Source: Bdellovibrionales bacterium
GTDB taxonomy: Bacteria; Bdellovibrionota; Bdellovibrionia; Bdellovibrionales; UBA1609
Assembly: GCA_965200875.1 (NCBI GenBank)
Contig: OZ241456.1
Span: 782,588 to 846,587 of the forward strand
DNA length: 64,000 nucleotides
Reading direction: 5' to 3'
How positions within the stretch are numbered: position 1 is the stretch's first letter; the number at the start of each line of letters is the position of its first letter. The translations under genes and the position numbers were made by a program. The notes under the pieces are model-generated. The model made no database searches and was not told the DNA's origin. It saw only the letters and a list, made by a program, of their open reading frames with translations. Shown piece after piece: positions 1 through 64,000 of this stretch.

Positions 1-271
1 TGTTGGGTCGTGACTGTACAGACAAAGGCACCAGCTCCACAAACTCAAAGTGTTCAGAGGACAGATTTTTTTTAAACATTTCTATTTCATCGGAAGAATT
101 TATAGTAATGGAACACACCTGATATTTGGTCAGAGCAAAACATGACCAAAAAGAACAGAGCAAAAATAAAACACTTCGAAGAAAAAAGCACTTAGCAAAA
201 CGCATGTTTTCCCCTAGTAGTGAGGTATGAACAAGTAAGCAGGTTACATATAAAGACTGTTTCACGGAAAA

Positions 272-961
272 TTAAATATTGTTAAAAGGCGGTTCTTTCA
301 AAAGCATAAGTAAAAAACCCCTAGCCGTGCTGAACAGATAAAGTTTCTCGTCTTCTATGTTTTCTTCAGCACAAAGTTCATGAGTAGGATTATTGTTGCA
401 AGTTTCCTCCATTGTTATAATGAGCTTCATGTGCTCAAGAAAACGTAATGTAGCTGATGTGCCCCCTCCCTCTTGCTGATGCTTTAACTCCATAGTGCTA
501 ATGGCAGACGAAAGATAATCATTAAAACCGGTTTCCTTATAGAAATCCAAATAATAAAGAACCAGCATCCATCGGCCTAAATAATGTTTTTCAGCCGAAG
601 CCTGATAAGTTTTTGTAATTTTTTGTTTGGAAAATTCTTTCAAGTAAATCAGGCTGAGAGCACTAGCGGCTATACTTTTTGTTTTTTCCTCTTTTGATTC
701 TTTAAAAGACCTCTTTAACCATGTTTCGGCTAAACTATAATTTCCCAGCTGATAATTAAGACAACCCACAACTGTTATAGTGGATGTACTGGGTTGCTCT
801 GTTGCTGAAATTGTTTGATTCATTTCCTCCAATGCGTTCCCCAACTCAGAGGGATTTTTGTAACTCATAAAACACGCGTCAAAATCAATAGAAGACAAGC
901 TGGTTTGCGTGCTACAAGCTGTGAAAATGAACAAAAAAAACAAGAAAAAAATATTTTTCAA
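272..961 (-). CDS. putative lipoprotein of unknown function (helical, TPR-like)
   Basis: 229-aa ORF. The N-terminus MKNIFFLFFLFIFTAC is a signal peptide plus lipobox Cys. No family recognised. Confidence 0.5.
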   Translation of the reverse strand: MKNIFFLFFLFIFTACSTQTSLSSIDFDACFMSYKNPSELGNALEEMNQTISATEQPSTSTITVVGCLNYQLGNYSLAETWLKRSFKESKEEKTKSIAASALSLIYLKEFSKQKITKTYQASAEKHYLGRWMLVLYYLDFYKETGFNDYLSSAISTMELKHQQEGGGTSATLRFLEHMKLIITMEETCNNNPTHELCAEENIEDEKLYLFSTARGFLLMLLKEPPFNNI

Positions 962-1298
962 AGATGAAAAGCCCCCGTTGACAAAACTTCAAATTTGCTT
1001 ATATATTAGGAAACTTTATAAAATGAGTAAATATTTTATTTGCTTTATTTAATTTTTCATTACAGTTTATTGTTAGTCGCTTGGAAAAAGTATATTTGCC
1101 CGGTGCACAACTGGAGGGCCTTTAAGGGCTTTTAGTTCCTTAAAAACCTGTTCCTGAGCCAGAAGAGACGGGAATTTGTGGGTTTTTCACCGGCAGGGTG
1201 ACAAATTCGGGAAATGTATCAGGTATTTTTCCTAAGTTATACAGTGCTTTCACGAACAAATTTTATTTTTAGCGCGCAATACCAAAGGATAGGAAAAT

Positions 1299-2120
1299 AT
1301 GTTATACTGGACTGCAAAAAACCGGACTAAAGTGCCAAAATTAGGTTTTGGTACTTGGCTTATAAAAGGAACTCAGTGCGTAAAGGCCGTACGCATGGCC
1401 TTGGATATTGGTTATCGCCATATTGATACAGCTCAAATTTACGGAAACGAAGGGGAAGTGGGGTCAGCTATAGCCAAATCTGGCGTAGGTAGAGAAGACA
1501 TATTTTTAGTAACCAAAGTCTGGCGGGATTCTTTAAGTGCCAAGGAAGTGGTACATAGTACAGAAGAAAGTCTAAAAAAATTAAAAACGGATTATGTGGA
1601 TCTTTTACTCATTCATTGGCCAAATATCAGGGTACCGGTGGAAGAAACTTTATCTGCCCTACAACAGATGATTGCACAACAAAAGACAAAACATATAGGA
1701 GTGAGCAATTTTCCTGTGGAACTTTTGGAAATATCAAAAAAAACCTCGCCAGAGTTAATTTGCAACCAAGTTGAATATCATCCTTTTTTGGATCAAAGGC
1801 CACTTTTAAAAGCTATGGGAAAGCATAATATGTTTTTAACTGCCTATTCCCCTTTAGCTAGAAACAAAGTATTTAAAAATAAAACGCTCCAAGAAATAGG
1901 TGAAAAATACTCCAAGACAGCAGGACAAATTGTCCTGCGTTGGCTGATAGAGCAAAAAAATATTGTGGCCATTCCAAAAGCTGCTAGGAAAAAACATGCA
2001 GAATCCAACTTTGATATATTTGATTTTCAGCTCAATGAACCAGATCGTCTGATTTTAGGGAGTATGCACTCACAAAATCAACGGCTGGTAAATCCTGAAT
2101 GGGCACCAGATTGGGATTAA
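1299..2120 (+). CDS. aldo/keto reductase (2,5-diketo-D-gluconate reductase-like)
   Basis: 273 aa. AKR motifs LGFGTW, GYRHIDTAQIYGNE, LLLIHWP and NQVEYHP are present, and the length is typical. Confidence 0.9.
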   Translation: MLYWTAKNRTKVPKLGFGTWLIKGTQCVKAVRMALDIGYRHIDTAQIYGNEGEVGSAIAKSGVGREDIFLVTKVWRDSLSAKEVVHSTEESLKKLKTDYVDLLLIHWPNIRVPVEETLSALQQMIAQQKTKHIGVSNFPVELLEISKKTSPELICNQVEYHPFLDQRPLLKAMGKHNMFLTAYSPLARNKVFKNKTLQEIGEKYSKTAGQIVLRWLIEQKNIVAIPKAARKKHAESNFDIFDFQLNEPDRLILGSMHSQNQRLVNPEWAPDWD

Positions 2121-2168
2121 GTTGCATGGTTTTTGTGCCTTCACGGGGTTTCACAGGTCCTGATGTTT

Positions 2169-3008
2169 TTAATGTTGTATCAAAAAATGGGCAATTTGTG
2201 ATAAAATCAACCCTAAAGTCATACCAATAAAAAACCACTTTTTTATTTTAAATTTTATTATCATGGGAATAAAATGTACAATGCACACATACAAAAAAAG
2301 CCCGGAAGCAAAGGGTAAGATGAAATTCTGTAAAGTGTTCACATAAGACACCAAAAAAGACATATAGTATCCGCCCAAAAAAGCCAAACAAAAAAAGGTA
2401 ATGATGCCAAAAAGAAAACGGCGGGAAAAACCAGACGATAATCCAATTCCCAAAACAGCCACACTTTCAGGCAGGAGGTGAAATAGCAAGCCTATGCTCA
2501 TCATAATAGCCGTTTCCATGTTAATCAGTAGAGAAGAGGCCAGTCGAATACCATCAAAAAAAGCGCATAATATAAAACAACCTACGGCTGAACAGCCTAC
2601 AGAAACAGGAAGTAAATGATAATGAGTGTGTTCAGAGTCATGTTGATGACAATCATGTTTTTTCAAGGGCAACAGCCGATTTAAAAATTTTGTATAAGGT
2701 AAAAGTCCAATTTCCGCAAAAGCATTGACTAAAAAACCACATAATACAAATATTATATTCTTATAGATGTTTTTTTCCGCACTAAAGGAATGAGGGAGAA
2801 ATTCAAATAATACCATGACACACAAAACACCAGCACCGAATGTAGCAACAGACTGTATCTGAATTTTTATTTTTTTATAAATAAAAAAATAAGTGAGGCA
2901 CAAAATGGCAACACAGTACAAAAGAGAGAGCAGAAAAAAAACAATAAAATTGTCAGACACACAAAAACCTTTATGGGCGAATTTATGGATGAAATATAAA
3001 ATATACAT
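2169..3008 (-). CDS. ZIP-family divalent metal transporter (ZupT-like)
   Basis: 279-aa polytopic membrane ORF. It has a His-rich loop (HDCHQHDSEHTHYH) and a ZIP-like HLLPESVAV motif. Confidence 0.65.
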   Translation of the reverse strand: MYILYFIHKFAHKGFCVSDNFIVFFLLSLLYCVAILCLTYFFIYKKIKIQIQSVATFGAGVLCVMVLFEFLPHSFSAEKNIYKNIIFVLCGFLVNAFAEIGLLPYTKFLNRLLPLKKHDCHQHDSEHTHYHLLPVSVGCSAVGCFILCAFFDGIRLASSLLINMETAIMMSIGLLFHLLPESVAVLGIGLSSGFSRRFLFGIITFFCLAFLGGYYMSFLVSYVNTLQNFILPFASGLFLYVCIVHFIPMIIKFKIKKWFFIGMTLGLILSQIAHFLIQH

Positions 3009-4005
3009 TCTGATATTCAGAAAAAAATGTCAATTTTTTTCATACTATACCGGGTTGAAGTTTATAGTGTGTGTCTTTTCCTCTGCAAAGATCAATGGAT
3101 TGAGTCTTCAACCAACTCTCAACTTGTGGAAACAAACAGTCTGTGGGTTTAGTTTCATTTTTCTTCAATTCTGGTGCGTATCTCTGAATGCCACTTTCCT
3201 AGAAAATAGGAAAGACTTTATTTGTGGTTATAAACCTGTTATTGAATATCTAAACAGCCTTATTTCTTTGGAATACTCCGAAGTTATGACATATATGGAA
3301 AATATTCAAAATAATATCCCAGTCGAATATGAAGATAAAATATCTCTGATATCCACTTTAATGAGATATCGTCTATTGCCGATCAACCCGGAAAACAAAC
3401 AATCCTGCCGGTTTTTTCATTATTTATGTCTTCCAAACAGCCAGCCAGATGCAATTTACAACTTATCTGTCAATTATCTGCAAGAACATCGTAAAGGACC
3501 AGAGTTTTGTCATATACATTATCATGGCGAAGAAACACGTTTTCCTCTTCTCAGTGAAGAGTGCCTGATGGCTATTGCAAAACGAATCCAGGCAATTCCT
3601 GTGCCCCTAGCGGTCACTCAAGGGGGTGTGGAATCTGCATGGGGAACTTCTCGTTTTTCAACGGCAGGAAACAATTTTTATGGTATTCAAACCACTTTTT
3701 CTTCAGCTACAAAAGCTCAAAATAATCCAAGATGTATCCCAGCCAAAAGAAATCCCAGAAGATGTATCTATAAGTTTAATACCATTGAAATGAATTACTT
3801 TATTTATGCTCAAACATTAAACTCGTCCAGAGCTTACATTGCTTTAAGGAACTATAGGCACCAGTCCTTATTAAATGAAGATACACCTTGTGAAACGGCT
3901 TTAAAAATGTCTGAAGGGTTGTCTAATTATGCTGAAGATCCGAACTACTTGCCAAAAGTGCAATCCACAATAAAAAAAGTTTGCCAAATTATTGATAATT
4001 GTTAA
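2989..4005 (+). CDS. glucosaminidase-domain protein (Bax/FlgJ-like peptidoglycan hydrolase)
   Basis: The motif GGVESAWGTSRFSTAGNNFYGIQ matches the mannosyl-glycoprotein endo-beta-N-acetylglucosaminidase signature. The tracked ORF starts at 2893 but overlaps the divergent ZIP gene. The start is placed at Met 2989 and remains uncertain. Confidence 0.55.
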   Translation: MKYKIYILIFRKKCQFFSYYTGLKFIVCVFSSAKINGLSLQPTLNLWKQTVCGFSFIFLQFWCVSLNATFLENRKDFICGYKPVIEYLNSLISLEYSEVMTYMENIQNNIPVEYEDKISLISTLMRYRLLPINPENKQSCRFFHYLCLPNSQPDAIYNLSVNYLQEHRKGPEFCHIHYHGEETRFPLLSEECLMAIAKRIQAIPVPLAVTQGGVESAWGTSRFSTAGNNFYGIQTTFSSATKAQNNPRCIPAKRNPRRCIYKFNTIEMNYFIYAQTLNSSRAYIALRNYRHQSLLNEDTPCETALKMSEGLSNYAEDPNYLPKVQSTIKKVCQIIDNC

Positions 4006-5282
4006 TAATTGGAAATGTGAAATATCTGTTTTATTTCCTTTCTTTTTTTATTAATACTAAAGTTAGCTTGAGAGTCAATACAGGCAAACGACACAGAATT
4101 TATGTCGTGAAATTGCTTTTATCTCTCTGTTTTTTTAATTCCTGCCAAAGTGCCAACCATACAAATGAAGTTGCTTTAAATGAACTGCCTTCCAATTTTA
4201 AAAGAGCATTAAGTAGCAGTCATTCCTCCTCGCCCTCTTCCTCTTTGAGGCAACCTGTCTGCAACTTACACACAGGGTCTGCGATCGTGCTTATGTACCA
4301 CAAATTTGATGAACCTTATAAAAGCACCAGTGTTACTATTGAACAATTTATGCAACATCTGGAGTTTTTCAAAAATAATGACTATACAGTGGTTCCATTG
4401 AGTAAGGTGATATCTGCGGTTAAAGGTCAAGTCCCTTTTGGGAACAAATGGGTGGCTATTACTATTGACGACGCTTATAAATCATTTTTAAAAGCCAAAC
4501 CTATTCTGGAAACTTATCAGTATCCTTACACTGTTTTTGTGAATACAGAACCCGTGGATAAAAACTACACAAGTTCCATGACTTGGGACGATTTAAAAAC
4601 AATAGTGCAGTCTGGGTTGGGAGAGCTGGCGGCACATTCTCACACGCATGGTCATTTAGTGCAGGATATGAATACGGAACAAAGACAAAAGGATATTTTA
4701 TTTTCCGTAGAGCGAATTTATGAGAGCACCTCGATAATGCCACGTTTTTTCTCTTATCCTTTTGGCGAAGTGAGCAATAAGCTTATCACGGAAATACAAA
4801 ACATGAATCAGGTTTCCGGTCGTGCTTTTCATTTTTCTGCTGCGTTTTCCACTCAGTCAGGACCGATTGGTTGTTCTTCAAATTTATTTGCTCTCCCTCG
4901 TTTTGCCATCAATGAAAAATATGCTGTGATAGACAATTTATTTAAAATTAAACTAACCAGCCGTCATTTACCAATTTACGATTACCATCCAAAAAACAAA
5001 TCAGTATGTATAGAAGAACAAATCCGCAAAATTTATTTTTCCACTGATCCAAATATAGATTTAAGTAGTATCCGTTGTTATGCCAGTAGGGGGAACACAG
5101 CCGAAGTGGATGTTTCAAATGGCCTTGTTACTGTCTCACTAGCCAAACCTTTGGGATTTGGTCTGAGCAATCCCAATGACATTAGAGAAAGACTTAATTG
5201 CACAGCCCACTACAAAGGGCGGTATTTTTGGTATGGTAGAGAATTTACTATTCTGAAAAACTCCTCGGATTGCACTGAATAG
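3999..5282 (+). CDS. polysaccharide deacetylase (NodB-homology domain), probable lipoprotein
   Basis: Motifs AITIDDAYKS, HSHTHGHL and YPFGE are present. There is a lipobox-like LSLCFFNSC. The true start is probably downstream of 3999. Confidence 0.75.
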   Translation: MLIIGNVKYLFYFLSFFINTKVSLRVNTGKRHRIYVVKLLLSLCFFNSCQSANHTNEVALNELPSNFKRALSSSHSSSPSSSLRQPVCNLHTGSAIVLMYHKFDEPYKSTSVTIEQFMQHLEFFKNNDYTVVPLSKVISAVKGQVPFGNKWVAITIDDAYKSFLKAKPILETYQYPYTVFVNTEPVDKNYTSSMTWDDLKTIVQSGLGELAAHSHTHGHLVQDMNTEQRQKDILFSVERIYESTSIMPRFFSYPFGEVSNKLITEIQNMNQVSGRAFHFSAAFSTQSGPIGCSSNLFALPRFAINEKYAVIDNLFKIKLTSRHLPIYDYHPKNKSVCIEEQIRKIYFSTDPNIDLSSIRCYASRGNTAEVDVSNGLVTVSLAKPLGFGLSNPNDIRERLNCTAHYKGRYFWYGREFTILKNSSDCTE

Positions 5283-5314
5283 TACTCCGTGAAAAGTAGA
5301 TGTTTCTCATTCTT

Positions 5315-6763
5315 TTAATTCAGAAACACTCTTCCACATTTGTTTGGCATATATAAGTTTTCAAAATCGGTGCTGGCCAAAAAACGTGCTTCTTGCAGTT
5401 TTTCATTATTTTGTAGTTGTTTCTCTAAAGTGGAAATATGATTTTTTATTATATGTAATTGTTTTTCTGTTAATAAATCGTTATTTTCGAAATTTATAAG
5501 TTCAAATACTAAATTTGGTTGTGTTGGCAAAGTGTGGTATTTGGTCAGTGAAAATTGTGTGTTATTTTCTGTTATATTGTTGGAAAAGTTGACCACTCGC
5601 CAGCCGGGTTTGATCCAGACTTGATACCTTCCTGTGTTTGGATCTACTACTTTAAACAGCGGAGATTGTTGTTGGGATAGAAGGTAAATTTCTTTAGCTC
5701 TATTGGCATAGATATAGGACTGCATCAAGTTTTTTGCAATTCCTAGCCCTTCTTTTAACATATAACTTAGCAGAAGAGAAGCTTTAATAGAGGCTACATC
5801 TTTATATTTCCCCCACTTTGTGGATATTTCCTTCAGTAATTCAGATGACTCTGTGTAATTGCCTTCAGATATATATATTTTTATTAAAAACACTCTTGAT
5901 TCGTCGTTTCCTTTTTTGATAGCTTTGATAAAATTTTTTTTAGCCAGACTGGTTCTGTTATTTCTTTGATGTATTATTCCCCTGTAAGTCATAGAAGCGG
6001 CAATAGCAAATTTCTGTTTGTGTATTGAATCATCAAAAAATTTTAAGGCATTGCTATACTGTTTTTTTAAAAATAATACAGTACCCATTAGAAAATTAAA
6101 GGGTGGTAGGGCATTATTTATACCTTTTTTCTGTATTTCCTGTAAGCTTTGATAGATTATCTCCATGTTTTGTTTTTTTGTATCGGGTGATAAAGACTCT
6201 GTTTTTATTGTGAGGGCAGGTATAACCAGATAAGCCAAAGCATATCCTGTATCTTTTGCCTTATGTAAATAATGAAGACCTTTTTCTTTGTCATTGGTTT
6301 TTATATAGGAAAAACCAAGTGAAAAATACGCAGGTGGGGTTTTGGTTTTTTGTATCAGGTTTTCTATTCTTGTGATTTGAGCGGGACTTAACTGTAATAC
6401 AGTTTTATCAGTTAATTGGATTATATTTGTAAGTGTACTGTTAACGATGTAGTATATATAAAATAATATCCTTTGTGCGCTCTGATTATGGTGTTCCGCT
6501 GAAAACAATAATTCCTCAAGAGATTTGTATTCCATGTAGTTCTGAAGGGCTGTAAAATTTTTCTTTTCGTATTCCACATGTAAAATATCAGACACAACTG
6601 CCATGAAAACTGTTTCCAAGTCCAGTGCTCTGGCTATGGGAAGACTTACAATGTTTATGGTAGTGACAGTAATGACGGTGATGATTAACCTGAGAACTGC
6701 ATGTCTTAAAAATTTTGTTGGAATAGAAACTTTATTATTTGTCTCAACAGGTTCATAGTTCAT
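5315..6763 (-). CDS. membrane-anchored helical-repeat (Sel1/TPR-like) protein
   Basis: 482-aa ORF with an N-terminal hydrophobic segment. The repeat resemblance is weak and the function is unknown. Confidence 0.45.
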   Translation of the reverse strand: MNYEPVETNNKVSIPTKFLRHAVLRLIITVITVTTINIVSLPIARALDLETVFMAVVSDILHVEYEKKNFTALQNYMEYKSLEELLFSAEHHNQSAQRILFYIYYIVNSTLTNIIQLTDKTVLQLSPAQITRIENLIQKTKTPPAYFSLGFSYIKTNDKEKGLHYLHKAKDTGYALAYLVIPALTIKTESLSPDTKKQNMEIIYQSLQEIQKKGINNALPPFNFLMGTVLFLKKQYSNALKFFDDSIHKQKFAIAASMTYRGIIHQRNNRTSLAKKNFIKAIKKGNDESRVFLIKIYISEGNYTESSELLKEISTKWGKYKDVASIKASLLLSYMLKEGLGIAKNLMQSYIYANRAKEIYLLSQQQSPLFKVVDPNTGRYQVWIKPGWRVVNFSNNITENNTQFSLTKYHTLPTQPNLVFELINFENNDLLTEKQLHIIKNHISTLEKQLQNNEKLQEARFLASTDFENLYMPNKCGRVFLN

Positions 6764-6864
6764 ATTTTTATTTCTCCTTTTGACTTGAGCTTCATATTGT
6801 TCCTGATTTCAATTAAGTGTTGGATATGAAAAATTTTCACACTTGAACAGAAATCCCGTTGAGG

Positions 6865-6941
<77 letters not shown>

Positions 6942-7137
6942 TTAAAAATTTGGAAAAACATCAGGTTGGCAATGGAATATTTATATGTTCATGGGGAATT
7001 AGGTAGTTATTTCTGATGATTTTCAGGAACAAAATACACAAGTTTTTTCGTTCCATCATTGAATTTAAACTCACACTTCTTTAAAAGCAAACAAAAAATT
7101 GTTTCTTTGCTTTTTAGGGTCAATTCATCTATGGTGA

Positions 7138-7593
7138 TCAAATTTTCTCTGTACTATCTAAAATCAGATTTGCCAGCTCATCTGCTTTTTTATTCTGTTC
7201 CCGACGCACATGCTGAAACTGTACCTTTTGAATCCTGCTTGCCCATTTTTTACATTCTTGGTAAAGATTTTTAATATTAGGAGATTTTACTTTATAAAGA
7301 CCAGAGAGTTGTTTTACCAGAAGCTCACTGTCAGTTTTTAAAAGCAAATTGCTGATTTTATTTTCTGCACTTAACTGTAAGGCTCTTAATACTGCTGAAT
7401 ACTCTGCGAAATTACTGGTCTTTATACCCAGTAAGAAAGCCTCTTCATAAATACATTCTTTGTTTCTGTTATAAACCGCAAGTCCAGCGGATGCGACTCC
7501 CGGATTGCCTCGAGAAGCACCATCAGTATGGATTAAAACCTCATTTGGCCAGTCGGCAATTTTTCCTTTATGGATTTTTTGATAAATGTCCAT
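7138..7593 (-). CDS. rnhA: ribonuclease HI
   Basis: 151 aa. DEDD residues sit in HTDGASRGNPG, AEY, KTDSELL and KADELAN contexts. Confidence 0.85.
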   Translation of the reverse strand: MDIYQKIHKGKIADWPNEVLIHTDGASRGNPGVASAGLAVYNRNKECIYEEAFLLGIKTSNFAEYSAVLRALQLSAENKISNLLLKTDSELLVKQLSGLYKVKSPNIKNLYQECKKWASRIQKVQFQHVRREQNKKADELANLILDSTEKI

Positions 7594-8486
7594 TATTCTG
7601 ACTTTAGCCCTGAAGGGGAATCATCGGTTTTTTCTGGTTTTTCCGTTTCACTGGATTTGTCGATTTTTCCCGATTTTTCCGTTTCATCAGATTTGCCACT
7701 GTGTTGATCCGTTTTTATTTCTTTATTCTTCTTTTTTTCGTCTGATTGTTCCAATTCACTTTGTTCTTTATCTTTGAGTTGATTTATTTTTTCCTGCAAC
7801 CTGATTTCATCTTTTTCTGGTTCACCTTGTGCAGGATGCTCTTTAGTTTTTTCTAGTTTGAGCTTATCTTGTGCTGAAGAATCATTAAATATCTTTTCTT
7901 CTTGAATGTCCTGTTCTTTTTTCTCCAGCTCTTTTTCGTTCAAATCTTCTCCCAGTGTTTCCTGAGTGCTGGTGTCCTCATTTTGGTTCCCCTCTTCCAG
8001 CTTCATACTGTCTTCTGTACTTTCCTCTGTATCTTCTTCAAATTTTTCGGAAACGGAAAAAAGCGTGACAGGTTCCTGGAATTTCAATTTAGTATTGTTG
8101 ATTTCAATATTGTCCACACTCCATAGATCATATTTATCATCAGCTCCCACCTCTTTTCTGTTCATTAGGGCCTTGCCTTCCACAGAAAGATTTAATTGGT
8201 CATTATCATCAAAAGAATATTTGAAATGCGCGCTGATTTGACCTCTTTTATAAGTGGATTGTGTCCATATTGTCTTGAAACGGAAATTTCGCACAAGGGG
8301 TTTTTGCTCTAAAAGTTTTTCCTGTATAATGGCTTTTAGTTGCTCCTGGAGACTTATATGAAGTTCTTCAGGGTATTCAGGTTTTTGATAAAACATAAGC
8401 CAAGTGCTAGTCAAAAAAAAGAGAAAAAGCACACCGGATAAAATTCGAAAACGATAAGCTTTGAGTTTTGATATCTTTTTTTGCAT
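7593..8486 (-). CDS. membrane-anchored acidic E/K/D-rich low-complexity protein
   Basis: 297-aa ORF with an N-terminal TM segment and a C-terminal half that is highly charged low complexity. Its stop abuts the rnhA start. Confidence 0.55.
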   Translation of the reverse strand: MQKKISKLKAYRFRILSGVLFLFFLTSTWLMFYQKPEYPEELHISLQEQLKAIIQEKLLEQKPLVRNFRFKTIWTQSTYKRGQISAHFKYSFDDNDQLNLSVEGKALMNRKEVGADDKYDLWSVDNIEINNTKLKFQEPVTLFSVSEKFEEDTEESTEDSMKLEEGNQNEDTSTQETLGEDLNEKELEKKEQDIQEEKIFNDSSAQDKLKLEKTKEHPAQGEPEKDEIRLQEKINQLKDKEQSELEQSDEKKKNKEIKTDQHSGKSDETEKSGKIDKSSETEKPEKTDDSPSGLKSE

Positions 8487-8862
8487 ATATAACTCCTCCA
8501 GCTCTTATTTTCAGCCTTTCAAAACAGGACAAATTCACTCAACAAAACCAGTTCAGAAAGAACCACATCTGACTAAAAGCTTTCACCCCTTTAAAACCCC
8601 GGTACCGGAAACTCAAAATTGGATGAACATCAAATGAGTATGGCTTGTTTTAAAATCCAAAGCAAGCGGTTTTTATATACGGATCAGGAGATTTTTATAT
8701 ACAAATAAGGGTAAAGATTATTATTCAAAGTTTTGCCGGTTTTTTAAAGAAAATAGCCTGATATACTCTTGTCATATTTTTTATTTCATGTTTTATTATC
8801 TGTAGTTTTCAAATGGCGGTCTGTGGGCTTAATTTAAGTTTCCCAACTTAAAAGGAAAATCT

Positions 8863-10467
8863 TTGATCTTAAAAACAAAAATAAATACTTTGTCAGAAGA
8901 TTATCAACATAATTTCCAGTTCATGAAAAAAAAAGTGGAAAGATTAAAGCTGGCTATAGAATTGGCAAAAACCAGTGGCGGGCAAAGCCAAAAGCCTCAA
9001 AAGCACAGAAATAAATATCTGGTAAGAGAAAGAATTGAAAAGCTTAAAGACCCAGAGTCCTGCTTTTTGGAGTTCTCCATACTGGCCGGTAGAGGGCTTT
9101 ATAAGGAGAATCTTCCTTCTTCAGGTATTGTCACTGGTATAGCTATTGTGCATGGCAGACCTTGCGTGATTGTAGCCAACGATTATACTGTGAAAGGTGG
9201 TGCTTATTTTCCCATCACTATTAAAAAACATCTTCGTGCTCAGGAAATAGCTTTGGAAAATCATCTTCCTTGTATTTATTTGGTGGATAGCGGAGGAGCT
9301 TATTTACATTACCAGGATCAGGTTTTTCCTGATCGGGATCATTTTGGTCGAATTTTTTACAATCAGGCTCGTATGTCCAGTTTGGGGATTCCGCAGATTT
9401 CTGTAGTGTCAGGTTATTGCACAGCGGGAGGAGCTTATGTTCCAGCAATGTCTGATGAAAATATTATGGTTAAAGGAAGTGGAACTATTTTTCTGGGAGG
9501 CCCCCCTTTAGTAGAGGCCGCTACGGGGGAAAAAGTAAGCGCGGAGGAGTTAGGTGGAGCAATATTACACAGTGCACAATCTGGAGTAAGTGACCATATT
9601 GTGGAAACCGAAGATCAGGCTTTGGAAAAAGCGCGGGACATTATTTTTCATTTAGGTTTTGCTCAAAAACAAAAACTACTTCGCCGGACAAATAAAGATC
9701 CTCTTTATCCGGCAGAGGAAATATACGGTGTAGTGCCATCGGACTTAAAAAAAGTTTTTGACATGAGAGAAATTATAGCTCGCCTTGTGGATGGTTCTGA
9801 ATTTCACGAATTTAAAAAAAATTATGGCTCCACTTTGGTGACAGGTTGGGCGCATTTATGCGGTTTTCCGGTGGGAATATTGGCAAATAATGGTGTGTTG
9901 TTCAGTGAGTCTGCTTTAAAGTCTGCGCATTTTATTGATTTATGTGACCAAAGAGGTATTCCACTTATCTTTTTACAAAATATTGTGGGTTTTATGGTTG
10001 GAAAACAATATGAAAGCACTGGGATTACGAAGCATGGGGCGAAAATGGTGACTGCGGTTAGTTTGGCGCGTGTGCCTAAGTTCACAGTTATCGTGGGTTC
10101 ATCTTATGGAGCTGGTAATTATGGAATGTGTGGACGAGCTTATCAGCCCCGTCAACTTTGGATGTGGCCATCAGCCCGCATTGCTGTGATGGGAGGTCCA
10201 CAAGCGGAAAAAGTCTTGCAATCCATTAAAACTTTGAACGCAACAGGCAAGAATACAGCGAATAATGTTAATAGTCCGCCGGTAGCCACTATTGTCTCTT
10301 TGGAAAAACAGTATGAAAGGCAAAGCTCAGCTGAATACTCAACCAACCGCTTGTGGGATGATGGTATTATTGATCCTTTGGACACCAGAAAAGTTTTGGC
10401 ATTGGGGTTGGATGCGTCTCTCTATTCTCCATTGAAGGAAAAGTCCAAAGGTATTTATCGAATGTAG
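8863..10467 (+). CDS. methylcrotonyl-CoA carboxylase carboxyltransferase (beta) subunit
   Basis: 534 aa with full-length resemblance to acyl-CoA carboxyltransferases (GGAYFPITIKKHLRAQEIA, VSGYCTAGGAYVPAM, IVGFMVG). The start is TTG. Confidence 0.9.
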   Translation: MILKTKINTLSEDYQHNFQFMKKKVERLKLAIELAKTSGGQSQKPQKHRNKYLVRERIEKLKDPESCFLEFSILAGRGLYKENLPSSGIVTGIAIVHGRPCVIVANDYTVKGGAYFPITIKKHLRAQEIALENHLPCIYLVDSGGAYLHYQDQVFPDRDHFGRIFYNQARMSSLGIPQISVVSGYCTAGGAYVPAMSDENIMVKGSGTIFLGGPPLVEAATGEKVSAEELGGAILHSAQSGVSDHIVETEDQALEKARDIIFHLGFAQKQKLLRRTNKDPLYPAEEIYGVVPSDLKKVFDMREIIARLVDGSEFHEFKKNYGSTLVTGWAHLCGFPVGILANNGVLFSESALKSAHFIDLCDQRGIPLIFLQNIVGFMVGKQYESTGITKHGAKMVTAVSLARVPKFTVIVGSSYGAGNYGMCGRAYQPRQLWMWPSARIAVMGGPQAEKVLQSIKTLNATGKNTANNVNSPPVATIVSLEKQYERQSSAEYSTNRLWDDGIIDPLDTRKVLALGLDASLYSPLKEKSKGIYRM

Positions 10468-10634
10468 TTCCGCTGGAAAAAATTGAAAATTATAAAATTA
10501 AACAAATAGCTTTATTTGGAGATTATCCTGTTTTTGCCTTTCAGGAAAGAAAAGAGGAAGTGAAAAAAACACAAAACCACAAAACCACATAAAAATATTG
10601 ATTTTTTTAAAAAACCTGATATAAATAAAGTATT

Positions 10635-11138
10635 ATGGCTACTCCTCTCGTAAAACAAGCTCAATATTTAAAAGAAAGTGGTTTCACTGAACAGCAGGCC
10701 AACGCACTTATTTACTTTCAAAAGGACAATATTGAAAGCGTAATGGCCACTAAAAAAGACATAGCTGATGTGAGACAAGAGATCGCAGAAGTCAAAAAAG
10801 AGATCGCAGAAGTCAAAAAAGAGATCGCAGAAGTCAAAAAAGAGATCGCAGAAGTCAAAAAAGACATAGTTGGTATGAAAAAAGAGATCGCGGATGTGAG
10901 AAAAGATATTGAGCAGTTGCGTGCCGACACCAAAAAAGAGATCGCGGATGTGAGAAAAGATATTGAGCAGTTGCGTGCCGACACTAAAAAAGACATAGCA
11001 GATGTGAGAAAAGATATTGAGCAGTTGCGTGCCGACACCAAAAAAGACCTTATTCTTCTAAAAAAAGATCTGACACTGAAGCTGGGGAGTATAATGGTGT
11101 TTGGTGTCACTATTTTGGGATTTTTAATCAAACTTTAA
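10635..11138 (+). CDS. tail-anchored coiled-coil protein (DUF1640-like) with internal tandem repeats
   Basis: 167 aa with heptad-like repeats and a C-terminal TM segment (IMVFGVTILGFLIKL). The N-terminal ESGFTEQQANALI resembles DUF1640. Confidence 0.6.
   Translation: MATPLVKQAQYLKESGFTEQQANALIYFQKDNIESVMATKKDIADVRQEIAEVKKEIAEVKKEIAEVKKEIAEVKKDIVGMKKEIADVRKDIEQLRADTKKEIADVRKDIEQLRADTKKDIADVRKDIEQLRADTKKDLILLKKDLTLKLGSIMVFGVTILGFLIKL
10779..10862 (+). repeat. 4 x 21-bp perfect tandem repeat (gagatcgcagaagtcaaaaaa, encodes EIAEVKK)
   Basis: Read directly from the sequence. Confidence 0.9.
10878..11039 (+). repeat. 3 x 54-bp near-perfect tandem repeat (encodes KKEIADVRKDIEQLRADT)
   Basis: Read directly from the sequence. 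Confidence 0.9.
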
Positions 11139-11214
11139 ATTTGTGCTGATTTAGTATTTCCTGAAATGGAAAATAAAAATATTAATATAAAGTCATCAAA
11201 AAAAGTTCTCGCCT

Positions 11215-12066
11215 ATGGAGACAAAAACCTCTTCTCTGAAAATTAAAACAAAAGAAGGTATCCAGTGTATCATACTTAACCGCCCTGAAAAGCGAAACGC
11301 GCTCAATCCAAAAATGATTGGTGAGCTTTTGTCTTTTTTTAAAAAACAACAATGGTCCTCTTCCACAAGGGTGATTATGTTGTCAGGGGAGGGAAAAGCT
11401 TTTTGTAGTGGAGCGGATTTAAAGTGGATGGCAGATGAATCTCTTTTCACCAGTGAAGAACTGGAAAACCTGTTTTCTTTGTTTGAAGCTATAACACTTT
11501 GTCCTTTGCCAGTAGTCACTTTGGTGCAGGGTTTTGCCGTGGGAGGAGGACTGGGTCTGTTATCTGTTTCGGATGTGGTTATTGCTGAGGAAAATACTCA
11601 ATTTCTTTTTAGTGAAACCAAATTAGGTCTTGTTCCTTCTATAATCAGCCCTTTTGTCTTAAAGAAAATTGGTTTATCTCAAGCAAAATTTTTAATGTTG
11701 AGTGCTTTACCTTTTTCTGCTCGACAGGCAAAGGAAATTGGTCTTATTCACTTTACCGGTTCTCAGGAAAAATGTGATGATTTTTCGGAAAAATTATTGA
11801 AACACTTTAAAGAGTTGGATGGTCCGGCTGTTTCCAAAACAAAAAAATGGCTTAATTTCCTTGGTTCTCTGCCTTTCTCCCGTGTAAATTATGCCAGATG
11901 GGAAAGTGCAGAACTTTCAGACAATCGGCTTTCGGATGAAGATTATAAATCACTAAAGTTTTCAAAAAAGAGAAGTTTAAAAACAGAAAGTGTTCGTATT
12001 ATCAGCTCAGCTCGAAAAAGCGAATCTGCACAACAAAGAATCAAAAAACTTATTAATGGCCATTAA
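11215..12066 (+). CDS. enoyl-CoA hydratase/isomerase family protein (methylglutaconyl-CoA hydratase-like)
   Basis: Crotonase motifs RPEKRNALN and GEGKAFCSGADLKWM are present. It sits between the carboxylase subunits. Confidence 0.85.
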   Translation: METKTSSLKIKTKEGIQCIILNRPEKRNALNPKMIGELLSFFKKQQWSSSTRVIMLSGEGKAFCSGADLKWMADESLFTSEELENLFSLFEAITLCPLPVVTLVQGFAVGGGLGLLSVSDVVIAEENTQFLFSETKLGLVPSIISPFVLKKIGLSQAKFLMLSALPFSARQAKEIGLIHFTGSQEKCDDFSEKLLKHFKELDGPAVSKTKKWLNFLGSLPFSRVNYARWESAELSDNRLSDEDYKSLKFSKKRSLKTESVRIISSARKSESAQQRIKKLINGH

Positions 12067-12101
12067 AGAATATACGGGAGCTAAACCAAGGGTAGTATAA
12101 T

Positions 12102-13625
12102 ATGTACAAAACAATAAAAAAAATAGCTATTCCCAACAGAGGGGAGATAGCAGTCAGGTTGATTGCCACCTGTCGGGAGATGGGTATCGAACCAATACTG
12201 CTCTATTCTTCTGTAGATCAAAATAGTTTAGCTTATCGGCTAAGTTCCAAGAAAATCTGCATTGGTCCGGCAGAATCCCGGCAAAGTTATTTGAATATCC
12301 GTGCTGTAATAGAAGGTGCTCTGAGTACCGGTGCGGACGCTATTCATCCGGGTTATGGTTTTTTATCTGAAAAAGTGGAATTAGCCAAAGCCTGCCGTGA
12401 AAACAATATTATTTTTATTGGACCTCCTGAAAATTGCTTGGAAATTTTTGGAGATAAAGTGCGTGCGCGTAAACAAGCTATAAAACTCGGTCTTCCCGTG
12501 CTTCCTGCCTGTACCGTTTCCGTTACAGAAAAACCGCGAGCTTCTGCTGACCACTCTTCTACAGACAAAATGTTATTGCAATCAGCTCATAAAATAGGTT
12601 TTCCCGTGATGATTAAAGCCGTGGGAGGAGGAGGAGGAAGAGGGCTTAGAGTTGTTCATTCTGAAGAGGAGTGGGAAGAGGCTTTTTCCTCCGCTCAAAG
12701 AGAAGCAGGTTCCTCTTTTGGTTTATCAGAAGTTTTTATTGAAAAATATCTTCCTTTTGCTCGCCATATAGAAGTACAGGTTTTCGGAGATATATTGGGA
12801 AGGGTGTTTCATTTGTTTGAAAGAGATTGTTCTCTTCAAAGGAAGCATCAAAAAGTGATAGAGGAAGCACCAGCTTTACTGCCTGATTCCATTAAACAGG
12901 AAATGAGTTTAGCGGCCGTGGAGCTTTTGCAATCAGTGGGTTATGTGCAAGCTGGCACAGTGGAGTTTTTGTATCACGAAGAAAAATTTTATTTCATGGA
13001 AGTGAACCCCCGTATTCAGGTGGAATGCCCTGTGACGGAAATGATACTGGGAATAGATCTTATAAAGGCGCAAATTTTAACAGCTCAGGGTCAAGCACCT
13101 TTTATACAGAAGGAGCTTAAGCCCCGTGGACATAGCATCCAGTGTCGCTTGTATGCGGAGGATATGCAAAAACAAATACCAGTGTTTGGTTCTTTGGCGG
13201 GCTGTCATTTTCCACAAGGGGTAAACCGACGCTTTGATATGGGTTATGAATCAGGAGATATTGTTCCTGGGTTTTACGATGCTATGTTGGGGAAGCTGAT
13301 TGTATGGGAAGAAAACCGCGCACGGGGGATAGAAAAAATGAAACAAGCCCTTGGTGAGACGATTATTTTTGGTTTAAAAACCAATCTTTCTTTTTTACAG
13401 GATATTCTTTTTCACGAAAAGTTTGTCACGGGAAACACTCACACACGATTTTTAGAGGAGGAGTTTTTAAAATTATGGAAGGAAGAAGAAGTGGAATCCG
13501 TGAATCCAGAAATTCTTTCTCATATTCGCCGTGTTATTTCCAATCGTAAAAGCTTGGACAATTTAGAGGAAAACCAATGGGAATCTGCAAACATTTTTAA
13601 TCCTTGGACTCATTTCAAAAAATAA
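12102..13625 (+). CDS. biotin carboxylase subunit of an acyl-CoA carboxylase (no BCCP domain)
   Basis: 507 aa. Motifs IAIPNRGEIA, HPGYGFLSE, GGGGGRGLRVV and MEVNPRIQVE are present. There is no AMKM biotinylation motif. Confidence 0.9.
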   Translation: MYKTIKKIAIPNRGEIAVRLIATCREMGIEPILLYSSVDQNSLAYRLSSKKICIGPAESRQSYLNIRAVIEGALSTGADAIHPGYGFLSEKVELAKACRENNIIFIGPPENCLEIFGDKVRARKQAIKLGLPVLPACTVSVTEKPRASADHSSTDKMLLQSAHKIGFPVMIKAVGGGGGRGLRVVHSEEEWEEAFSSAQREAGSSFGLSEVFIEKYLPFARHIEVQVFGDILGRVFHLFERDCSLQRKHQKVIEEAPALLPDSIKQEMSLAAVELLQSVGYVQAGTVEFLYHEEKFYFMEVNPRIQVECPVTEMILGIDLIKAQILTAQGQAPFIQKELKPRGHSIQCRLYAEDMQKQIPVFGSLAGCHFPQGVNRRFDMGYESGDIVPGFYDAMLGKLIVWEENRARGIEKMKQALGETIIFGLKTNLSFLQDILFHEKFVTGNTHTRFLEEEFLKLWKEEEVESVNPEILSHIRRVISNRKSLDNLEENQWESANIFNPWTHFKK

Positions 13626-13666
13626 ATAGTCGCCCGTGAAAACGGGAATCTTGTTGGTGGAGGAGG

Positions 13667-16189
13667 TTATGGGCTGTTGTCATGCAGATGGATCTGCTTG
13701 AGTAATTTCCTGATATTGCTGTTTTTTTTGGAGTTTGGTAATTCACTATTGTTTTTTGAACTGTGTGTTTCTTGGTTTTTGAAATGAGTCCTAGCATAAT
13801 TGCCAGATTGATTTTTGTGAATATACTGGCTGAGTTGTCTGTTGAGTTTTTGCAGACTGACGATTTGTTGTTGTTGTTGTTCCATTTTTGGTCCTTGGTT
13901 TTCCCAAAGGACTTTCAGTTTGTTATTATGTTGTCTGAGAGTTTTATTGTCCTCTCTGAGTTTTTGAAGCTCTTCTGTGTTAGTTGTGGATTCCAATTGC
14001 ATATTAATAATTTTGAGATTTTTCAGTTCTCTTTCAGACTGAAGTTCCAAGAGCACTTTTTGTAGACTTTGAATTTCATTATTATTTTTCTTATTTTCTG
14101 CAATAGATTTTCTTTTTTCAGCCAATAGCTCATTTTCCATTTCCACACGCAGATGGTGTATCTGATTATCATGTTCTTCCTTCAGCTCCATAATTCGCTC
14201 ATCCAGCTGAGAGGATTTTTCATAAAATTCATCATCTTGTTTTTCTTTCAGTGCTTTTAACTCCTGTTCCTGTTTTTCTTTAATACTGGAAGTAAGATTT
14301 TTATAATATTGCTCCATTTTGGCAAGAGTTGATTCTTTTTCGTTTATTAGACTTAATTTTTCTTTTTCAAAAATTTGATTGAGTTTCTTTTGAGTGTCTT
14401 GCTCATAATCCGCATAATTTTGACTCCAATTTTCCACTTCATTTTTCAGTTCGAAAATCACTTTTTCTTTTTCCATAATGAGTTTTTCATCTTTTGCTTT
14501 ATCCTCTTTTGATTTCTGTTCCTGTTCTCTTTGTATTTGTTCGATTCTTTGATTTTGTTCGTGTATCAGCTTTTGAGTATTCAACGCGTGTATACGACAC
14601 TGTTCCTCTTTTTCCTGTTTTAATTTTTCTACAATCTGTTTTTTTTCTTCTTTATGATTATTAGTGCTTTTTTCAAAATCTTTTGTGATTTTTTGGATTT
14701 CTTCTTCATACTCTCTTTTTGCGCTCAGTTCTTTGTTTTTAAAAATCTGGGCAAGATGATTTTTTTGCTCTTCATACTGGTCCGTCAATTTTTTTATTAT
14801 CTGGTTTTTTTTTCTGATAACCTTAGTGATTCTGTTGTGCCATTTTTCCTTTAATCTTTTGTACTTGCAGGATATTGTGTCAGCTTGGTTGGTAATTTGT
14901 TTTTGTTTTTCTTCATGTTCTTTTAATTCTTTCAGATGTTGTTTCTTTATTTTTCTTATATCCTGCTCCTGATTTTCTTTTAGTGTTTGTTCAGATTTTT
15001 CATATTTATCAGTGAGTTTTTGGATTTGTTTTGTATATTCTTTCTTTAAATCTTCTTTTTCTTTTGCGATATTGGTTATGTCGTGTTCATGCTTTTGTTT
15101 CACTTGTGATTCAGTTTTTTTGTTTTCAATACAGAGCTGATGAATTTTATTGAGATATTTTTGTGTCTCGGCTACATGGTTTTTTTGTAGTTCTTGTAGA
15201 GATTTTTTGTGTTTATCAGTGAGTTGTTGAGTTTCTTCTTGGTGTTTTTTTTCCATACTTTTGTGATTTTTTATCATCTGTAATTCTATTTTTTCATGCT
15301 TGGCTGTCATCTGTTGATTTTGTTTTTTTAAATGTTTTATCTGAGATAAATATTTTTTCTCATTAAAGTTCAGGGATTCTTTCAAATTTTGGATATCATC
15401 TTTATAATATTCGCTGAGGGATTTTTTAAAAGTTTCCAGTTCTGTTTTATGATATTTGTTTTGTTTTTTGTTTAATTGATTTAACTTGTTGATTTCCAGA
15501 GAGTATTTCTGACTTGTGGAATGAAATCGGATATGCTTCTCTTTTATCTGGCTGTTTTCTTTTAAAAGGGCTGTTAGTTTTCCCACTATATGACGATTCA
15601 AACCAAGTAAATGTTTTCTTTCTGTTTCCGAGATTTTTAGATTGTTTTTTATAGAGTCAAAAGTTTGTTTTAGTGCTGTTAACTCTTGTGAATTATGTTG
15701 CAGGGTTTGAATAAAACGGGAGTTATTTTGCAATATACTTTCATGTTTTTCTTTTAGAATCAGAAATTGATCCTGTAGAAAAATATTTTTATCCGAAAGT
15801 TGTTGGTTTAAAGTTGACATAGCGCGCGATTTTGACTCTATAAAAGAGTTTTTTCTTAATGTTGCGGAAAGATAACTCATCAGATCTTCATTTTCTTCTA
15901 AGTCTGTGCTTGATTTTTCCGTGGATTCTCGAATGGACTGGAATGATGAAATTTCTTTTGGTGATGTGTTTGGCGGTTTGGTTTTTAGAGTAGTTTCTAC
16001 CCTAGAAACAGATGTTTTTTGGTTTTTTGTGGAAGGTACAGGAATTTTTTCCACTTCCTCCCAGTTTGTGTCATCCTCAGACGGATGTCTTGGGTAATAA
16101 GAGTCCATTCTTTGCCCCTTTAGGTGTTTATCGTCTATGATTATGAAAATCTTTTCAGTGCTGTAAATATTTGTCAAAACAAAAGACAT
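13667..16189 (-). CDS. large K/E/Q-rich coiled-coil protein
   Basis: 840-aa uninterrupted ORF with almost wholly charged helical composition. The antisense ORFs are artefacts. Confidence 0.65.
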   Translation of the reverse strand: MSFVLTNIYSTEKIFIIIDDKHLKGQRMDSYYPRHPSEDDTNWEEVEKIPVPSTKNQKTSVSRVETTLKTKPPNTSPKEISSFQSIRESTEKSSTDLEENEDLMSYLSATLRKNSFIESKSRAMSTLNQQLSDKNIFLQDQFLILKEKHESILQNNSRFIQTLQHNSQELTALKQTFDSIKNNLKISETERKHLLGLNRHIVGKLTALLKENSQIKEKHIRFHSTSQKYSLEINKLNQLNKKQNKYHKTELETFKKSLSEYYKDDIQNLKESLNFNEKKYLSQIKHLKKQNQQMTAKHEKIELQMIKNHKSMEKKHQEETQQLTDKHKKSLQELQKNHVAETQKYLNKIHQLCIENKKTESQVKQKHEHDITNIAKEKEDLKKEYTKQIQKLTDKYEKSEQTLKENQEQDIRKIKKQHLKELKEHEEKQKQITNQADTISCKYKRLKEKWHNRITKVIRKKNQIIKKLTDQYEEQKNHLAQIFKNKELSAKREYEEEIQKITKDFEKSTNNHKEEKKQIVEKLKQEKEEQCRIHALNTQKLIHEQNQRIEQIQREQEQKSKEDKAKDEKLIMEKEKVIFELKNEVENWSQNYADYEQDTQKKLNQIFEKEKLSLINEKESTLAKMEQYYKNLTSSIKEKQEQELKALKEKQDDEFYEKSSQLDERIMELKEEHDNQIHHLRVEMENELLAEKRKSIAENKKNNNEIQSLQKVLLELQSERELKNLKIINMQLESTTNTEELQKLREDNKTLRQHNNKLKVLWENQGPKMEQQQQQIVSLQKLNRQLSQYIHKNQSGNYARTHFKNQETHSSKNNSELPNSKKNSNIRKLLKQIHLHDNSP

Positions 16190-16444
16190 ATTTTTTATAC
16201 TGTGCGTAATAACCTCTTCAGAGAAAAATATATAAAAATCAAGTTATTTCAATGCTTTAGAATTTATTTCGGATTGACGGTGAAATGTCAAAAATCTTTT
16301 TGAGCCAGAGAATTATTTGGCCCGGAAAGATTTTATATTTTTCTTATTTTTAAGCTTGCTTTTTAGTCTTATAGTTGTTTATCATTGTTTCCCCTGTATA
16401 GTAAAACTTTACAGGATCGCCCTTTATTATTGTTCAAAAGGGCA

Positions 16445-16457
16445 AGTTCTTTGACAA
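16445..16457 (+). promoter_or_regulatory. boxA-like antitermination element in the 23S leader
   Basis: agttctttgacaa matches 10/13 of the E. coli boxA TGCTCTTTAACAA (recalled from memory). It lies about 190 nt upstream of 23S. Confidence 0.3.
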
Positions 16458-16643
16458 CTGAATATTATTAGAGTGCTTGTGTTGTCTGTTTCGCTGGGGC
16501 GAAATAGGCGTATTTGCTTTTTTTTAGCAGATGAAATACAAGCATAAAGTAACTCACATTTTTATAAATTTGTTCTTAAATTTTTAGAGCAAAAAAGAGT
16601 CTGAACTGAAATCATTCTTAGCAATTTCAGTCAGTTTTATTTT

Positions 16644-19632
<2,989 letters not shown>

Positions 19633-19654
19633 AACATTTTTCTGACTGAACGCT

Positions 19655-19711
19655 GTCATTCCCACGAAAGCATTGTTTCCGTGAAAGCGGGGGCAGAGCG
19701 AGCGGGAATCC
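19655..19711. repeat. palindromic repeat copy (gtcattccc...cgggaatcc arms with about 40-nt filler) in the 23S-5S spacer
   Basis: The arms are read directly and belong to the same family as the copies at 26.7, 31.5, 33, 34, 37.7, 38.2, 40.1 and 49.1 kb. Confidence 0.7.
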
Positions 19712-19804
19712 AGTAGTTTTAACGGAGAGATCATTTAGGTTTCTCCGGTCTTTGTTACACAAGGATTTTTTAGCTAAGAATGTTTTGAGTTACAGATAAA
19801 ATCA

Positions 19805-19826
19805 TCATTCCCGCTTTGAGCGGGAA
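19805..19826. repeat. palindromic repeat copy (tcattcccgctttgagcgggaac) in the 23S-5S spacer
   Basis: Read directly from the sequence. Confidence 0.7.
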
Positions 19827-19842
19827 CTTGTAAAAAGGAGAT

Positions 19843-19958
19843 GCTGGTGTCAATAGCGACGGGGCCACACCTGTTCCCATCCCGAACACAGAAGTTAAGC
19901 CCGTCAGCGGCGATGGTACTTGAGGGTTGACCCTCTGGGAGAGTAGCACGATACCAGC
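19843..19958 (+). rRNA. rrf: 5S ribosomal RNA
   Basis: 116 nt. It contains the conserved ccgaacacagaagttaagc loop and has paired termini gctggtgt/ataccagc followed by a T-run. Confidence 0.9.
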
Positions 19959-20170
19959 TTTTTTTATTGATACTTTAGAATTTTAAAATAATCTAATTAA
20001 CGGCCCATGAAAAACTCTGATTTTAAGTATTCTGCATGCAAAATTTTAAGGCTTGTCCAAGACTTCCATGCGCTTTGCCTCTCTCCACTGTGGTTTTGTT
20101 CATTCCACAAGTAACGGGGTTTTTTACGAGCAACTGTAACAGAATAAATCATTGACTTATAAAAATATAT

Positions 20171-21415
20171 GTGGACATCATAAAAAATACCATGTTTACA
20201 ATAGATCTTACTTCTAAAACTTACTTTCCAAAATCCAAAAACAACCACCCGGATCAATTAAGTTTTTGTGGTTCAGATTTTTCGCCGGTTATTGTAACAG
20301 AAGGCATCAAATACAGTGGATCGAAGCTAAAGCTTTTACCTCACATTCTTTCTTTAATTAAAAGCTTGCCCGTGAAACAGGTGTTTGACGGGTTTGCAGG
20401 AACAACAAGAGTAAGTCAAGCTTTAGCAAAAAGTGGGTATCAGGTTATATCAAACGATATGGCTATTTGGTCAAAAGTTTTTGCAGAATGTTACTTAAAA
20501 GGAAGTGTTACAGATGAATTGCAGGAAAAAATAAACTATCTGAACAGTTTAAAAGGCCGTGAGGGCTGGTTTACAAAACACTATGGTGGGGAGGTTCAAG
20601 GTGGTTTAGCTGTGCAGTCTGATGGAAAGAAAAGGGTCTGGCAAATTCATAATACAAAAAAATTGGATAACATCCGTCCAGCGATAGACAAAATCGCAGA
20701 AAATCAAATTGAAAAATCCATTTTGCTCACAAGTCTTATTTTGGCTTTGGATAAGGTGGATAACACTTTGGGGCACTATGTTTCTTATTTAAGAAAGTGG
20801 TCGCCCCGTTCTTTTAATAAAATTCAACTTAAAATGCCTTTGATAGAAAAGAGCAAAGGCCCTCATCGGGTTATGAATGAGGATGTTTTTAAAGCACAGG
20901 CTAAAGTTAAACCAGATCTTTCTTATTTTGATCCCCCTTATGGTTCTAATAACGAAAAGATGCCTCCTTCCCGTGTTCGCTATGCTGGTTATTATCATAT
21001 TTGGAAAACAGTGATTTTAAATGATGCTCCAGATCTTTCAGGCAAAACAAATCGCAGGACAGATTGCAAAGACCTTACAACCAGTTCTTTATTTGAGGAA
21101 TTTCGTAAAGATAAGGAAGGCCGGTTTATAGCTCTTAAAGCTATTGAGAAGTTGATTAAAGAATGTCCGTCTCATTATATTTTGCTTTCTTACAGTAATG
21201 GGGGTCGAGCTACAAAAGAAGGTATCTTTGAAGTGATTCAGAATTACTGCTCTAAAGTGCAGATGTTTTCCATTGATTACAAGAGAAATGTTATGTCCAA
21301 TATGCGTTGGACAAATAATTGGATCAAAGAAAAAGAGGGGCAACATACAGAGTTTTTATTTTTAATGAAAAAAAAGGCAGAACATAGAAATGAAAAATCA
21401 GAAACATTATATTGA
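20171..21415 (+). CDS. D12-class N6-adenine DNA methyltransferase (solitary)
   Basis: Motifs YSGSKLKLLPHI, FDGFAGTTRV (motif I) and YFDPPYGS (motif IV) are present, with C-terminal LLSYSNGG. No adjacent nuclease. Confidence 0.7.
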   Translation: MDIIKNTMFTIDLTSKTYFPKSKNNHPDQLSFCGSDFSPVIVTEGIKYSGSKLKLLPHILSLIKSLPVKQVFDGFAGTTRVSQALAKSGYQVISNDMAIWSKVFAECYLKGSVTDELQEKINYLNSLKGREGWFTKHYGGEVQGGLAVQSDGKKRVWQIHNTKKLDNIRPAIDKIAENQIEKSILLTSLILALDKVDNTLGHYVSYLRKWSPRSFNKIQLKMPLIEKSKGPHRVMNEDVFKAQAKVKPDLSYFDPPYGSNNEKMPPSRVRYAGYYHIWKTVILNDAPDLSGKTNRRTDCKDLTTSSLFEEFRKDKEGRFIALKAIEKLIKECPSHYILLSYSNGGRATKEGIFEVIQNYCSKVQMFSIDYKRNVMSNMRWTNNWIKEKEGQHTEFLFLMKKKAEHRNEKSETLY

Positions 21416-21420
21416 TTTTT

Positions 21421-21957
21421 TTACTGGCTATTGTTGTCCTCACAGTTAAATTTCTCTTCCCATTTCATTCTTAAAAATTCCGTGGGGAGAAGACGAAAAA
21501 GTTTACTTGCCTCGGAGTGGTTGTTCACAAAATATTGATTCTCTCCGATTTGCACCATAATATTTTGTATCGTTTTATTTTCAGTTTTTGTTTTTAAGAT
21601 GTTTTTCTGTATCATTTCTTGAATCTGAGTCTCTGTTTCTTCATTAAATCTATCTATTATATGAGCATTACATGGTTCTCTTTTCAAACTTAAATCTAGC
21701 TTGTATCCTTTAATGGCTATCCCTTGGTTACTGTAGGTGACAGTAAAGGATTTTAAGGGTGTGTTCACTGTAAAAATTTGACTGTTTGACGCAGGTAATG
21801 TGTTTTCTGTATTTTCTCTTTCTGCGTAATCCGCGACTTTTCGTTTTATATGTCGAAATTTTTGATCAGGTGATTTTTTAGTAGTTTTTTTGGAAACAGC
21901 TGGAACTCCTGCTCCCATAAGCACTACAAGCACAAACACATAAACACATAGTTTCAT
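21421..21957 (-). CDS. secreted protein of unknown function
   Basis: 178 aa with signal peptide MKLCVYVFVLVVLMGAGVPA. An SD aaggagga lies upstream. Confidence 0.55.
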   Translation of the reverse strand: MKLCVYVFVLVVLMGAGVPAVSKKTTKKSPDQKFRHIKRKVADYAERENTENTLPASNSQIFTVNTPLKSFTVTYSNQGIAIKGYKLDLSLKREPCNAHIIDRFNEETETQIQEMIQKNILKTKTENKTIQNIMVQIGENQYFVNNHSEASKLFRLLPTEFLRMKWEEKFNCEDNNSQ

Positions 21958-21976
21958 AATATCCTCCTTAGTTTAG

Positions 21977-22029
21977 ACAGCTGGAACTCCTGCTTCCACA
22001 AGCACATAGTTTCATAATATCCGCCTTAT
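21977..22029 (-). repeat. partial duplication of the RBS/start/signal-peptide region of the gene at 21421-21957
   Basis: acagctggaactcctgc..catagtttcataatatcc is repeated from 21896-21970. The copy encodes a 15-codon uORF, MKLCACGSRSSSCLN. Confidence 0.7.
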
Positions 22030-22133
22030 TTAGCTATATTACACTCTTTAGCTTTTTTTAACAAATATATTTCTCTGAAAAAAGCTATCTGATCACTTTT
22101 TTCTCCTACAAGGTGAGTGGTTTATCCATTAAA

Positions 22134-23069
22134 CTACTGAACACTGGGCATTGGAGTATTAAGGTCATTTTTTATTGCACCACCATATCCACTCGCACCA
22201 CCATCGGATCTATTCGTATTGTTTTTTTTGATTTCCACGCAAGGCTCAAAATTAATCTTGTCTTTGTTCATTTCAATCACCTGTTTACAGGCAGGAGAGA
22301 GCTTTTTCCCTTTATGGATAGCCTCCATTAAGACCCTCAGAAAGGTAGGTGGATGTTTTTTTGAGTTATCAAAAACAGTTAGATCTTTATATTGTATTGG
22401 TTCATTATTACGAACCCTTTTAGTTTCTAACAATGCACAATATGTTATATTTCCCGGTGAAGTGAAATAGGAAATTAAATCAGCCATTCCCTCTTCTGTT
22501 TGTCGTTTATCACCTGGATACCTACTTGATGTTGTCTCATCATCTGTATAACGATTTTGAACACATCGTCTTAACTCTATATCATATTTCATCTGACTTT
22601 CCCCACTCAGTCTAAAAGATGCCATCAGAAAACTAAGAACATGTGCTAATTCATGTGAAAAAATACTTTCTCCATACTCCTCATGAAACTGACAGCTGAA
22701 AAAAGATATGCTCACCGTTGGCTGTTGTTTGTTCTCCGATGTAAAGTATGATACTTTATCAGATATTTGAAACATACGAAAAAAATGGCAGACATTAATA
22801 AAAGGTAGCTCGTAACTTTCGACAACCTCCTTCCCTTCCAATTTTTTTTGGATGAATGTTTTAGGCTCTTCAGGAAAATCAAATTCTATTTGCTCTACAT
22901 AGTCATTGAATCGAGATCTGGATAGTTGGCTGTATTCCGAAAAAACATTGTTCATAAATTGCTCTATGTATTGATTTTTGTTTTCTTTAAAATCCTTTAC
23001 TTTATCATAAAGTAAACTATCCGTAACAAACTGAGCTTTACACCTGTTTAAGCTTCGGCGTATCTGCAT
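22134..23069 (-). CDS. putative zinc metalloprotease domain (HExxH), lacks its own signal peptide and RBS
   Basis: 311 aa with the HELAH motif in IFSHELAHVLSF. The frame stays open upstream as far as the poly-C tract at 23140-23154. Confidence 0.6.
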   Translation of the reverse strand: MQIRRSLNRCKAQFVTDSLLYDKVKDFKENKNQYIEQFMNNVFSEYSQLSRSRFNDYVEQIEFDFPEEPKTFIQKKLEGKEVVESYELPFINVCHFFRMFQISDKVSYFTSENKQQPTVSISFFSCQFHEEYGESIFSHELAHVLSFLMASFRLSGESQMKYDIELRRCVQNRYTDDETTSSRYPGDKRQTEEGMADLISYFTSPGNITYCALLETKRVRNNEPIQYKDLTVFDNSKKHPPTFLRVLMEAIHKGKKLSPACKQVIEMNKDKINFEPCVEIKKNNTNRSDGGASGYGGAIKNDLNTPMPSVQ

Positions 23070-23118
23070 GGTGGAATTATTTAAAGCGTTTTCCCATTTA
23101 TCCTTAATAGAGTTTAGG

Positions 23119-23625
23119 TCATCTAGTGTTTGTGGATCCGGGGGGGGGGGGGGGACCGTTTTGCTCCAAATTATTCAATCGAGCGATTTTCTGCTTAGTG
23201 TTTTCAAGCAATAACTCTCCATTTTTCTTGCGCTCTTCCATAGTTTTTACAATAGAAGGCTGGATGTCAGTTTGAAACTCCTCATACAGTGTATTCAATT
23301 TCTGTTCATCCACATTATCAAAATCAATATTAGTAATAGACGACTTTCTTCTTGAAATATGATCTTCAGGAAGGCCACACAGATCAATAGCGCATTGTTC
23401 AAGTGTACCTTCCATATCTTCCATACCTTCTGTGCACTTGGCTTGGCATATTTCTTCAGTAGGACTATAGTTTGGGAATGAAGGATCATTTGCCTGTTCC
23501 ACAGCTCGAACAATGCCAAGAATATCATTCTCTGATAAAGTTACAGGCACTCCGGAAACTTCAGGTGCTATGTATAAAGAGATTGTCCATAAAATCACGC
23601 TGATTAAACAAAATCTTTTGTTCAT
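23119..23625 (-). CDS. secreted protein, probable N-terminal part of a frameshift-split metalloprotease
   Basis: Signal peptide MNKRFCLISVILWTISLYIAPEVSG (the tracked ORF extends to 23703). It ends 12 codons after a C15 tract that encodes PPPPP. Confidence 0.55.
   Translation of the reverse strand: MNKRFCLISVILWTISLYIAPEVSGVPVTLSENDILGIVRAVEQANDPSFPNYSPTEEICQAKCTEGMEDMEGTLEQCAIDLCGLPEDHISRRKSSITNIDFDNVDEQKLNTLYEEFQTDIQPSIVKTMEERKKNGELLLENTKQKIARLNNLEQNGPPPPPGSTNTR
23140..23154. repeat. homopolymer G15 (C15 in the sense of the minus-strand gene)
   Basis: Counted directly from the sequence. Confidence 0.95.
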
Positions 23626-24004
23626 ACAGATGAAAATCCAAGTTGTTAGCTGTTTAGTCCTGCAAAAGCAGGGGTCTTGCTGGGTTTTAGGGAAATGTAT
23701 CATCCTTTTTCCTTAAGCAAACATACTTTATCACTTTGCACTATGGCTTGTGCAAAAGTTCTGGTAAACAGGTTACTTGCCTGTTAAGGAGAAAGGTCTC
23801 CCTTGGAAACTAAAGGGTCAAGTTACCTACTTTTCAGTTCCGTACAGGCGAGAATCTAGTCAACATAACATATTTTTCATAAGAGGGTAACCAGACTCAT
23901 GAAAGGTTAGTCATCCATATTTTCTATTATCAAAAAAACATCCTAGCCAAAATTATTGAAATCCAGGATCAAAAAATAACTTTTTAGATCATTTTAACTG
24001 GTTG

Positions 24005-24112
24005 ATAGTCGGGGGCTTTAAAAGTTTTTTATCTCAATAATAGAATAAAAGCTGGTTTATTTTCATTTTTAAATAAACTTCTTATTTTTTTCAGAAAAAT
24101 CATTTATATTAT
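24005..24112 (+). repeat. 108-bp conserved intergenic element, copy 1 (copy 2 at 49172-49279)
   Basis: About 85 percent identity by eye over 108 bp in the same orientation. Both copies lie upstream of plus-strand genes. Confidence 0.8.
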
Positions 24113-24301
24113 TTTTAATAAAGAAAATACGGTCAGCATGTATGTTTTATAGAGTATTCCCTGTTTTTAAGAAATTTTTAAAAAATTAATTACACACACA
24201 CAATAACAATAAGTTAAAATGCAGAGCAGAAAGGTAAATGGTGATATGTTTCAAAATGTTTTTTTTAAAAATAGTTTTTCAAAGAACAATAAATTTGTTT
24301 A

Positions 24302-24317
24302 CCCCCCCCCCCCCCCC
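24302..24317. repeat. homopolymer C16
   Basis: Counted directly from the sequence. Confidence 0.95.
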
Positions 24318-24514
24318 TTCTTTGGTCTTATCAGAGTTTAATTTTTATCTTTAACACTTTCTTTCTCAAATTCCACTTCAGCTTTTTTTGCTTTGTTTTT
24401 AGTATTGTTAGTTTAATCTTTTTCCAAAAATCTTATGCCAATCCTGTTTCTGGTTTAGCCACGCCGGCTATTGATAAAAGCACAGAAGAACAACAAGAAA
24501 AAACTGCTAAGGGC

Positions 24515-25219
24515 TTGATAATTGCTTTTAAGGTGTGGCCTTTGAGTGAGACAGATAAAAGTGCACTTTTAAAGAAAACCAAAGCTCTGGGTCTTGAAGA
24601 AAAATTTTTCTACTCACGATTTAAAACTTATGTATTTGAGTGGGAGGGGTGGCGTGAAAAAAAACAAGCTTTAAGAGCCTGCGAAACTTTTTTGAATTTT
24701 CCAGGGCTGGATTACTGCGAACCAAATTTTTTACAAAAGCCTCCTAATAAAAATGATTTTTTGACAGATACAACAGAACCTAAGTCAGATATAAAGCTTA
24801 ATCCTCAGGAGACTTTTTCTGATACAGAGTCAGGAAATATTCGCTCCTGTAAAATTATTTCATCTGAATTAAATTTGATTAAAGGTAGATTATCAGATTA
24901 TTGGGCACAGGAAATGATTGGCTCTGATTTAATGAGAGAGAAACTTAAACTTTTGCCCCCTGTAAAAAAACACCTTGTTGCGGTATTTGATACCCCTACC
25001 TCAAAACGACATGATATAGGTTCTACAAATATTATTTCACATGAGGGAAAACAGGCCGTCTTGCCCCCCATAGGTAACAGTATTACCAATTTTGATGTAA
25101 CTCTCTCAGAGCACAGCTTAGGGCATAGTGACTATCTGTTGGAAACCGCTGAAAACAGATGTAAACACCTAAAGTCCAAAAAACCGGCAAGCCCTCCTAG
25201 TCAAAGAGCAGTAAGATGA
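24515..25219 (+). CDS. N-terminal portion of a subtilase-like locus, with the 5-prime end disrupted at the C16 tract
   Basis: The frame is open from 24293 and encodes a hydrophobic signal-like segment (FHFSFFCFVFSIVSLIFFQKSYA) before the tracked TTG start. VAVFDT resembles the S8 catalytic Asp motif. Confidence 0.5.
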   Translation: MIIAFKVWPLSETDKSALLKKTKALGLEEKFFYSRFKTYVFEWEGWREKKQALRACETFLNFPGLDYCEPNFLQKPPNKNDFLTDTTEPKSDIKLNPQETFSDTESGNIRSCKIISSELNLIKGRLSDYWAQEMIGSDLMREKLKLLPPVKKHLVAVFDTPTSKRHDIGSTNIISHEGKQAVLPPIGNSITNFDVTLSEHSLGHSDYLLETAENRCKHLKSKKPASPPSQRAVR

Positions 25220-26643
25220 TTAAAGCTTTAAAGTTAAATTTACGAGTTTTATTAATAATGTTATTTATGGTGGCAAGCACTTTACCAGAAAGAGCTGAAT
25301 CAGGATTTCTTTTCAAACGGAAGAAACGCCCACCAAGAGTTAACACAAAACCAATTAAAAGAGTTAATACAAAAAATCCCCCTATGAAATCACCTCCCAT
25401 AAAAACCCCCTCTAAGTCATCTATAGTGGCTGACTCAAGTCCTTATAAGCAGTGCCGGGCTACTGTTCTACCCTCCTTTATTAATCATTCTCAGTATACA
25501 AATAAGACCAGAAATCGTTCTTTAAAAGCACTTTCACCGCCTTCCATTGTTGTTAGTTCTGCCGGAAATTTTGCCCCTAAACCTATCTCTGATACAGCTA
25601 TAGAAATTAGTAAGGATGTTAACGCAATTTTAGTAGGTTCTTTGTCCACAGGAGGGACACCAAGTTCATTTTCCCAGAAGGGAGAAGAGGTGCATATTAT
25701 GGCCCCTTCTGGTCACTTTCTCACTTCAGCCACTAGCACAGGTCATTATCGAAAATATGGTGGTACTAGTGGAGCTGCGCCTTTGGTAACAGGAAGTTTG
25801 GCTGGATTTGAGTGGATAGCAGGTTATCACCCCACAGCGGCGGAGGCTAAAATTTTATTGTTAAAAACAGCTATTCACATGAAGGGTATTACAAAAGGAC
25901 ATGGTGTTGGTATGGTCAATGCCTATAAATTAGCTATGGTGGCAGAAAAATTAAAAAAAGCTTGTGGAAAAAATATATCCTGTTTTAAAGATAAAATAAA
26001 ACAAGACGATACTTATAGGTTTCCAGAAGACGAAGCTGTGAGTGAAGCCTTGGATAAAGCTTTTCCTTCTTGTTCTTCCACCTGCACAGAAGAGGATTTA
26101 AAATCTACTCCTTCCTGTGCGGAAAAAGCTAATGCCCTTAAGGAATTTAGAAAACAAGTTTTTTTAAACCCTCAGAATAAAAACCTTTGGAAAAAACTAG
26201 CCTGTGTTTATGCCGAAGGGGGTTTTGAAGAAAATAGTCGATTTTCACAGAGTGTCTATACAGATACAGTAGATCGTGGTAGTGATGGTAAAGATTGCAA
26301 GAAAGATGCAGACTGTTTTTTAGTACCAGCTTGTTTTGGAAATGCTAATGGTTTAATTGCTAAGCCACGCTCTTTTAAGGATAGTCATTATATTCTCTGT
26401 ATGGAACTGAACGGCAAAATACCTCTTTGTAATGGCAAATGTCGATGTGATTCCAAAGAAAAAGTATCATCTTCTTCTGCCGAAGCTGGACATGTCGCCA
26501 CTGCGTCTTGTGTAGATTCTAGGTGTATTATAACGAAAGAGTATGGTCCCCCTCCTCCTTTACCACCAGGAAGTGGTGAAATACCCCCCCCAGAAAGTGG
26601 TGGTCTTCCCGGTAGTAGTGAAAAATCTGGTGCTGTTAAATAG
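25216..26643 (+). CDS. S8 (subtilisin) family peptidase, C-terminal half plus Cys-rich and Pro-rich tail
   Basis: SSAGN (oxyanion Asn) and IMAPSG...YGGTSGAAPLVTGSLAG (catalytic Ser) are present. No Asp or His motif is seen. The start overlaps the upstream stop as ATGA. Confidence 0.7.
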   Translation: MIKALKLNLRVLLIMLFMVASTLPERAESGFLFKRKKRPPRVNTKPIKRVNTKNPPMKSPPIKTPSKSSIVADSSPYKQCRATVLPSFINHSQYTNKTRNRSLKALSPPSIVVSSAGNFAPKPISDTAIEISKDVNAILVGSLSTGGTPSSFSQKGEEVHIMAPSGHFLTSATSTGHYRKYGGTSGAAPLVTGSLAGFEWIAGYHPTAAEAKILLLKTAIHMKGITKGHGVGMVNAYKLAMVAEKLKKACGKNISCFKDKIKQDDTYRFPEDEAVSEALDKAFPSCSSTCTEEDLKSTPSCAEKANALKEFRKQVFLNPQNKNLWKKLACVYAEGGFEENSRFSQSVYTDTVDRGSDGKDCKKDADCFLVPACFGNANGLIAKPRSFKDSHYILCMELNGKIPLCNGKCRCDSKEKVSSSSAEAGHVATASCVDSRCIITKEYGPPPPLPPGSGEIPPPESGGLPGSSEKSGAVK

Positions 26644-26646
26644 TGG

Positions 26647-26725
26647 CCCGTGAAAAAGTATGTTATTTTCTTGGATTCCCGTTTTCACGGGAATGACATT
26701 TGTATAAAAAGGTTTTTTCACGGGG
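26647..26725. repeat. nested palindromes: cccgtgaaaaa ... ggattcccgttttcacgggaatgac ... tttttcacgggg
   Basis: Read directly. The inner unit is a copy of the ATTCCC/GGGAAT repeat family. Confidence 0.8.
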
Positions 26726-26904
26726 TGTTATAATAATCAGGTGTGAAACAGTCCGCTCAGTGAAGTAAATCACTTGGCACATCTCTTTAAAAGTTCAGAG
26801 ATTCCAGCTCATCAAGGGACTGAAAATTCTTAGAGAGCTTTCAGTTTTAAGAAAAAGCATTTATTCAGGAAAAACTATCATTAAGACACATAAGTTATTC
26901 AGGA

Positions 26905-27192
26905 TTACTTTTCTTTGGCATTCTTGGTTTTTGAAGTTTTTCCATTTTTATTTGTTTTAACCTTGAGTGTTGGCATGTGATGAGGTTTGAGAAGTGGAAG
27001 AACCACTGGGGATAAACGCATTCGTTGGCTCATGTTGGTAATAAATTCTCTTAAATAAGGGTATATATTAAAATAAGCATTTTCAGTTCCAAAATACTTA
27101 ACAGCTTTTTTATTTAACTTTATATCATTAACCTCGGTGTTTTGAGTTGTTTTGATGAAAAACACTGTCGGAAACTTTATTTCTGCTTCCAA
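26905..27192 (-). CDS. SecB-like chaperone fragment
   Basis: NIYPYLREFITNMSQRMRLSPVVLPLL parallels E. coli SecB [28 protein letters not shown] (recalled from memory). Only about 95 aa, with a TTG start, so it is N-terminally short. Confidence 0.4.
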   Translation of the reverse strand: MEAEIKFPTVFFIKTTQNTEVNDIKLNKKAVKYFGTENAYFNIYPYLREFITNMSQRMRLSPVVLPLLKPHHMPTLKVKTNKNGKTSKTKNAKEK

Positions 27193-27484
27193 TTATGCGG
27201 GTGTGGAAGTCTACTTCCATATTCAAGTGAAAGCAAACGCGTGCAAAAGTTCTTAAAGTCAGATTGTGACCATCTGACAGCAATTCTGTTACATGAGCTT
27301 TTGACTGGTTTAAAGATCTGGCCAGATTTGTTCTGGTGGTGTTGCTGTTCTGCATGAGTTCAGCAATTTTTTCCTGGGCTTTCAGTATAGCCAGCTCTTC
27401 ATAGAAAACAGGGCTGTTTCTAAATGTTTCAGTGCTTTTAGGATAGGATGATTGTTTATTTTTGGTATTTTGATTTTTTTTCAT
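27128..27484 (-). CDS. XRE-family HTH protein (HigA-like antitoxin)
   Basis: TRTNLARSLNQSKAHVTELLSDGHNLTLRTFARVCFHLNMEVDFH fits the XRE HTH pattern. It overlaps the SecB-like ORF by 65 nt in another frame. Confidence 0.6.
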   Translation of the reverse strand: MKKNQNTKNKQSSYPKSTETFRNSPVFYEELAILKAQEKIAELMQNSNTTRTNLARSLNQSKAHVTELLSDGHNLTLRTFARVCFHLNMEVDFHTRIIGSRNKVSDSVFHQNNSKHRG

Positions 27485-27636
27485 TTTATTCTCCTTCGGT
27501 TACTTTTGTATTTTTTATATATATTTAAATAGCTTGTAAAAAACCTGCGACTTGTTGTCAGTCCTTGTCGGCAGGAATCCTCTATGAAAAAAGTCATTAA
27601 GAGCTTTCATTTTTTTGAAATCAGGAAGTAACAATA

Positions 27637-27777
27637 TTACTTCAATATATTATCACTCTCATATTCTCTCACGGTTTTGCAAAGTTTCGTTGTTTTTTCA
27701 ATTTCGTTTTTAGGCCATTTATTTTGTTTCTTCTTGAATCCATCCAATAAGCAGATACATTCTTTACTCAGAAGTAA
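27637..27777 (-). pseudogene. C-terminal remnant of a Gp49/HigB-like (RelE superfamily) toxin
   Basis: The stop-to-stop frame reads LLLSKECICLLDGFKKKQNKWPKNEIEKTTKLCKTVREYESDNILK. This resembles the ...LLHGFIKKTQKTPKKEIE.A... tail of Gp49-like toxins. There is no ATG start and the N-terminus is missing. Confidence 0.4.
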
Positions 27778-27911
27778 TCAAGGTAAAAAACATCAAGTGT
27801 CAAGTGTTTACTTGCTAAAAAAAATATCTAATTTGTTATATTTATAGCGTTTTATATAGAAAAAACTTGACTTTTAAGCGATTATTGGATTTTATAGCCC
27901 GTGGAGGATGA

Positions 27912-29756
27912 GTGTCTGACAAATTATCATACAAATTATTGAAGATACGGCAAAATTTATCACTTTCTCAGGAGGAACTGGCAGAAGAGTTGGGCGTTTC
28001 TTTTGCTACAGTAAATCGGTGGGAAAACGGTCATTCCACTCCAAGAAGGGTTATAATGGAGACTATCCATAATCTATATAAAAGAGCACAGGAGGTGGAA
28101 ACACAGATGCTTGAATCTGAAGATCAAAAACCAAAAAAAGATGTTGTGCGGAGAAAAAGCCGAGGAGGTGGCCCGGGAACAGGTATTCTGGATAGTAGTT
28201 CTATGGAACAAATGCTTTGGAAAGTTGCCTGCGGAATTAGGGGTGAAAAAGACGCTCCAAAGTTTAAAAATTATCTTCTTCCCCTGTTATTTATCAAGCG
28301 ACTTTCTGATGTATTTGATGACGAGATTAATCGGCTTACGCAAAAGTTTGGCAGTCGCGAAAAAGCTTTAAAAATGCTGGAGCTGGATCCTTCTCTGGTT
28401 CGTTTTTACCTTTCGCCGGAGGCCAGATGGTCTGTTGTCAGTGGGCAGACTGACTTTAAATGGCCAAGAGAAAATAAACCTCGTTCTTTGGGAGAGCAAT
28501 TAACTTTAACTATGAGGGTTATTGTGAAAGACAACCCGGAGTTAAGGGGTGTTATTGATACTGAAGATTATAACGAAAGCAGAGGAGGGGAGCGGGAGAT
28601 AAGTGATTCTGCTTTAAGGAAAGTTATTGAAATTTTCTCCAATCCTAAATATCGTTTAGGGCTTAACGATGTGGAGCCTGATTTTTTAGGTCGAGCCTAC
28701 GAGTATCTTTTAAGGAAGTTTGCTGAAGGGCAGGGGCAAAGCTCAGGAGAGTTTTTTACTCCGCGTGAAGTGGGCTTTATTATGGCTAAAATTATGCAAC
28801 CCTTTGGAGGGGAAACTGCGTATGACTGCGCCTGCGGTTCTTTTGGCCTGTTGATAAAGCTTCAGCTTGTGTTAAGACAAACCAACCCTTTAAATAAAAT
28901 CCCTTTGCATTTGAGTGGTCAGGAGCTTAACGGCTCCAGTTTTGCCATTGCCTGTATGAACAGAATTATCCACGATATAGAAGGAAAAGTGAAGAGAGGC
29001 GACTCCATGCAAAACCCTAAGTTCAAAGACTCTACTGGCAGATTAAAAAAGTTCGATATTATTGTGGCCAATCCCATGTGGAATCAGCCCTTCAACAATT
29101 CTGTTTATGAAAACGATCCTTTTAATCGCTTTGAGTCCCAAGGTGGCATTACTTCTGGCAAAGCAGACTGGGCATGGCTTCAACACATACTGGCTTGTCT
29201 TAAAGAAAAAACAGGACGGGCAGGGGTGGTGCTGGATACTGGAGCAGTTACTCGAGGGAGTGGAAGTCAACACGAAGACAAGGAGAAAAAAATCAGAAAA
29301 TGGTTTGTGGATAATGACTTTATTGAAGGTGTGATACTTTTACCAGAAAATCTTTTTTACAATACCTCTTCAGCCGGCATTATTGTTTTTCTGAACAAAA
29401 ACAAACTGGAAGAAAGAAAAAATAAAATTATTTTATTAAATGCCAGTCAGGAATTTTACAAAGGAAAACCCAAGAATCATATTTCAGAGGAAGGGATTAA
29501 AAAAATAGCCACCGCCTTTATTAAAGGTGAAGAGGTGGATCGTTTTGTGAAGGTTATCACAAAAGAGTCCGTAAAGAAGAATGATTACAACCTCTCTCCT
29601 TCCCGATATATCAGTCTTTCGGAGGAAGCAGTGTATCGCCCCATCCCTCAAATTTTATCTGACTTAAACATGATCCAAAAATCAGCGGATAAAGTGGATC
29701 GGGATTTAGCTATGATTTTCCAAAAATTAAAGCCTAAACTTAAGGTGCAAAATTAG
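27912..29756 (+). CDS. hsdM: type I R-M methyltransferase subunit HsdM with N-terminal XRE-type HTH
   Basis: The HsdM_N motif LWKVACGIRGEKDAPKFKNYLLPLLFIKRLSDVF is present. Motif I is YDCACGSFGLL and motif IV is IVANPMWNQPF. The N-terminus LSQEELAEELGVSFATVNRWENG is an HTH. GGAGGA lies upstream of the GTG start. Confidence 0.88.
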   Translation: MSDKLSYKLLKIRQNLSLSQEELAEELGVSFATVNRWENGHSTPRRVIMETIHNLYKRAQEVETQMLESEDQKPKKDVVRRKSRGGGPGTGILDSSSMEQMLWKVACGIRGEKDAPKFKNYLLPLLFIKRLSDVFDDEINRLTQKFGSREKALKMLELDPSLVRFYLSPEARWSVVSGQTDFKWPRENKPRSLGEQLTLTMRVIVKDNPELRGVIDTEDYNESRGGEREISDSALRKVIEIFSNPKYRLGLNDVEPDFLGRAYEYLLRKFAEGQGQSSGEFFTPREVGFIMAKIMQPFGGETAYDCACGSFGLLIKLQLVLRQTNPLNKIPLHLSGQELNGSSFAIACMNRIIHDIEGKVKRGDSMQNPKFKDSTGRLKKFDIIVANPMWNQPFNNSVYENDPFNRFESQGGITSGKADWAWLQHILACLKEKTGRAGVVLDTGAVTRGSGSQHEDKEKKIRKWFVDNDFIEGVILLPENLFYNTSSAGIIVFLNKNKLEERKNKIILLNASQEFYKGKPKNHISEEGIKKIATAFIKGEEVDRFVKVITKESVKKNDYNLSPSRYISLSEEAVYRPIPQILSDLNMIQKSADKVDRDLAMIFQKLKPKLKVQN

Positions 29757-29844
29757 ATGTTTGAAAAAAATTTTGCTATATTCAGTCCAAAACATAAACC
29801 AGCGCGAAAAAAAATCAAACCAAGGAGAAGAATGAAAAAAGGAG

Positions 29845-31500
29845 GTGAAAGTGGGCACACCACAGTCACAAAGAAAGCAAAAGCGTTTTCGCATAACTGA
29901 TAAAAAAATCAATAACCTGCTATTAATGGGGGAAGGGTATCGCATAGAGTTTAAACAATCTCTTGATAAGTCTCTTCTTGAAGAGGTTTGTGCTTTTGCC
30001 AATTCATCAGGTGGTTATATTTTAATAGGAGTGGCAGATGATAAAACCATTAAAGGAGTGAACATAAGCCATCGGCAACTTTCTCAAATCCAGGATATGT
30101 TGATCCGTTTACAACCTAAGTTGGATATCATTGTTACAGCCAAGAAAAACCTTATTGTTATTTGTGTTCCTGAAGGTTCTGAAAAACCTTATAGTTCTCC
30201 AAGGGGATTTTTTATGAGAGTGGGGGCAAATTCTCAAAAAATGACTAGGGATGAAATTATTGGTTTTTTTAAAAAAGAGGGTCGGATCCATTTTGAAGAG
30301 TTAATCAATGAAAAAGCAACCTTTGAAAAGGATTTTGATCCACAGGCTTTTAAAAAATTTTTAAAACTATCAGGGATCAACCCAACAATTAAACAGGAAA
30401 CTCTTTTACAAAATCTTGATTGTTTGACACCAGATAACAATCTTACAAACTTAGGGGTTTTGTTTTTTGCCAAGGACCTAGATTTCATTATGAATCATGC
30501 TCTTGTGGATTGTATTTTGTTTCGAGGTGTAAATAAAGTAAAGATTTTAGATAGAAAGCAATACAAAGGAAATATTATTGAAAATATTGAAAGTGCTTTG
30601 GCTTTTGTGCAAAGACATACAAATACAGAGTATGTGATTACAGGTAAACCCCAAAGGGAGGAAATTGCTGATTACCCTGAAACTGCTTTAAGGGAAGCTA
30701 TTGTCAATGCTGTTTGCCATAGAGATTATTTTGAAAAACGTTGCCATGTAGTTGTGGAAGTATTTTCTAACAGAGTGAAAATTGACAATCCGGGTGGTTT
30801 GCCAAGTGGGCTTAATCCAAAACAATTTGGAACAAAAAGTGTGCCACGAAATCTTTTTATTGCCTCAATGCTTCATAGAGCAAATTACATAGAACAAGCC
30901 GGAACAGGAATAAACCGCATAAAAGAAGCACTTGCTAATCATAAAAAGAAAGTGATTCTTGATATTCAATATAGTAAAGCCAGTACTTTTTACACTGTTG
31001 TTTTTAGAAAGAAAGCACTTACCAGCACTACCCAGAAACCGGCATTAGGCACTACCCAGAAAAGGTTATCCGGCACTACCCAGAAACCGGCATTAGGCAC
31101 TACCCAGAAAAGGTTATCCGGCACTACCCAGAAACCGGCATTAGGCACTACCCAGAAAAGGTTATCCGGCACTACCCAGAAACCGATATCAGGCACTACC
31201 CAGAAAAGGTTATCCGGTACTACCCAGAAAAGGTTATCCGGCACTACCCAGAAACCGGCATTAGGCACTACCCAGAAAAGGTTATCCGGTACTACCCAGA
31301 AACCGATATCAGGCACTACCCAGAAAATTTTGAATTTAATAAATAAAAACCCTGTTATCACTAGGCAAGAACTGGCGGAACAAATCGGCAACATTAGTGT
31401 AGATGGTATTAAGTACCATTTGGAACAGCTAAAAAAGAAAGGTTTTTTGAAAAGAATTGGTCCTGCTAAAGGTGGTCATTGGAAGGTTCTTAAAAAATGA
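29845..31500 (+). CDS. AlbA_2 (Schlafen-like) / HATPase_c_4 / wHTH protein with internal 8-aa tandem repeats
   Basis: Motifs EGYRIEFKQS...FANSSGGYILIGV and REAIVNAVCHRDY...VKIDNPGGLP are present. The C-terminus ITRQELAEQIGNISVDGIKYHLEQLKKKGFLKR is a wHTH. Confidence 0.75.
   Translation: MKVGTPQSQRKQKRFRITDKKINNLLLMGEGYRIEFKQSLDKSLLEEVCAFANSSGGYILIGVADDKTIKGVNISHRQLSQIQDMLIRLQPKLDIIVTAKKNLIVICVPEGSEKPYSSPRGFFMRVGANSQKMTRDEIIGFFKKEGRIHFEELINEKATFEKDFDPQAFKKFLKLSGINPTIKQETLLQNLDCLTPDNNLTNLGVLFFAKDLDFIMNHALVDCILFRGVNKVKILDRKQYKGNIIENIESALAFVQRHTNTEYVITGKPQREEIADYPETALREAIVNAVCHRDYFEKRCHVVVEVFSNRVKIDNPGGLPSGLNPKQFGTKSVPRNLFIASMLHRANYIEQAGTGINRIKEALANHKKKVILDIQYSKASTFYTVVFRKKALTSTTQKPALGTTQKRLSGTTQKPALGTTQKRLSGTTQKPALGTTQKRLSGTTQKPISGTTQKRLSGTTQKRLSGTTQKPALGTTQKRLSGTTQKPISGTTQKILNLINKNPVITRQELAEQIGNISVDGIKYHLEQLKKKGFLKRIGPAKGGHWKVLKK
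31024..31326 (+). repeat. about 12.5 x 24-bp tandem repeat (actacccagaaaccggcattaggc / actacccagaaaaggttatccggc, encodes GTTQK(PAL/RLS/PIS))
   Basis: Read directly. The repeat is in frame inside the AlbA_2 gene. Confidence 0.9.
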
Positions 31501-31514
31501 AACGAGCAGTTAGA

Positions 31515-31717
31515 CACGATGTCATTCCCGCCTTGAGCGGGAATCCCGCACTTAAACGGGAAGCCAAATCGTTGTCTTCCTGTCCCTTGCGATCGAGAAT
31601 CCAGCAACAGTTTTCATTTTGTTACGATGTCATTCCCGCCTTGAGCGGGAATCCCGCACTTAAACAGGAAGATAAATTGTTATCTTCCTGTCCCTTGCGG
31701 TCGAGAAGACAATCATC
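31515..31717 (+). repeat. two tandem copies (about 100-109 bp) of a compound palindromic element
   Basis: cgatgtcattcccgccttgagcgggaatcccgcacttaaac(g/a)ggaag...ttgtcttcctgtcccttgcg is repeated. The tracked ORF 31497-31745 is its translation artefact. Confidence 0.85.
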
Positions 31718-31887
31718 TAAAAATAGAAAGGAGATGTTAAAATGAGTGTAAACAAATGTGTTATATGGGGTACTTTACTAAAAACAGAACTGAAAAATTA
31801 AAAACTATCAAAGTATTATCTATTGATAAAAAGGATCAAGGAAATAACTTGTATAAAAATTCAAACAAATAAATAAAGGAGGCAAAC

Positions 31888-32331
31888 ATGAGTGAGCAAA
31901 ATAAAAAAGAAAGTGAAATCAATACGGATTTCTTAGATCGCTGTATTCGAGCTTTGGAAATTTCATACAATAAACTGCAAAAACTGTCCCCGGAAAATAT
32001 TGAATATGACATTTATCGCTCTGCTTGTGTTAAAGAGTTTGAAATTATTTTGGAGCAATGCGGGAAGTTGTTAAAAAAACGCCTGAGAGATTTTTTTCAT
32101 TCCAATAAAGCTGTTGATGATTTGGTATTTAAGGATCTTTTTCGTTACTCAGCAAAACATGGTTTGATGGATATTAAGAGCAGTGAACGCTGGTGTAAAT
32201 ATAGAGATAACAGAAATAACACAGCTCATGATTATGGAGTGGGTTTTGCCGAAGAAACTTTAAAAGCTCTATCCCCATTTATAACTGACGCGAAAGCCAT
32301 TGTTGATATTTTGAAAAAGAAAGAGACATAA
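31888..32331 (+). CDS. HEPN-domain protein (nucleotidyltransferase substrate-binding, HI0074-like)
   Basis: 147 aa, helical, with an R-x4-H motif (RNNTAHDYG). It lies directly upstream of an MNT-domain ORF. Confidence 0.7.
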   Translation: MSEQNKKESEINTDFLDRCIRALEISYNKLQKLSPENIEYDIYRSACVKEFEIILEQCGKLLKKRLRDFFHSNKAVDDLVFKDLFRYSAKHGLMDIKSSERWCKYRDNRNNTAHDYGVGFAEETLKALSPFITDAKAIVDILKKKET

Positions 32332-32425
32332 ATATAGGGTCGTGAAAAACTTGGTTAAACATTGTTTATTTTTCTAAAAAATAAACCGCTTTAATAAGTA
32401 AACATAAAAAATCAGTTTTGCTGAT

Positions 32426-34306
32426 ATGATAAAAAATAAGACTAAAAAAGCAGGAGAAAGTTCAGTGTCTGAAAAAAAACTTCATTTGCCTGTTAAATAT
32501 AGAAAACAAATAAAGACTCTGTTTCGAAAGCATTTACCTGATGTGGATGTATGGGTTTACGGAAGTCGGGTTAACGGACAAAGCCACCCAGCTAGTGACT
32601 TAGATCTAGTGTTGCGTGCGCCGGGGTTAAAAAAGATTAATTCATTAAAACTATATGACTTAAAGGAAGCTTTAACAGAGTCCAATATTCCTTTTTTAGT
32701 GGAGGCAAGGGATTGGGCTTTACTTCCAAAAAGCTTTCATCAGGAAATTAAGCGTAGTTATATTATTTTAATTAAAGGCGAAAAAAAATATTACACTGAT
32801 GAGGTAAAAACAAAAAAAATATTGAGTAAAAAACCTTCTGTCAATTCCTCTGGGTCTGTAAATTTCTCTGAGTTTGTCACCACTTCCTCTGAGCCTATTA
32901 CTCCATCCGTGGGCAGGACTCCAAAACTTAAACAGGAAGCCAAATCATTGTCTTCCCGCTCCACCTCTTCAGGCGTTCCCGCCAAGCACGATGTTCATCC
33001 CCCTAGGCACGATGTCATTCCCGCGCAAGCGGGAATCCAGAAAAAGCTTTCATCTGAAAAAAAATGGAGGCTTTGTTCTATAAGAGAGGAGTATTCATCG
33101 ACACAACAAGTAGATAAATCATTGTCTTCCCGCTCCACCTCTTCAGGCGTTCCCGCCAAGCACGATGTTCATCCCCCTAGGCACGATGTCATTCCCGCGC
33201 AAGCGGGAATCCAGAAAAAGCTTTCATTTGAAAATGAGCAGAAGCTTGGTTCTGCACAATCTGAGTATACAGGAAACACAAAACAAACAGAGATCGGAGA
33301 AATACCAGAAGAATGGGATATTACTTCTATTAAAGAAGCTTATTTTTTTTCTAAAAAACCAAAAGAATTAAACTTAAAAAGCTTTTCACATATATCTTTT
33401 GTTCCCATGCAATTAATCCCGGATAATCAGCTATTTTTAAGTAATTATATAGAAAAGAAATGGAAACTACTGTCAAGTGGTGTATATTTTGAGGAAGGAG
33501 ATTTATTGTTATCAAAAATTACCCCTTCATTTGAAAATGGAAAACAATGTATTATCAGAAATATAAAAAATGGATTTGGAATTGCAACAACAGAGGTAAT
33601 TCCTATTAAAAGTAAAAAAGGGGTAAGTGATATAAGGTTTCTTTTTTATTATTTATTATTAAATAATATTCGCTCTACAATAGCAGGAAAAATGGAAGGA
33701 ACAACAGGAAAAAAACGAATACCTGTATATGTTATTAAAAACTTCAAAATCCCTCTTCCACCACTTGAGGAGCAAAAAAAGATTGTGGAGATTTTGTCTA
33801 AAATTCAAAAAGCGGTTGAGATACAAAATAAAATTATTAAAGTCACAAAAGAATTAAAACAAACAACTATGAAGTATCTTTTTACATATGGAACAAGAGG
33901 AAGTAAAAGCACTTTGGAGATACCAGAGTATGCTGACCCTTCCTGTCCCACCTCTTCAATCGTTTCATCTAAGCACGATGTTTATTCTTCTGAACTTGTC
34001 ACTCCTTCTGAGCCTGTCAATTCCTCTGAGTCTGTCATTCCCGCCGTGAGCATGACTCTAAAACTTAAGCATGAAGACAAATCGTTGTCTTCCCGTCCCT
34101 TGCAGTCGGGAATCAAGAAAAAACCTTCATCTGAAAGTGAGAAGGCATTTGGTTCTGCACAAGCGGATATATTGCAAAAGATAGATGATAAAATATCAGT
34201 ACATGAAAAGAAAAAGTCAACACTTGAAGAATTACTTAAAACCATGTTAAACCAGCTAATGACCGGAAAAATCCGTACTCATAGTGTGGATATACTGGAA
34301 AAATAA
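32426..34306 (+). CDS. hsdS: chimeric ORF: minimal nucleotidyltransferase (MNT) domain + repeat-derived linker + single-TRD HsdS
   Basis: Residues 1-120 carry the MNT motif VWVYGSRVNGQSHPASDLDLVL. Residues about 285-490 are an HsdS TRD plus conserved helix (EIPEEWDITSI..., LPPLEEQKKIVEILSKI). The C-terminus LEELLKTMLNQLMTGKIR is the second conserved helix. Three repeat blocks are in frame. Confidence 0.7.
   Translation: MIKNKTKKAGESSVSEKKLHLPVKYRKQIKTLFRKHLPDVDVWVYGSRVNGQSHPASDLDLVLRAPGLKKINSLKLYDLKEALTESNIPFLVEARDWALLPKSFHQEIKRSYIILIKGEKKYYTDEVKTKKILSKKPSVNSSGSVNFSEFVTTSSEPITPSVGRTPKLKQEAKSLSSRSTSSGVPAKHDVHPPRHDVIPAQAGIQKKLSSEKKWRLCSIREEYSSTQQVDKSLSSRSTSSGVPAKHDVHPPRHDVIPAQAGIQKKLSFENEQKLGSAQSEYTGNTKQTEIGEIPEEWDITSIKEAYFFSKKPKELNLKSFSHISFVPMQLIPDNQLFLSNYIEKKWKLLSSGVYFEEGDLLLSKITPSFENGKQCIIRNIKNGFGIATTEVIPIKSKKGVSDIRFLFYYLLLNNIRSTIAGKMEGTTGKKRIPVYVIKNFKIPLPPLEEQKKIVEILSKIQKAVEIQNKIIKVTKELKQTTMKYLFTYGTRGSKSTLEIPEYADPSCPTSSIVSSKHDVYSSELVTPSEPVNSSESVIPAVSMTLKLKHEDKSLSSRPLQSGIKKKPSSESEKAFGSAQADILQKIDDKISVHEKKKSTLEELLKTMLNQLMTGKIRTHSVDILEK
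32917..33227 (+). repeat. two copies of the compound palindromic element inside the MNT-HsdS ORF (112 bp identical: 32942-33053 and 33116-33227)
   Basis: Read directly. They translate as KSLSSRSTSSGVPAKHDVHPPRHDVIPAQAGIQKKLS. Confidence 0.85.
33941..34129 (+). repeat. third, diverged copy of the compound element plus a 15-bp minisatellite, at the position where HsdS TRD2 is expected
   Basis: Contains gtcattcccgccgtgagc...aaacttaagcatgaagacaaatcgttgtcttcccgtcccttgcagtcgggaatc. Confidence 0.75.
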
Positions 34307-34327
34307 ATAAAGAATAAAAAGGACACT

Positions 34328-35392
34328 ATGTTTAATATCGATCAGCAAATCTCATTAAGAACGGAATTAACTCCTCGTATATTGCCGAGAACCCAATATT
34401 TGGGAAGCAAACAGAAATTGGTAAAATGGATATACCAATGCTCTCCTAAAAATATAAAAACAGTTTTTGACGCATTTAGTGGCACATCTGCTGTAGGATA
34501 TCATTTTAAAACCCAAGGAAAAAAAGTTATAGCCAATGATTTTCTAAAGTTTAATTACCATATTGGAAAAGCCCTTATTGAAAATAAAAATATCATCTTG
34601 ACGAATAAAGATATTAAGTTGTTGTTGCAAAATAATAAAACCTCTGACTTCTTTATTGAAGAAAACTTTACTGGAGTATTTTTTGAAAAAGAACAGGCTC
34701 AATTTTTAGATAATTTTAGAGCCAATATTGATCTCTTAAATAATCAATATAAAAAATCTTTGGCTTTTACAATTATTAATAGAGCTTTAACAAAGAAGGT
34801 TTTGTTGGGCCATTTTGCACATTTAAAAGCTCTGGACTACAGCAAAAATCTTAAGCGTATTAAAAGAAACCCGGCTATTACTCGACCCATAAAAGATCTA
34901 TTTCTGGATCTGGTAAATGATTATAATCATGCGGTGTTTGATAATAAGCAACAAAACAAAATGTACTGTCAGGATATAATTGGTTTTATCAGGAATATAA
35001 AAGGTGTGGACTTGGTATATTTTGATCCTCCTTATTATGGCTGTCATCCAGATTATCAGGCTTTTTATCATTTCCTAGAAACTTATGTTGAGTACTGGAA
35101 AGAAAAACAATTTATTAATAAAACGAAACAATATTTCCCTAAGAAGAAAAGTGGCTTTACACAAAAAAATGAAATAGTGGAGTCATTTAAAAAACTATTT
35201 GAGAACAGTCAGGATATTCCATATTGGCTGATTTCTTACAATAGTAATAGCTACCCTGATAAAGAGACTATGACGAATATAATACAGCAATATAGAAAAA
35301 CTAAAGTTTTTGAAAATGAATATCAAAATCATTACGGAGGCAAAGGCTCTCGCAAAGGTACACGAGAATATTTGTTTTTATGTTATGAGTAA
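34328..35392 (+). CDS. D12-class N6-adenine DNA methyltransferase
   Basis: Motifs YLGSKQKLVKWI, FDAFSGTSAVG and YFDPPYYG are present, with C-terminal WLISYNSNS. It is a paralogue of the gene at 20171-21415. Confidence 0.7.
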   Translation: MFNIDQQISLRTELTPRILPRTQYLGSKQKLVKWIYQCSPKNIKTVFDAFSGTSAVGYHFKTQGKKVIANDFLKFNYHIGKALIENKNIILTNKDIKLLLQNNKTSDFFIEENFTGVFFEKEQAQFLDNFRANIDLLNNQYKKSLAFTIINRALTKKVLLGHFAHLKALDYSKNLKRIKRNPAITRPIKDLFLDLVNDYNHAVFDNKQQNKMYCQDIIGFIRNIKGVDLVYFDPPYYGCHPDYQAFYHFLETYVEYWKEKQFINKTKQYFPKKKSGFTQKNEIVESFKKLFENSQDIPYWLISYNSNSYPDKETMTNIIQQYRKTKVFENEYQNHYGGKGSRKGTREYLFLCYE

Positions 35393-35454
35393 AAATAAAG
35401 AGCAAGAACATTTGGATATACTTGTGAAATAAAAATATAAAACAAAAGGAGAGT

Positions 35455-37446
35455 ATGATGAAAATTAAAAAATTAGAGATTGAAAATTTTAAAGCTATAA
35501 AGCATCTGAAGTTGGATATTTTAAGTGACACTGTTTTAATTGCTGGCCCAAATGGCTGTGGCAAATCATGTATCTTTCATGCAATTAGATTATTAAAATC
35601 TGTTATAGGTGGATATCAGGATAATGAGTGGCATTTGTGGTTTAATGAATTTCAAATAAGTCCACAAAACCTTGGTCAGGATATTATTAAGTTATTTCAA
35701 ACAGATGACAGAAAATTACAAATTAAAGCCGATTTTGAATTAAGTGAAGAAGAAAAAACATTTTTAAAAAATGAAGGTAAAGATATGCTTGAATACCAGC
35801 TATGGAAAAGAGCATTACCTAATATTTTCAATACTCTAGATCAACAATACTATAAAGCTCGACCGTTAGGTGCACAATATGGTGATATAGCTAAAAAAAT
35901 AACCGAATCATCTAAGCAATTATTTGAAAATTTGAATAAAGAATTGTCTCAACCAAAAATTAATGTTTGTTTTGAAGCTGATGTAAACGGTGTTCTTACA
36001 ATATCTCCTACAAAATCATTACAGCTTGCATTTAGTTTTTTTGAAAAAGACTTAGGTATTATTGATTATCATGGCCCTGATAGGAATTACCATAAAGAAA
36101 CATTAAATAATATTAATTTAAATATTAAGACAAGTCACCAATCTATAAAGCAACACTCTTTATACAATTATACAAATAAGTATTCCAATGTGAAACAGGA
36201 AATGGTTGGAAGTTATATTAGGAGTTTGCTGACAAAAGAGGCTGGAGGAGTAGTGAACAGTTCAGATTCCAATTTAATTGATACCTTAAAAGAGTTGTTT
36301 AATGAGTTTTTTCCTGGAAAAGAGTTTTTAGATCCACAACCAAGTAAAACTGGTGGAATTGATTTTCCTGTAAAACTAAAAAATGGCACAACTCATGATA
36401 TCAATGATCTTAGTTCAGGTGAAAAAGAGGTGCTTTATGGTTATTTGAGATTAAGAAGTTCTACACCAAAAAATTCTATCATTATGATTGATGAACCAGA
36501 GCTTCATTTGAATCCAAAATTAATTTCTGGCCTACCACATTTTTACAAAAAACATTTAAGTGAAAAAATGGGTAATCAAATTTTACTAATAACTCATTCT
36601 GATGCTTTTCTTCGTGAAGCTATGAGAGAAAAGGATTATCAAGTTTATCATATAAAACCACCTTTTAGTATTTCATCTTATAAAGATAATCAAATTAAAG
36701 TAGTCAATGTAAATAATGATTTGGAAGAAGCTATTATTGATTTAGTTGGTGATTTAGCCACTTATTCACCAGATAAAAAAAATGTGTTGTTGGAAGGAGA
36801 AAACTCAGAGTTTGATTCAAAAATGATTACAAAGTTATTTCCTGAATTTTCAGAAAAAGTAAACTTATTATCTGCTGGCTCAAAGCATAAAGTAATCAGA
36901 CTACATGAATTATTGGAAAAAGCAAATCAAGAAGGGCAACTACATACAAAATTTTTTTCAATTATAGATAAGGATCTACATGATGATAACACTATAAGAT
37001 CAATAAAGGCATTTCAGTGGGATGTTTATCATATAGAAAATTATTTATTAAATGAAGACTACTTACTAAAATCTGTAAATGGATTGCTATTGCAAAAACA
37101 ATGGAGTATTGAAGAAATAAACGATTTATTATTAAAATGTGCAAAAGAATCTATAGGTGTCCTTATTAAAGATATTCTAACTAATGAGGTATATAAAAAA
37201 ACTCCTAATCTTAAAAAAATAGGATGTGATCCAGAAAATTTAAATATCTCTATAGAGATTTATAACTCTCTTCAAAGAAAAATAGACAATCTTTCTAAAA
37301 TTCCAACAAAGGATTATTTGCAAAAATTACAAGATATTGAAAAGCAAAAACGAAAAGAATTTAATCAGGCTTTTTGCAATTACACATGGAAGGAAAAAGT
37401 GAAAGGGAGAGATGTATTAAAAAGATTAGTGGCAACAATTAATTAG
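35455..37446 (+). CDS. fused ABC/SMC-type ATPase + DUF4435-like Toprim domain (OLD/PARIS-like)
   Basis: Walker A is LIAGPNGCGKS, the signature is LSSGEKE and Walker B is IIMIDEPELHLNP. The C-terminal half carries NVLLEGENSEFD, FFSIIDKDLH and VYHIENYLL. Confidence 0.65.
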   Translation: MMKIKKLEIENFKAIKHLKLDILSDTVLIAGPNGCGKSCIFHAIRLLKSVIGGYQDNEWHLWFNEFQISPQNLGQDIIKLFQTDDRKLQIKADFELSEEEKTFLKNEGKDMLEYQLWKRALPNIFNTLDQQYYKARPLGAQYGDIAKKITESSKQLFENLNKELSQPKINVCFEADVNGVLTISPTKSLQLAFSFFEKDLGIIDYHGPDRNYHKETLNNINLNIKTSHQSIKQHSLYNYTNKYSNVKQEMVGSYIRSLLTKEAGGVVNSSDSNLIDTLKELFNEFFPGKEFLDPQPSKTGGIDFPVKLKNGTTHDINDLSSGEKEVLYGYLRLRSSTPKNSIIMIDEPELHLNPKLISGLPHFYKKHLSEKMGNQILLITHSDAFLREAMREKDYQVYHIKPPFSISSYKDNQIKVVNVNNDLEEAIIDLVGDLATYSPDKKNVLLEGENSEFDSKMITKLFPEFSEKVNLLSAGSKHKVIRLHELLEKANQEGQLHTKFFSIIDKDLHDDNTIRSIKAFQWDVYHIENYLLNEDYLLKSVNGLLLQKQWSIEEINDLLLKCAKESIGVLIKDILTNEVYKKTPNLKKIGCDPENLNISIEIYNSLQRKIDNLSKIPTKDYLQKLQDIEKQKRKEFNQAFCNYTWKEKVKGRDVLKRLVATIN

Positions 37447-37619
37447 GAAATTTCAACTGAAAATTTTTCATATATGACTTTAAGAAATCAGATTATTGCC
37501 ACAATGGCTATAGACAGTTACAAGCCTGAAGGGATGAAAAAGATTATTCAACAAATAAAAAATGCTTAATGTTGAGGGTTTTTGTATTAAAATTTTATCA
37601 GGATATGTGCGGGCTTATG

Positions 37620-37790
37620 AGTGGTTGAAAGCCTTTTTTGCTTTCTGTTTAGGTGCTGGATTCCCGCCTGCGCTGGAATGACGTGTATGGAGCGAGCATA
37701 GGTGCAAGTTGTAAGGTGATGATAGGATATACATAGGCTTGTGAATGGCTGAAAGCCCTTTGGGCTTTCAGTTTTGGGAACATACATGAA
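37620..37790. repeat. compound intergenic repeat: hairpin gaaagcc/ggctttc + ggattcccgcctgcgctggaatgac core + second hairpin ctgaaagccc/gggctttcag
   Basis: Read directly. Related copies lie at 38170-38231 and 40045-40110. Confidence 0.8.
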
Positions 37791-37859
37791 AAAAAGTGTG
37801 ATAATTGAAACACTGGGGGTTTTTCACGGATCATTACAGTAGACTATAAGAGGGTTATA

Positions 37860-38156
37860 GTGAAGAAAGAGAAACAAGCATTTGTTTATATAATGGCAAA
37901 TAAAAGAAATGGAACAATTTATACAGGAGTGACAAATGATTTATCAAATCGTGTGTGGCAACATAAACAGAATGTAATAGAAGGTTTTACAAAAAAGTAC
38001 GGTGTTCATCATTTGGTTTATTTTGAACAACATGGAAGTATGTACTCAGCTATTGAACGAGAGAAACAAATAAAAAAATGGTGCAGGCAATGGAAATTAA
38101 AACTCATAGAAAAAGAAAATCCAAGTTGGAGTGACTTATATGATTCTATCATTTAA
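37860..38156 (+). CDS. GIY-YIG nuclease-family small protein
   Basis: 98 aa. Motifs FVYIMANKRNGTIYTGVTNDLSNRVWQHK and EREKQIKKW are present. The start is GTG. Confidence 0.85.
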   Translation: MKKEKQAFVYIMANKRNGTIYTGVTNDLSNRVWQHKQNVIEGFTKKYGVHHLVYFEQHGSMYSAIEREKQIKKWCRQWKLKLIEKENPSWSDLYDSII

Positions 38157-38169
38157 TGTTTATATGTAT

Positions 38170-38231
38170 CGTATTGAAAGCCTTTTTGGCTTTTAGTTTA
38201 GATACTGGATTCCCGCCTGCGCGGGAATGAC
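38170..38231. repeat. compound intergenic repeat copy (hairpin + ggattcccgcctgcgcgggaatgac)
   Basis: Read directly from the sequence. Confidence 0.8.
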
Positions 38232-38273
38232 GTATATGAAATAATGATAACTTAAAAAAACAGGAGGAGTAAA

Positions 38274-39461
38274 ATGCAGATAACGCAGATAAAGTTAAAA
38301 AATTTTCGGGCTTTTCAAAATGTGGAGATGCGGGATATTCCGCACTTCGTGGTTCTTGTTGGTGCTAATGGCACAGGCAAATCCACTTTGTTTTCCGTTT
38401 TTGGTTTTCTTCGTGACGCAATGACCTCTAATGTGACCACCGCTCTTTCAAAATTGGGAGGAAGTCGGGGTTTTAAAGAGGTGGTCAGCAGAAACTCAAC
38501 AGGTCCTATTGAGATTGAAATCAAGTTTCGGGAAAAACCCAAAAGTCAGTTGGTTACTTATGCCTTGTGTATTGCTGAAAAAAATGGTCGCGCGATAGTG
38601 GAACGGGAGATCTTAAAATATCGCCGAGGTACCAGGGGAGCACCTTGGAAGTTTTTAGATTTTTCATGCGGGAAAGGCCAAGCTGTTACCAATGAGATGG
38701 ATGATGTAAAAGATGAAAAAGACCTTCAGAGAGAAGAACAAAACCTTAAATCTCCTGATTTGCTGGCCATAAAGGGACTAGCCCAGTTTGAGCGATTTCC
38801 TGCTGTAGTGGCTCTTGGCAATTTGATTGAGCGTTGGCATATCTCTGACTTCCATATCAGCAAAGCGCGCCCGGAACAAGAATCGGGGTATGCGGAACAC
38901 TTGTCACGCTCAGGAGAAAACTTGTCCTTGGTGGTGGAATATCTTTATCAAAATCATAGAAATGTTTTTGACACTATTATCAAACAATTGAGTAAAAGAG
39001 TGCCTGGCATTACCAAAGTTGATTCCAAACAAACAGAAGAAGGACGTATTTTATTGAAATTTCAGGATGGGGATTTTGAAGATCCGTTTCTAGCTCGTTA
39101 TGTTTCTGACGGTACAATTAAAATGCTGGCCTATCTGATTTTACTTTATGACCCTGCTCCTCATCCTCTGCTGTGCGTGGAAGAACCGGAAAATCAACTT
39201 TATCACAGTTTGCTGGAAGAATTAGCAGAGGAATTTCGCTCTTATGCCAACAAAGGCGGGCAGGTATTTGTCTCCACTCACTCCCCGGATTTTTTAAATT
39301 CTGTCAAACTGGAAGAAGTATTTTGGCTGGAAAAGCAATCCGGCTATACAGTTGTCAAACGAGCTATGGCTAATGAGCAAGTTTCCGCTTATATGAAACA
39401 AGGGGATAAAATGGGAAATCTTTGGACACAGGGTTTTTTTACAGGAGCAGATCCTAAATGA
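38274..39461 (+). CDS. AAA_15/AAA_21-type ABC ATPase
   Basis: Motifs IKLKNFRAF, VLVGANGTGKST, YVSDGTIKMLAYL, LLCVEEPENQLYH and VSTHSPDF are present. Confidence 0.8.
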   Translation: MQITQIKLKNFRAFQNVEMRDIPHFVVLVGANGTGKSTLFSVFGFLRDAMTSNVTTALSKLGGSRGFKEVVSRNSTGPIEIEIKFREKPKSQLVTYALCIAEKNGRAIVEREILKYRRGTRGAPWKFLDFSCGKGQAVTNEMDDVKDEKDLQREEQNLKSPDLLAIKGLAQFERFPAVVALGNLIERWHISDFHISKARPEQESGYAEHLSRSGENLSLVVEYLYQNHRNVFDTIIKQLSKRVPGITKVDSKQTEEGRILLKFQDGDFEDPFLARYVSDGTIKMLAYLILLYDPAPHPLLCVEEPENQLYHSLLEELAEEFRSYANKGGQVFVSTHSPDFLNSVKLEEVFWLEKQSGYTVVKRAMANEQVSAYMKQGDKMGNLWTQGFFTGADPK

Positions 39462-40027
39462 AAAATCTTGTTTTCTTTCTGGAAGGATATTCTGAAAAAG
39501 TAATGCTGGAAGGTCTGTTATCGCGTTTGTTGCCTGAAAATGTTTCTCCTGTTTATTGTGTGTTTAAAGGGAAAAAAGACTTGGAAAAGAATCTTTTTAA
39601 AAAAATACAGGGATGGCAAAAACCTGAAAGTGCTTTCATAGTTTTGCTCGACCAAGATCAGGAAAACTGTAAATCTCTTAAGAAAAGAATACTTGAAATA
39701 TGCAAACAGTGTGAAAATTCAGTAACCCCTTTAAAGTATATTATTCGCGTAGCTTGCCGTGAACTGGAAAGCTGGTATTTTGGTGATTTAGAAGCTGTTG
39801 GAAAAGCATTTAATAAGCCAAAATTGCCAGATCGATATAAGAATAAAAAACAATATAAAAATCCAGACAAAATTCAAAATCCTGCGAAAGAACTTGAGAA
39901 GATTACCAATAAAGAATATCAAAAAATTTCTGGTTCTAGAGCTATTGGTTCTTTACTTTCCTGGGAAAATAATAAATCACGTAGCTTTAAAGTGTTTATC
40001 GAAGGTATCAAGGATCTGGTTCAATGA
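39458..40027 (+). CDS. DUF4276-like (Toprim-like) protein
   Basis: 189 aa. The N-terminus LVFFLEGYSEKVML has a Toprim-like Glu. VLLDQDQE is DxD-like and RELESWYFGD is also present. A 4-nt overlap couples it to the upstream ATPase. Confidence 0.55.
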   Translation: MKNLVFFLEGYSEKVMLEGLLSRLLPENVSPVYCVFKGKKDLEKNLFKKIQGWQKPESAFIVLLDQDQENCKSLKKRILEICKQCENSVTPLKYIIRVACRELESWYFGDLEAVGKAFNKPKLPDRYKNKKQYKNPDKIQNPAKELEKITNKEYQKISGSRAIGSLLSWENNKSRSFKVFIEGIKDLVQ

Positions 40028-40044
40028 AAAATGATTCTCATTTT

Positions 40045-40110
40045 TCAGTTTAGGTGCTGGATTCCCGCCTGTGCGGGAATGACTTGTATGGAGGGAGAGC
40101 GAGCATGGAT
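40045..40110. repeat. compound intergenic repeat copy (ggattcccgcctgtgcgggaatgac + gtatggagggagagcgagcatgg tail)
   Basis: Read directly from the sequence. Confidence 0.8.
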
Positions 40111-40604
40111 GTGAGCTTTTTCAGGCTTTAATGAGTATTTATGTGCCAAATTGGAAGGTACTGGATAAAGAGCTTAACTTTATGCAAAAAGAGCAACAAC
40201 AAGCAGAGCTTTGTTAATGTATTGACCTGCTCTCAGTGTTGTTCTTTCCCACAAAAGATGTTTGTTGTTCTTTTCACTAAAATTTTAGTTCAGATATTTT
40301 TTAATCCATGAGAGAGTAGGGATTTATATCCTGCTTGATAATTTTTTAGGAATTTTATCTTCAAAACTACATGAAAATAGCTTGGTAGTGCAGAAAAAAC
40401 ATTAAAATATTTTTTAACTCACTGTGTTGTGTCAAAGTTGGGAAAATCCAAAATGTAGTATATCCTTTATTTATATTACTACCTTTATTTATATTACTAA
40501 GTGTCAATATTGACGCGTTGTCTGATTGATCCTTTGGAAAAAAGAATCTAAGATTAGGTAAATTTTTAATGGTTTAAGTTATGAAGAAACTAATGGTGTA
40601 AATT

Positions 40605-40823
40605 ATGAAAAAGCTAACAAATCAAGATTTTTACAGTGGGCAGGTAAATGCTAATTTAGAGCTTAGATTGATAAATCACTTAAGGGCAAAGCATAATATG
40701 CGTCCCTTATCAAAGCTCCCAGTTGCTGAACAACCGCAACCCAGGTGGCAACCTGGAAAAAGATACACACTGCTTGAACAAATAAAGCGACACAAGCAAA
40801 AAAGTATTTTAGGAAGAATGTAA
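40605..40823 (+). CDS. small hypothetical protein
   Basis: 72-aa ORF with no recognisable domain. Coding status is uncertain. Confidence 0.3.
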   Translation: MKKLTNQDFYSGQVNANLELRLINHLRAKHNMRPLSKLPVAEQPQPRWQPGKRYTLLEQIKRHKQKSILGRM

Positions 40824-40989
40824 TAATAAAAATTTAAGACATTCTCTTGTGCAGGGGGATGTCCAAATATTCGTTAGGGTTATAGAAGATATTTTATGGC
40901 CTTTTACCTTTTTCTCTGAAAGATATTACAGAGTATTCTCATTTTTTAGTCCTTGACTATACTCCCAATATATCCGATAAATTAGGAAT

Positions 40990-42162
40990 ATGATACATAG
41001 AATACAACAACTCAAAACCCGGCAAAGCTTATTTCTGTTCGGAGCCAGAGGAACAGGAAAATCCACTTTATTACAAATGACTTTTCCTTTGAAAGGCACT
41101 TTGTGGATAGATCTCTTGGATTATAAACAGGAAAATTCTTTATCCAAAAATCCTGATAGGCTTTCTTTTTTAATTGCTGGAGGGCAGTTTAAAAGGGTAA
41201 TCATTGACGAAGTTCAAAAAATTCCTAAATTATTGGATATTGTTCATAAGGAGATGGAGGCCAATAAAGCCATCCAATTTATTATGACTGGTTCCAGCGC
41301 GCGAAAGTTAAAAAGAGGGCAAGCGAATTTATTAGCTGGCAGAGCGGTTGCTTATTATTTGTATCCGCTTTCTTGTTTTGAAACTGGTTCTGCACAGCTG
41401 AAACTCAAAACATATATGCATTGGGGTGGGCTTCCAAGGCTATGGAATCTTAATTCAAAATCGGAAAAAAAACTTTTCCTAGAAAGTTATGCTCATAATT
41501 ATCTTAAAGAGGAAGTTCTTCAGGAGCAGGTTATAAGAAACATACAGCCGTTTAAAAGATTTTTGGAAGTTTCAGCTCAGATGAACGGACAGATTATAAA
41601 TTATTCCAAGTGTGCGCGAGAAATTGGAGTAGATCACAAAACAATTCAAAATTATTTTTCTGTTTTAGAGGACACTTTGCTTGGTTTCTTTTTACCGGCT
41701 TACCATCGTTCTGTTAGAAAACAGCAAAGCAAAGCCCCTAAGTTTTTCCTTTTTGATTTAGGAGTGAAAAAAGCTCTTGAGGAAACTTTGGATATTCCTT
41801 TGCGACAAGGAACTTATGGTTTTGGTCAGGCTTTTGAGCATTTTATTTTATCGGAATGTTGCAAGCTCAATCACTATTTCAGAAAATCTTATAAGTTTTC
41901 TTATCTCAAAACAAAAGATGGATTGGAGGTGGATTTGGTGATCCAAAGACCTAGAAAAAAAGACATTCTTGTAGAGATTAAATCAACACAGGAAATTAAA
42001 GCAGAAGACACAAAAACTATCAGTAAAATCGCAAAGGATTGGAAAACTCCTTGCTCAGCTGAAGTATGGTCTTTAGATCAGGAAGAACAGAAAATCAAAA
42101 AGGTTAAATGTCTTCCTTGGGACAAAGCTCTAAAAACTTATTTTCCAATCCGCAAGCCATAG
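40990..42162 (+). CDS. AAA_14 ATPase with DUF4143 domain
   Basis: Motifs LFGARGTGKSTLL and VIIDEVQKIPKLLDIVH are present, with a DUF4143-like FKRFLEVSAQMNGQIINYSKCAREIGVDHKTIQNYFSVLEDT. Confidence 0.75.
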   Translation: MIHRIQQLKTRQSLFLFGARGTGKSTLLQMTFPLKGTLWIDLLDYKQENSLSKNPDRLSFLIAGGQFKRVIIDEVQKIPKLLDIVHKEMEANKAIQFIMTGSSARKLKRGQANLLAGRAVAYYLYPLSCFETGSAQLKLKTYMHWGGLPRLWNLNSKSEKKLFLESYAHNYLKEEVLQEQVIRNIQPFKRFLEVSAQMNGQIINYSKCAREIGVDHKTIQNYFSVLEDTLLGFFLPAYHRSVRKQQSKAPKFFLFDLGVKKALEETLDIPLRQGTYGFGQAFEHFILSECCKLNHYFRKSYKFSYLKTKDGLEVDLVIQRPRKKDILVEIKSTQEIKAEDTKTISKIAKDWKTPCSAEVWSLDQEEQKIKKVKCLPWDKALKTYFPIRKP

Positions 42163-42321
42163 GAATTGTCTGGGTGAAAAATTATGCTTGGATTTTGATA
42201 TTCAGTGCAGTTCTTATTCCCTGAACAAGAACAAGCAAGTTTCCCTCTTAAAATTATTAATTGTGTAAATTTTTCACTGTTTATTGATCCGTAAAAAAGG
42301 TTGTTATTTTTGGAGTGTTTG

Positions 42322-42601
42322 CTTAGTCAATCCTGAATAAGTCTGTTTAGTGAGAGTATGCTCTTACCAATACTTCACCGCTCGGTCTCAAACATGCGTT
42401 TTGCCACACACGCGTCTTTTTAGCCACGGTGTGCTCAAAGCCGAACTCGCCTCGCGGTGAGTATCGGTAAGATCTTTTTCACTGATACTTTTTGCAAGAA
42501 AACAAAGGTTGTATTGTAAAACCTTGCAATTTTTCCCGAACCTTTTATAAAAAAAATCAAGTGATAACAACGCTTTATTATTTATTCAGAACCGACTACT
42601 T
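42322..42601. mobile_element. MITE-like element of about 280 bp with imperfect terminal inverted repeats and a long internal hairpin
   Basis: The left end is cttagtcaatcctgaataa and the right end is ttattcagaaccgactac. Internal arms cttaccaatacttcaccgc and gcggtgagtatcggtaag pair. The left 110 bp recurs at 50441-50550. Confidence 0.45.
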
Positions 42602-42711
42602 AAAAAAAAATATTTTTTATTAGATATTTCTCATAAAATATTTTACTATCGAGCAATCAATAACTTTCTATCAATCAATCAACAATTCAATAACAACGAA
42701 AGGTGGATTTT

Positions 42712-43287
42712 ATGAAAACGACACTTATTTTATTACTTTTAAGCTTAGGTGCTTCTAGTTATGGTCAAGAAGAAACTGTTGAAAATCAATGTAATATTAA
42801 TAATTATGCAGACTATATAAATAAACTAGGAATTCATAATTGCAAGTTGATCTTTGCGAAATTTGACAATGTGGATTTGAGTGGTGCAAATTTTTCTAGG
42901 GCAAATTTATACCGGGCGAGTTTTGATAATGTGAATTTGACCGATGCGAATTTGATTGAGGCATATTTGCAAGGAGTGATTTTTACTGATGCAAATTTAA
43001 CTGGAGCAAATTTTCACCGAGCGAATTTGCGCCAAGCGGATATACGTGGTGCAGTTTTATATGGTGCAAATTTTTCTAGGGCTGATATGCGCGATATGGT
43101 TTTGAACTTGGTGAATTTTGCAGGAGTAAATTTAACCGAAGCGAATTTTGCTAGGGTGAATTTAACCGATGTGAATTTAACCGGAGCACTTTTGTATAAG
43201 GCGAATTTAACCGAGGCGCAAGTCACCAGAGAACAGGCAGAGTATTTGGAATCACAAGGCTTAAGTGGTTTTATTGTGGTAGACTAA
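42712..43287 (+). CDS. secreted pentapeptide-repeat protein (paralogue 1)
   Basis: Signal peptide MKTTLILLLLSLGASSYG. More than 25 A(D/N)Lxx pentapeptides are present. An SD aaggtgg lies 7 nt upstream of the ATG. Confidence 0.85.
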   Translation: MKTTLILLLLSLGASSYGQEETVENQCNINNYADYINKLGIHNCKLIFAKFDNVDLSGANFSRANLYRASFDNVNLTDANLIEAYLQGVIFTDANLTGANFHRANLRQADIRGAVLYGANFSRADMRDMVLNLVNFAGVNLTEANFARVNLTDVNLTGALLYKANLTEAQVTREQAEYLESQGLSGFIVVD

Positions 43288-43415
43288 GCCAGTCGGTCTT
43301 GAATAAACGATAAAGCATTATAATCACTCGATTTTTTTTATCGTTGCGTTGCATAGTGACTATTCTGGTGCTTTTTGGGAGAATAAAAAGAGTTTTCCCA
43401 AAAGGAAGGAATTTT

Positions 43416-44300
43416 ATGCAATTCGGAGGTCATCAGAGCTTTCATTTGAGAGATCAGTGGCTTTATAAAGGTACTTATTGGACAAACAAGTCTCCTCAGA
43501 TACTTTTGAATACGAATAATTATAAAATCGCAGAAAAAGCTATACAGAAGCTGGGTGTTGGTAAAAACATGGTGGATTCCATACGATACTGGCTTAAAGC
43601 AACAAAATTGATAGTCATTAACAAAAATGGCATCGAGCTTACGGGTACAGCAAAAACTATCTTGGCAAAAGATCCTTATTTTGAACAAGATGGTACACTT
43701 TTTTTAATTCATTATCTGCTGGTCACAAATAAAGAGTTTGCAACAACATGGTACTGGTTTTTTAATCATTTTTCTGCTAGGGAATTTGACAAAGAAGCAC
43801 TTAAGAATGCTTTTGCTGCTTATATTTCCATTAAAACAAATAAAAAAATTAAGTCTGCCACTTTAGAGAAGGACTTGAATTGCTTATTAAGAATGTATCA
43901 GGTTGTGGAATACACAGGAAGAAAAACCCCTGAAACAGAAACCCCTTCACCTTTTGCTAAGTATGGATGGATTAAAAAAAGGGGAGAAAGTTTTATACGA
44001 AATAAGTTAAATGTGAGTGACTTTAATATAAATGTGTTTGCTTATATGTTTTATGTGTTTTGGAAAAATGACTTAAGCCAGCCTGAAGCTGTAAAACTGG
44101 AAGATATAACATTTAAAGAAAACTCCCCAGGTCGTATCTTTCTTTTTTCAGAGGAAGAAATGAATGAGCTTGTGGAAAACTGCTCTAAAAAAACAAAATA
44201 TCTCAACTATTCACGAACGGGTGGATACCTTATTTTGCGACCTGATAAAGAACAGCTGAAAAAAGCTTTAACTAATTATTACAGAGATATGAGTCTTTGA
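43416..44300 (+). CDS. DUF4007-like protein
   Basis: Starts MQFGGHQSFHLRDQWLYKG, which matches my recollection of the DUF4007 N-terminal signature (GHetF.lR..WL.Kg). An SD aaggaagga lies upstream. The tracked ORF start at 43344 is probably too early. Confidence 0.5.
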   Translation: MQFGGHQSFHLRDQWLYKGTYWTNKSPQILLNTNNYKIAEKAIQKLGVGKNMVDSIRYWLKATKLIVINKNGIELTGTAKTILAKDPYFEQDGTLFLIHYLLVTNKEFATTWYWFFNHFSAREFDKEALKNAFAAYISIKTNKKIKSATLEKDLNCLLRMYQVVEYTGRKTPETETPSPFAKYGWIKKRGESFIRNKLNVSDFNINVFAYMFYVFWKNDLSQPEAVKLEDITFKENSPGRIFLFSEEEMNELVENCSKKTKYLNYSRTGGYLILRPDKEQLKKALTNYYRDMSL

Positions 44301-44556
44301 TATATTTGTCAATATGGGTTATAGTTCAGTGTCCATTACCCACTGCCCCTTACTACAATCCTAATGTGACAATTTGAATTGACTTTCATACATATTACGA
44401 TTTGGTCATTGACTAGGCTTATTAAGTTTTCTCGCTACTGTGGTGATGACTCGGAGTAAAATCGTATAAAGATTTCACCAGTTACTTTTTACACTTGTTT
44501 TTTTTTATCTTATTTGTGAGTATTATCAATCATTAACAGTAAATAAGGAGTAAATC

Positions 44557-45198
44557 ATGAAAATTATAATTGTTTTACTATTTTTAAGCATTGGTTTTTT
44601 GAGTTATGGAAAAGACACACATCTTTGTCATATTCATAATTATCAAAATTATATAAAAAAGCCTGGAAATCATAAGTGCGATTTGCGTCAAGCTGATTTG
44701 TCTGGGACGAATTTTCAGGGTGCGAATTTGGAAGGAGCATATTTTTACAAGGCGAATTTGAGTGGAGCAGATTTGACGAATGCGAATTTATACCGAGCGG
44801 ATTTGATATTGGCTAATTTGAGTGGTGCGAATTTGACTGAGGCGGATTTGTATGTAGCAAATTTGACCGATGCGAATTTACAAGCTGTGAATTTGACCGA
44901 TGCGAATTTGTTTCATGTGATTTTTCAAGGTGCGAATTTGACTGAGGCGAATTTGTACCGAGCGAGTTTGCGCGATGCGAATTTGTACGGGACGAATTTT
45001 CAAGGTGCGAATTTGGCGAATGCGGATTTAAGCCGTGCAGATTTGCAAGGTGCGAATTTGACTGATGCGAATTTGTACCGAGCGAGTTTGCGCGATGCGG
45101 ATTTGTACGGGACGAATTTTACCAATACGAAAGTTGATTCGGCCTTGGCGACTTATTTAACTTCACAAGGTATAAGTGGTTTTGTTGTTATAGAATAA
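44557..45198 (+). CDS. secreted pentapeptide-repeat protein (paralogue 2)
   Basis: Signal peptide MKIIIVLLFLSIGFLSYG. It shares the CHIHNYQNYI and SQGISGFVVIE ends with paralogue 1. An SD aaggag lies upstream. Confidence 0.85.
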   Translation: MKIIIVLLFLSIGFLSYGKDTHLCHIHNYQNYIKKPGNHKCDLRQADLSGTNFQGANLEGAYFYKANLSGADLTNANLYRADLILANLSGANLTEADLYVANLTDANLQAVNLTDANLFHVIFQGANLTEANLYRASLRDANLYGTNFQGANLANADLSRADLQGANLTDANLYRASLRDADLYGTNFTNTKVDSALATYLTSQGISGFVVIE

Positions 45199-45455
45199 GT
45201 TATGATTATTAGTCCAAGAAAGCCAAACCACTACTCTGAATTTTATGCAAATCAACCCACGCCGGATTAAAGCCTAGGGAGAGGCTTTAAAACAGGAGTT
45301 TAAACGACTTTTTATTTTGAAAATGAAGCACCGGGACTTGAATAAAAATAATATTTGTAAAACAATAATTCCAGAAAGTTTTTTTTATTCTTCAATTCGG
45401 TGTTAGTGTGTGTAGCCAGAGCCAATGCGTATGAATAAAAAAGATATGGAGTTTT

Positions 45456-48400
45456 ATGAAAAAACATACAGAGAAATGGATCCAATTATCTGAAAGTTAC
45501 AATCGATCAACAAATTTGGAGTTGGATTTTAAGGATGTCAGTCGGCTAAAGGATATTTATCTGTCTTCCAAGTTTCAAGAAGGATTGAAAGAGGTTTTTA
45601 CCTCTATCTTGGAAACAAACTCAAAACACCGGGTGAGAGTATTAAGTGGTTCTCCAGGACTTGGAAAATCCACCTTTGCTTTACTAATTGCGCAAATACT
45701 TTCCAAAAAACACCCGAAGTTTATTGGCCATTTAATGAACCAAGCCAATAAAAAATTGCAAATTGATTTTAATCAATTTCAAAAATCAAGAAAGACAAAA
45801 TTGTTACCGGTTTTTATTAATGGATATGAAGGAGAAATTGAAGAAGTATTTAAACATAATTTAAAAAAAGCATTATCAGAAAATAGCCTGTCTCTTAAAG
45901 GGGTTTTCAAAGACACTTTGAAATTTTACAAAGCCAGTTTAAACACTTTAAAAACAAAGGGTTATAGTGGCATATTTGTTATTTATGATGAGTTTGGGAA
46001 ATATCTGGAAAAAGCTTTGCACAGTCCTACAGATTTAAACATTCAGTTTTTGCAAAACTTTGCGGAATTTTGCGATCGCTCAGGAGAAACACAATGTCAC
46101 CTGATGCTTATTACTCACCTGTCTGTTTCTCAATATGCTAGTCAGCTTCCTATTAATGTTCAGCAGGAATGGGCGAAAGTTGAAGGCCGATTTCAGGAAT
46201 CTGCTTTTTACGATAAAAGCGCGGATTATTACAAAATGATTTCTGCTGTTTTTGAAAAAAATATTTCAGAAACTCATCCTTCTATAGCTGAAAAATATAA
46301 AACTTACATTAATAAATATCTGGTAAATTTTTCCAAAGACGCATTGGAAGGTTTTATAGATTTAAAGAACATAAAATCCATTATTCTTAATTGTTTCCCT
46401 TTGCATCCAAGTGTTCTGGCTCTTTTGCCTCATCTCTCCAAAAAAGTGGCTCAAAATGAAAGAACCCTTTACACTTTTTTAACTCGCGATGAAGATAACT
46501 CTCTTAAAAGGTTTTTACAGGAAAAAACACAAATCACACTTCTTATGCCATATCATTTGTATAAGTATTTTCAACCCCTTATCGGAAAAGATATTGGTAT
46601 AGGAGGTACTTATAAAATTCAACTTATGGTGGAAGAAGCTTTTAAATATGTTAGTAAAACTGATGAAGTTTCAAAACAAATTATCAGTCTTATGGCTCTT
46701 TGCTCTGTTATTAAAGACACTCACTTTGCACCTTTGACAGAAGCCTTTATTATATCTTGTTTCAACCAAGATTATTCAAGAACAAATATTAAAAAATCCT
46801 TAACTTATCTGAGAAAGAAAAAAGTAATTTTCTATAACAAAAACACAAAACAATATCTTTTACAGGAAGGTTCTCCTGTTGATATTGACGAGGAAATAGC
46901 CAAACTGAAAAATATCACTCTTACCGGGAAAAGTCTTGTGCAGGTTTTAAAAAGATATTTTAAAACAGACTTTATTACTCCTAAAAAATATAATTTTGAA
47001 AACGCCATAACTCGATTTTATAGAACAGAAATTATTTCTGTTGAAGAGTTAAAAAATTTAAGCAAAAAAAACAACATTGATTTTTACAGAGAAGATGGCA
47101 GATTATTTTATGTAATCCCCTTTAGTCATGATGAACTAGTTTACGCAAGAAGGGAAATTCAGAAAATTTCATCTCCATTAACTGTTTTTTTACTACCAAA
47201 ACAATTTATAGAATGCAGAAAAGATATTGAAGAGTTAAACGCTGTTGATTGTCTATATAACAATAAGGAGATTTTATCAGCCAGCTCGTTGGTAAAAAAA
47301 GAACTGGATCGTCATAAAGAAATATTACTTTCTTCTATAGATTCGCTTTTAAAGCCACTTATTGGTTATATGGGTCTTTCAGCAGATGTTATATATCCGA
47401 CTGAGCTTTCAGAGCAAAAGGAAATAACTCACTTTAAAGATCTGGAAAGGTTTTTGGGTACGTTTTTTACAAAAGAGTACAATAAATATGTGAGTTTTAA
47501 CCTAGAATACATGAATCGTCACAGTGTTTCAGGAAGCATCACTTTGGGTCGAAAGAAATTTTTGGACACTTTAAGATTTTATAAAGAAAAACCGAAGGGG
47601 GATATAACTTGCTTGATTAAAGGCCACGGGCCAGATTATGTGATTTTAGATACCATGTTAAGACTTTCCAGTTTTAAATACCATTCTGTGAAAAATATTT
47701 ATGAAGTTTCTTCAAAGTCAGAGTATTATAAATTTTTTAAGGAGTATAAAAAAATCCTCTCCCAACACCCTCAAGGCATTAGTGCCAGTATGTTGTTGGA
47801 TATACTGGTATCTCCTCCGTATGGTTTGCGCTTAGGTGTGATTCCGGTATTTATTTCCTTGGCAGACTTATGTTTTAAACAACCCGTAAGCCATTATTTT
47901 GATTCCGCTTATGTTAAAGATCTGGATGGAGATCATTATGATCTTTTAATGAAGTATCCAAAAAAAACTACTATTCACTACACTCCGATAGATAATAAAA
48001 AACAAAAATTTTTGGATGGACTGGGAAAAATATTTAAAGCTGATGGTGTGTCTGTGCGATCTGTTATTTCTGCTTTAGTAAAATGGAGAAGAGGTATCCC
48101 TGAGTCCACAAAATTTTCTTCCGGTTTGTCTCAAGAGGGGAGAAAATTGCTTATTCAGATTGACTCTTCTAAACAGCCGGATCATCTGCTTTTTACCGGG
48201 ATTCCTTATTGTTTTGAAAAAACAAATGTTGGTAGAGTAAACCTTCAAGGTACAAAAGATATTTTATTAAAGTTGAAAATAACAAAAAAAGAAATTGACG
48301 CAATTTATAGAAATTTGCTGTTGAAGATGGAAAAAGAGCTTTCTAGTTTTATCTCGTTTATAAATGAGCAATGTTTAAACCATTCCGCAAGTAAAACCTT

Positions 48401-49118
48401 GCAGAATAAAAGAAAGAATGTAACTTTAGAGGCTGTTTCTTCCGTAGGTAAAGATCGGCAGAATAAAAGCCTGAATCAAATCAGTATAATTAAAAATTTT
48501 CAGAATATTCTTTCACAGGTAAAGAATTATCCCTTTAGCTCCAATACCAATCGATTTGTTGGAAGAGCACTAAACTTTCCTTCTTTCGGGCATAAACAAT
48601 ATTTTTTGGAAACCATTGCTGATGTGTTGACTGGTTCTTCCCCTCGTTATTGGAATGGACAGGGTTATTCCATGTTTGAGTTTGCCTTAAAACGAGTTAA
48701 AACAGAAATAGAATTAGGCGCGGAAATAGCTAACCCTCAGTTTAAGGGGAAATCTGTGTTAGCTTTTATTGATAAGGGGCAAAATAAAAAAACAATCATA
48801 AAACTAGGTGCTCAATTTGAGTTGGAAAAACGACTTGGCCTCGCTCTGGAACAAATAAACAAAACATTGGATTCTTTGGATGAGATAGATAAAAGAAAAG
48901 TTGTTTTAGCCTTGTTGGAGAATATTGACAAAAAAACTGCTACAGACAAAACTCTTAATTTTAATAGTGTCCAGTCTTCCAATAATGTTCAGCAGAAATA
49001 CGGCTCTCAGCATACCTCTGTTTCGCGCTCTACTCCAAAGACATATCCTGCTACTACACAGCGTTCCCTTAATACGGGTCATTCCCTCACAAGCGGGAAT
49101 CCTATATGGAAAAAGTAA
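45456..49118 (+). CDS. large P-loop NTPase (1220 aa), BrxC/PglY-size class, family unassigned
   Basis: Walker A is LSGSPGLGKST and Walker B is FVIYDEFGKYLE. The long C-terminal region is uncharacterised. The last about 15 codons derive from a palindromic repeat copy. Confidence 0.65.
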   Translation: MKKHTEKWIQLSESYNRSTNLELDFKDVSRLKDIYLSSKFQEGLKEVFTSILETNSKHRVRVLSGSPGLGKSTFALLIAQILSKKHPKFIGHLMNQANKKLQIDFNQFQKSRKTKLLPVFINGYEGEIEEVFKHNLKKALSENSLSLKGVFKDTLKFYKASLNTLKTKGYSGIFVIYDEFGKYLEKALHSPTDLNIQFLQNFAEFCDRSGETQCHLMLITHLSVSQYASQLPINVQQEWAKVEGRFQESAFYDKSADYYKMISAVFEKNISETHPSIAEKYKTYINKYLVNFSKDALEGFIDLKNIKSIILNCFPLHPSVLALLPHLSKKVAQNERTLYTFLTRDEDNSLKRFLQEKTQITLLMPYHLYKYFQPLIGKDIGIGGTYKIQLMVEEAFKYVSKTDEVSKQIISLMALCSVIKDTHFAPLTEAFIISCFNQDYSRTNIKKSLTYLRKKKVIFYNKNTKQYLLQEGSPVDIDEEIAKLKNITLTGKSLVQVLKRYFKTDFITPKKYNFENAITRFYRTEIISVEELKNLSKKNNIDFYREDGRLFYVIPFSHDELVYARREIQKISSPLTVFLLPKQFIECRKDIEELNAVDCLYNNKEILSASSLVKKELDRHKEILLSSIDSLLKPLIGYMGLSADVIYPTELSEQKEITHFKDLERFLGTFFTKEYNKYVSFNLEYMNRHSVSGSITLGRKKFLDTLRFYKEKPKGDITCLIKGHGPDYVILDTMLRLSSFKYHSVKNIYEVSSKSEYYKFFKEYKKILSQHPQGISASMLLDILVSPPYGLRLGVIPVFISLADLCFKQPVSHYFDSAYVKDLDGDHYDLLMKYPKKTTIHYTPIDNKKQKFLDGLGKIFKADGVSVRSVISALVKWRRGIPESTKFSSGLSQEGRKLLIQIDSSKQPDHLLFTGIPYCFEKTNVGRVNLQGTKDILLKLKITKKEIDAIYRNLLLKMEKELSSFISFINEQCLNHSASKTLQNKRKNVTLEAVSSVGKDRQNKSLNQISIIKNFQNILSQVKNYPFSSNTNRFVGRALNFPSFGHKQYFLETIADVLTGSSPRYWNGQGYSMFEFALKRVKTEIELGAEIANPQFKGKSVLAFIDKGQNKKTIIKLGAQFELEKRLGLALEQINKTLDSLDEIDKRKVVLALLENIDKKTATDKTLNFNSVQSSNNVQQKYGSQHTSVSRSTPKTYPATTQRSLNTGHSLTSGNPIWKK
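49078..49102. repeat. palindromic repeat copy (gtcattccctcacaagcgggaatcc) forming the 3-prime end of the NTPase ORF
   Basis: Read directly from the sequence. Confidence 0.8.
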
Positions 49119-49171
49119 TGTCAAGGATATACCTATTTGTTTTTTCTGATATTTATGACTTTCGTTAGTCA

Positions 49172-49279
49172 ATAGTCGAGGTTTTAGAAGTTTTTTATCT
49201 CAACAATAGGATAAAAGCGGGTTTATTTTCATCTTTCAAATAAATCTCTTATTTTTCCAGAAAAAATCATTTACATTAT
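49172..49279 (+). repeat. 108-bp conserved intergenic element, copy 2
   Basis: Aligns to 24005-24112. Confidence 0.8.
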
Positions 49280-49330
49280 AATAAGGACTTAGAGAAAGAG
49301 AAAAAGAAAAGACATGATATTGTAAGTAGA

Positions 49331-50380
49331 TTGGAAGGTATAGAAGATACTTATGAAGAGATAGAAGAGGCTAGACTATATGGCACAGAAGCAGATAATT
49401 GTGATAATTGTTGGGAAAGACGACTTACAAGATTCAAAGAGATTGTAGACCCTGCCCCTTCCGGTTGGGAAGTCCTGGGCAATGTGGTTGGCACAGTCGG
49501 TGCGGCCGCTATGGGTTATTATGGAGTTAAAGAAGCAAATAAATTAAGAGACCAACAAGGTTTTGCGGCTCAACCTGGCCTTGCTATGGGCCTTGCATAC
49601 CCTTTTATTATGAAGGGGCTTTATGGTGGTGGACTGTTTGGCAGTTCCTCATCTTTGGCCTGCTCCCCCACTATGCACGGCGGAGGTGGACTGTTTAGTA
49701 ACCCCTTTATGGCACAAATGCAAATGCAACAAATGCAACAAATGCAAATGTTTGGCGGTATGCCTAGCATGGGCGCGATGATGGGCATGGGTAACATGAT
49801 TGGTATGATGGGCATGGGTGCGATGATGGGCGGTGCGATGATGGGCATGGGCAACATGATAGGCATGGGTAACATGATGATGGGCATGGGTAACATGATT
49901 GGTATGATGGGCATGGGCGCGATGATGGGCGGTGCGATGATGGGCGGTATAATGAATATGGGAATGCCTGGCATGGGTAATATGATGGGCATGGGTAATA
50001 TGATGGGCATGGGTGGCATAATGAATATGGGAATGCCTGGCATGGGTAATATGATGGGCATGGGTAATATGATGGGCATGGGTAATATGATGGGCATGGG
50101 CCAACAATCTTATATGTCATATCAACAAGCTTTAATGTCCTGGAGAATGTCACAAATGAATAATTATATGCAAAAGCAACAAGCTGTAAGTAGCCTGCAA
50201 CAAGAAGTATGGCGTCTTCAAGCACAAATCCAGCAAACACTCTATGGTGGCACTGGCACTAACTATGACTTCAGCGGAGCTGGTGGTGGTGGTGATGATG
50301 ATGATGACGGAAGTGCCGTTGGTGCTGGTGGCAGAGAAGACGGACCAGTAAACCGTGGTAGAATAATCCGAGGAATATAA
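49331..50380 (+). CDS. Met/Gly-rich low-complexity protein with Q-rich coiled coil and poly-Asp tail
   Basis: 349-aa ORF with a TTG start and no clear SD. About 130 residues are MGNMMGMG-type repeats. All other frames across the repeat are artefactual ORFs. Confidence 0.45.
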   Translation: MEGIEDTYEEIEEARLYGTEADNCDNCWERRLTRFKEIVDPAPSGWEVLGNVVGTVGAAAMGYYGVKEANKLRDQQGFAAQPGLAMGLAYPFIMKGLYGGGLFGSSSSLACSPTMHGGGGLFSNPFMAQMQMQQMQQMQMFGGMPSMGAMMGMGNMIGMMGMGAMMGGAMMGMGNMIGMGNMMMGMGNMIGMMGMGAMMGGAMMGGIMNMGMPGMGNMMGMGNMMGMGGIMNMGMPGMGNMMGMGNMMGMGNMMGMGQQSYMSYQQALMSWRMSQMNNYMQKQQAVSSLQQEVWRLQAQIQQTLYGGTGTNYDFSGAGGGGDDDDDGSAVGAGGREDGPVNRGRIIRGI

Positions 50381-50440
50381 TCTATCCCATCCTGAATAAA
50401 TGTTTTTTCTTTCCTCGAAAGCGGATTTGAGCGAGATGGA

Positions 50441-50550
50441 CTTAGTCGATCAGGAATAAATTCGTTTAGTGGACAACAAGTACTCTTACCAATACTGCAC
50501 CGCTTAGGTGAAAACATACGTGTTTTTCACACACGCGTCTTTCAGCCACG
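50441..50550. repeat. partial copy (left about 110 bp) of the MITE-like element at 42322
   Basis: cttagtcgatcaggaataaattcgtttagtgg...ctcttaccaatactgcaccgc...cacacacgcgtctttcagccacg aligns at about 80 percent identity. Confidence 0.75.
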
Positions 50551-50577
50551 ACACATATAATATATAAACACCATTTT

Positions 50578-51744
50578 TCACGGGCCACTATTTTTATCAG
50601 CAGATTTCTTTAGAGGAGCAGAAGGGGAGGATGGAGGTGAAGTAGGAGGAGGTGGTGAAGCAGGAGGAGGTGGAGATGATGACACAGAAGAAGAAACATA
50701 CTCTCCTCGATTTTCTAGGTTATGTTGTTCTCCTATTGGCATAAAAAAAGGAGTGTAAGACTTTCCTTTCTTATCTATTGTACCTATCACTCTAGGTTCA
50801 AGAATAATAACTCCATCTTCTCTTACTTGATAAATAACACCTCTGTTTCTTCCAATTCTGTCATTCTTTTGTAATTGATAAATTCCTTCATCTGTTTTAA
50901 ACAAGGCTTTTGAAGCTCCTATTTTGGAATTCCATTTAATTCCCACTAATGTAATGTCAGTTAATGCGTACTTCCCTGTCGGATAATCTGGCAACACATT
51001 CTCTTCCATTACTCCTTCCACTACTTTTTGTTCTTCCACTTGATAAGGATTAAAAGGGTCTCTTCTATCAACGCTATCATATTGATAATCGCTTAAAAGC
51101 CTGTATATATTCGCGACTTTTTGATTGATATTCTGTAAATCCTTAGCTGTTTTTGAATCAATTGCTTGGTTCGATTGAGGTTGTTGCTCCATGTTTTCTT
51201 GCAACATTTCATCCGTGTTGGCAGATGGAATCTCTGGTGGAGGGGGAATAACATTGTTATCTGTACCGTCGCCTGAAATGGAAGCACCTTGACGCTGAAC
51301 AGAAGAAGGTACAGAAGGAGGTGTGGAGTCAGCTAAGCCAGTAGCAGGACGATCAGCCGGACGGGCAGAACCACCATCCCCCGCAGAAGGAGGTGTTGGC
51401 GCATTAGCAGGACCAACCGAAGCCGGTGGACGGGCAGAACCATCATCTCCCGCAGAAGGAGGTGTTGGCGCATTAGCAGGACCAGCTGGTGGACGGGCAG
51501 AACCATCCCCCGCAGAAGGAGGTGTGGAGTCAGCTAAGCCAGTAGCAGGACCAGCAGGACGAGGAGAACCACCATCCCCCGCAGAAGGAGGTGTGGAGTC
51601 AGCCAAGCCAGTGGCAGGTCCAGAAGGGTCTCCTTTTGCAGATACATTTGGAAAAAAAGAAAAAGTGGTAAAAAACCATATCACAAAAAATAAAGATCCA
51701 ATACCTACATTCAAATAAAGAAAAATCTCAAAAAGTCTTCTCAT
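50578..51744 (-). CDS. pilP: PilP-like pilus assembly protein with Pro-rich tandem-repeat N-terminal region
   Basis: It occupies the position after pilO. The C-terminal region DPFNPY...ITLVGIKWNSKIGASKALFKTDEGIYQLQKNDRIG..GVIYQVREDGVIILE fits the PilP pattern. Repeats lie at about 51297-51636. Confidence 0.55.
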   Translation of the reverse strand: MRRLFEIFLYLNVGIGSLFFVIWFFTTFSFFPNVSAKGDPSGPATGLADSTPPSAGDGGSPRPAGPATGLADSTPPSAGDGSARPPAGPANAPTPPSAGDDGSARPPASVGPANAPTPPSAGDGGSARPADRPATGLADSTPPSVPSSVQRQGASISGDGTDNNVIPPPPEIPSANTDEMLQENMEQQPQSNQAIDSKTAKDLQNINQKVANIYRLLSDYQYDSVDRRDPFNPYQVEEQKVVEGVMEENVLPDYPTGKYALTDITLVGIKWNSKIGASKALFKTDEGIYQLQKNDRIGRNRGVIYQVREDGVIILEPRVIGTIDKKGKSYTPFFMPIGEQHNLENRGEYVSSSVSSSPPPPASPPPPTSPPSSPSAPLKKSADKNSGP

Positions 51745-52355
51745 TTTCCCGCTTCCTGATTGTTGTCTTCTATAATAGCAGAAGTATAACGATAACCATA
51801 AATATCCATTTGCATTTTTATTTCATTTAAACCGGCAGTATATGATGCTTTTTGCCCACCCATAGTCTCCATTGTGAATCTCTCTACAGTAATTATTTCA
51901 CTTAGACTTGTCAACTTGGACATAAATATAAGCACTTGCGTAAATAAACCTGTCACTGTTACACTTACTTTTAATTTTTCATAAAATTCCTTTTTTTCAG
52001 TATTACTATGAGTCACAATATCGGGTAAATCCACTCCTGCCACTTTGGCTTGTTGATTTAAATGATTCAATATCATTGTTGATGTCATTTCATTTGGAAT
52101 AAATTGAAGGAATTTATTAATTTCACCGCCCATGAGACTCATGGCTTTATCTAATTCATTAAGACTTTTCAGCTCTGCTTTCAAGTCTTCGATCTCTTTT
52201 TTAACAACATTTTGTTGTTTGTCCAATTCACTAATTTCATTTTTAATGGACCCTCCATCATCAAATTTGGTAATATAATATAAGCCTGCTAATCCAGTAC
52301 TTAAGATAATTATCATTCCTACACTTAACTGAGAAAACACTTTCAACCACAACAT
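51741..52355 (-). CDS. pilO: type IV pilus assembly protein PilO
   Basis: 204 aa with an N-terminal TM segment plus coiled coil. It follows pilN and has a 4-nt overlap with pilP. Confidence 0.7.
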   Translation of the reverse strand: MLWLKVFSQLSVGMIIILSTGLAGLYYITKFDDGGSIKNEISELDKQQNVVKKEIEDLKAELKSLNELDKAMSLMGGEINKFLQFIPNEMTSTMILNHLNQQAKVAGVDLPDIVTHSNTEKKEFYEKLKVSVTVTGLFTQVLIFMSKLTSLSEIITVERFTMETMGGQKASYTAGLNEIKMQMDIYGYRYTSAIIEDNNQEAGK

Positions 52356-52369
52356 ATTTTATTTACTCC

Positions 52370-53014
52370 CTATTTTTGTTTATGTTTTAACACACTTAAT
52401 ATAGTGAAATATCTCCTTTTGTTGGATTTACTGCTTGCATCCTCCCCCGCTTTTTCCAAATTAACTTGTGAAAATAAGTTTGTTTTTTCCAATTCCTTCA
52501 TAAAATTCTGAATTTGTGTGGTATTAATACTTAGTCCTGTGAGCGTGAAACGATTATTTTCAAACCTTACTCTTCGTAACCATACTTCCTCAGGAATTGC
52601 ATTTTGTATATGATCCAAACCTGTTAAAGCGGATAATCGATTATCCACAATAGTTTGCATAACCTCCAATTTGTTATCAAATTCTTCTGATTTTTTGAGC
52701 ATATGTCCGAAACCATCCACTTCTTTCTTCACATTGTCTTTTTGACTTTTTAGTTTACTCAACTCTGTATTTGCCATTGTTCTTTGCATGGCAAGTTTTG
52801 CCATATTGTTTTTTTCATAACGGATTAAAATCAAGGTACCTACTCCACAAAGTGCCAATCTGATAAAAAAACCAATAATCTTTTTTGAGTCAATCTCTAT
52901 ATTTTCTAAAAAACCCGGTATGCTGGATTTTTTATCATCGTATAGAAAAATATCATCTTGGTCCATTTCATCGACAACAGTCGAAGCTTTGGTTTTTCTC
53001 AGATCAAATTTCAT
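52370..53014 (-). CDS. pilN: type IV pilus assembly protein PilN
   Basis: 214 aa with a TM segment plus coiled coil and the C-terminal VWLRRVRFENNRFTLTGLS pattern. It abuts the pilM stop. Confidence 0.7.
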   Translation of the reverse strand: MKFDLRKTKASTVVDEMDQDDIFLYDDKKSSIPGFLENIEIDSKKIIGFFIRLALCGVGTLILIRYEKNNMAKLAMQRTMANTELSKLKSQKDNVKKEVDGFGHMLKKSEEFDNKLEVMQTIVDNRLSALTGLDHIQNAIPEEVWLRRVRFENNRFTLTGLSINTTQIQNFMKELEKTNLFSQVNLEKAGEDASSKSNKRRYFTILSVLKHKQK

Positions 53015-54097
53015 CTAACTTAACCCTCTTAAACAAGTTCCTACACAAGCTGGCGTGAAATATTTGATATCATTCACAGCAGTCTCCAGGGATTCATTGA
53101 TCTGTATCCCATCAAAGGGATTCAGCAGGTGCACGGGCAGATTAAATTTCTTCTCTATAGTTGTTATAAGGTTGGCTATCTTTCCTCCTCCACCTGTTAC
53201 ATAAATTCGTGAAAATTCTTCTTCAGGAAACTGATTTTTAAAGTATTCACATCCCACAAAAATTTCATCACAAAAATAATGCACACTGGTCTCTATTAAA
53301 TGACTTACCTCAGGAGGTGCTTCATCTCCGGCACACCAACTTATTTTTAAAGATTCTGCTTCCTGATATTCTATCCCCATTTCTTTCATCAAATATACAG
53401 TATAAAAATCACTGCCAACCAGTATATAGCGGGAAAAGATTAAATCGCCACGTCTCAACACAGTAAACATTGTTCCTGATTTTCCTATATCCAAAATCAA
53501 GGTATTTTCATCTTTTTTACTGATTTCCGGTTCTATAAATTTGATACAATTAGACAGTGCGAAGGCACACATATCAATGACCTTACATTTGTACCCCATG
53601 TTTTCAATCATTTGATTGATTTTTTCAACGCTTTCTTCTTTTACAGCTATCAGTAAAATATTCACTTTATTCTTATTAGTTGTCATGTAATTGGAGATTG
53701 GCATATAATTATAATTTATTTCATTTATATCGAACGGAAAATTTTGTTTGATCTCTTCATGTACGAAGGTATCCATGAGCTTTTCTTCTGATTGCAGTAT
53801 TTCCATTTTTTTAACAATAATGGATCGACCACTCATTGAAACATATATATCGGAAATTACTCCTTTTGTATGTTGAGAAATAAATTCAGGGAGAATATCC
53901 TTAAGAGGTTCTGCATTGATTAAATCGCCTTGTTCCATACAGTTATCTGGAATGGACAAAGTGGCAAAATTTTCCAAAACCGGAATGGATTTTTTTTTTA
54001 TGGAAAAGTCAGCTAGTTTTGCTGTATGGCTACCTACATCCAATGTAACTATCCTTTTTGGTTTTGGTCTCAACTTATTGAGTAATAAGTGTTTCAC
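53015..54097 (-). CDS. pilM: type IV pilus assembly ATPase-like protein PilM
   Basis: 360 aa with an actin-like fold signature (LDVGSHTAKLADF, LILDIGKSGT, YVTGGGGKI). Confidence 0.85.
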   Translation of the reverse strand: MKHLLLNKLRPKPKRIVTLDVGSHTAKLADFSIKKKSIPVLENFATLSIPDNCMEQGDLINAEPLKDILPEFISQHTKGVISDIYVSMSGRSIIVKKMEILQSEEKLMDTFVHEEIKQNFPFDINEINYNYMPISNYMTTNKNKVNILLIAVKEESVEKINQMIENMGYKCKVIDMCAFALSNCIKFIEPEISKKDENTLILDIGKSGTMFTVLRRGDLIFSRYILVGSDFYTVYLMKEMGIEYQEAESLKISWCAGDEAPPEVSHLIETSVHYFCDEIFVGCEYFKNQFPEEEFSRIYVTGGGGKIANLITTIEKKFNLPVHLLNPFDGIQINESLETAVNDIKYFTPACVGTCLRGLS

Positions 54098-54182
54098 TGT
54101 TTCCTTCCCTGAAGTGTATATTAAATTAAAACCAAAGTCTTAAGAAAAGTCAACTGCACTGTGTTTTCATGGGAGAATTTAC

Positions 54183-55004
54183 TTAGCGCATAAAAAAAAC
54201 AGACAAATACATACGAGACAGCTCTTCCCCCCAAAAAATATACGCAATCGCTGAAAAGGCTAAATAAGGCCCAAAAGGTATTGTTTGTCTGAGATAATTC
54301 TTAGATTGAAACATTATAACAATACCGGCAAATAAACCCATAAAGCAGGAAAGCAAAATAACGAATGGTATGGCTTTCCAGGTCAAAACAGCTCCAATCC
54401 AGGCTAATAACTTAATGTCCCCCCCTCCTAATCCTTCTTCTTTACGAAGGGCGTAATAAAAAATTGCTATAAACCACAAAAAACCACCTCCCATCAACAT
54501 TCCGCTCAAAGCTGGCCAAAATTCACGCCCAGCTTCCGGGTTCAGAAGTGCTCCTGTTAAACCCAGAAAAATACCTGATAAGGTGAGGGAGTCCGGCAAA
54601 ATCATCTGTTCCAAATCCACGGCACTGGCAACCACGAGGGCAAAGGTAAAAAGCAGGTATTCCAACAAAACATATTTCCATCCCACAAAATATAATAGCA
54701 AAACAAACAAAACTGCCATTAATAGTTCGATGGCAAAAGGACGAAAAGGCGGTTTTTCCCGTTTAATTTTCTTGGCGACCCAAGAACAAGGCAACCATCC
54801 CCAGTCATTTTGACACTTTAGGCAAAAAGAAAAAAAACCTCCTTTTGTGTCTCCTTTTTCAATATTGGAGAAAATTTCTGTTAAAATCGCCCCCACACGA
54901 CCAAAAACAATCCCTAAAACAATAAATAAATAAAAATTCCAATGAAAGGAAAAGGAGAACCAATCAGGCAATTCGCTTCCTTTCAAATAAAATGCTTGTA
55001 ACAA
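54183..55004 (-). CDS. pilD: prepilin peptidase (A24 family)
   Basis: Polytopic membrane protein with the catalytic-Asp context GGGDIKLLAWIG and LPDSLTL. The start is uncertain because it overlaps the upstream gene by 41 nt. Confidence 0.8.
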   Translation of the reverse strand: MLQAFYLKGSELPDWFSFSFHWNFYLFIVLGIVFGRVGAILTEIFSNIEKGDTKGGFFSFCLKCQNDWGWLPCSWVAKKIKREKPPFRPFAIELLMAVLFVLLLYFVGWKYVLLEYLLFTFALVVASAVDLEQMILPDSLTLSGIFLGLTGALLNPEAGREFWPALSGMLMGGGFLWFIAIFYYALRKEEGLGGGDIKLLAWIGAVLTWKAIPFVILLSCFMGLFAGIVIMFQSKNYLRQTIPFGPYLAFSAIAYIFWGEELSRMYLSVFFMR

Positions 55005-55740
55005 GCAAGAGGAAAACCACCCAAGAAACAGCGTACAAAGAGGAAAAAAGTAGCTCTCCTTTTACCAAAGGATCGTGGTATAAGGCATGAGCGCGCCAAT
55101 TAAGTTTTTCAAAATTTGGCAAAGCTCGGGTTACAACATCAACAGTAACTTTAAATATTTGATTTTCATTGGTTTTACTAAGAAGAAACATAATGCCATT
55201 TGCCGAGTGACCAATGATAAAAACCAAAACAGAATATATCAACACAGAAAAAGAAGAAGAAAAGTTGCTAAAGAAAAAAGCCACTGTCAAAAGGATTAAA
55301 GCTTCTAAAAATATTCCCCATAAGGCGATGAACAATAGAGAACTCACAGAATGGCTGTAAATCCAATGTACAGTTAACACAAATAAAGTTAAAAAAACCA
55401 AAACCAAAAGCAAAATAATAGACAAACCAAAAAACTTGCCAATAATAAACTGTAATCTGGAAATAGGTTTTACAAACAAAGTGATGGCTGTTCTCTTTTC
55501 GATTTCATGAGAAATTAAACCGCTTGCAAAATAAACAGAGATGAGAATAAGACCAATATGACAGGAAGTAAAGGCAAAGTTAATACTCAGACGAACCTGC
55601 TCATTCAAGCTTAAAGGACCTAAAACAAACCCTGTTGCTATAATAAATATTACCATGCTGGCTAGAGCATATAAAATTTTATGTCTCTGGATTTCCTTTA
55701 CTGTGTTTAACGCAATAAAGAGGATATTTTTCATTTTCAA
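54964..55740 (-). CDS. ABC-2 type transporter permease
   Basis: 258 aa with six predicted TM segments. It is coupled to the upstream ATPase by a 4-nt overlap. Confidence 0.7.
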   Translation of the reverse strand: MKMKNILFIALNTVKEIQRHKILYALASMVIFIIATGFVLGPLSLNEQVRLSINFAFTSCHIGLILISVYFASGLISHEIEKRTAITLFVKPISRLQFIIGKFFGLSIILLLVLVFLTLFVLTVHWIYSHSVSSLLFIALWGIFLEALILLTVAFFFSNFSSSFSVLIYSVLVFIIGHSANGIMFLLSKTNENQIFKVTVDVVTRALPNFEKLNWRAHALYHDPLVKGELLFSSLYAVSWVVFLLLVTSILFERKRIA

Positions 55741-56645
55741 AGTCCTTTTTCGATGATTTCAGAGAAAGCCTGTTCCAAACTTTTTTTATCCAACTTAACA
55801 TCCAAAATATTACAGGAATTTTTTCTCAATCGGTCAATCTCCTGTTGGCAATCCATGAGGCTTTCCACAAAAACAGTGTGCTTCTGTTCTTTTTTCGTGT
55901 AAATAATTTGTCGCCGGCCTTTGATGCGATCCAATAAATCCTGTACAGAACCGGAATAAGCCACCTTGCCCTTTTTTAAAACCACTAAATTCTGACAGAG
56001 CTTTTCCACATCATGTAAAAGGTGTGAGCTAAAAAAAATTGTTGTACCTTGTTTGGCCATGTCCTGTATCAAGTCTCCAACATACAAGCGACTGTCTGGA
56101 TCTAAACCAGCCATAGGTTCATCCAAAATGACAAACTCAGGGCTATGAATAAGTGCCTGCGCAATTCCCACTTTTTGCAACATACCTTTGGAGTAAGTCC
56201 TTATTTTTCGATCCTTTGCGTCATATATATCCAGCTTTTTTAATAAACTTCTGGCTTTGTCTTTCAAATCAGTGAGCTTCATGGAAGTGGAAAGCCGTCC
56301 GTAAAAAATTAAAAGCTCCTCACCGGTTAAATAATCATGGAAATAAGGCTGTTCCGGGAGAAAACCAACCCTTTTCAATACAGATTTGGATAAAGGTTTG
56401 TTATCAAAAAAAAACACTTCACCGGAATCAAAAGGAATCAACCCCAAAATACATTTTAAAGTTGTTGTTTTTCCTGAACCATTTCTGCCTAAAAATCCAG
56501 TAGTCACTGCCTTGAAAATGGAAAAATCAATTTGCTCCAATACTTTTTTCTCAGTGGATTTAATTCCTTTTTCAAGCTCTTTCTCAAGGGAAAAAAGTCC
56601 TTCCTTAAAACTTTTTTTCAGATTTTTGACTTGCAAAACAGACAT
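55737..56645 (-). CDS. ABC transporter ATP-binding protein
   Basis: Walker A is GRNGSGKTT, the signature is YSKGMLQK and Walker B is ILDEPMAGLD. Confidence 0.9.
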   Translation of the reverse strand: MSVLQVKNLKKSFKEGLFSLEKELEKGIKSTEKKVLEQIDFSIFKAVTTGFLGRNGSGKTTTLKCILGLIPFDSGEVFFFDNKPLSKSVLKRVGFLPEQPYFHDYLTGEELLIFYGRLSTSMKLTDLKDKARSLLKKLDIYDAKDRKIRTYSKGMLQKVGIAQALIHSPEFVILDEPMAGLDPDSRLYVGDLIQDMAKQGTTIFFSSHLLHDVEKLCQNLVVLKKGKVAYSGSVQDLLDRIKGRRQIIYTKKEQKHTVFVESLMDCQQEIDRLRKNSCNILDVKLDKKSLEQAFSEIIEKGL

Positions 56646-56661
56646 ACATCCTCCAGAAACT

Positions 56662-59600
56662 TCAGTTTGTCATGAAGGGCAGAGGCTGAACAGAAAAGCT
56701 TTTTTTTTGTGTTTCACGCAACGCAAAAACCACCGCTTTAGCTGCCTCACTTTCCGTAATACACGGGACGCCATATTCCAGACAGCTTCGGCGAATACTA
56801 AAGCTGATTTCTATGGATCGCCTCCCGGAAGTGGTATTAATCACAAAAGCCACCTGACCGGAGCGAATACGATCCACACAGTGTGGCCGACCTTCACGCA
56901 CTTTTTTCACTTTTAAACAGTCTACTTTATGAGATTTAAGAAATTCCCAAGTTCCTCCTGTTGCAGATAAAGTATAACCCATTTCCCGTAACTTCAAGGC
57001 TGTTGGCAATAGCTCTTCTTTATCTTTATCTCTTAAAGAGAGAAAAACCTCACCGCTTTTTGGCAAATTTAGCTGAGAGGAGTAAAGAGCTTTTAAAATA
57101 GCTGAAGAATAGTTGGCACCACGCCCCATTACTTCACCAATGGATTTCATCTCTGGCCCTAAAATGGAGTCCACATCTTCAAATTTTTTAAACGGAAAAA
57201 CCACTCCTTTTACTGATACCATTTTTTGCGCTCTCCAGTTATATTTATCTGTCTGAATTTTTGCCTTTGGCCAACCCAACATGGCTAAAATTGCCAAATC
57301 CACAAGAGGAATACCAGTGGCTTTGGATAAAAATGGCACACTGCGGGAGCTTCTGGGGTTGGCTTCCAAAATATAAATTTCGTCATTTTTGATCGCCAGC
57401 TGAAGATTCAAAAACCCGGAAATTTTTAAATGACGAGCCATTTCAACAGAAAGTTGTTCCAGTTTTTCACAAACTTCCTGTTTTAACCTCTGTGGTGGAA
57501 CAACTCCCATACTGTCACCACTATGCACTCCCGCGTTTTCAATATGTTCAACAATTCCCCCTATTATTGCCCAATCAGGACCACAAACCAGATCCACATC
57601 CACTTCCAAAGAGTTTTCCAAAAACTGATCTATCAGGCAAGGTTTTTCAGAAGATATAAAAGGCTGATACCGATGAAAATATTTTATGAGTTCATCCTGA
57701 TTTTCAATAATTTCCATTCGACGCCCTCCCAACACATAACTTGGGCGACATATCACGGGGTATCCAATGGCTTTCACGACTTTGAAGGCATCCTCCACCC
57801 GCGTCACTGTTCCGGCTTTTGGAGTTCTAAATCCCATGCTGGAGCAAAGAGAGGAAAAACGAAGCCGGTCTTCAGCAAGGTCAATACTTTTTATGGGAGA
57901 ACCGATAAGGGAAAACCCTCCCTCCACTAAAGTACCTGCTAAGCTGATTGGAGTCTGCCCTCCCATTTGAGCACAAAATCCGGTGGGTTGAACGAACTGC
58001 AACACCTCCATTGTGTGTTCTGTTGTTAAAGGCTCAAAAAACAGCTGATCAGAAGTGTCATAATCTGTGGAAACTGTCTCAGGGTTGGAGTTTATCATCA
58101 CTGTTTTATACCCCAGCTCCTTCAATTTTTTGACACTGCGAACACAGGAATAGTCAAACTCAATCCCCTGACCTATACGGTTTGGTCCACTTCCTAAAAT
58201 CACCACTTTTTTCTTAATGGGTTTGAGCTTTTTTCGGGTTCGTCCCGCTCCCCAATAAGTGGAATAATAATAAGGGGTTTCAGAAGCAAATTCCCCTGCG
58301 CAGGTATCCACTTGATAAAAAGAGGGAACAATGTTGTGCTTCCATCGGAATTTTCTAATCTCCTTTTCTTTTTTATTAAACCAATGAGCCAATAAAAAAT
58401 CAGGAATCCCCATGCGTTTGGATAAAAATACTGTTTCCGGCAGGAGTTTTTTTATTGTCTTTTTAACCTTTTTTTCAAACTTGATAAGGCGATAAAATTG
58501 ATCCAAAAACCAGGGATCAATCTGAGTCCATTCATAAATTTTGTTAATTGTTTTTCCTCGCCTTAAAGCTTCCAATAAAGCATATATTCTTTGGCTGTTA
58601 GGATAAGCCATCTGCTTTTCGGAAAAACTCATTCCTTTCAGAAGTTCTTGATTCTTCTCCAAAGACATTACAGCTTTCATAAAAGCTTCCAAGAAAGTTC
58701 TGCCAATGCCCATAACTTCTCCCACGCTTTTCATCTGGGTATTTAAAACATCTTTTGATCCTTCAAACTTTTCAAAATCAAAGCGCGGTATTTTTACGAC
58801 CACATAATCCAAAGCTGGTTCATAACATGAAGGAGTGTTTCCTGTAATATCGTTTTTAATTTCGTCCATAGTTAAACCCACTGCCACAAGGGAGGCAATT
58901 TTGGCAATCGGAAATCCTGTGGCCTTGCTGGCCAGAGCAGATGAGCGACTGACTCTGGGGTTCATTTCTATGACCAGTCTTTCACGGGTTTCTGGGTGGA
59001 CAGCAAACTGAATATTGGCTCCGCCTGTTTCCACTCCTACAGCGGAAATAATTTTTTGCGCCTCATCTCGCATGGCCTGATATTCTCTGTCAGAAAGAGT
59101 CTGCTGGGGAGAAACAGAACAGCTGTCCCCTGTGTGTACACCACAAGGATCTATGTTTTCGACAGAGCATACAACAACAAAAGTGCCGGATTTATCCCGC
59201 ATTACTTCCAATTCAAACTCTTTCCACCCCAAAAGGCTTTTTTCCACCAGTACCTCTGAAGAAGGGCTTTCTTTTAACGCGGAGATCAGTTTTCTTTCAT
59301 ATTCTTCCAGAGAGTTAGCCACACCACTTCCTGCACCACCCAAAGTGTAATTGGGCCTTAGGACGAGAGGGAAAGAAAGCTCCTCTGCCACTTTTACGCC
59401 CTGTTTAAAGTTTTTTACCAAAGTGCTTTCTGGGTAACGAGCCCCCACTTTTTTTAGTAATTGCCTAAATCCCTCTCTGTTTTCCGCTCTGCGGATCACT
59501 ACGGGATCAGCTCCTAAAAGCTGAATATTCATTTTTTTTAACATTTTTCTCTTGTCCAGCTCCAAAGCCAAATTGAGGGCTGTCTGACCACCTAGCGTGG

Positions 59601-59862
59601 GTATAATGGCCGATGGTTTTTCCTGCTTTAAAATATGTTCCACAAATTCCACTTTTAAAGGTTCAATATAAACGCGGGTGGCAATTTCTGGGTCTGTCAT
59701 AATAGTGGCTGGATTGGAGTTAATCAGTATAACTTCAAGTCCTTTTTCCATTAAAGCTTTACAGGCTTGAGTGCCTGAGTAGTCAAACTCACAGGCTTGG
59801 CCAATAACAATAGGTCCACTTCCTAAAATCACCACTTTTTTGATGTCTTTTTTAATAGGCAT
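56662..59862 (-). CDS. carB: carbamoyl-phosphate synthase large subunit
   Basis: 1066 aa with duplicated ATP-grasp halves. The N-terminus is [23 protein letters not shown] and the second half begins [18 protein letters not shown]. Confidence 0.95.
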
Positions 59863-59864
59863 AA

Positions 59865-60365
59865 TTAAAAAACCTTTCTACTGATTCTTATGGGGTAGCC
59901 AAAAATTTTTCCAAAAACCGAAAAATCAATTATTAGAAATAATATAATAAATTCCATAATTTTTAAAATCAAAAGAAAAATTTTTCTTAAGTTTTTTCTG
60001 ATCCTAACGATGCAATAAGTTATTATCATAATCCTCCGTGAAAAAGGTTGTTTCATGGTGTAGGAAAAAGAGTTAATGATTTTTGGATCTATGGACCAGA
60101 GTTGCTTTTTGTTTTTTTTGTCAGGGAGCTGGAACAGGTTGTTATTTTCCAGCATCTCTGCATAATCTTTACTTCTTATAGTTCTAATATACCCAAGATA
60201 AACAGATACAAAGTATTTGTCGTGTATTTTAGTTTCTTTTGAAGATTTTATATTATTTTCAGCAATTTTCACATAATCAGGATTAATTTCTATACCCAAT
60301 AAATTTTGCTTTATTTTAGAGTTTTTTGGGAGTCCATTGTGCATAAGAGGCCAACTCCTTTGCAT
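59865..60365 (-). other. ORF of doubtful coding status, possibly a DNA methyltransferase C-terminal remnant
   Basis: Only LLGIEINPDYVKIAENNIK resembles the conserved ...GIE.n.eY...A..Ri tail of N4/N6 methyltransferases. The rest looks like translated AT-rich spacer. Confidence 0.25.
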
Positions 60366-60726
60366 GGGTAATTTGATCGTCTCTTTTTATTCTTGCAGGC
60401 AAACGAATGTCGGCATGGTATGGGTTATCTGGAGTGGATGTTGCTTGTATTGTTCTGTTATTTTTTCGGGCTAATAAGGCCTTGATTTTTGCCCAACCAT
60501 AAAAAGATCGGTTTGTATTTGATTTTTTTGATCGTATTTCTGCATTTTTATCCTGAATGTGAATTAGTTTTTTTACAGAGCAAAAACCAAACCGATCTAC
60601 AGAAATAGGGTTGTTTTCTCTTTCTAAAAAAGCACGATGTCTTACTTTGTTTCCATCACGGCTTATTTGTCCATTGGAAAACACAGCTCTGCCTAAAAAG
60701 TCATCGTCATAAATATCTTTACGCAT
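60316..60726 (-). CDS. hypothetical protein (third gene of overlapping operon)
   Basis: 136-aa ORF. It overlaps the upstream gene by 8 nt. No family recognised. Confidence 0.5.
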   Translation of the reverse strand: MRKDIYDDDFLGRAVFSNGQISRDGNKVRHRAFLERENNPISVDRFGFCSVKKLIHIQDKNAEIRSKKSNTNRSFYGWAKIKALLARKNNRTIQATSTPDNPYHADIRLPARIKRDDQITHAKELASYAQWTPKKL

Positions 60727-61639
60727 TTTGTATATATCTGTCCTCTTTATGGGAAATGTAATTGACTTTTTCCCAGTTTAAAGGTTTTGGTGTTTTTAAT
60801 TCCAAGAGAGTGTTTTTTGAAGAAAATTTTTCAAATTGATTCAGCTGATTTTTGTCATCCAATTTGTGTAACACTTTCCATAACAAGTTATTAGAAAGAA
60901 AATCTTCAATATTGTCACAACGAAAGTGGCTGTTTTTGCCATCTAAAGTGGAAAAATATGCCACACTGCCTTTGGAATCACAAAGTATAAGTATGCCTCT
61001 TCCGGGTTGAGGAGTTAAGTCAATAGCAATTTCTTGATTTTCTGTAGGGTATATATCATAATCATAGTCTGGAAATTCTACATAAACTTCATTTAAAATT
61101 TGCTGGGTGTTTTCTCTAGCTGTTTCGGAAAAAGTGTCAAACCCTTCTTGTTTACATTCTTCTTCTAAGTGGTTTATAATTCTATGTAAGTTTCTTAATA
61201 TGTTACTTTGATTTTTAATTATTACTTCCTGTTGTATTACTTTTTGTGTTTCCAGTGTACTTTGTATTGTATCGTGGTGTGACTTGTCCTTCTCTTTTAT
61301 AAAGGCATGATTTTCTTTTTTAGATTTCATACTGTCAAGGTAATGCTGTTCCTCAGTATAAGATAATAAGTTCCATATCTGCTTTTCAGGTATAGTTTTT
61401 TCAGCCAGTGCGTACTTAGTATTGTCATCAAATGGTGAGTCATATAAATTGGTGTTTTTTGAAAAATAATAAGGACTTGTTCTGATGGAACTTATGAAAG
61501 CACCTGTATTAATGTCCAGCTGATCCAATATCTTTAAGTTAAGCGCAAGCTTTTCCAAAGAGGAATAAAAGGGATTAAAATCTTCCTTAGATACTTGTTC
61601 CAAAACAGATGATTGCTTTCTCCAAAATTTCCATTTCAT
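60719..61639 (-). CDS. hypothetical protein (second gene of overlapping operon)
   Basis: 306-aa ORF. It overlaps the upstream gene by 4 nt. No family recognised. Confidence 0.55.
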   Translation of the reverse strand: MKWKFWRKQSSVLEQVSKEDFNPFYSSLEKLALNLKILDQLDINTGAFISSIRTSPYYFSKNTNLYDSPFDDNTKYALAEKTIPEKQIWNLLSYTEEQHYLDSMKSKKENHAFIKEKDKSHHDTIQSTLETQKVIQQEVIIKNQSNILRNLHRIINHLEEECKQEGFDTFSETARENTQQILNEVYVEFPDYDYDIYPTENQEIAIDLTPQPGRGILILCDSKGSVAYFSTLDGKNSHFRCDNIEDFLSNNLLWKVLHKLDDKNQLNQFEKFSSKNTLLELKTPKPLNWEKVNYISHKEDRYIQNA

Positions 61640-62292
61640 TGAAACATTCCTATAAATTGTTTTGCTTGATTGTAATTTTTGGGCAATTCTTCGATAATGG
61701 TTTCTTTATTATCAGCATACTCGCCCGGATAATGTATGTTTATGTGAAAAAGAGGAACAAAATCTGGTTTAGCTGTTTGAGAACTGTGTTCTACTGCTGG
61801 CTTTTTTTCCAATCTTCTGATTGTAACATTAAACTTTTTTCCTTTGACAGAATAAGATAACTCGATATTATGTATTGTTCCCTTGTTATTTTCAAAACTT
61901 AAGTGAGTACTTTCCAGTTTTACAATTTTTTCCATAATAGAGTCATATTTTACTTCATTTATAAAGTCAAAATTAATGCCAATAGCTTGATATTTAATAT
62001 ATTCAAATATTTTAACATATTTAGATGATATATCTTTTAAAAGATTTAGATTTTTTTCTTGTTCAATAATATTGGAACCTGAAAACTGAAAAATTGTTCT
62101 ATCCGGTTCAGTTGTTATATTAAACCCGTTAGTGTAATTTATTTGGCTGAAAACTGGTGTGCTAATGGAGTTGCCTTTTTTTTCAAAATTTTCAGGAATA
62201 ATTTTTTTATTTTCTAAAAATTCATGGTTTACGGGTGGCAAATAATTCCGTGTCGTCAACACTATAGAACATTTTACTAATATTAATGACAT
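61636..62292 (-). CDS. hypothetical protein (first gene of overlapping operon)
   Basis: 218-aa ORF. There is a weak impression of the TIGR04255-type family (AIGINFDF), which is unverified. Confidence 0.55.
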   Translation of the reverse strand: MSLILVKCSIVLTTRNYLPPVNHEFLENKKIIPENFEKKGNSISTPVFSQINYTNGFNITTEPDRTIFQFSGSNIIEQEKNLNLLKDISSKYVKIFEYIKYQAIGINFDFINEVKYDSIMEKIVKLESTHLSFENNKGTIHNIELSYSVKGKKFNVTIRRLEKKPAVEHSSQTAKPDFVPLFHINIHYPGEYADNKETIIEELPKNYNQAKQFIGMFQ

Positions 62293-62665
62293 TGTTTCTT
62301 TAAAATCTCCAGTTAATCAGTTAACACTTTGTTGTTAACTACAAGCAGTATTTCTGCAAAGTTTTTCTCGCTCGACTGATTCAAATTATTTATACCATAA
62401 CCTGATCAGTAAATCCTAATTTTTTTTTGGGCTTTCAAAATCCATATTTTCGTGGGTGGATGGACTTGCCTGTCACTCCTGTTCTGAATAGAAAAAACTC
62501 TTTTTTTTAAGCACTTAGCCGGCCTTCGAGGCAGGTTCTGTCCCATTTTAAGATCAAATAAGTGCAAGGATACACCGCTCAAGACTGATATGACAGGAGG
62601 TGGGTTTAAAGTTTGCAATATTTGCTCAGCCACTTTTTAGACTCCACTGCTCCTGAATTTGTTGT

Positions 62666-63151
62666 TTATATATATTCTCCGTCCCAAAGCTGGTGATACC
62701 CCTTTTTAACCAAATCTTCTTCTCTTTGATCATATTTGTCACAAAAGTCATGGTAACGTTTGTCGTCTGCAAATTGCTCCAGTTTGTTTTCTTTTATCAA
62801 TATCTCCAGTAACTCCACCTGCTCTTTTGCCAAGTCCTCCCATTCCTCCCAGGGAATGCGTTTATTTCCGAAAAAGGCGCAACAACTACTAATGTACTCT
62901 CTAAGATATACATAAACCGGCAAAATATTAATAAAGTGTCTTTTTTCTCCAGAGTGTGGAGAACCTACATCTATAGCTACAATCCATCCCAGAGCAAATA
63001 GTTTGAGAAATTTTTTTCTACTCCATTTTTCCTTAATTAAAGCCAATAAAAGCTTATCGTTTTCGAAAATATATCTCCCATGTTTTTCAAAAAAGTCACT
63101 TGCCACTATGCAGTCCTGATCTAAAATATTTACAAATTTTTGTAGCTTCAT
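62666..63151 (-). CDS. putative immunity protein for the upstream RES-domain toxin
   Basis: 161-aa ORF. Its start codon overlaps the toxin stop by 1 nt. No signal peptide. Confidence 0.45.
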   Translation of the reverse strand: MKLQKFVNILDQDCIVASDFFEKHGRYIFENDKLLLALIKEKWSRKKFLKLFALGWIVAIDVGSPHSGEKRHFINILPVYVYLREYISSCCAFFGNKRIPWEEWEDLAKEQVELLEILIKENKLEQFADDKRYHDFCDKYDQREEDLVKKGYHQLWDGEYI

Positions 63152-64000
63152 TATTTAAGTTCCATAAAACTTATGATATTTTCTCCACCTTCTGTAAGGG
63201 TAGGGGCAGAAGGAGCTTTAATCGCCTTAAAGCCTTTTCTTTTTGCTATATGACCCAAGATATGAGTCGCTTCATAAGCATTAGGTGTGACATTTGTCAA
63301 TTCTGTCGCAATAGCTTTTTTTGTTAAGGGACTGTCGCTGTTCTTGCTGAGTTGTTTTAAAACATTTGGGTCTGTTAAATCTAGGACCTTGTCCAATTCG
63401 ATGTTTTTAGAACCAATATGAAACAAATCTTCCACTTGTTGATTTGTGATTCGCTTACCTTTAAAACCAGCAGTTATCTCCCTGATAGCAGTTTTGCGAC
63501 TTAAAGAAGTGTAAATGGCTTCTTCCCCGGGAATGGAATACCGCCGGCTGAGGTATGAAGCATTAGGGCGAAACTTAAACAAATCCTCCTGTTGGTTGGA
63601 AAAAATACGCCCTGACCGACTACTGTAACCAGACTTCCTTACTCCTCTCCATACTTCATCTTGTACTAAAACAGGTTGAACTTCATCCATGTTTTTGTAA
63701 ACTAAAGCATAAGTATCACCCACTCTTACCAATTCTGCAGAATTTGGAACTGCGTCCTTTCCCAACTCTCGCGCAAAGCGCATCTGCCTTGCCAAAAACT
63801 CCTCTCCTGATACTGGTAATTTCACACCTGAAGAAGCTAAATCGTCCAAAGCCTTTGTATAATCTTCCACACCAGACTTCCCAGCTAAACGCAAACCCCG
63901 CTCTACTTCCCCTTTTGCAGGGTTTTCTCGTGAAAAAGCACGGCCTAAAAACTTAAGTCCTATTTTTATCTCCTGCCTTGTCCTTAAACCTATATCCTCC
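63151..64000 (-). CDS. C-terminal part of a larger protein ending in a RES-like toxin domain (5-prime end outside the window)
   Basis: RES-like motifs are SRRYSIPGEEAIYTSLSRKTAIREI and YEATHILGHIAKRKGFKAIKAPSA. The frame is open from the tracked TTG at 63894 to the window edge. Confidence 0.55.
   Translation of the reverse strand, partial: EDIGLRTRQEIKIGLKFLGRAFSRENPAKGEVERGLRLAGKSGVEDYTKALDDLASSGVKLPVSGEEFLARQMRFARELGKDAVPNSAELVRVGDTYALVYKNMDEVQPVLVQDEVWRGVRKSGYSSRSGRIFSNQQEDLFKFRPNASYLSRRYSIPGEEAIYTSLSRKTAIREITAGFKGKRITNQQVEDLFHIGSKNIELDKVLDLTDPNVLKQLSKNSDSPLTKKAIATELTNVTPNAYEATHILGHIAKRKGFKAIKAPSAPTLTEGGENIISFMELK

Follow-up and report, generated by a model that had tools for sequence, protein, structure and literature searches.

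A poly-C tract interrupts the gene of a probable exported zincin-like protein and may act as a phase-variation switch in a Bdellovibrionales bacterium

The window, that is, the whole 64 kb stretch of DNA analysed here, carries on its minus strand two open reading frames (ORFs), 23119-23703 and 22134-23069, which from the sequence and from a structure model clearly appear to be one gene of about 522 aa, interrupted at a homopolymer of C. The product is probably exported via an N-terminal signal peptide, and its predicted catalytic domain is of the zincin type, with HExxH and EExxAD motifs, making it a candidate protease. Slipped-strand phase variation of secreted proteases is considered a probable role of the tract, with the zincin-like gene as one of a pair of contingency switches; the tract would then be heterogeneous in length in vivo, reversible and possibly of selective value. 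The mechanism itself is already known, and no earlier report of it in this lineage was found. The features of the split gene and of its downstream neighbour are as follows.

22134..23703, minus strand: whole reconstructed gene of the putative secreted zincin-like protein, 522 aa at C14 and 523 aa at C17
23140..23154, minus strand: C15 homopolymer (G15 on the plus strand), coding for the PPPPP loop
23119..23703, minus strand: upstream ORF as assembled, 194 aa, with the predicted signal peptide, a QCAIDLCG cysteine motif and the long helix 133-182
23551..23625, minus strand: probable Sec signal peptide MNKRFCLISVILWTISLYIAPEVSG, residues 27-51 from ATG 23703
23070..23138, minus strand: bridge DPQTLDDLNSIKDKWENALNNST, 23 codons without a stop, translated in the ON frame only
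22134..23069, minus strand: downstream ORF as assembled, 311 aa, with the catalytic-type domain
22641..22655, minus strand: HELAH, with H350, E351 and H354 numbered as in the fusion product, on model helix 340-361
22479..22499, minus strand: TEEGMAD, with E403, E404, A407 and D408 invariant, in a candidate third-zinc-ligand helix (402-414 of the model)
21421..21957, minus strand: 178-aa ORF with a signal-like N-terminus, downstream of the split gene and syntenic in relatives

The sequence-only reading had proposed that the C15 run codes for five prolines and that the frame stops seven codons later; the sequence and an ORF check bore this out, with the 194-aa ORF ending in ...NGPPPPPGSTNTR*. 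Fusion into the downstream ORF at 14 or 17 C, proposed at the same time, was reproduced when tract lengths were simulated in silico: C13, C15 and C16 gave ORFs of 192-194 aa, C14 gave 522 aa and C17 gave 523 aa. The ON frame is therefore the one at tract lengths of 3n+2 (11, 14 or 17), and its product contains the junction peptide NGPPPPPDPQTLDDLNSIK. The bridge is indeed free of stops over its 23 codons, and HELAH lies in the downstream ORF as had been said. The claim that the downstream ORF has neither an SD nor a signal peptide of its own was supported: the 22 bases upstream of ATG 23069 (AAACGCTTTAAATAATTCCACC) contain no Shine-Dalgarno-like purine run, and the N-terminus of the 311-aa ORF is not hydrophobic, with a Kyte-Doolittle 12-residue maximum of 0.43 against 2.37 in the upstream ORF. 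The sequence preceding ATG 23703 is AAGGAAAAAGG. Promoter and terminator scans around the locus gave nothing above shuffled controls.

Relatives carry the gene undivided. The homologue is present as a single ORF or a single alignment in three of them, and both P0002 (475 aa, 54% identical) and P0003 cross the junction; the bridge DPQTLDDLNSIKDKWENALNNST aligns to DPETMKYLNEVKEGIEERLSNPI of P0003. In contig L003, an intact ORF of 564 aa is followed by a homologue of the 178-aa neighbour, which also comes after the gene in L002, and residues 36-508 are covered by single high-scoring tblastn alignments to L001 and L003. At the site itself the DNA reads GGA TAT CCT CCG GAT CCA in the three relatives, L002 among them, and GGT C15 GGA TCC A in the window; C14 restores CCG GAT CCA, the frame conserved in relatives, so that the ancestral frame survives at no other lengths than 3n+2. 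The AlphaFold model of the fused protein (pLDDT 81.6, pTM 0.74) points the same way: the prolines form a loop (PPPPPDP, 183-189) joining two long high-confidence helices, 133-182 and 190-208, one from each ORF, and the means of ten-residue blocks exceed 90 over residues 131-290. The junction-spanning homologues, the conservation of the C14 frame and this loop together uphold the earlier claim of one gene of about 520 aa.

Closer sequences were sought. Each half of the gene forms a protein cluster with a single member, a protein search built around the junction matched nothing but the two ORFs of the window itself, and a tract-flank pattern scan of JGI metagenome contigs gave 0 matches. A strain 96% identical in the 178-aa ORF is represented in L006 and L007 (ENA ERZ23495567 and ERZ23495629; samples SAMN12290600 and SAMN12290826), where the contigs of 744 and 718 bp end short of the split gene; the literature search returned nothing on the sample accessions. 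Splitting at homopolymers was also considered as a recurrent trait of the family, among members that consist of the C-terminal part alone, and rejected: P0039 in L004 has a separate upstream ORF but no homopolymer, and so family splitting does not look recurrent.

Homologues of the protein make up a large unnamed family of 486 representatives, in which HExxH, EExxAD and four cysteines are invariant; HELAH is invariant in 60 and in 68 sequences. An N-terminus as hydrophobic as that of the window protein was found in 86 of 125 full-length members, and the conserved cysteines fit with an oxidising compartment, which supports the earlier prediction of secretion. Five consecutive prolines occur in one of 152 members, the window protein. 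Structure searches lean weakly but consistently to the neprilysin-type (M13) zincins: with both models, the top Foldseek matches in the PDB were neprilysin, ECE-1, PepO and H-gal-GP, followed by anthrax lethal factor, MATCAP and aminopeptidase N, all of them zincins, at weak scores (E 0.07-0.3, probability up to 0.94, query-normalised TM-score 0.27-0.43). Among the relatives, Pfam gave a sub-threshold Peptidase_M13 match in one member (E 1.3e-3, 18.8 bits against a cutoff of 24.5) and Peptidase_MA_2, also below threshold. For the window protein, neither Pfam nor NCBIfam gave a curated family match above threshold, and a PDB sequence profile search gave no match to any solved structure; a Pfam match to the clostridial neurotoxin translocation domain (E 0.012) was dismissed as noise from the helical region. 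The earlier claim of an HExxH metalloprotease domain is supported in part: the motifs are invariant and the nearest folds are zincins, but no curated model matched and the structural E-values are weak.

As in M13 neprilysin and PepO and in other MA-clan gluzincins, a helix bearing HExxH is followed in the model by another that bears the invariant EExxAD; the likely counterpart of the latter motif in neprilysin would be GENIAD. The window protein is, however, much smaller than the M13 enzymes, and its N-terminal half differs in being all-helical with a cysteine motif of its own.

A second tract lies in the divergent gene, 600 bp from the zincin-like gene.

24302..24317, plus strand: C16, the second tract, which in the divergent neighbour follows the start codon (24219 or 24246) and precedes the core of the signal peptide
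24219..25219, plus strand: N-terminal part of the subtilase-like gene, with leader, tract, signal peptide ...FFQKSYA/NP, prodomain-like region and the Asp motif VAVFD
25216..26643, plus strand: C-terminal part of the subtilase-like gene, 475 aa, with Peptidase_S8 at positions 144-277 and the motifs SAGN and GTSGAAP

As assembled, the N-terminal part consists of a 40-aa ORF and a 234-aa ORF. C16 is out of frame; C14 or C17 would turn the gene ON. Downstream of the tract, the subtilase frame has no ATG, GTG or TTG before 24515. The ATG of the C-terminal part overlaps the preceding stop codon (ATGA), and the same two-ORF split, with the start at the same MIKALKLNLR, is found in a paralogue in the same genome. 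In the orthologue P0154, on the related metagenomic contig L005, the matching N-terminal site is occupied by a C24 run that is in frame, so the length of this tract differs between the two organisms (C16 and C24).

In this 64 kb there are two long G/C tracts, at most 1.2 kb apart and in divergent genes, and none elsewhere. Both are outliers in the run-length distribution of the window, which falls smoothly to 5 (G) and 8 (C) and then leaps to 15 and 16; the chance expectation of C or G runs of at least 15, given the base composition, is about 1e-6, and CCC is a minor proline codon (93 of 607). In 52 kb of L001, L002, L003 and L008 together, no G/C run exceeds 8. The tracts thus appear specific to the window organism and that of L005, and the tract of the zincin-like gene is present in no relative, which leaves no evolutionary sign that this particular switch is maintained. 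The mid-gene position of the latter tract likewise counts against the switch reading.

A probable course of events can be proposed. In this lineage, the Y-P-P-D-P loop of the relatives would have grown into some 15 consecutive C bases, a run that would slip at replication and yield a population of mixed tract lengths. Cells with 3n+2 bases (14, 17) would make the full secreted enzyme; at other lengths translation would stop 5-7 codons past the tract, giving a 194-aa fragment devoid of the helices it packs against and leaving the downstream ORF with neither ribosome-binding site nor export signal, in effect OFF. The divergent subtilase-like gene would switch independently in the same manner, through the C16 tract placed before its signal peptide, so that the locus would behave as a pair of secreted-protease contingency genes. 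The properties expected of such loci are found in the sequence: a run of hypermutable length (about 8 or more) within an ORF, a one-unit change that toggles between full-length and truncated product, and several loci in exported-protein genes (two tracts in the window and three in L005). For comparison, the mutation rate of 8-11-base G/C tracts in Campylobacter jejuni is 1e-4 to 1.6e-3 per division (PMC8355987).

The poly-G/C contingency loci of C. jejuni, Helicobacter, Neisseria and Haemophilus share with the present locus a G/C homopolymer inside the gene, far longer than the threshold for mutability, a one-base change toggling a full-length or truncated exported or surface-related protein, and the clustering of several loci, with the tract over-represented against a low-GC background. 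The differences are in length, 15-16 bases here and 16-24 in the relative L005 against G8-G11 in C. jejuni (PMC8355987); in the organism, an uncultured Bdellovibrionales-like bacterium and not a vertebrate mucosal pathogen; and in the targets of the proposed switching, which are predicted secreted proteases and not surface glycan enzymes, adhesins or restriction-modification systems. The subtilase-like gene and its L005 orthologue, with the repeat between start codon and hydrophobic core, have a closer parallel elsewhere. Repeats in signal-peptide coding regions occur in Neisseria opa (CTCTT) and in outer-membrane protein genes of Helicobacter pylori (CT). Frame loss ahead of the signal-peptide core abolishes export and everything downstream; the repeat here is a homopolymer and not a penta- or dinucleotide. 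The zincin-like gene, with its tract in mid-gene and not at the 5' end, resembles the pmp genes of Chlamydia pneumoniae, in which mid-gene poly-G frameshifts likewise split exported-protein genes into two ORFs in assemblies. Those splits were first read as sequencing errors or phase variation, and isolates are documented to differ in tract length. The pmp proteins are of another, unrelated family, and the window tract is known from one assembled length.

A consensus miscall is a rather unlikely alternative: the tract would really be C14 (or C17), virtually all cells would have an intact gene, and switching would be of no consequence. Homopolymers of 15-16 bases are among the worst-called sequences in long-read consensus, and the assembled length, hence the OFF state, may for that reason be off by one; a change of one base recovers a perfectly conserved frame. 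Related contigs bear on this as well: the name form of L005 (ctg..._4.89x_l) is read by us as that of a low-coverage long-read metagenome assembly, and L002 has many broken genes, typical of indel errors. The window's shorter homopolymers, however, show no indel noise, 41 of 56 sitting within intact reading frames of at least 200 aa, and the smallest corrections are opposed, minus 1 for C15 and plus 1 for C16, a poor fit to a one-directional calling bias. Even if the call were off by one, a G/C run of 14-17 bases would be intrinsically unstable: G8-G11 tracts already switch (PMC8355987), which makes an intact and stable gene physically unlikely at such lengths. The second tract nearby, together with the tract in the L005 orthologue, favours a real hypermutable switch over a miscall.

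Gene decay, in which the zincin-like gene and its subtilase neighbour are being lost and the frameshift was fixed at a mutation-prone site, is judged quite unlikely. Both tracts are out of frame (OFF) as assembled, the genome is small at 1.83 Mb (a contig of 1,831,459 bp), the tract is lineage-specific and the subtilase is additionally in two ORFs. The split gene, on the other hand, was shown from its sequence to be free of degeneration: the tract is the sole interruption in either half, both halves are open, and of the 15 alignment columns that do not vary among 60 family members the window sequence retains every one, HExxH, EExxAD and the four cysteines among them. The bridge, moreover, is open and homologous to relatives, and a frameshift in a 15-base run reverts so readily that "fixed", as ordinarily understood, does not apply to it. 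The subtilase split, being shared with the paralogue of the same genome down to the MIKALKLNLR start, looks like a feature of the lineage and not like fresh decay, and the tract of the subtilase orthologue is at the same place in frame.

Rescue at the level of decoding, with the DNA stably C15 and RNA-polymerase slippage or ribosomal frameshifting on CCC setting a fixed ratio of short to long product, would draw on a proline-codon run expected to stall ribosomes and on the known tendency of long homopolymers to promote transcriptional slippage, which rescues frameshifted genes in some endosymbionts; it is nonetheless very improbable, because relatives keep no two-frame arrangement or slippery site and the orthologues, without a homopolymer at the site, are plain single ORFs in one frame, unlike a programmed frameshift, and because DNA-level slippage must occur too, so that the two would not compete.

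Slipped-strand switching thus being the preferred reading, the relative L005 suggests how far it might extend. Three tracts occur in its 18 kb: besides that of the subtilase orthologue, two further ones (C21 and C16) lie in a shared leader cassette before other genes. The cassette, of about 75 nt, consists of a start codon, MKNLL..CKLLK.L..T, the poly-C run and ALRHK, and precedes the native signal sequences of three unrelated genes, which encode the subtilase, a protein of 336 aa and one that weakly matches Peptidase_S74; such a unit of start codon and tract on otherwise unrelated genes sets it apart from the opa and H. pylori repeats. A scan of JGI metagenome contigs for the cassette gave 0 matches, matches in the window were at chance level only, and the leader of the window subtilase has no DNA-level homology to it. 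It is a tentative suggestion that the lineage runs a whole repertoire of poly-C switches on secreted hydrolases, with the leader as a modular, transferable phase-variation cassette.

For annotation, the two deposited "hypothetical proteins" should become one gene whose entry mentions the tract. If the tract length does vary, the unnamed HExxH family, which has no curated model, would be flagged as a likely effector worth characterising, and at least two secreted proteases would be toggled at random, the bet-hedging known from the mucosal pathogens Campylobacter, Neisseria and Haemophilus. No paper was found in the literature tying Bdellovibrio-like bacteria to simple-sequence phase variation of their own genes; a cassette repertoire, if true, would stand in a group without such reports and would imply that an arsenal for attack or host interaction is diversified stochastically. 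In a Bdellovibrio-like organism with a small genome, random switching of this kind, if true, suggests that prey or host interaction is under the same fluctuating selection, that is, arms races over receptors, immunity or resistance.

The HExxH gene is interrupted on the minus strand by exactly 15 C at 23140-23154. The ORF from ATG 23703 crosses this tract as ...LEQNG PPPPP GSTNTR and stops at 23119 after 194 aa, while the next same-direction ORF, in the -1 frame, spans 23069-22134 (311 aa) and carries HELAH at 22655-22641. When the tract was edited in silico, C13, C15 and C16 gave products of 192-194 aa, C14 gave 522 aa and C17 gave 523 aa. The bridge from the tract to ATG 23069 consists of 23 codons without a stop, DPQTLDDLNSIKDKWENALNNST. 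The sequence before ATG 23069, AAACGCTTTAAATAATTCCACC, has no purine-rich ribosome-binding site; that before ATG 23703 is AAGGAAAAAGG. Every feature that the sequence-only reading had described, from the early stop after PPPPP to the missing Shine-Dalgarno site and the frame fusion at C14 or C17, was reproduced here. The C15 tract is not explained by base composition: the window has a G+C content of 36.5%, its run lengths decay smoothly to 5 for G and to 8 for C before two outliers of 15 and 16, runs of at least 15 are expected about 1e-6 times, and CCC is little used for proline (93 of 607 codons in the window's long ORFs).

The earlier proposal that both ORFs belong to one gene of about 520 aa is borne out by relatives, by DNA at the junction and by a structural model. 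When the fused sequence was searched against 5.8 billion proteins, the hits P0002 (475 aa, 54% identity, covering 85% of the query) and P0003 (412 aa, 44%) both crossed the junction. The sole relative among GTDB species representatives, in Bdellovibrionales bacterium MAG OZ241967.1 (locus L003), is one ORF of 564 aa. A homologue of the 178-aa ORF that lies downstream in the window comes next, so gene order is conserved there too. Furthermore, tblastn with the fused protein returned a single alignment in each of two loci, covering residues 44-508 in L001 and 36-501 in L003. The junction DNA compares as follows:

Locus L002: AAT GGA TAT CCT CCG GAT CCA GAA
Locus L003: AAT GGA TAT CCT CTG GAT CCA GAA
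Window: AAC GGT [C15] GGA TCC ACA
Window with 14 C: GGT CCC CCC CCC CCC CCG GAT CCA CAA

With 14 C the ancestral CCG GAT CCA is exactly restored, and therefore the lengths restoring the full frame (ON) are 3n+2; Y-P-P has turned into P-P-P-P-P in the window lineage. The fused protein was modelled with AlphaFold2 from a 60-sequence alignment (pLDDT 81.6, pTM 0.74). The model places helix 133-182, the PPPPPDP loop at 183-189 and helix 190-208 in succession, and pLDDT averaged over blocks of ten residues exceeds 90 throughout residues 131-290; thus the break falls within one confidently predicted helical unit, not between domains. Judged from these comparisons, the two ORFs form one HExxH gene whose frame is settled by the junction DNA.

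Among 1.84 billion cluster representatives, profile searching recovered 486 relatives at E <=1e-3, 128 of them at <=1e-30, mostly single ORFs of 580-690 aa. Columns invariant in the 60-sequence alignment include H350, E351 and H354 of the HExxH motif, E403, E404, A407, D408 and Cys221, 305, 380 and 422, and its consensus conserves an N-terminal QCAxDLCG motif. A strongly hydrophobic N-terminus, MNKRFCLISVILWTISLYIAPEVSG in the window protein, was present in 86 of 125 full-length members, signal peptides being called from hydrophobicity and by eye. Pfam and NCBIfam gave nothing above threshold and no curated model names the family, two relatives showing sub-threshold hints of Peptidase_M13 (E 1.3e-3) and Peptidase_MA_2 (E 4.8e-3); a PDB sequence profile search gave no match. 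The 311-aa ORF was also modeled separately (pLDDT 84.4, pTM 0.83). When the full and 311-aa models were compared with the PDB by Foldseek, the M13 enzymes neprilysin, ECE-1, PepO and H-gal-GP ranked first, then anthrax lethal factor, MATCAP and aminopeptidase N; all listed matches are zincins, at weak scores (E at least 0.07, TM-scores 0.27-0.43). The metalloprotease domain claimed earlier is thus partly supported, by the invariant motif and by low-scoring structural matches to zincins, while no curated model matches. In our view the gene encodes a predicted exported protein that contains disulfides and has a gluzincin-like active site. A metallopeptidase is its probable identity, though membership of M13 or of another named family is not demonstrable.

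The only other long G/C run within the 64-kb window lies 600 bp upstream of the HExxH gene start, inside the N-terminal part (24219-25219) of a divergently transcribed subtilase-like gene, between its start codon and signal-peptide core, out of frame as assembled; the sequence-only reading had not listed it with this finding:

24302-24317, plus strand: C16 tract
24515-25219, plus strand: first ORF, 234 aa
25216-26643, plus strand: second ORF, 475 aa, joined to the first by an ATGA stop/start overlap

From ATG 24219, or in-frame ATG 24246 with AAAGG and GGTGAT immediately upstream, a 40-aa ORF ends soon past C16, and C14 or C17 extends it into LLWSYQSLIFIFNTFFLKFHFSFFCFVFSIVSLIFFQKSYA/NPVSG... 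and the 234-aa ORF. No ATG, GTG or TTG occurs in the downstream frame from the preceding stop to 24515, and therefore the signal-peptide core is translatable only through the tract. The gene is a subtilase relative whose first part comprises a prodomain-like region and VAVFD; the 475-aa ORF has SAGN, GTSGAAP and a Peptidase_S8 match. No conserved His was seen at the expected catalytic position in an 8-sequence alignment. The second ORF opens with its own signal-like stretch, MIKALKLNLRVLLIMLFMVASTLPERAES, and since P0155 (503 aa, 64% identical), a paralogue that the 1.83-Mb contig also encodes, starts alike, the split looks like a lineage feature.

The closest full-length subtilase homologue, P0154 (818 aa, ~50% identity), begins MKNLLRNCRKLLKSLGKITPPPPPPPLPALRHK...FFQKAYA/NPL and is encoded with an in-frame C24 at the position equivalent to the window C16, in the 18-kb locus L005 (ENA ERZ25070167, metagenomic contig ctg390890_4.89x_l). 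Three tracts were found in this locus:

Within L005:4330-4600: cassette copy with C21 at 4482-4502
Within L005:9900-10180: cassette copy with C24 at 10056-10079
Within L005:13580-13850: cassette copy with C16 at 13729-13744

All lie within one common cassette of ~75 nt, ...AAGAAATCCTTGTAAACTATTGAAATTAyTArGGATTTTCA-Cn-GCACTGCGTCATAAG, encoding MKNLL..CKLLK.L..T-Pn-ALRHK. It precedes three unrelated genes, two of the three copies being out of frame as assembled and only the C24 copy in frame, and may be a portable phase-variation module. Thus long poly-C recurs in the window and L005 organisms, at or close to the 5' ends of genes for exported proteins. No G/C run above 8 occurs in L001, L002, L003 and L008 (52 kb in total); such tracts do not appear to be a feature of the wider group beyond these two organisms. 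The subtilase tract is common to both at differing lengths, which reads as a comparative signature of contingency loci.

The best-supported reading is that the HExxH gene is a candidate switch, turned ON and OFF stochastically and reversibly by slipped-strand mispairing at the poly-C run. Changes in tract length would yield, when ON (C14, C17), the 522- or 523-aa exported enzyme and, when OFF, a 192-194-aa fragment deprived of the helices against which it packs, the catalytic half being left as an ORF without ribosome-binding site or signal peptide; we infer that the OFF state is null. In C. jejuni, G/C tracts of only 8-11 bases have switching rates of 1e-4 to 1.6e-3 per division, and deletions are favoured above G11 (PMC8355987); a 15-base run should be no more stable than these. 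Chief among the rival readings is a miscalled consensus at the long homopolymer, with a true modal length of possibly 14. However, no indel noise was seen across the window, where 41 of 56 shorter homopolymers lie inside intact frames of at least 200 aa, and C15 and C16 require corrections of opposite sign. Even with a miscall the tract would be hypermutable; only the assigned phase would differ, and the locus would be of the same kind. Early pseudogenisation may have occurred but is weighted lower: the sole lesion is at the tract and all family-invariant residues are kept, so that no decay is visible. Transcriptional slippage or ribosomal frameshifting may also rescue the product at the decoding level but is weighted lowest, because the orthologues show no two-frame arrangement.

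In locus L002, several genes are broken (693-3480 and 3939-5418), including 2-oxoglutarate dehydrogenase into four ORFs and the HExxH gene into 412-aa and 85-aa ORFs; the L003 counterpart is intact. Indel error in the L002 assembly is the probable cause, which means that some split genes in these MAGs are not biological.

As for the surroundings, 23S and 5S rRNA genes lie at 16642-19959 (plus strand), with no 16S in the 16.6 kb of window upstream. The window's only tRNA, Ile-GAT at 6865-6941 (minus strand), whose usual place is the 16S-23S spacer, is 10 kb away on the opposite strand. This is an unlinked rRNA arrangement, which is frequent in reduced or host-associated genomes. DNA-modification or defence-type genes flank both protease genes at 20171-21415 and about 27100-40000 (plus strand):

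D12-class adenine methyltransferase
HTH-HsdM type I methylase
Schlafen/AlbA_2 protein
HsdS-nucleotidyltransferase fusion
two AAA_15/AAA_21 ATPases

The protease and defence block, immediately downstream of the rRNA genes, resembles a variable island. At 21958-22030 (minus strand) the 178-aa ORF (21421-21957) has its ribosome-binding site and opening codons partially duplicated in tandem, with ...GGATATTATGAAACTATGTG... twice; the first 28 bases of L006, a contig of a related strain, align apart from the main alignment at this duplicate. Two large ORFs, 13667-16189 (minus strand, 840 aa) and 45456-49118 (plus strand, 1220 aa), matched nothing in Pfam or NCBIfam.

The proposed mechanism follows the textbook pattern of poly-G/C contingency genes in Campylobacter, Helicobacter, Neisseria and Haemophilus, and the subtilase tract resembles the repeats in signal-peptide coding regions of Neisseria opa and H. 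pylori outer-membrane protein genes. In the literature searched, simple-sequence phase variation was not found described for Bdellovibrio-like bacteria. New here are the host lineage, the targets, which are secreted proteases (one from a family without a name), and the leader cassette that recurs in L005. In conclusion, the split of the HExxH gene is worth correcting in annotation, and a modular poly-C cassette system governing an arsenal of secreted enzymes is a possibility.

Follow-up and report, generated by a model that had tools for sequence, protein, structure and literature searches.

Phase variation by homopolymeric tracts is well described for genes encoding surface or secreted proteins. 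In Neisseria pilC and in further loci of Neisseria, Haemophilus, Campylobacter and Helicobacter, a G/C homopolymer is located in the 5′ or signal-peptide coding region, and frameshifts within this tract switch the gene ON or OFF. Several of these contingency loci are present per genome, the tracts usually comprise 8–14 nt, and the organisms are host-adapted pathogens for which switching rates were documented. In a second type, i.e., the poly-C tract of Bordetella fim and the tracts of Neisseria porA and opc, the homopolymer changes the −35/−10 spacing or the activator spacing. Two loci encoding secreted enzymes are closest to the locus described here. NalP (AspA) of Neisseria meningitidis is a subtilisin-like protease whose coding region contains a poly-C tract (PMC5472700). 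The Gardnerella gene nanH3, encoding the sialidase NanH3, carries a poly-C tract of 8–14 nt approximately 100 nt into the ORF, directly after the signal-peptide region; most tract lengths result in truncated peptides of 37–44 aa and the length varies within cultures (10.1101/2020.09.16.300947). For Bdellovibrio-like bacteria a full-text literature search returned no report of homopolymer phase variation.

Here, we describe a locus of a similar layout in a 64-kb stretch of DNA (GC content 36.5%), in the following called the window, from an uncultured member of the Bdellovibrionota. The window contains only two G/C runs of nine or more nucleotides, a C16 tract at the 5′ end of ORF1 and a G15 tract at 23140–23154, which is the sense-strand C15 of a divergent metalloprotease gene (Table 1). 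For C runs of 16 or more, the number expected from the base composition is 4e-8. A preliminary description of this DNA had interpreted the C16 tract as an ON/OFF switch of a subtilase locus, located about 1.1 kb from the G15 tract; the distance is 1,148 nt, and the switch interpretation is supported by the analysis of the sequence, with the amendments that the frame of ATG 24256 would be the relevant one and that the product would be a fragment of a split subtilase. We consider it probable that the C16 tract acts as a slipped-strand contingency switch in the 5′ coding region of ORF1, being OFF in the assembly.

Table 1. Features of the C16 locus and of the neighboring metalloprotease gene (window coordinates).
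Feature	Position	Strand	Remarks
HExxH metalloprotease gene, signal peptide (MNKRFCLISVILWTISLYIA...)	22134..23625	-	tract splits the gene into two ORFs
Sense-strand C15 at about codon 158 of the metalloprotease	23140..23154	-	C14 or C17 would give an ORF of 496/497 aa
Weak sigma-70-like site TACACA-18-TAAAAT	24191..24220	+	upstream of the ATGs; not above background
Two alternative ATGs (24219, 24246), other frame	24219..24248	+	in frame at C14 or C17
Probable authentic start codon and leader (MFFLKIVFQRTINLFT)	24256..24301	+	in frame at C15 or C18
C16 homopolymer	24302..24317	+	putative hypermutable element; Pro codons in every frame
Post-tract leader and signal-peptide core	24318..24439	+	ends ...QKSYA before the predicted cleavage site
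Mature ORF1	24440..25219	+	subtilase-prodomain-like domain, linker, N-terminal S8-fold segment with VAVFDTP..RHD
ORF2	25216..26643	+	own signal peptide, S8 C-terminal half (SAGN, GTSGA), Cys-rich tail

According to the proposed mechanism, the tract follows the start codon, for which ATG 24256 is the most likely candidate, and precedes the hydrophobic core of the signal peptide. Slipped-strand mispairing at replication would add one or a few bases to the tract or remove them. With C15 or C18, translation from the ATG would pass four or five proline codons and continue into the signal peptide and the 262-aa mature protein. With C16, it would end after 32 codons, turning the gene OFF. The same switch probably lowers ORF2 as well, by lost translational coupling and polarity, since the start of ORF2 overlaps the ORF1 stop codon (ATGA) and follows the premature stop at a distance of 870 nt. 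That the tract length varies within the population, that expression follows the tract and that ORF2 is affected is inferred. The features by which a contingency locus is recognized at the sequence level were found here, i.e., a homopolymer of hypermutable length (about 8 nt or more), a coding position, and length differences between species with the flanks being kept.

Compared to the known systems, the locus most likely represents the ordinary slipped-strand switch design in a new lineage. ORF1/ORF2 would share with NalP the design of a phase-variable secreted subtilisin-like serine protease. However, NalP is a single-chain lipoprotein autotransporter of a well-studied human commensal/pathogen, whereas the window encodes two overlapping genes of an uncultured Bdellovibrionota, its tract is located before the signal-peptide core, unlike the one of NalP, and the sequence relation to NalP is limited to the S8 fold. 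The layout of nanH3 is found exactly in one related locus described below (L016), and the window comes close to it. However, nanH3 encodes a different enzyme in a different phylum, the tracts are longer here (15–21 nt), and length variation was shown experimentally for nanH3, whereas the window is known from sequence alone. The C16 tract also exceeds the usual 8–14 nt of pilC-type loci. In contrast to fim, porA and opc, it is not bracketed by promoter hexamers and it is coding in orthologues; only a G11 run in one relative (L002) resembles that type.

The frame of ORF1 is open from 24293 to 25219 and, as stated in the preliminary description, the earliest ATG, GTG or TTG in this frame is TTG 24515. 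The tract was rebuilt in silico with 13–19 C residues and the ORFs were read from each upstream ATG. C15 or C18 results in an ORF of 320 or 321 aa from ATG 24256, while C14 or C17 results in 323 or 324 aa from ATG 24246 and in 332 or 333 aa from ATG 24219. With C16, just peptides of 31, 32 and 40 aa are obtained from the upstream ATGs. These data reproduce the earlier arithmetic, which had assigned 15 C residues to ATG 24256 and 17 or 14 to ATG 24246, with termination shortly after the tract at 16. The conclusion drawn from it, that both −1 and +1 changes restore an ATG-initiated ORF, is arithmetically true; however, the comparison between species favors only the frame of ATG 24256 (C15/C18). 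A second-frame ATG is absent from the related loci L003, L004 and L016, so that a function of ATG 24246 or ATG 24219 is unsupported. Moreover, the junction TTT ACC CCC (F-T-P) in the frame of ATG 24256 is the same in the ATG frames of L003, L016 and L017. As judged from these alignments, ATG 24256 most likely defines the conserved frame in the window. The presequence of the ON state from ATG 24256 would comprise 62 aa, a considerable length for a Sec signal. The window ATGs are not preceded by a clear Shine-Dalgarno sequence.

The hydrophobic stretch in the open upstream frame, described before as signal-like, ends ...FVFSIVSLIFFQKSYA/NPVSGL and is homologous to the signal peptide of P0002, a paralogue encoded on the same 1.83-Mb contig with 81% identity to ORF1 in the alignment. 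P0002 starts with MKLFFALLSVLIFVQKSYA/NPVSGL, and therefore the stretch in the window is regarded as a real signal-peptide core. ORF1 has no match in Pfam or NCBIfam. It is a member of a lineage-specific family of secreted proteins of about 300 aa, for which 31 word-indexed matches and 410 cluster representatives among 1.84 billion proteins were retrieved, and for which all named sources are metagenome-assembled genomes (MAGs) of ‘Bdellovibrionales’ or ‘Oligoflexia’. A typical member is composed of an N-terminal signal peptide, an AKGxILAFKxWPL domain, a basic linker and a C-terminal block LSDYWAQEMIG...HLVAVFDTP..RHD. An AlphaFold2 model of mature ORF1 shows a β-α-β-β-α-β domain at residues 24–101 with pLDDT above 90, the remainder being poorly defined. 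The best Foldseek matches of the model are weak (E 0.02–0.09) and include fervidolysin and Tk-SP, both subtilases with a prodomain, the PC1/3 prodomain and the prosegment of subtilisin BPN′, and the ORF1 profile gave no match to the sequences of solved structures. The structural model suggests that the folded domain is subtilase-prodomain-like. Translation from TTG 24515 to yield a functional product, which had been named as an alternative, is argued against by the predicted structure: this codon corresponds to residue 29 of the model and lies within the first β-strand of the confidently folded domain, so that it is not a credible start. On the basis of the model, the annotated 234-aa product P0001 is to be regarded as an ORF-calling artefact.

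The designation as a subtilase locus is true for ORF2, and for ORF1 it has to be restricted to a prodomain and an N-terminal fragment that remains unrecognized by Pfam and NCBIfam. ORF2 matches the Pfam family PF00082 (Peptidase_S8) with 45.2 bits (cut-off 21.8), covering just the model positions 144–277, and it aligns to residues 141–275 of subtilisin, spanning SAGN and GTSGA. In the single-chain relative P0031, residues 2–82 align to the C-terminal block of ORF1 and residues 111–378 to residues 87–341 of ORF2; L007, L011 and L013 similarly are single-ORF relatives. The Asp-His-Ser triad and the oxyanion Asn are not present in one polypeptide, the motif VAVFDTP being in ORF1, and SAGN and GTSGA in ORF2. 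At the presumed position of the catalytic His (LGHSDY, matched by eye), only about every second family member has a His. Because the Asp-bearing start is encoded by ORF1 and the Asn/Ser half by ORF2, the sequences identify both ORFs as a putative naturally split subtilase, consisting of prodomain and Asp segment in the first and of Asn and Ser segment in the second polypeptide, and neither ORF alone is a canonical S8 member. Synteny of ORF2 is maintained in all loci, and the two-gene layout is kept in most of them: in five the genes overlap by ATGA, and in four others they are separated by approximately 28–66 nt. A pseudogenized single subtilase, with a frameshift lesion at the ORF1/ORF2 boundary, was ruled out, as this layout is conserved and ORF2 has its own signal peptide.

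Tracts were searched in 14 related loci (L001–L014; 118.7 kb), which were collected by protein homology only. These contain four G/C runs of at least 11 nt: the 5′ leader carries C21 in L003 and C19 in L004, the G11 of L002 precedes the ATG by about 200 nt, and the C14 of L005 lies in frame within ORF1. Three of the four runs are located within 400 nt upstream of the AKG motif, a region that makes up 4.7% of the sequence (P = 4e-4). Three additional loci (L015, L016, L017) were chosen for the odd N-termini of their annotated proteins and are outside the 118.7-kb set used for the P-value. L015 reads ATG TTT ATT TTT TTT G-C8-ATA AGT CCT... in frame, giving MFIFFAPPISPKKTKAQFKVFLSLLAVFLLSSC with an MFIFFA leader, and offers no alternative start ahead of the hydrophobic core of its lipoprotein-type signal peptide. 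L003 reads ATG TTT TTT ATT AAA ATT TTT TTC A-C21, being one C too long, and shares with L015 the flank ATAAGT after the tract. L016 encodes a clear signal peptide (MKAKTYILGLAVTGGLSVLSLSA) followed by ...KRLFT-C15, and its frame breaks at the tract. L017, finally, reads ATG AAA AAT GTA TTT A-C9-T-C4 and has a second frameshift downstream, and by its sequence appears to be a decayed copy. The lengths at the homologous 5′ site thus are 8, 15, 16, 19 and 21, these differences being between species and not between strains. The in-frame C8 tract of L015 and the position of the C15 tract of L016 behind a clear signal peptide argue that the tract is coding, with the upstream ATG as predicted start. 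Conservation of the upstream open frame in homologues had been set beforehand as a test of the switch, and it was found that the ATG, a short leader and sense-strand poly-C before the signal-peptide core are retained. The tract-bearing genomes range from 36 to 58% GC and the proteins are less than 50% identical. Two N-terminally truncated family members, P0166 and P0167, were rejected as tract cases: they are encoded on contigs of 1–2x coverage and their frames break without a long G/C run, which probably reflects low-coverage assembly errors.

The C15 tract of the metalloprotease would be an independent switch of the same kind, also in the OFF state. The homologues P0033 (475 aa), P0034 and P0036 are uninterrupted at this site (LERNG--YSPEPH vs. 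LEQNGPPPPPDPQ), and by this comparison the two ORFs appear to be a single gene currently split by a mid-gene C15. A metalloprotease homologue is absent from the orthologous loci, so that only in this genome do the two loci face each other. An inversion between G15 and C16 as inverted repeats separated by 1.1 kb was considered by inspection as well and is unsupported, as no other locus shows a paired inverted tract. The products of such an inversion would be the metalloprotease N-terminus ahead of the ORF1 signal peptide and a leader on a signal-less catalytic domain.

The OFF state itself depends on the assembled tract length, and the lengths of homopolymers of 15–21 nt in long-read assemblies are uncertain. 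An error of the assembly, with the true modal length being in frame (e.g., C15, and C14 for the metalloprotease) and the gene being ON in most cells, is unlikely. Four of the five out-of-frame tracts (window C16, metalloprotease C15, L003 C21 and L004 C19) need a −1 change, i.e., they exceed an in-frame length by the same +1, and the contigs of the relatives, with names in metaMDBG or hifiasm-meta style, are long-read metagenomic, some with a coverage of 1–6x and evident frameshifts in A/T runs. However, about 30 A/T runs of 8–10 nt are present within ORFs of the window and none of them breaks a frame, and therefore this assembly is without a general homopolymer problem. Moreover, L016 deviates in the opposite direction, needing +1, and random switching predicts two thirds of the tracts to be out of frame, so that five of six is not unusual. 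A tract of this length should stay hypermutable, so that an assembly error would change the state assigned to the gene and not the mechanism. Strain variants of the tract were searched by exact-flank and protein scans of metagenome contigs, which gave no match, and exact look-ups of P0001 and P0002 returned no contig.

The shared need for −1 may point to recoding or to a systematic bias in the tract lengths; as few tracts were compared and some of them are not independent, chance could account for it as well. In the case of recoding, the tract that is too long by one would be the selected resting state of the operon, with the metalloprotease following the same rule, and transcriptional slippage or a +1 ribosomal shift on the CCC-C proline codons would maintain a constitutively low and tunable expression, only part of the messages or ribosomes yielding product; the tract would act as a conserved slippage rheostat in a clade of uncultured Bdellovibrionota instead of an ON/OFF switch. 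Both the slippage of polymerases on long homopolymers and +1 shifts at CCC-C are established, and the same phase (a −1 need being equivalent to a +1 ribosomal shift) occurs in four tracts of three genomes. However, the tracts of L015 (C8) and L005 (C14) need no shift at all, that of L016 needs one in the other direction, a stimulatory signal is not evident, and the sample is small, four tracts in one specified phase having a chance of about 1/81 with the orthologous tracts being non-independent. We regard recoding as improbable, both as the selected resting state and in the proposed routes.

It is very improbable that the tract is part of a 5′ untranslated leader or of a promoter, where it would tune transcription or initiation while translation starts downstream. 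At exactly the position expected for the start of a canonical signal peptide, L003, L004 and L017 carry a TTG (MKNPFF.., MPRRAA.. and MRNFLL.., respectively), L004 has another TTG farther upstream that is preceded by AGGAGG, and therefore a weak start downstream of the tract is possible in these loci. The G11 of L002 sits in the spacer of a promoter-like site, TTGACG-17-TACTCT. However, from the tract to the hydrophobic core neither the window (24318–24439) nor L015 contains an ATG, GTG or TTG, and the tract is unambiguously within coding sequence in L016, L005 and the metalloprotease. Hexamer scans found no −35/−10 pair bracketing the tract in the window (24302–24317), L003 or L004, and in L004 the only promoter-like site is upstream of the ATG, so that its tract is transcribed; a transcriptional switch by promoter spacing was rejected for the window tract due to the lack of bracketing hexamers. 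Six sigma-70-like sites were found compared to 2.9 ± 1.7 in shuffles. The 500-nt intergenic region contains no known RNA element, the Rfam matches in the window being 23S, 5S and one tRNA.

For a coding tract, as in the slipped-strand switch favored here, the downstream start sites point to how the arrangement may have evolved. The orthologues without a tract (L001, L002, L005, L009, L014, L020 and L021) start with ATG and a normal signal peptide, and in the window a CTC at 24365–24367 (L-K-F-H-F) occupies the position of the start Met of P0002 (M-K-L-F-F). From these sequences we infer that an upstream ATG and the tract were added, and that the original start was then weakened to TTG or lost to CTC. 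If this history is true, expression would have become dependent on the phase of the tract.

The least probable explanation is that ORF1 is a decaying pseudogene copy with the tract as first lesion, for which the existing paralogue, the loss of the canonical start to CTC, the deletion of 27 aa in the linker compared to P0002 and the decay of L017 by an interrupted tract and a second frameshift could be taken as signs, whereas ORF1 otherwise is intact over 309 open codons of an AT-rich gene (36% GC genome), without a further stop or frameshift, and has lost none of the 33 family-invariant residues. In addition, the coupled ORF2 is intact, and several species maintain long perfect tracts at this site.

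As a consequence for genome annotation, gene callers misread such loci as cytoplasmic proteins with a truncated N-terminus, as for P0001, P0008 and P0025, and the tract length in a MAG should not serve as a readout of the expression state. The most interesting aspect of the locus is the recurrence of the tract across divergent species. Homopolymeric contingency loci are characteristic of bacteria engaged in an arms race with host, prey or phage. That the tract recurs at one site within a single family of secreted proteases suggests that switchable expression of exported proteases has been under long-term selection in uncultured Bdellovibrionota with small genomes (1.3–3 Mb), and it marks these proteases as likely interaction factors.

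The subtilase is encoded by two genes overlapping by ATGA, both in the window and in seven related loci from other MAGs (L001, L003, L004, L014-L016 and L020), and a signal peptide is present separately on ORF1, the gene at the 5' tract, and on ORF2. The Asp motif and a prodomain-like domain reside on ORF1, while the Asn and Ser motifs are found on ORF2. Distant relatives (L007, L011, L013 and P0031) encode a single-chain subtilase. In the alignment of the ORF1 family (A1), SLGHSDYLLETA of the window ORF1 (about 25124-25159) covers the region of the putative subtilisin catalytic-His column, a position occupied by His in only approximately half of the family members, the window ORF1 among them; H256 (RHD), by contrast, is shared by every member. 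Some ORF1 family members may be inactive or may have a different geometry.

All long tracts located within genes or just past the gene start (eight of eight) are poly-C on the sense strand. Five tracts are out of frame, four of them exceeding the in-frame length by exactly one C and the fifth, in L016, being one C short. The shared excess may be due to chance, to a bias in length calling or to recoding. One of these tracts breaks the divergent metalloprotease gene in two, and 496/497 aa are regained at C14 or C17; a metalloprotease counterpart was not found in the loci orthologous to ORF1/ORF2.

Tracts, repeats and genes in the window and in related loci (locus-internal positions for the latter)
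Feature	Sequence	Position	Strand	Remark
Out-of-frame tract	window	24302-24317		C16
Out-of-frame tract	window	23140-23154	-	C15 on sense strand, ~codon 158 of HExxH metalloprotease; single ORF in homologues
Out-of-frame tract	L003	3827-3847		
Out-of-frame tract	L004	3799-3817		
Out-of-frame tract	L016	3922-3936		
HExxH metalloprotease gene	window	22134-23625	-	
ORF1 + ORF2	window	24440-26643	+	putative split subtilase pair
Promoter-like region with G11	L002	3645-3680		G11 as 17-nt spacer of TTGACG...TACTCT pair, ~200 nt upstream of ORF1 orthologue
Long nested hairpin	L002	3680-3830		almost perfect, after G11; z = -5.9 vs shuffles
A10 run	L006	about 4240-4252		Lys-rich linker of ORF1 orthologue
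A10 run	L015	4427-4436		Lys-rich linker of ORF1 orthologue
Tandem repeat, 24/48 nt	window	31025-31327		in frame, ~12.6 copies of 24 nt, in ORF 29845-31500
Further in-frame coding repeats	window	10752-11047, 44771-45119, 49775-50100, 51359-51627		

Other sites in the relatives are also candidates for slippage or switching. The region of L002 comprising G11 and the hairpin may be a switch acting on transcription, or it may belong to a mobile element. The A10 run of the ORF1 linker, which breaks the frame in L006 and keeps it in L015, may mark another site prone to slippage, or it may have arisen through faulty assembly. L014 and L020 both originate from sample ERZ25070167, where one contig spans 21 kb (5.8x coverage) and the other 2.18 Mb (16.5x), and share an identical gene order around the ORF1/ORF2 pair with a slight difference in ORF2 length (531 vs 525 aa); the tract is absent from both. 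They probably stem from co-existing strains.

Elsewhere in the window, the tandem repeat encodes GTTQK(P/R)(A/L/I)(L/S) units that lie within the C-terminal region of the 551-aa product. 23S and 5S rRNA genes are located at 16642-19959. No 16S gene was detected anywhere in the 64-kb window, including the 16.6 kb upstream of 23S/5S; the rRNA operon may be unlinked.

Regarding the origin of the present ORF1 start region, the paralogue from the same genome (P0002) carries its start Met at a position where the window has CTC (Leu; 24365-24367) and L003, L004 and L017 have TTG. This suggests that the original start codon was lost stepwise, after gain of the upstream ATG and the tract.

What the first reader, a model, noticed from the sequence alone, without database searches (positions are those of the whole stretch)
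27912..37446. Type I-like hsdM/hsdS unit with no hsdR, continued by a D12 methylase and an ABC-ATPase/Toprim(DUF4435) fusion: possible hybrid restriction/defence operon
Seven same-strand ORFs run with short gaps. They are an HTH-fused HsdM, an AlbA_2/HATPase_c_4 protein, a HEPN protein and an MNT-HsdS chimera. A DPPY D12 methylase follows 21 nt later (34328-35392). A 663-aa protein follows 62 nt after that, with an SMC/ABC ATPase head (GPNGCGKS, LSSGEKE, IMIDEPELHLNP) and a DUF4435-like Toprim tail (LLEGENSE, IIDKD, YHIENYLL). I see no SF2-helicase/HsdR-like ORF anywhere in the 64 kb. One reading is that M/S is a methylation-only remnant next to an independent PARIS-like gene. The other is that the OLD/PARIS-like ATPase-nuclease with a second methylase stands in for HsdR. 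I know of no described system with that composition. PARIS is reported to sense anti-restriction proteins that target type I R-M, so even simple co-location would be functionally meaningful.
Basis: partly seen in the sequence, partly recalled or inferred. Interest (0 to 1): 0.8.

Follow-up and report, generated by a model that had tools for sequence, protein, structure and literature searches.

The report
Decayed type I restriction operon carrying nested defence genes
This is a type I restriction-modification operon that carries several other anti-phage genes inside it, a known arrangement, and this copy has lost its restriction subunit and has a stop codon in its PARIS-like gene, so it is not a new hybrid enzyme.

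Summary
The ORFs and domain calls are real. The last gene is a full-length match to the fused PARIS protein AriAB (PADLOC E=4.8e-174). No HsdR-like sequence exists in the 64 kb.

The idea that AriAB plus the D12 methylase replaces HsdR is not supported:
- A syntenic relative (L090) has the same backbone, HTH-HsdM, HEPN, MNT-HsdS and HEC-01 at 59-78% identity. It continues into HsdR and YgjP, which the window lacks.
- Where the window has D12+AriAB, L090 has a SIR2 gene, so this is a variable cargo slot.
- AriAB relatives sit in the same operons as HsdR or Res (L001, L059, L083, L081).
- D12 is adjacent to AriAB in none of 86 other loci. Its own relatives pair with a 248-aa gene.

The locus looks partly decayed. 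HsdR is absent, HsdS has one target-recognition domain, and AriAB has an in-frame TAG 41 codons before its native stop.

The co-location is still meaningful. In the window's AriAB cluster, 7 of 8 members with known context lie directly beside type I, II or III R-M genes, against 8 of 80 within 10 kb in the wider family. Nesting of defence genes in R-M operons is already described (PrrC, DarTG2, Payne 2024).

Verdict: a new member of a known kind, of moderate-low interest.

The parts
27128..27484 (-). Divergently transcribed small HTH_26 (Cro/C1-type) regulator upstream of hsdM
   Evidence: Pfam HTH_26 E=3.5e-5. It is 57% identical to the equivalent divergent gene in syntenic locus L090.
27912..29756 (+). 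HTH_3-fused HsdM, the type I methyltransferase subunit. Its motifs are non-canonical: motif IV reads NPMWNQPF and motif I reads ACGSFG.
   Evidence: Pfam N6_Mtase E=7.7e-85, HsdM_N and HTH_3. It is 77% identical over its full length, including the HTH, to L090 HsdM.
29845..31500 (+). Nested cargo gene encoding AlbA_2 (Schlafen-like) + HATPase_c_4 + winged HTH. Its linker holds a 24-nt tandem repeat (30962-31375).
   Evidence: Pfam; repeat family D1. The homologue in L082 is 58-77% identical.
31497..31745 (+). 'orf82', made of two 108-nt copies of the palindromic repeat unit. Probably not a gene.
   Evidence: No Pfam or PADLOC match. Repeat families D2/D3 and hairpins at 31521 and 31629. The analogous repeat-filled ORF x122 occurs in L090.
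31888..32331 (+). HEPN (NTase_sub_bind / HepT-like) putative RNase toxin with an RNNTAH (Rx4H) motif
   Evidence: Pfam PF08780 E=4.4e-15; motif. It is 66-67% identical to the HEPN genes of L082 and L090, always just upstream of MNT-HsdS.
32426..34306 (+). MNT (minimal nucleotidyltransferase antitoxin domain) fused to HsdS. The linker is built of palindromic repeats. There is one TRD with the central and distal conserved regions; the second TRD is missing.
   Evidence: Pfam NTP_transf_2 + Methylase_S; alignment A3; repeats D4/D5/D8. The MNT+Methylase_S architecture is seen in at least 14 protein clusters.
34328..35392 (+). Solitary D12-class (Dam-like, DPPY) N6-adenine methyltransferase. Probably a later insertion into the hsdS-ariAB junction.
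   Evidence: Pfam and PADLOC MTase_II. Junction duplication 34287-34320 / 35413-35446 (D15, 67). Relatives in L087 and L088 are followed by a 248-aa gene that is absent here.
35455..37569 (+). Fused PARIS gene ariAB (ABC ATPase + DUF4435 TOPRIM), interrupted by an in-frame TAG at 37444-37446
   Evidence: PADLOC AriAB E=4.8e-174; Pfam. The in-frame continuation is 66% identical to L082 AriAB through 37566. The AF2 model shows the lost tail forms two confident helices.
37860..38156 (+). 98-aa GIY-YIG nuclease gene flanked by 65-nt direct repeats (37625-37689 and 38174-38238) that carry the palindrome
   Evidence: Pfam GIY-YIG E=7.2e-16; repeat family D6.
38274..39461 (+). HEC-01 ABC ATPase (AAA_21/AAA_15), part of the conserved backbone
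   Evidence: PADLOC HEC-01 E=2.6e-200; Pfam. It is 78% identical to the L090 gene that lies between MNT-HsdS and HsdR.
39458..40027 (+). HEC-01 partner, DUF4276 (TOPRIM-like)
   Evidence: PADLOC HEC-01 E=3.6e-69; Pfam DUF4276. It is 59% identical to the L090 gene.
40028..40989 (.). Position where L090 has a small HTH gene, hsdR and ygjP. No remnant is detectable here. A hairpin repeat lies at 40059-40083.
   Evidence: tblastn of L090 HsdR, x145 and YgjP against the window gave no hit at E<0.5. Repeat.
26673..26697 (-). Upstream copy of the palindromic element GTCATTCCCGC-N4/5-GCGGGAATCC. Other copies are at 31521, 31629, 33014, 33188, 37658, 38207, 40059 and 49078.
   Evidence: 7 exact pattern matches against 0.00 expected.

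Best explanation
The block is one type I restriction-modification operon that serves as a scaffold for nested, independently acting defence modules. This copy is partly decayed.

Shown: the conserved backbone is a divergent HTH regulator, HTH-HsdM, cargo slot 1, HEPN, MNT-HsdS, cargo slot 2, the HEC-01 ATPase/TOPRIM pair, then HsdR and YgjP in the intact relative L090. In the window, slot 1 holds an AlbA_2/HATPase_c_4 gene. Slot 2 holds a solitary D12 methylase, a fused PARIS gene (AriAB) and a small GIY-YIG gene. L090 has a SIR2 gene in slot 2 instead. Copies of a palindromic repeat mark the module junctions.

Inferred from the E. coli PARIS and PrrC precedents: in an intact version the R-M enzyme is the first line of defence. 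AriAB, HEC-01 and the HEPN/MNT pair are back-up abortive modules. They would fire when a phage deploys an anti-restriction protein, and they are co-transcribed and co-transferred with the R-M genes.

Shown for this genome: hsdR and ygjP are missing, HsdS has lost its second target-recognition domain, and ariAB has a nonsense codon that removes two conserved C-terminal helices.

Inferred: what probably still works is adenine methylation by D12, possibly by M/S, together with the HEPN/MNT pair and HEC-01. AriAB and D12 are not a functional replacement for HsdR.
For: -
- Synteny with L090: HsdM 77%, HEPN 67%, MNT-HsdS 61-67%, HEC-01 78% and 59%, followed by HsdR (HSDR_N, SWI2_SNF2, T1R_D3) and YgjP. 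SIR2_2 sits where the window has D12+AriAB.
- Synteny with L082: the gene order is HsdM, AlbA, HEPN and further cargo, then MNT-HsdS, AriAB and Fic. HsdM is 76% identical and AriAB 66%. AriAB follows HsdS after 30 nt with no D12.
- AriAB coexists with restriction subunits. L083 is HsdR-HsdM-SocA-x-AriAB-HsdS. L001 is AriAB-HEPN-HsdM-HsdS-HsdR-YgjP. L059 is HsdM-AriAB-HsdS-x-HsdR with overlapping stops and starts. L081 is type III Mod-Res-AriAB. L084 and L085 are MTase, a 374-aa gene, then AriAB.
- The window's AriAB falls in a 16-member cluster. Of the 8 members with known context, 7 abut R-M or methylase genes.
- In 80 wider-family loci, only 8 have R-M genes within 10 kb. No neighbour family is conserved.
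- D12 is adjacent to AriAB in 0 of 86 other loci. Its relatives pair with 248-aa and 125-aa genes. A junction duplication flanks it.
- Decay: no HsdR; one TRD; the TAG at 37444-37446, in a window where TAG ends 9 of 37 long ORFs; loss of helices 668-681 and 687-698 in the model.
- The concept of nested defence genes and R-M guards is established in the papers read.
Against: - Only one relative (L090) shows the intact backbone ending in HsdR. L082 stops at a contig end.
- I could not read the rest of the 1.83-Mb genome, so an hsdR elsewhere is not excluded.
- The fused AriAB family has not been tested experimentally as far as I found. Its link to solved E. coli AriA is remote (E=2.5e-8 over about 130 residues), and AriB is not detected by sequence. 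The Ocr trigger and tRNA target are therefore extrapolations.
- HEC-01 gave no protection in the one published test (paper read).
- The TAG could be a sequencing error.
- A single-TRD HsdS can in principle work as a dimer, so 'decay' of M/S is not proven.
- The cluster-specific R-M linkage rests on eight contexts from low-GC metagenomic contigs. These may be related organisms, so the contexts are not fully independent.
Confidence: 0.68

Rival explanations
1. Ronin-like decoy or guard. The HsdM/HsdS pair without HsdR is kept as bait for phage anti-restriction proteins, not as a restriction enzyme. Binding of a DNA mimic such as Ocr or ArdA to the M2S1 complex would disturb the MNT antitoxin domain that is fused to HsdS. 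This would release the HEPN RNase, and perhaps AriAB, to abort infection.
For: - HsdR is absent.
- MNT is covalently fused to HsdS in at least 14 protein clusters. It is preceded by HEPN in all three loci examined.
- Ronin provides the precedent: HsdMS without HsdR plus a small effector, whose activity does not depend on methyltransferase catalysis. PrrC in EcoprrI is a second precedent (papers read).
- The non-canonical HsdM motifs would not matter for a decoy.
Against: - The closest intact relative with the same MNT-HsdS fusion and the same HsdM motifs does encode HsdR. The fusion therefore evolved within a real R-M system, and loss of HsdR here looks secondary.
- Other lesions occur in the same locus (AriAB stop, missing TRD2), which fits relaxed selection.
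- There is no experimental data on MNT-HsdS.
Confidence: 0.12
2. Functional type I R-M with hsdR encoded elsewhere. The M and S genes here partner with a distant hsdR, and the locus is a working restriction system with nested accessories.
For: HsdM and MNT-HsdS are intact ORFs. Split type I loci are known from general knowledge. The rest of the 1.83-Mb genome could not be searched.
Against: In the syntenic relative, hsdR lies in the same operon. The window shows a clean absence there with no remnant. HsdS lacks one TRD.
Confidence: 0.15
3. AriAB, with the D12 methylase marking self DNA, has taken over the nuclease role of HsdR in a new composite R-M-like system.
For: The genes are on the same strand with gaps of 21 and 62 nt. 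D12 and AriAB have similarly low GC of 30% and 28%. No HsdR is present.
Against: - D12 is adjacent to AriAB in 0 of 86 other loci.
- AriAB coexists with HsdR or Res in relatives.
- AriAB has low GC in every locus regardless of its neighbours.
- D12 relatives have their own 248-aa partner.
- AriAB is truncated.
- Characterised PARIS cleaves tRNA, not DNA (papers read).
Confidence: 0.03
4. The premature stop in ariAB is an assembly or base-calling error, and the gene is intact in the organism.
For: It is a single-codon lesion. The downstream 40 codons are perfectly in frame and still conserved, so the change is either very recent or artefactual.
Against: Other long genes in the window are intact, including the 1066-aa CarB, the 1220-aa SspC and the 23S rRNA. 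TAG is a normal stop here. The database copy of the protein is identical.
Confidence: 0.15

Closest known systems
PARIS (AriA/AriB), single-gene fused form (AriAB); Rousset et al. 2022, PMC9122126
   Same: ABC ATPase head plus DUF4435 TOPRIM tail in one polypeptide. It is a full-length match to the PADLOC AriAB model, and Pfam DUF4435 scores above its cut-off. The fused form was already noted in the original paper.
   Different: It is only remotely related to the solved E. coli AriA. The trigger and the tRNA target are untested for this family. This copy is truncated by a stop codon. This cluster is attached to R-M operons rather than to P4-type satellite hotspots, and only 3 viral contigs carry a relative.
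PrrC anticodon nuclease nested in the EcoprrI type I R-M locus
   Same: An ABC-ATPase-based abortive module nested in a type I hsd operon. It acts as a guard against anti-restriction proteins (papers read).
   Different: The PrrC effector is a HEPN anticodon nuclease fused to the ATPase. Here the effector is a TOPRIM domain, and HEPN is a separate gene paired with MNT-HsdS. No physical interaction with HsdMS is shown here.
Ronin (HsdS + HsdM without HsdR, plus RonA); Silas et al., bioRxiv 10.1101/2023.04.06.535777
   Same: hsdM/hsdS with no hsdR, tightly linked to a toxic effector. It is the conceptual precedent for an HsdR-less M/S unit acting as a sensor.
   Different: No RonA-like 61-aa membrane protein was identified here. 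The relative L090 retains HsdR, so loss is probably secondary.
Defence systems nested in type I R-M, BREX, DISARM or Hma (guilt-by-embedding; HEC-01); Payne et al., bioRxiv 10.1101/2024.01.29.577857. Also DarTG2 in a type I system (PMC12255303).
   Same: Same-strand nesting of defence cassettes between hsd genes. HEC-01 (ABC ATPase + TOPRIM-like partner) is itself one of their nested candidates. A small repressor lies upstream, as with RptR.
   Different: This copy lacks the terminal hsdR. The slots are bounded by a palindromic repeat element, and the upstream regulator belongs to a different family (HTH_26).
HepT/MntA (HEPN-MNT) toxin-antitoxin pairs
   Same: A NTase_sub_bind HEPN protein with an Rx4H motif lies next to an MNT with the GSx(n)DxD motif.
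   Different: The MNT is fused to the N-terminus of the type I specificity subunit. I did not find this architecture discussed in the papers searched, although a PADLOC S-subunit model covers it.

Membership tests
PARIS, fused AriAB | ABC ATPase (AAA_15/AAA_21) with Walker A, signature and Walker B motifs | tested here: met
   Pfam AAA_15 E=8.9e-22 and AAA_21 E=7.9e-18. GPNGCGKS, LSSGE and DEPE are present.
PARIS, fused AriAB | DUF4435 TOPRIM nuclease domain in the same polypeptide; full-length match to the family model | tested here: met
   Pfam DUF4435 scores 30.0 bits against a cut-off of 27. PADLOC AriAB PDLC02981 gives E=4.8e-174 over 2-660 of 663 aa. Foldseek top hits are ABC-ATPase/TOPRIM nucleases: GajA, the retron Eco8 OLD nuclease and OLD.
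PARIS, fused AriAB | Intact full-length protein | tested here: not met
   An in-frame TAG at 37444-37446 removes the last 40 conserved residues, which form two confident helices in the model.
PARIS, fused AriAB | Activation by an anti-restriction protein (Ocr or similar), with tRNA cleavage and growth arrest | not testable with these tools
   This needs expression assays. It is known only for the two-gene E. coli system (papers read).
Type I restriction-modification system | HsdM with N6_Mtase and HsdM_N domains | tested here: met
   Pfam E=7.7e-85 and 1.4e-21. Motif IV is the variant NPMWNQPF, shared with the HsdR-containing relative L090.
Type I restriction-modification system | HsdS with two target-recognition domains and conserved regions | tested here: not met
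   One TRD with the central and distal conserved regions is present. TRD2 is replaced by repeat-derived sequence.
Type I restriction-modification system | HsdR (HSDR_N + SF2 helicase) encoded with M and S | tested here: not met
   tblastn with four HsdR proteins and one Res found nothing convincing in 64 kb; the only matches below E=1 were two short ones at E=0.36 and 0.56. HsdR is present in the syntenic L090. The rest of the genome was not searchable.
Ronin-type decoy | hsdM + hsdS without hsdR | tested here: met
   within the 64-kb window only.
Ronin-type decoy | Tightly linked RonA-like small membrane effector | not tested
   No RonA sequence was available for comparison. None of the small ORFs in the block had a family match.
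Ronin-type decoy | Cell death triggered by anti-restriction proteins and dependent on HsdMS | not testable with these tools
   This needs genetics.
HEPN-MNT toxin-antitoxin | HEPN with an Rx4-6H motif next to an MNT with the GS...DxD motif | tested here: met
   RNNTAH at residue 109. GSRVNGQSHPASDLD at residue 46 of MNT-HsdS. Pfam hits.
Type II R-M (D12 methylase with cognate endonuclease) | An adjacent restriction endonuclease gene | tested here: not met
   Relatives in L087 and L088 carry a conserved 248-aa downstream gene. The window has no homologue of it. The D12 gene is therefore solitary here.
HEC-01 (PADLOC candidate) | ABC ATPase plus TOPRIM-like partner as an overlapping gene pair | tested here: met
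   PADLOC E=2.6e-200 and 3.6e-69. The genes overlap by 4 nt. Pfam AAA_21 and DUF4276.

The most novel reading that the evidence does not exclude
The MNT-HsdS fusion with its upstream HEPN gene is a built-in guard of the type I methyltransferase complex. Anti-restriction DNA mimics that bind M2S1 would inactivate the tethered MNT antitoxin and release the HEPN RNase. In this HsdR-less copy, the M/S unit would survive purely as a Ronin-like decoy sensor. The palindromic repeats that flank each TRD and each cargo gene would then be the recombination substrate that reshuffles specificities and cargo.
Probability: 0.1. Interest if true: 0.7.

Novelty: new member of a known kind. Interest (0 to 1): 0.33.

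Why it matters
The hybrid enzyme idea does not hold up, so this is not a new class of restriction system. The comparative result is still useful. One cluster of fused PARIS genes is attached to the 3' end or interior of type I, II and III R-M operons in 7 of 8 contexts. This is genomic support for PARIS as a back-up that fires when phages disable restriction. The recurrent HEPN plus MNT-HsdS arrangement offers a concrete, testable case of a toxin-antitoxin pair physically tethered to an R-M complex. The L090/window/L082 trio shows how cargo slots in one R-M scaffold are exchanged and how such loci decay.

Tried and rejected
- Exact-sequence look-ups of the window's AriAB, its database twin P0001, the 92%-identical D12 relative P0124 and the MNT-HsdS relative P0256 all failed. 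I could not read the source genome, a 1,831,459-bp contig, or search it for hsdR.
- The metagenome scan with the single D12 protein returned only two loci.
- Promoter and terminator scans were no better than shuffled sequence (63 against 53 and 9 against 10), so operon boundaries remain unproven.
- Rfam found no family for the palindromic repeats.
- The plasmid collection holds only two AriAB relatives and the viral collection three. A phage-satellite context like E. coli PARIS was considered and rejected for this family.
- An irregular CRISPR array was considered for the hairpin repeats. It was rejected because the spacing is 108, 174 and 549 nt and copies lie inside ORFs.
- Recoding of TAG was considered and rejected, because TAG ends 9 of 37 long ORFs.
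- Profile search of the PDB did not detect AriB.

Full report
**Observation**

All seven same-strand ORFs exist at the stated coordinates. Pfam and PADLOC confirm the domain calls:
- HTH_3 + HsdM_N + N6_Mtase at 27912-29756.
- AlbA_2 + HATPase_c_4 + winged HTH at 29845-31500.
- A NTase_sub_bind/HEPN protein at 31888-32331.
- NTP_transf_2 (MNT) + Methylase_S at 32426-34306.
- A D12-class methylase with DPPY at 34328-35392.
- An AAA_15/AAA_21 + DUF4435 protein at 35455-37446.

The last protein matches the PADLOC model for the fused PARIS protein AriAB over its whole length (E=4.8e-174). It is a recognised system, not an unclassified ATPase-Toprim fusion. By sequence it is only remotely related to solved E. 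coli AriA (8UX9, E=2.5e-8). A Foldseek search of an AlphaFold model of its 66%-identical relative returns ABC-ATPase/TOPRIM nucleases: GajA, the retron Eco8 OLD nuclease and OLD.

**Surroundings**

The block lies in a defence island just downstream of a 23S-5S rRNA pair. The neighbours are:
- A second D12 methylase at 20171-21415.
- A subtilase pair.
- The HEC-01 pair, an ABC ATPase at 38274-39461 and a DUF4276 protein at 39458-40027.
- PDC-S01 at 40990-42162.
- SspB and SspC homologues.

No HsdR or Res is present. Four divergent HsdR proteins and a type III Res gave no convincing tblastn hit in the window; the only matches below E=1 were two short ones at E=0.36 and 0.56. The three largest other ORFs are not helicases.

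**Corrections to the observation**

1. The 663-aa ORF is truncated. An in-frame TAG at 37444-37446 is followed by 40 codons that still align with the conserved C-terminus of the homologues, up to TAA at 37567-37569. Homologues are 690-708 aa. TAG is an ordinary stop in this window, ending 9 of 37 long ORFs. In the model, the lost tail forms two confident helices.
2. The 82-aa ORF is made of two copies of a 108-nt palindromic repeat unit and is probably not a gene.
3. HsdS has a single target-recognition domain. Where relatives have the second one, the window has about 75 residues of repeat-derived sequence.

**Does AriAB, with D12, stand in for HsdR?**

I fetched 80 loci encoding relatives from species-representative genomes.
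- No neighbour family is conserved.
- D12 is adjacent in none of them.
- R-M genes lie within 10 kb in only 8 of 80.

The window's protein belongs to a tighter cluster of 16 sequences with at least 51% identity. The picture there is different. Eight members have a known context:

| Locus | Gene order |
|---|---|
| window | HsdM ... MNT-HsdS, D12, AriAB |
| L082 | HsdM ... MNT-HsdS, AriAB, Fic |
| L083 | HsdR, HsdM, SocA, x, AriAB, HsdS |
| L081 | type III Mod, Res, AriAB |
| L084, L085 | N6_N4 methylase, 374-aa gene, AriAB |
| L001 | AriAB, HEPN, HsdM, HsdS, HsdR, YgjP |
| L086 | AriAB without an adjacent R-M gene |

A more distant relative, L059, has HsdM-AriAB-HsdS-x-HsdR with overlapping stops and starts. 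This AriAB lineage is therefore habitually attached to R-M operons of three types. It usually sits alongside the restriction subunit, so it is an accessory and not a substitute.

**The syntenic locus L090**

L090 is decisive. It shares these genes with the window:
- The divergent HTH regulator (57% identity).
- HTH-HsdM (77%, including the HTH).
- HEPN (67%).
- MNT-HsdS (61-67%).
- The HEC-01 pair (78% and 59%).

It then continues into a small HTH gene, a 976-aa HsdR and YgjP. None of these three leaves any trace in the window. Between MNT-HsdS and HEC-01, L090 has a 1293-aa SIR2 protein where the window has D12, AriAB and a GIY-YIG gene.

The backbone is thus a type I operon with two variable cargo slots. 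The window's copy has lost its 3' end.

**The D12 gene**

D12 looks like a late, solitary insertion.
- In L082, AriAB follows HsdS after 30 nt.
- In the window, the last codons of hsdS plus the spacer and ribosome-binding site (34287-34320) recur just upstream of ariAB (35413-35446). This similarity is suggestive rather than conclusive, because the sequence is short and AT-rich.
- D12 relatives in L087 (77% identity) and L088 (50%) are followed by conserved 248-aa and 125-aa genes. These are probably the cognate endonuclease and a partner, and the window has no homologue of them.

The low GC of AriAB (28%) is a property of the gene in every locus. It is not a sign of co-acquisition with D12.

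**Mechanism**

Shown: the modular anatomy, the synteny and the three lesions (no HsdR, one TRD, the stop in ariAB).

Inferred from the E. coli PARIS, PrrC and Ronin literature: in intact versions the R-M enzyme is the first barrier. The nested ABC-ATPase/TOPRIM modules (AriAB, HEC-01) and the HEPN/MNT pair are back-ups that abort infection when a phage blocks restriction. Same-strand nesting gives co-regulation and co-transfer.

In this genome the restriction arm is gone and AriAB is probably disabled. What remains is methylation by D12 and perhaps M/S, the HEPN/MNT pair and HEC-01.

The MNT-HsdS fusion recurs in at least 14 protein clusters. It is preceded by HEPN in all three loci examined. 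This makes a tethered toxin-antitoxin guard of the methyltransferase complex an attractive but untested idea. With HsdR missing, a Ronin-like decoy role cannot be excluded. However, L090 shows that the fusion evolved inside a complete R-M system.

**Comparison and novelty**

Nesting of defence genes inside type I R-M operons is documented. Examples are PrrC in EcoprrI, DarTG2 with RptR, the rlo genes, and the guilt-by-embedding survey that defined HEC-01 and explicitly discusses nested PARIS. The fused AriAB form was noted when PARIS was described.

The block is therefore a new, partly decayed member of a known kind. The cluster-specific attachment of AriAB to R-M modules and the HEPN/MNT-HsdS arrangement are the parts worth following up.

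**Limits**

- The rest of the source genome could not be searched for hsdR.
- Only eight contexts support the cluster-level linkage.
- Operon structure is not demonstrated.
- No function was tested.

Noticed in passing
window 26673-26697, 31521-31546, 31629-31654, 33014-33038, 33188-33212, 37658-37682, 38207-38231, 40059-40083, 49078-49102; also L082 and L090: A palindromic element, GTCATTCCCGC-N4/5-GCGGGAATCC, marks the junctions between gene modules (7 exact pattern matches against 0.00 expected by chance). It is 93-97% identical in L082 and L090, although the coding DNA there is only 70-78% identical. It is translated in frame as VIPAQAGIQ or SFPRKRES in the linkers of MNT-HsdS proteins. 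The exact 21-base pattern also occurs in at least 120 IMG/VR contig stretches with GC from 32% to 72%, so it is a cosmopolitan element. Rfam has no match.
   Followed up: partly
window 37860-38156 (+), with repeats at 37625-37689 and 38174-38238: A 98-aa GIY-YIG nuclease gene is flanked on both sides by the 65-nt version of the palindromic repeat. Among 120 viral stretches chosen only for the hairpin, 3 carry a 52-55% identical GIY-YIG gene, each within about 65 nt of a hairpin copy. None of the roughly 90 loci not chosen for the hairpin has one. This may be an autonomous element, with hairpin-only copies as its MITE-like derivatives.
   Followed up: partly
window 30962-31375: About 17 tandem copies of a 24-nt unit (8 aa) lie inside the AlbA_2/HATPase_c_4 gene, between the ATPase-like domain and the winged HTH. 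DNA similarity to the L082 homologue is interrupted between 31016 and 31453, which covers most of this array.
   Followed up: no
window 27912-29756; L090 6154-7989; L082 660-2273: This HsdM family has non-canonical catalytic motifs. Motif IV reads ANPMWNQPF instead of NPPF/Y, and motif I reads ACGSFG instead of CGSGG. L090 shares these motifs and has an HsdR.
   Followed up: no
window 16642-19959 and 13667-16189: A 23S-5S rRNA pair has no 16S gene upstream. The flanking gene is instead an 840-aa minus-strand ORF with no Pfam or PADLOC match, in a very AT-rich and strongly AT-skewed stretch (GC 0.30, AT skew -0.42).
   Followed up: no
window 42703-50380: SspB (DUF4007, 43344-44300) and SspC (45456-49118) homologues are interleaved with two pentapeptide-repeat proteins (42703-43287 and 44557-45198). 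No SspA- or SspD-like gene was recognised among the neighbouring ORFs scanned; the 349-aa ORF at 49331-50380 has no family match.
   Followed up: no
window 20171-21415; L086 15266-16540: A second D12-class methylase lies directly after the 5S rRNA gene. Its 74%-identical relative lies 3 kb from the AriAB gene of L086.
   Followed up: no
L082 (whole locus): This 1.79x-coverage contig has frameshift-like splits of HTH-HsdM, AlbA and MNT-HsdS relative to the window and L090. Its gene calls understate the fusions.
   Followed up: partly

Follow-up and report, generated by a model that had tools for sequence, protein, structure and literature searches.

A Probable Decaying Member of a Family of Native MNT–HsdS Fusions, with In-Frame NTS Hairpins, in a Bdellovibrionales Genome

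In the 64,000-nucleotide stretch of DNA analysed here (the window), a HEPN toxin gene is followed by a single open reading frame (ORF) in which a minimal nucleotidyltransferase (MNT) is joined to a type I specificity subunit, HsdS, lacking its second target-recognition domain (TRD2). The locus is probably a decaying member of a family of toxin–antitoxin/restriction–modification (TA–RM) fusions, in which the MNT::HsdS fusion is native, the NTS hairpins found within it are later passengers, and the reading frame is kept open by addiction to the HEPN toxin; the gene in the window is most likely a degenerating copy. The family, previously undescribed, is small and confined to one uncultured lineage.

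Architecture of the Fusion Gene

The fusion gene is composed of the following parts:

32426–34306, plus strand: MNT::HsdS fusion ORF without TRD2, 626 aa, ATG start, single open frame
32474–32776, plus strand: MNT (HI0073-like minimal nucleotidyltransferase) domain, identified by Pfam, PDB and Foldseek
32777–33277, plus strand: interdomain linker of repeat DNA, with a GC content of 0.45 vs 0.28–0.34 in its flanks
33278–33763, plus strand: TRD1 of HsdS, starting with the conserved TKQTEIGEIPEEW lead-in (Pfam)
33764–33892, plus strand: central conserved helix CR1 (EEQKKIVEIL...MKYLFTYG), AF2 helix aa 447–487
33929–34162, plus strand: second repeat-derived insert, between CR1 and the site of TRD2, made of the linker blocks in diverged form and a 'GSAQ' tail
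34163–34306, plus strand: distal conserved helix CR2 (ADILQKIDDKISVHEKKK...MTGKIR), AF2 helix aa 570–613

The order is therefore that of an MNT nucleotidyltransferase, a repeat-derived linker of about 160 aa, TRD1, CR1, a repeat-derived insert of 78 aa and CR2. An earlier note on this DNA had proposed that the MNT frame has no stop codon and reads on into HsdS, with the repeats translated; the single open frame of 626 aa bears this out, the frame used being the sole open one across the repeats, the other two being interrupted in the linker by 5 and 13 stops, and in the second insert by 3 and 9, and the chance of 626 stop-free codons, estimated from base composition, being about 1e-20. The same note had seen no ATG near the expected hsdS start, and indeed no in-frame ATG, GTG or TTG occurs between 33122 and 33407, so that there is no start codon near the expected N-terminus of HsdS.

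The MNT region is assigned by Pfam to the NTP_transf_2/Polbeta/MTPAP-like group (aa 10–117), and matches HI0073 (1no5) both in the PDB sequence search (E = 8e-15) and in Foldseek (TM 0.89), which also matches it to MntA antitoxins. The GS-x(9-13)-DxD nucleotidyltransferase motif is present, and G46, S47, D58 and D60 are invariant in an alignment of 13 fusions; at the nucleotide level the domain is 80% identical to that of the related locus L001. Because it scores only 25 bits against the NCBIfam MntA equivalog, whose cutoff is 60, the domain is to be regarded as a family-level member and not as an equivalog.

In the HsdS part, Pfam detects a single Methylase_S domain (PF01420; aa 336–472, 49.7 bits vs a cutoff of 22), and AF2 models two helices, in agreement with the earlier proposal of one TRD accompanied by both conserved helices. 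TRD1 has a pLDDT of 95–98 in the AF2 model, is matched by Foldseek to 1yf2, 3okg, 5ybb and 2y7c, and shares 69% aa identity with the same TRD type in the homologue P0013, while CR1 and CR2 are, respectively, 77% and 85% identical in nucleotides to those of L001. The two-TRD, two-helix layout of HsdS is thus not found here: both helices are present and, in place of TRD2 at 33.9–34.1 kb, where the profile search finds no second Methylase_S domain, they are separated by the 78-aa repeat-derived disordered stretch. The AF2 model assigns a pLDDT >90 to MNT, TRD1, CR1 and CR2, and <50 to both repeat segments (aa 125–273 and aa 492–562); the linker is accordingly predicted to be disordered.

The Neighbouring HEPN Gene

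Immediately upstream of the fusion lies the putative toxin partner:

31888–32331, plus strand: HEPN toxin gene of the HI0074/NTase_sub_bind type (PF08780, E = 4e-15; 1jog, E = 2.5e-8)

Its RNNTAHDY (Rx4HxY) motif is intact, R109, N110, H114 and Y116 being invariant in 6 orthologues. The pair resembles the HEPN-MNT type VII TA systems (HI0073/HI0074 of H. influenzae and HepT/MntA of Shewanella oneidensis) in that both partners are matched and both the GS...DxD and the Rx4HxY motifs are intact; it differs from them in the covalent fusion of the MNT to HsdS and in the gene order, which is here HEPN then MNT, the reverse of most HEPN-MNT pairs, in which the MNT is 'almost always' 5' (PMC3710099). 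In view of this reversed order, and of NCBIfam MntA and HI0074 scores that are below the curated cutoffs, a neutralisation of the AMPylation type is proposed here by inference only.

For HEPN genes located inside R-M loci, a PrrC-like role has been put forward (PMC3710099), and the present locus shares with PrrC/EcoprrI a HEPN RNase gene within a type I R-M operon, plausibly controlled by the R-M system (PMC3710099). PrrC, however, is an ABC-ATPase-HEPN anticodon nuclease kept latent by non-covalent binding to the type Ic R-M complex, whereas the link would here be provided by an antitoxin enzyme domain fused to HsdS.

The Repeats and the NTS/Ssn System

Besides the two repeat segments of the ORF, the following elements are relevant to the nature of the repeats:

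31505–31720, plus strand: tandem pair of composite hairpin elements, 108 nt each, in the intergenic stretch preceding the HEPN gene, with the core TCATTCCCGCCTTGAGCGGGAATC at 31522 and 31630
33013–33040, plus strand: NTS hairpin copy 1 in the ORF (TGTCATTCCCGCGCAAGCGGGAATCCAG), 1 mismatch to the Neisseria NTS consensus
33187–33214, plus strand: NTS hairpin copy 2 in the ORF, identical to copy 1
37656–37683, minus strand: NTS hairpin upstream of the GIY-YIG gene, 1 mismatch
37860–38156, plus strand: candidate ssnA homologue, a single-domain GIY-YIG protein of 98 aa (PF01541, E = 7e-16), NTS-flanked
38205–38232, minus strand: NTS hairpin downstream of the GIY-YIG gene, exact Neisseria NTS consensus, DNA fold z = -4.6

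The linker contains an 18-nt minisatellite (32838–32877), a diverged composite element and two 174-nt units (32931–33104 and 33105–33278). Within the latter, the two identical in-frame copies already recognised in the earlier note (32942–33053 and 33116–33227) do not differ at any of their exactly 112 nt (100% identity), beyond which the match ends on either side; they are spaced by 174 nt (58 codons) and both begin in frame 0, while the wider repeat unit (32931–33097 vs 33105–33271) shows 88% identity. The third, diverged copy reported there after CR1 is also found, as a composite copy at about 33939–34167 with 70–82% identity; the blocks of this second insert are a minisatellite, a composite element and a decayed hairpin. 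The minisatellite does exist (33984–34041, 3.3 copies), with a measured period of 18 nt and not of 15 bp as first reported. The composite type of the two elements upstream of the HEPN gene (DNA fold z = -3.5) recurs, diverged, inside the fusion ORF, and the hairpin core CATTCCCGCnnnnGCGGGAATC is present at 7 sites vs 0.01 expected (13 matches listed, both strands counted). A derivation of the repeat tail (KKLSFENEQKLGSAQ) from the conserved PPLxEQKxI motif of TRD ends was considered and rejected on the DNA alignment (score 16). A homologue search with the 50-aa peptide encoded by the repeat gave no candidates, although the window protein ought to have been among them, so that nothing follows from it about other carriers.

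A repeat-driven change of specificity, which had been suggested, is unlikely to operate as a switch, because a change in the copy number of the 174-nt unit, a multiple of three in a predicted-disordered linker, would alter neither the frame nor the TRD spacing; phase variation through the number of these 58-codon units is ruled out on the same grounds.

As judged from their sequence, the repeats are members of the known NTS/dRS3 (SRM) hairpin family of the Ssn nuclease and not an unknown element; Rfam at gathering thresholds gives no matches in the repeat regions. The NTS consensus CGTCATTCCCGCGMAVGCGGGAATCYRG is found at 5 sites of the window with 0–2 mismatches, vs 0 expected from shuffles; four of them (33013, 33187, 37656 and 38205) have 0–1 mismatch and fall within the definition of PMC11893778 (at most 1 mismatch), and the fifth (40057) has 2. 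An 8-bp stem forms in the DNA folds, and the sites have the conserved flanks, GTCA on the 5' side and CCAG on the 3' side. As in the Neisseria NTS/dRS3 and SsnA system (Chenal et al. 2025, PMC11893778), the repeats cluster round particular genes and an NTS-gene-NTS arrangement surrounds a GIY-YIG gene of about 100 aa, located here 3.5 kb downstream of the fusion ORF; the spacing of its Y10/Y21/E68 equals that of Y6/Y17/E64 of SsnA, the residues mutated in PMC11893778. For the same protein, the PDB sequence search returns a weak UPF0213 match, together with spurious WD40 matches, and NCBIfam returns only a sub-threshold match to an intron endonuclease. The differences are to be found in the host, which is here a low-GC lineage labelled 'Bdellovibrionales' and not Neisseria, and in the translation of hairpins as part of the hsdS frame and, in relatives, of the hsdR frame; PMC11893778 describes flanking NTS copies, and intragenic ones go unmentioned there.

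The comparison drawn in the earlier note with the Rickettsia palindromic elements (RPEs) is apt, since these too are short palindromes inserted in frame into coding genes at sites that tolerate additional peptide; the sequence family and the host differ, and the common ground is the behaviour, that is, insertion into ORFs in frame. A deeper link between RPEs and NTS is nevertheless possible, because Rickettsia is counted among the SRM-rich genomes (PMC11893778).

The Fusion Family in Related Genomes

Among the top 120 homologues, 15 distinct proteins, that of the window included, carry the MNT and Methylase_S Pfam domains together; at least 14 other MNT::HsdS fusions thus occur. They come from related MAGs of low GC content that bear the label 'Bdellovibrionales', OZ241967.1 ('MAG: Bdellovibrionales bacterium') being the nearest one with a name. 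No mention of an MNT–HsdS fusion was found in the literature searched, and PLSDB contains no plasmid encoding one. The operon common to the relatives consists of HTH-hsdM, HEPN, MNT::hsdS, variable defence cargo, hsdR and ygjP; this context is shared by four other genomes (L001, L038, L042 and L043), each with hsdR and ygjP, and in the window its first gene is conserved:

27912–29756, plus strand: hsdM with an N-terminal HTH_3 (HTH_3 + HsdM_N + N6_Mtase), intact, 614 aa (Pfam)

The protein is 77% identical in amino acids to HsdM of L038, the gene is about 79% identical in nucleotides to that of L001, and the HTH-HsdM architecture recurs in L038, L042 and L043.

Seven of the fusions (P0013, P0010, P0011, P0014, P0015, P0018 and P0038) have a short, repeat-free linker and two TRDs. 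Since such repeat-free fusions share the operon context, the fusion pre-dates the repeats and is independent of them. The repeats have entered other members of the family: in P0024, P0027 and P0046 the CR1/TRD2 junction is likewise occupied by repeat blocks, and TRD2 is kept; in the L042 gene, each TRD junction has received the same hairpin in frame, as part of a 203-nt block whose copies are 91% identical and lie 906 nt from each other; and hsdR of L001 and L042 has an in-frame insertion of this hairpin at a single site. Stand-alone MNT genes of about 108–114 aa, 74–80% identical and in the same HEPN-then-MNT order, are also known (P0121, P0123 and L039), and those found lie outside R-M loci; the search for MNT-only homologues listed the stand-alone genes without the known fusions and gives no fused fraction. 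Two MNT subtypes (A and B) are found fused to HsdS, and the history of the fusion may comprise one event followed by a domain swap, or two events.

Loss of TRD2 and Apparent Loss of hsdR

The window is syntenic with L001, with 77–85% nucleotide identity on either side of the missing TRD2. Homology resumes exactly at GCGGATATATTG (34163, 'ADILQKID'), right after the repeat tail, which places the deletion scar at 34162/34163; no more than a weak GA(G)TATA microhomology is seen at the right breakpoint. The earlier proposal that a repeat had replaced TRD2 does not hold as stated: because repeat-bearing relatives (P0024, P0027 and P0046) keep TRD2 at the same junctions, its loss was a secondary event of its own, an in-frame deletion. 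A simple recombination of the two repeat blocks inside the gene was discarded as its cause, as it would remove TRD1-CR1 and not TRD2.

The second, apparent loss concerns hsdR, for which no match is found in the 64-kb window (tblastn, E <= 1), and which could lie elsewhere in the 1.83-Mb genome. In relatives (L038, L042 and L043) hsdR is followed by ygjP, of which a fragment is left here, abutting the fifth NTS:

40057–40084, minus strand: NTS hairpin on the presumed hsdR deletion junction, 2 mismatches
40071–40205, plus strand: C-terminal fragment of ygjP (tblastn)

Alternative Explanations

The TRD2-less protein may still be a working specificity subunit, forming with HsdM an orphan type I methyltransferase on which the MNT rides along, either by dimerising in the manner of an engineered half-size HsdS, with a bipartite palindrome as its target, or by acting as a single-TRD subunit in which CR1 and CR2 pair intramolecularly; taken jointly, these two forms are a possibility that we consider with some doubt. 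The reading frame is preserved exactly across the deletion, no damage is seen in hsdM or in TRD1, CR1 and CR2, the last three of which have pLDDT >90, and the 336 stop-free codons downstream of the linker have a chance of about 2e-11 from composition. Half-size HsdS (the EcoDXXI and EcoR124I truncations, phase-variable NgoAV and the engineered 'M1/2S', Bower et al. 2018), likewise made of one TRD and a conserved helix, can dimerise and recognise palindromic sites, a half truncated after CR1 having been found to methylate a palindrome (PMC6158711). The published functional halves, however, have one helix and not two, and a CR1/CR2 hairpin in cis would compete with dimerisation; here, moreover, a 78-aa disordered insert separates the helices, an MNT is present at the N-terminus and hsdR is missing from the locus. 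The deletion of hsdR and of part of ygjP indicates that selection on R-M is at least relaxed, and the architecture is seen in 0 of the 14 other fusions.

It is very improbable that separate MNT and hsdS genes were fused by palindromic insertions that erased a stop and a start, another element having displaced TRD2. The existence of the stand-alone MNTs in the same gene order and a window linker that is almost wholly repeat DNA would suit such a history, which the earlier note had favoured in regarding the repeats as what welds MNT to HsdS; this idea is contradicted by the repeat-free, short-linker fusions with the same operon context (P0013/L038 and six others; for the operon see also L042, L043 and L001), by the three repeat-bearing proteins that keep TRD2, and by the position of the stand-alone MNTs found, outside R-M loci. 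A locus yielding two products, the full fusion and an HsdS with a repeat-derived N-terminal tail re-initiated at the in-frame TTG 32948, is improbable: a Shine-Dalgarno-like AGGAAG (32934–32939) does lie 8 nt upstream of this TTG in the first repeat unit, but the identical second unit (TTG 33122) has no such motif upstream, the linkers of repeat-free homologues contain no start candidate except an occasional Met in 'GEMPEDW', and, with no stop, an MNT-containing product would be made regardless. An assembly or sequencing artefact, be it the 174-nt tandem duplication, the missing TRD2 or a missing stop, is hardly credible; the identifiable relatives are metagenome assemblies and a perfect 112-nt duplicate is a feature that assemblers mishandle, yet four other genomes, assembled independently, show the fusion with in-frame repeats at the same junctions, an identical protein is on record (P0001, on a 1.83-Mb contig), and homology continues in one frame on both sides of each junction.

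Proposed History of the Locus

The explanation that we prefer, decay of a native fusion under HEPN addiction, would start from an ancestral, selected fusion of an HI0073-type MNT antitoxin to the N-terminus of a type I specificity subunit. The tolerance of HsdS to an N-terminal fusion (to HsdM), and the dimerisation of halves truncated after CR1, are on record (PMC6158711). In the intact relatives, the tether would couple the control of the toxin to the fate of the R-M complex, in a PrrC-like manner. The NTS/SRM hairpins, which belong to the repeats that the GIY-YIG single-strand nuclease Ssn recognises, would have settled later, always in the sole open frame, at two junctions, one immediately ahead of each TRD, where the structure can accommodate them. 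The later decay of the locus would comprise the in-frame deletion of TRD2, bounded by the repeat tail and the opening codon of CR2, and the deletion of hsdR, with an NTS left on the scar. As the HEPN RNase is intact, the cell presumably depends on the MNT domain to neutralise this toxin by AMPylation, and the fusion ORF would be kept expressed and open because of this requirement. The remaining TRD1-CR1-linker-CR2 may still bind HsdM, restriction from this locus being presumably lost. If only the MNT were needed, a stop after this domain would be tolerated, yet 500 further codons are open at 28–35% GC; because of this, and of the undamaged appearance of TRD1, CR1 and CR2, either a residual HsdS function or a very recent deletion is suggested.

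Significance

A bolder reading, which we hold to be unlikely, combines a genuine TA/restriction chimera with in-frame NTS hairpins on either side of each TRD that, with the neighbouring Ssn, act as recombination or cleavage signals for the exchange and deletion of TRD cassettes and of hsdR. If it were true, tethering of the antitoxin to HsdS would let the HEPN RNase become active on loss or degradation of the type I complex, or on its sequestration by phage anti-restriction proteins, and the locus would represent a covalent counterpart of PrrC/EcoprrI. We could not find a description of the combination of a TA-HsdS fusion, intragenic NTS and decay.

A HEPN-MNT antitoxin fused to a type I specificity subunit offers a concrete and testable case for the coupling that has been proposed between restriction and abortive infection. 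NTS/Ssn hairpins, so far known as gene-flanking elements in Neisseria and other symbionts, are found here inside hsdS and hsdR and on deletion scars, and their in-frame position links the newly found Ssn system to the 'selfish DNA inside genes' of Rickettsia. The locus as a whole would exemplify the decay of a defence island in which one ORF stays open thanks to an addictive module.

The Fusion Gene, Its Repeats, and Its Surroundings

The MNT::HsdS ORF (MNT, antitoxin-type nucleotidyltransferase; HsdS, specificity subunit of type I restriction-modification, R-M, systems) is a single unbroken frame of 626 codons, joining an MNT-type domain (aa 10-117; NTP_transf_2, Polbeta, and MTPAP-like in Pfam) to one Methylase_S domain (aa 336-472, Pfam). 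The observations of the earlier note on this gene are confirmed, except for the period of its minisatellite: the repeats at 32942-33053 and 33116-33227 are identical across exactly 112 nt, a third, diverged copy is present as a composite (~33939-34167), and no in-frame ATG, GTG, or TTG that could serve as hsdS start near the expected place occurs from 33122 to 33407. The insertions preserve the frame, the one in use being the sole open one across both repeat segments (in the linker the two others are interrupted by 5 and 13 stops, in the second insert by 3 and 9). The minisatellite exists (33984-34041, 3.3 copies), with a period of 18 nt rather than 15, and is related to an 18-nt minisatellite at 32838-32877. 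The 112-nt copies, spaced by 174 nt (58 codons) and each beginning in frame 0, form the core of a larger unit, 174 nt long and tandemly repeated, which has drifted apart in its 3' tails (88% identity across 167 nt). The repeats within the ORF are mosaics in which an NTS hairpin with its 3' tail is combined with the 18-nt minisatellite and with a composite element like the 108-nt one at 31505; the hairpin core occurs at 7 sites in the window versus 0.01 expected.

The ORF sits within a type I R-M/defence island.

Features of the island (gene calls by domain search)
27912-29756, hsdM with N-terminal HTH_3
29845-31500, AlbA_2/Schlafen-like gene
31505-31720, two tandem 108-nt hairpin elements
31888-32331, HEPN gene of HI0074/NTase_sub_bind type
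32426-34306, + strand, MNT::HsdS fusion ORF
34328-35392, D12-class methyltransferase
35455-37446, AAA_15/DUF4435 ATPase
37860-38156, GIY-YIG gene, 98 aa
38274-40027, AAA_21 ATPase and DUF4276 gene

The closest matches of the MNT domain and of the HEPN gene are HI0073 (1no5, E = 8e-15; Foldseek TM 0.89) and HI0074 (1jog, E = 2.5e-8), respectively, and the HEPN motif RNNTAHDY (Rx4HxY) is undamaged and invariant in six orthologues. The Xre-type HTH_3 domain of HsdM, which may act as a built-in operon controller, is kept across the clade (also in the relatives' loci L038, L042, and L043). The cargo slot after hsdS (34328-37446) holds the D12-class adenine methyltransferase and the AAA_15/DUF4435 ATPase, the latter with weak, sub-threshold NCBIfam matches to retron-effector, PtuA, and MADS3 ATPases; an unrelated 578-aa gene fills this slot in the relative L001. 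An in-frame tandem array of another repeat family than NTS (31025-31327; 24/48 nt, 12.6 copies of 24 nt; peptide GTTQKPALGTTQKRLS) separates HATPase_c_4 from the winged-helix domain of the AlbA_2/Schlafen-like protein. At 16642-19959, a 23S-5S rRNA pair without an upstream 16S gene represents a split rRNA operon, consistent with a reduced or host-associated genome; ankyrin and LRR proteins are encoded on related contigs (L039, L043).

In an AF2 model of the fusion protein (82 sequences; mean pLDDT 71, pTM 0.56), MNT (aa 20-120), TRD1 (~280-445), and the CR1 (447-487) and CR2 (570-613) helices are predicted with pLDDT >90 (TRD, target-recognition domain; CR1 and CR2, central and distal conserved helices), and both repeat-derived segments (aa 125-273 and 492-562) with pLDDT <50, the final ~10 residues of the repeat tail being modelled as an N-terminal extension of CR2. 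By Foldseek, ~200 columns, half an HsdS, align to 1yf2, 3okg, 5ybb, and 2y7c, and the N-terminal domain to HI0073 and MntA antitoxins.

The Fusion in Related Genomes

Searching 5.8 billion proteins recovered a protein on record identical to the ORF product (P0001, on a 1.83-Mb contig) and, among the top 120 homologues, at least 14 further proteins joining MNT and Methylase_S domains. In seven fusions, namely P0013 (540 aa), P0010, P0011, P0014, P0015, P0018 (C-terminal end cut short), and P0038, sequences and alignment reveal a short linker without repeat-derived sequence and a full TRD1-CR1-TRD2-CR2 body. The MNT catalytic residues G46, S47, D58, and D60 are invariant among the aligned fusions, whose MNT domains belong to subtypes A (that of the window) and B. 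Genomic context was obtained for four relatives (L001, that is OZ241967.1, 'MAG: Bdellovibrionales bacterium', 2.31 Mb; L038, L042, and L043, ENA assemblies), all four sharing the order HTH-hsdM, variable genes, HEPN, MNT::hsdS, variable cargo, hsdR, ygjP. That repeats had welded MNT to HsdS, as the earlier note proposed, is contradicted by the seven repeat-free fusions with two-TRD bodies and by the common operon order; these comparisons point to a fusion that is ancestral and not created by the repeats. Linker length varies yet the frame is always kept, in independent genomes, which speaks for translation of the fusion and for selection on it.

Stand-alone MNT genes in related genomes (74-80% identical, likewise in HEPN-then-MNT order) were all found outside R-M loci. 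A double MNT protein on a related contig (P0122, 214 aa; L040:7573-9115), subtype B fused to subtype A with a HEPN gene on either side, shows that these MNT modules are prone to fusion. The MNT::HsdS architecture is rare: only ~5 of the 150 top-ranking cluster representatives, from 1.84 billion, include the MNT part, and no PLSDB plasmid matches over at least 80% of P0013. A census of HEPN proteins (PMC3710099) found MNT almost always 5' of HEPN; the fusions to restriction subunits that it reports involve HEPN, with none joining MNT to HsdS. MNT::HsdS is a small, lineage-restricted family, of which no description was found in the literature searched.

Loss of TRD2 and of hsdR

Repeat blocks occupy the window's two places, in the linker between MNT and TRD1 and at the junction of CR1 with TRD2, in three related proteins that retain TRD2 (P0024, P0027, and P0046); in L042, a 203-nt block with a +/- hairpin pair lies at both junctions (copies 91% identical, 906 nt apart), and in L001 a 69-nt piece including the 'GSGSAQ' tail is common to both. 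These TRD2-bearing proteins speak against a repeat having replaced TRD2, and its loss is a separate, secondary deletion. The window and L001 are syntenic, with 77-85% nucleotide identity (hsdM, HEPN, MNT, CR1, CR2, and the AAA_21/DUF4276 pair), and homology restarts exactly at GCGGATATATTG (34163; 'ADILQKID'), directly 3' of the repeat tail ...GGTTCTGCACAA, where L001's TRD2 ends (...PPLGEQKEI); TRD2 was therefore lost through an in-frame deletion, the left bound of which is repeat DNA.

The locus is also without its nuclease, at least locally, no trace of hsdR being found within the 64-kb window (tblastn, E <= 1). Each of the four relatives has hsdR and then ygjP after its cargo genes, and relatives carry DUF4276, hsdR, and ygjP at the position of 40057-40205; at this site of the missing hsdR, the window has a C-terminal ygjP fragment (40071-40205) adjoining an NTS hairpin (40057-40084), which suggests that deletion of the nuclease gene was repeat-associated. 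Both losses, judged against the relatives, are secondary.

Identity of the Repeats

Searching literature text for the hairpin core turned up Chenal et al. 2025 (PMC11893778), where the 28-nt Neisseria Transformation Sequence (NTS), CGTCATTCCCGCGMAVGCGGGAATCYRG, encompassing dRS3, is described together with SsnA, a ~100-aa GIY-YIG protein (CDD family cd10448) which binds and cuts the NTS hairpin in single-stranded DNA; ssn genes typically lie between motif copies (NTS-ssnA-NTS), and symbionts, including Rickettsia and Wolbachia, are enriched among motif-rich genomes. Scanning the window with the Neisseria-derived consensus gave five matches, with zero expected from shuffles.

NTS matches
38205-38232, - strand, 0 mismatches
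33013-33040, + strand, 1 mismatch
33187-33214, + strand, 1 mismatch
37656-37683, - strand, 1 mismatch
40057-40084, - strand, 2 mismatches

The hairpins fold as expected (DNA folding), and the copies at 37656-37683 and 38205-38232 bracket the 98-aa GIY-YIG gene, as in NTS-ssnA-NTS; Y10/Y21/E68 of its product have the spacing of SsnA Y6/Y17/E64, the residues mutated in PMC11893778. On the basis of motif, architecture, and residue spacing, this gene is a candidate Ssn partner; L001 keeps just its first 20 codons (L001:11999-12058).

Whereas in Neisseria copies flank the ssn gene, in the window they also lie inside an ORF, and intragenic copies find no mention in PMC11893778: although the family (NTS/SRM) is already described, its intragenic role here is not. 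An NTS-derived in-frame insert ('...NIFNWK-VDSRLRGND...') also occurs at one shared hsdR site in L001 (16207-16234) and L042 (15332-15359), lengthening the protein by ~50 aa versus L038 and L043; with hsdR colonised as well as hsdS, in-frame insertion into coding sequence is a general habit of this hairpin family in this lineage, and the likeness to Rickettsia palindromic elements noticed earlier holds as a description of behaviour. A P-loop ORF of 1220 aa (45456-49118), which neighbours a DUF4007 gene and a pair of pentapeptide-repeat genes, has an NTS-like hairpin (49079-49101; TCATTCCCTCACAAGCGGGAATC) as its final codons; the repeat appears to supply its C-terminal tail and stop.

Proposed Function

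The domain content, conserved operon, undamaged catalytic motifs, repeat identity, and two deletions are observed directly; what follows draws on type VII HEPN-MNT pairs, in which MNT neutralises the HEPN toxin, an RNase, by nucleotidylating the Rx4HxY tyrosine. The window HEPN would by analogy be such a toxin, neutralised in the same way by the MNT domain; the N-terminus of the fusion ORF would be the sole MNT available to the adjacent HEPN, because of which the ORF would have to stay expressed, and the resulting addiction effect would stabilise hsdS. In intact relatives, toxin release could be tied to the R-M complex being lost or sequestered, in a PrrC-like manner (PMC3710099). That HsdS can bear a fusion partner at its N-terminus is shown by engineered HsdM-HsdS (PMC6158711).

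Restriction has most likely been lost in the window. We consider it fairly probable that the locus is a decaying copy of a native fusion, kept by its antitoxin and carrying NTS repeats as passengers. A functional orphan methylase, in which the intact HsdM would still methylate DNA under the guidance of TRD1-CR1-linker-CR2, seems less likely. The long open frame and the undamaged TRD1 and helices argue either for some remaining function or for a deletion of recent date. Half subunits that have a single helix form dimers with palindromic recognition sites (PMC6158711), but the window protein has both helices in cis.

The earlier note was thus right that the gene is real and unusual, and mis-assigned cause and effect, the fusion predating the repeats. 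The window copy is a degraded member of the MNT::HsdS family; this fusion family and the in-frame NTS insertions are better studied in relatives whose locus is intact (L038, L043) than in the window.
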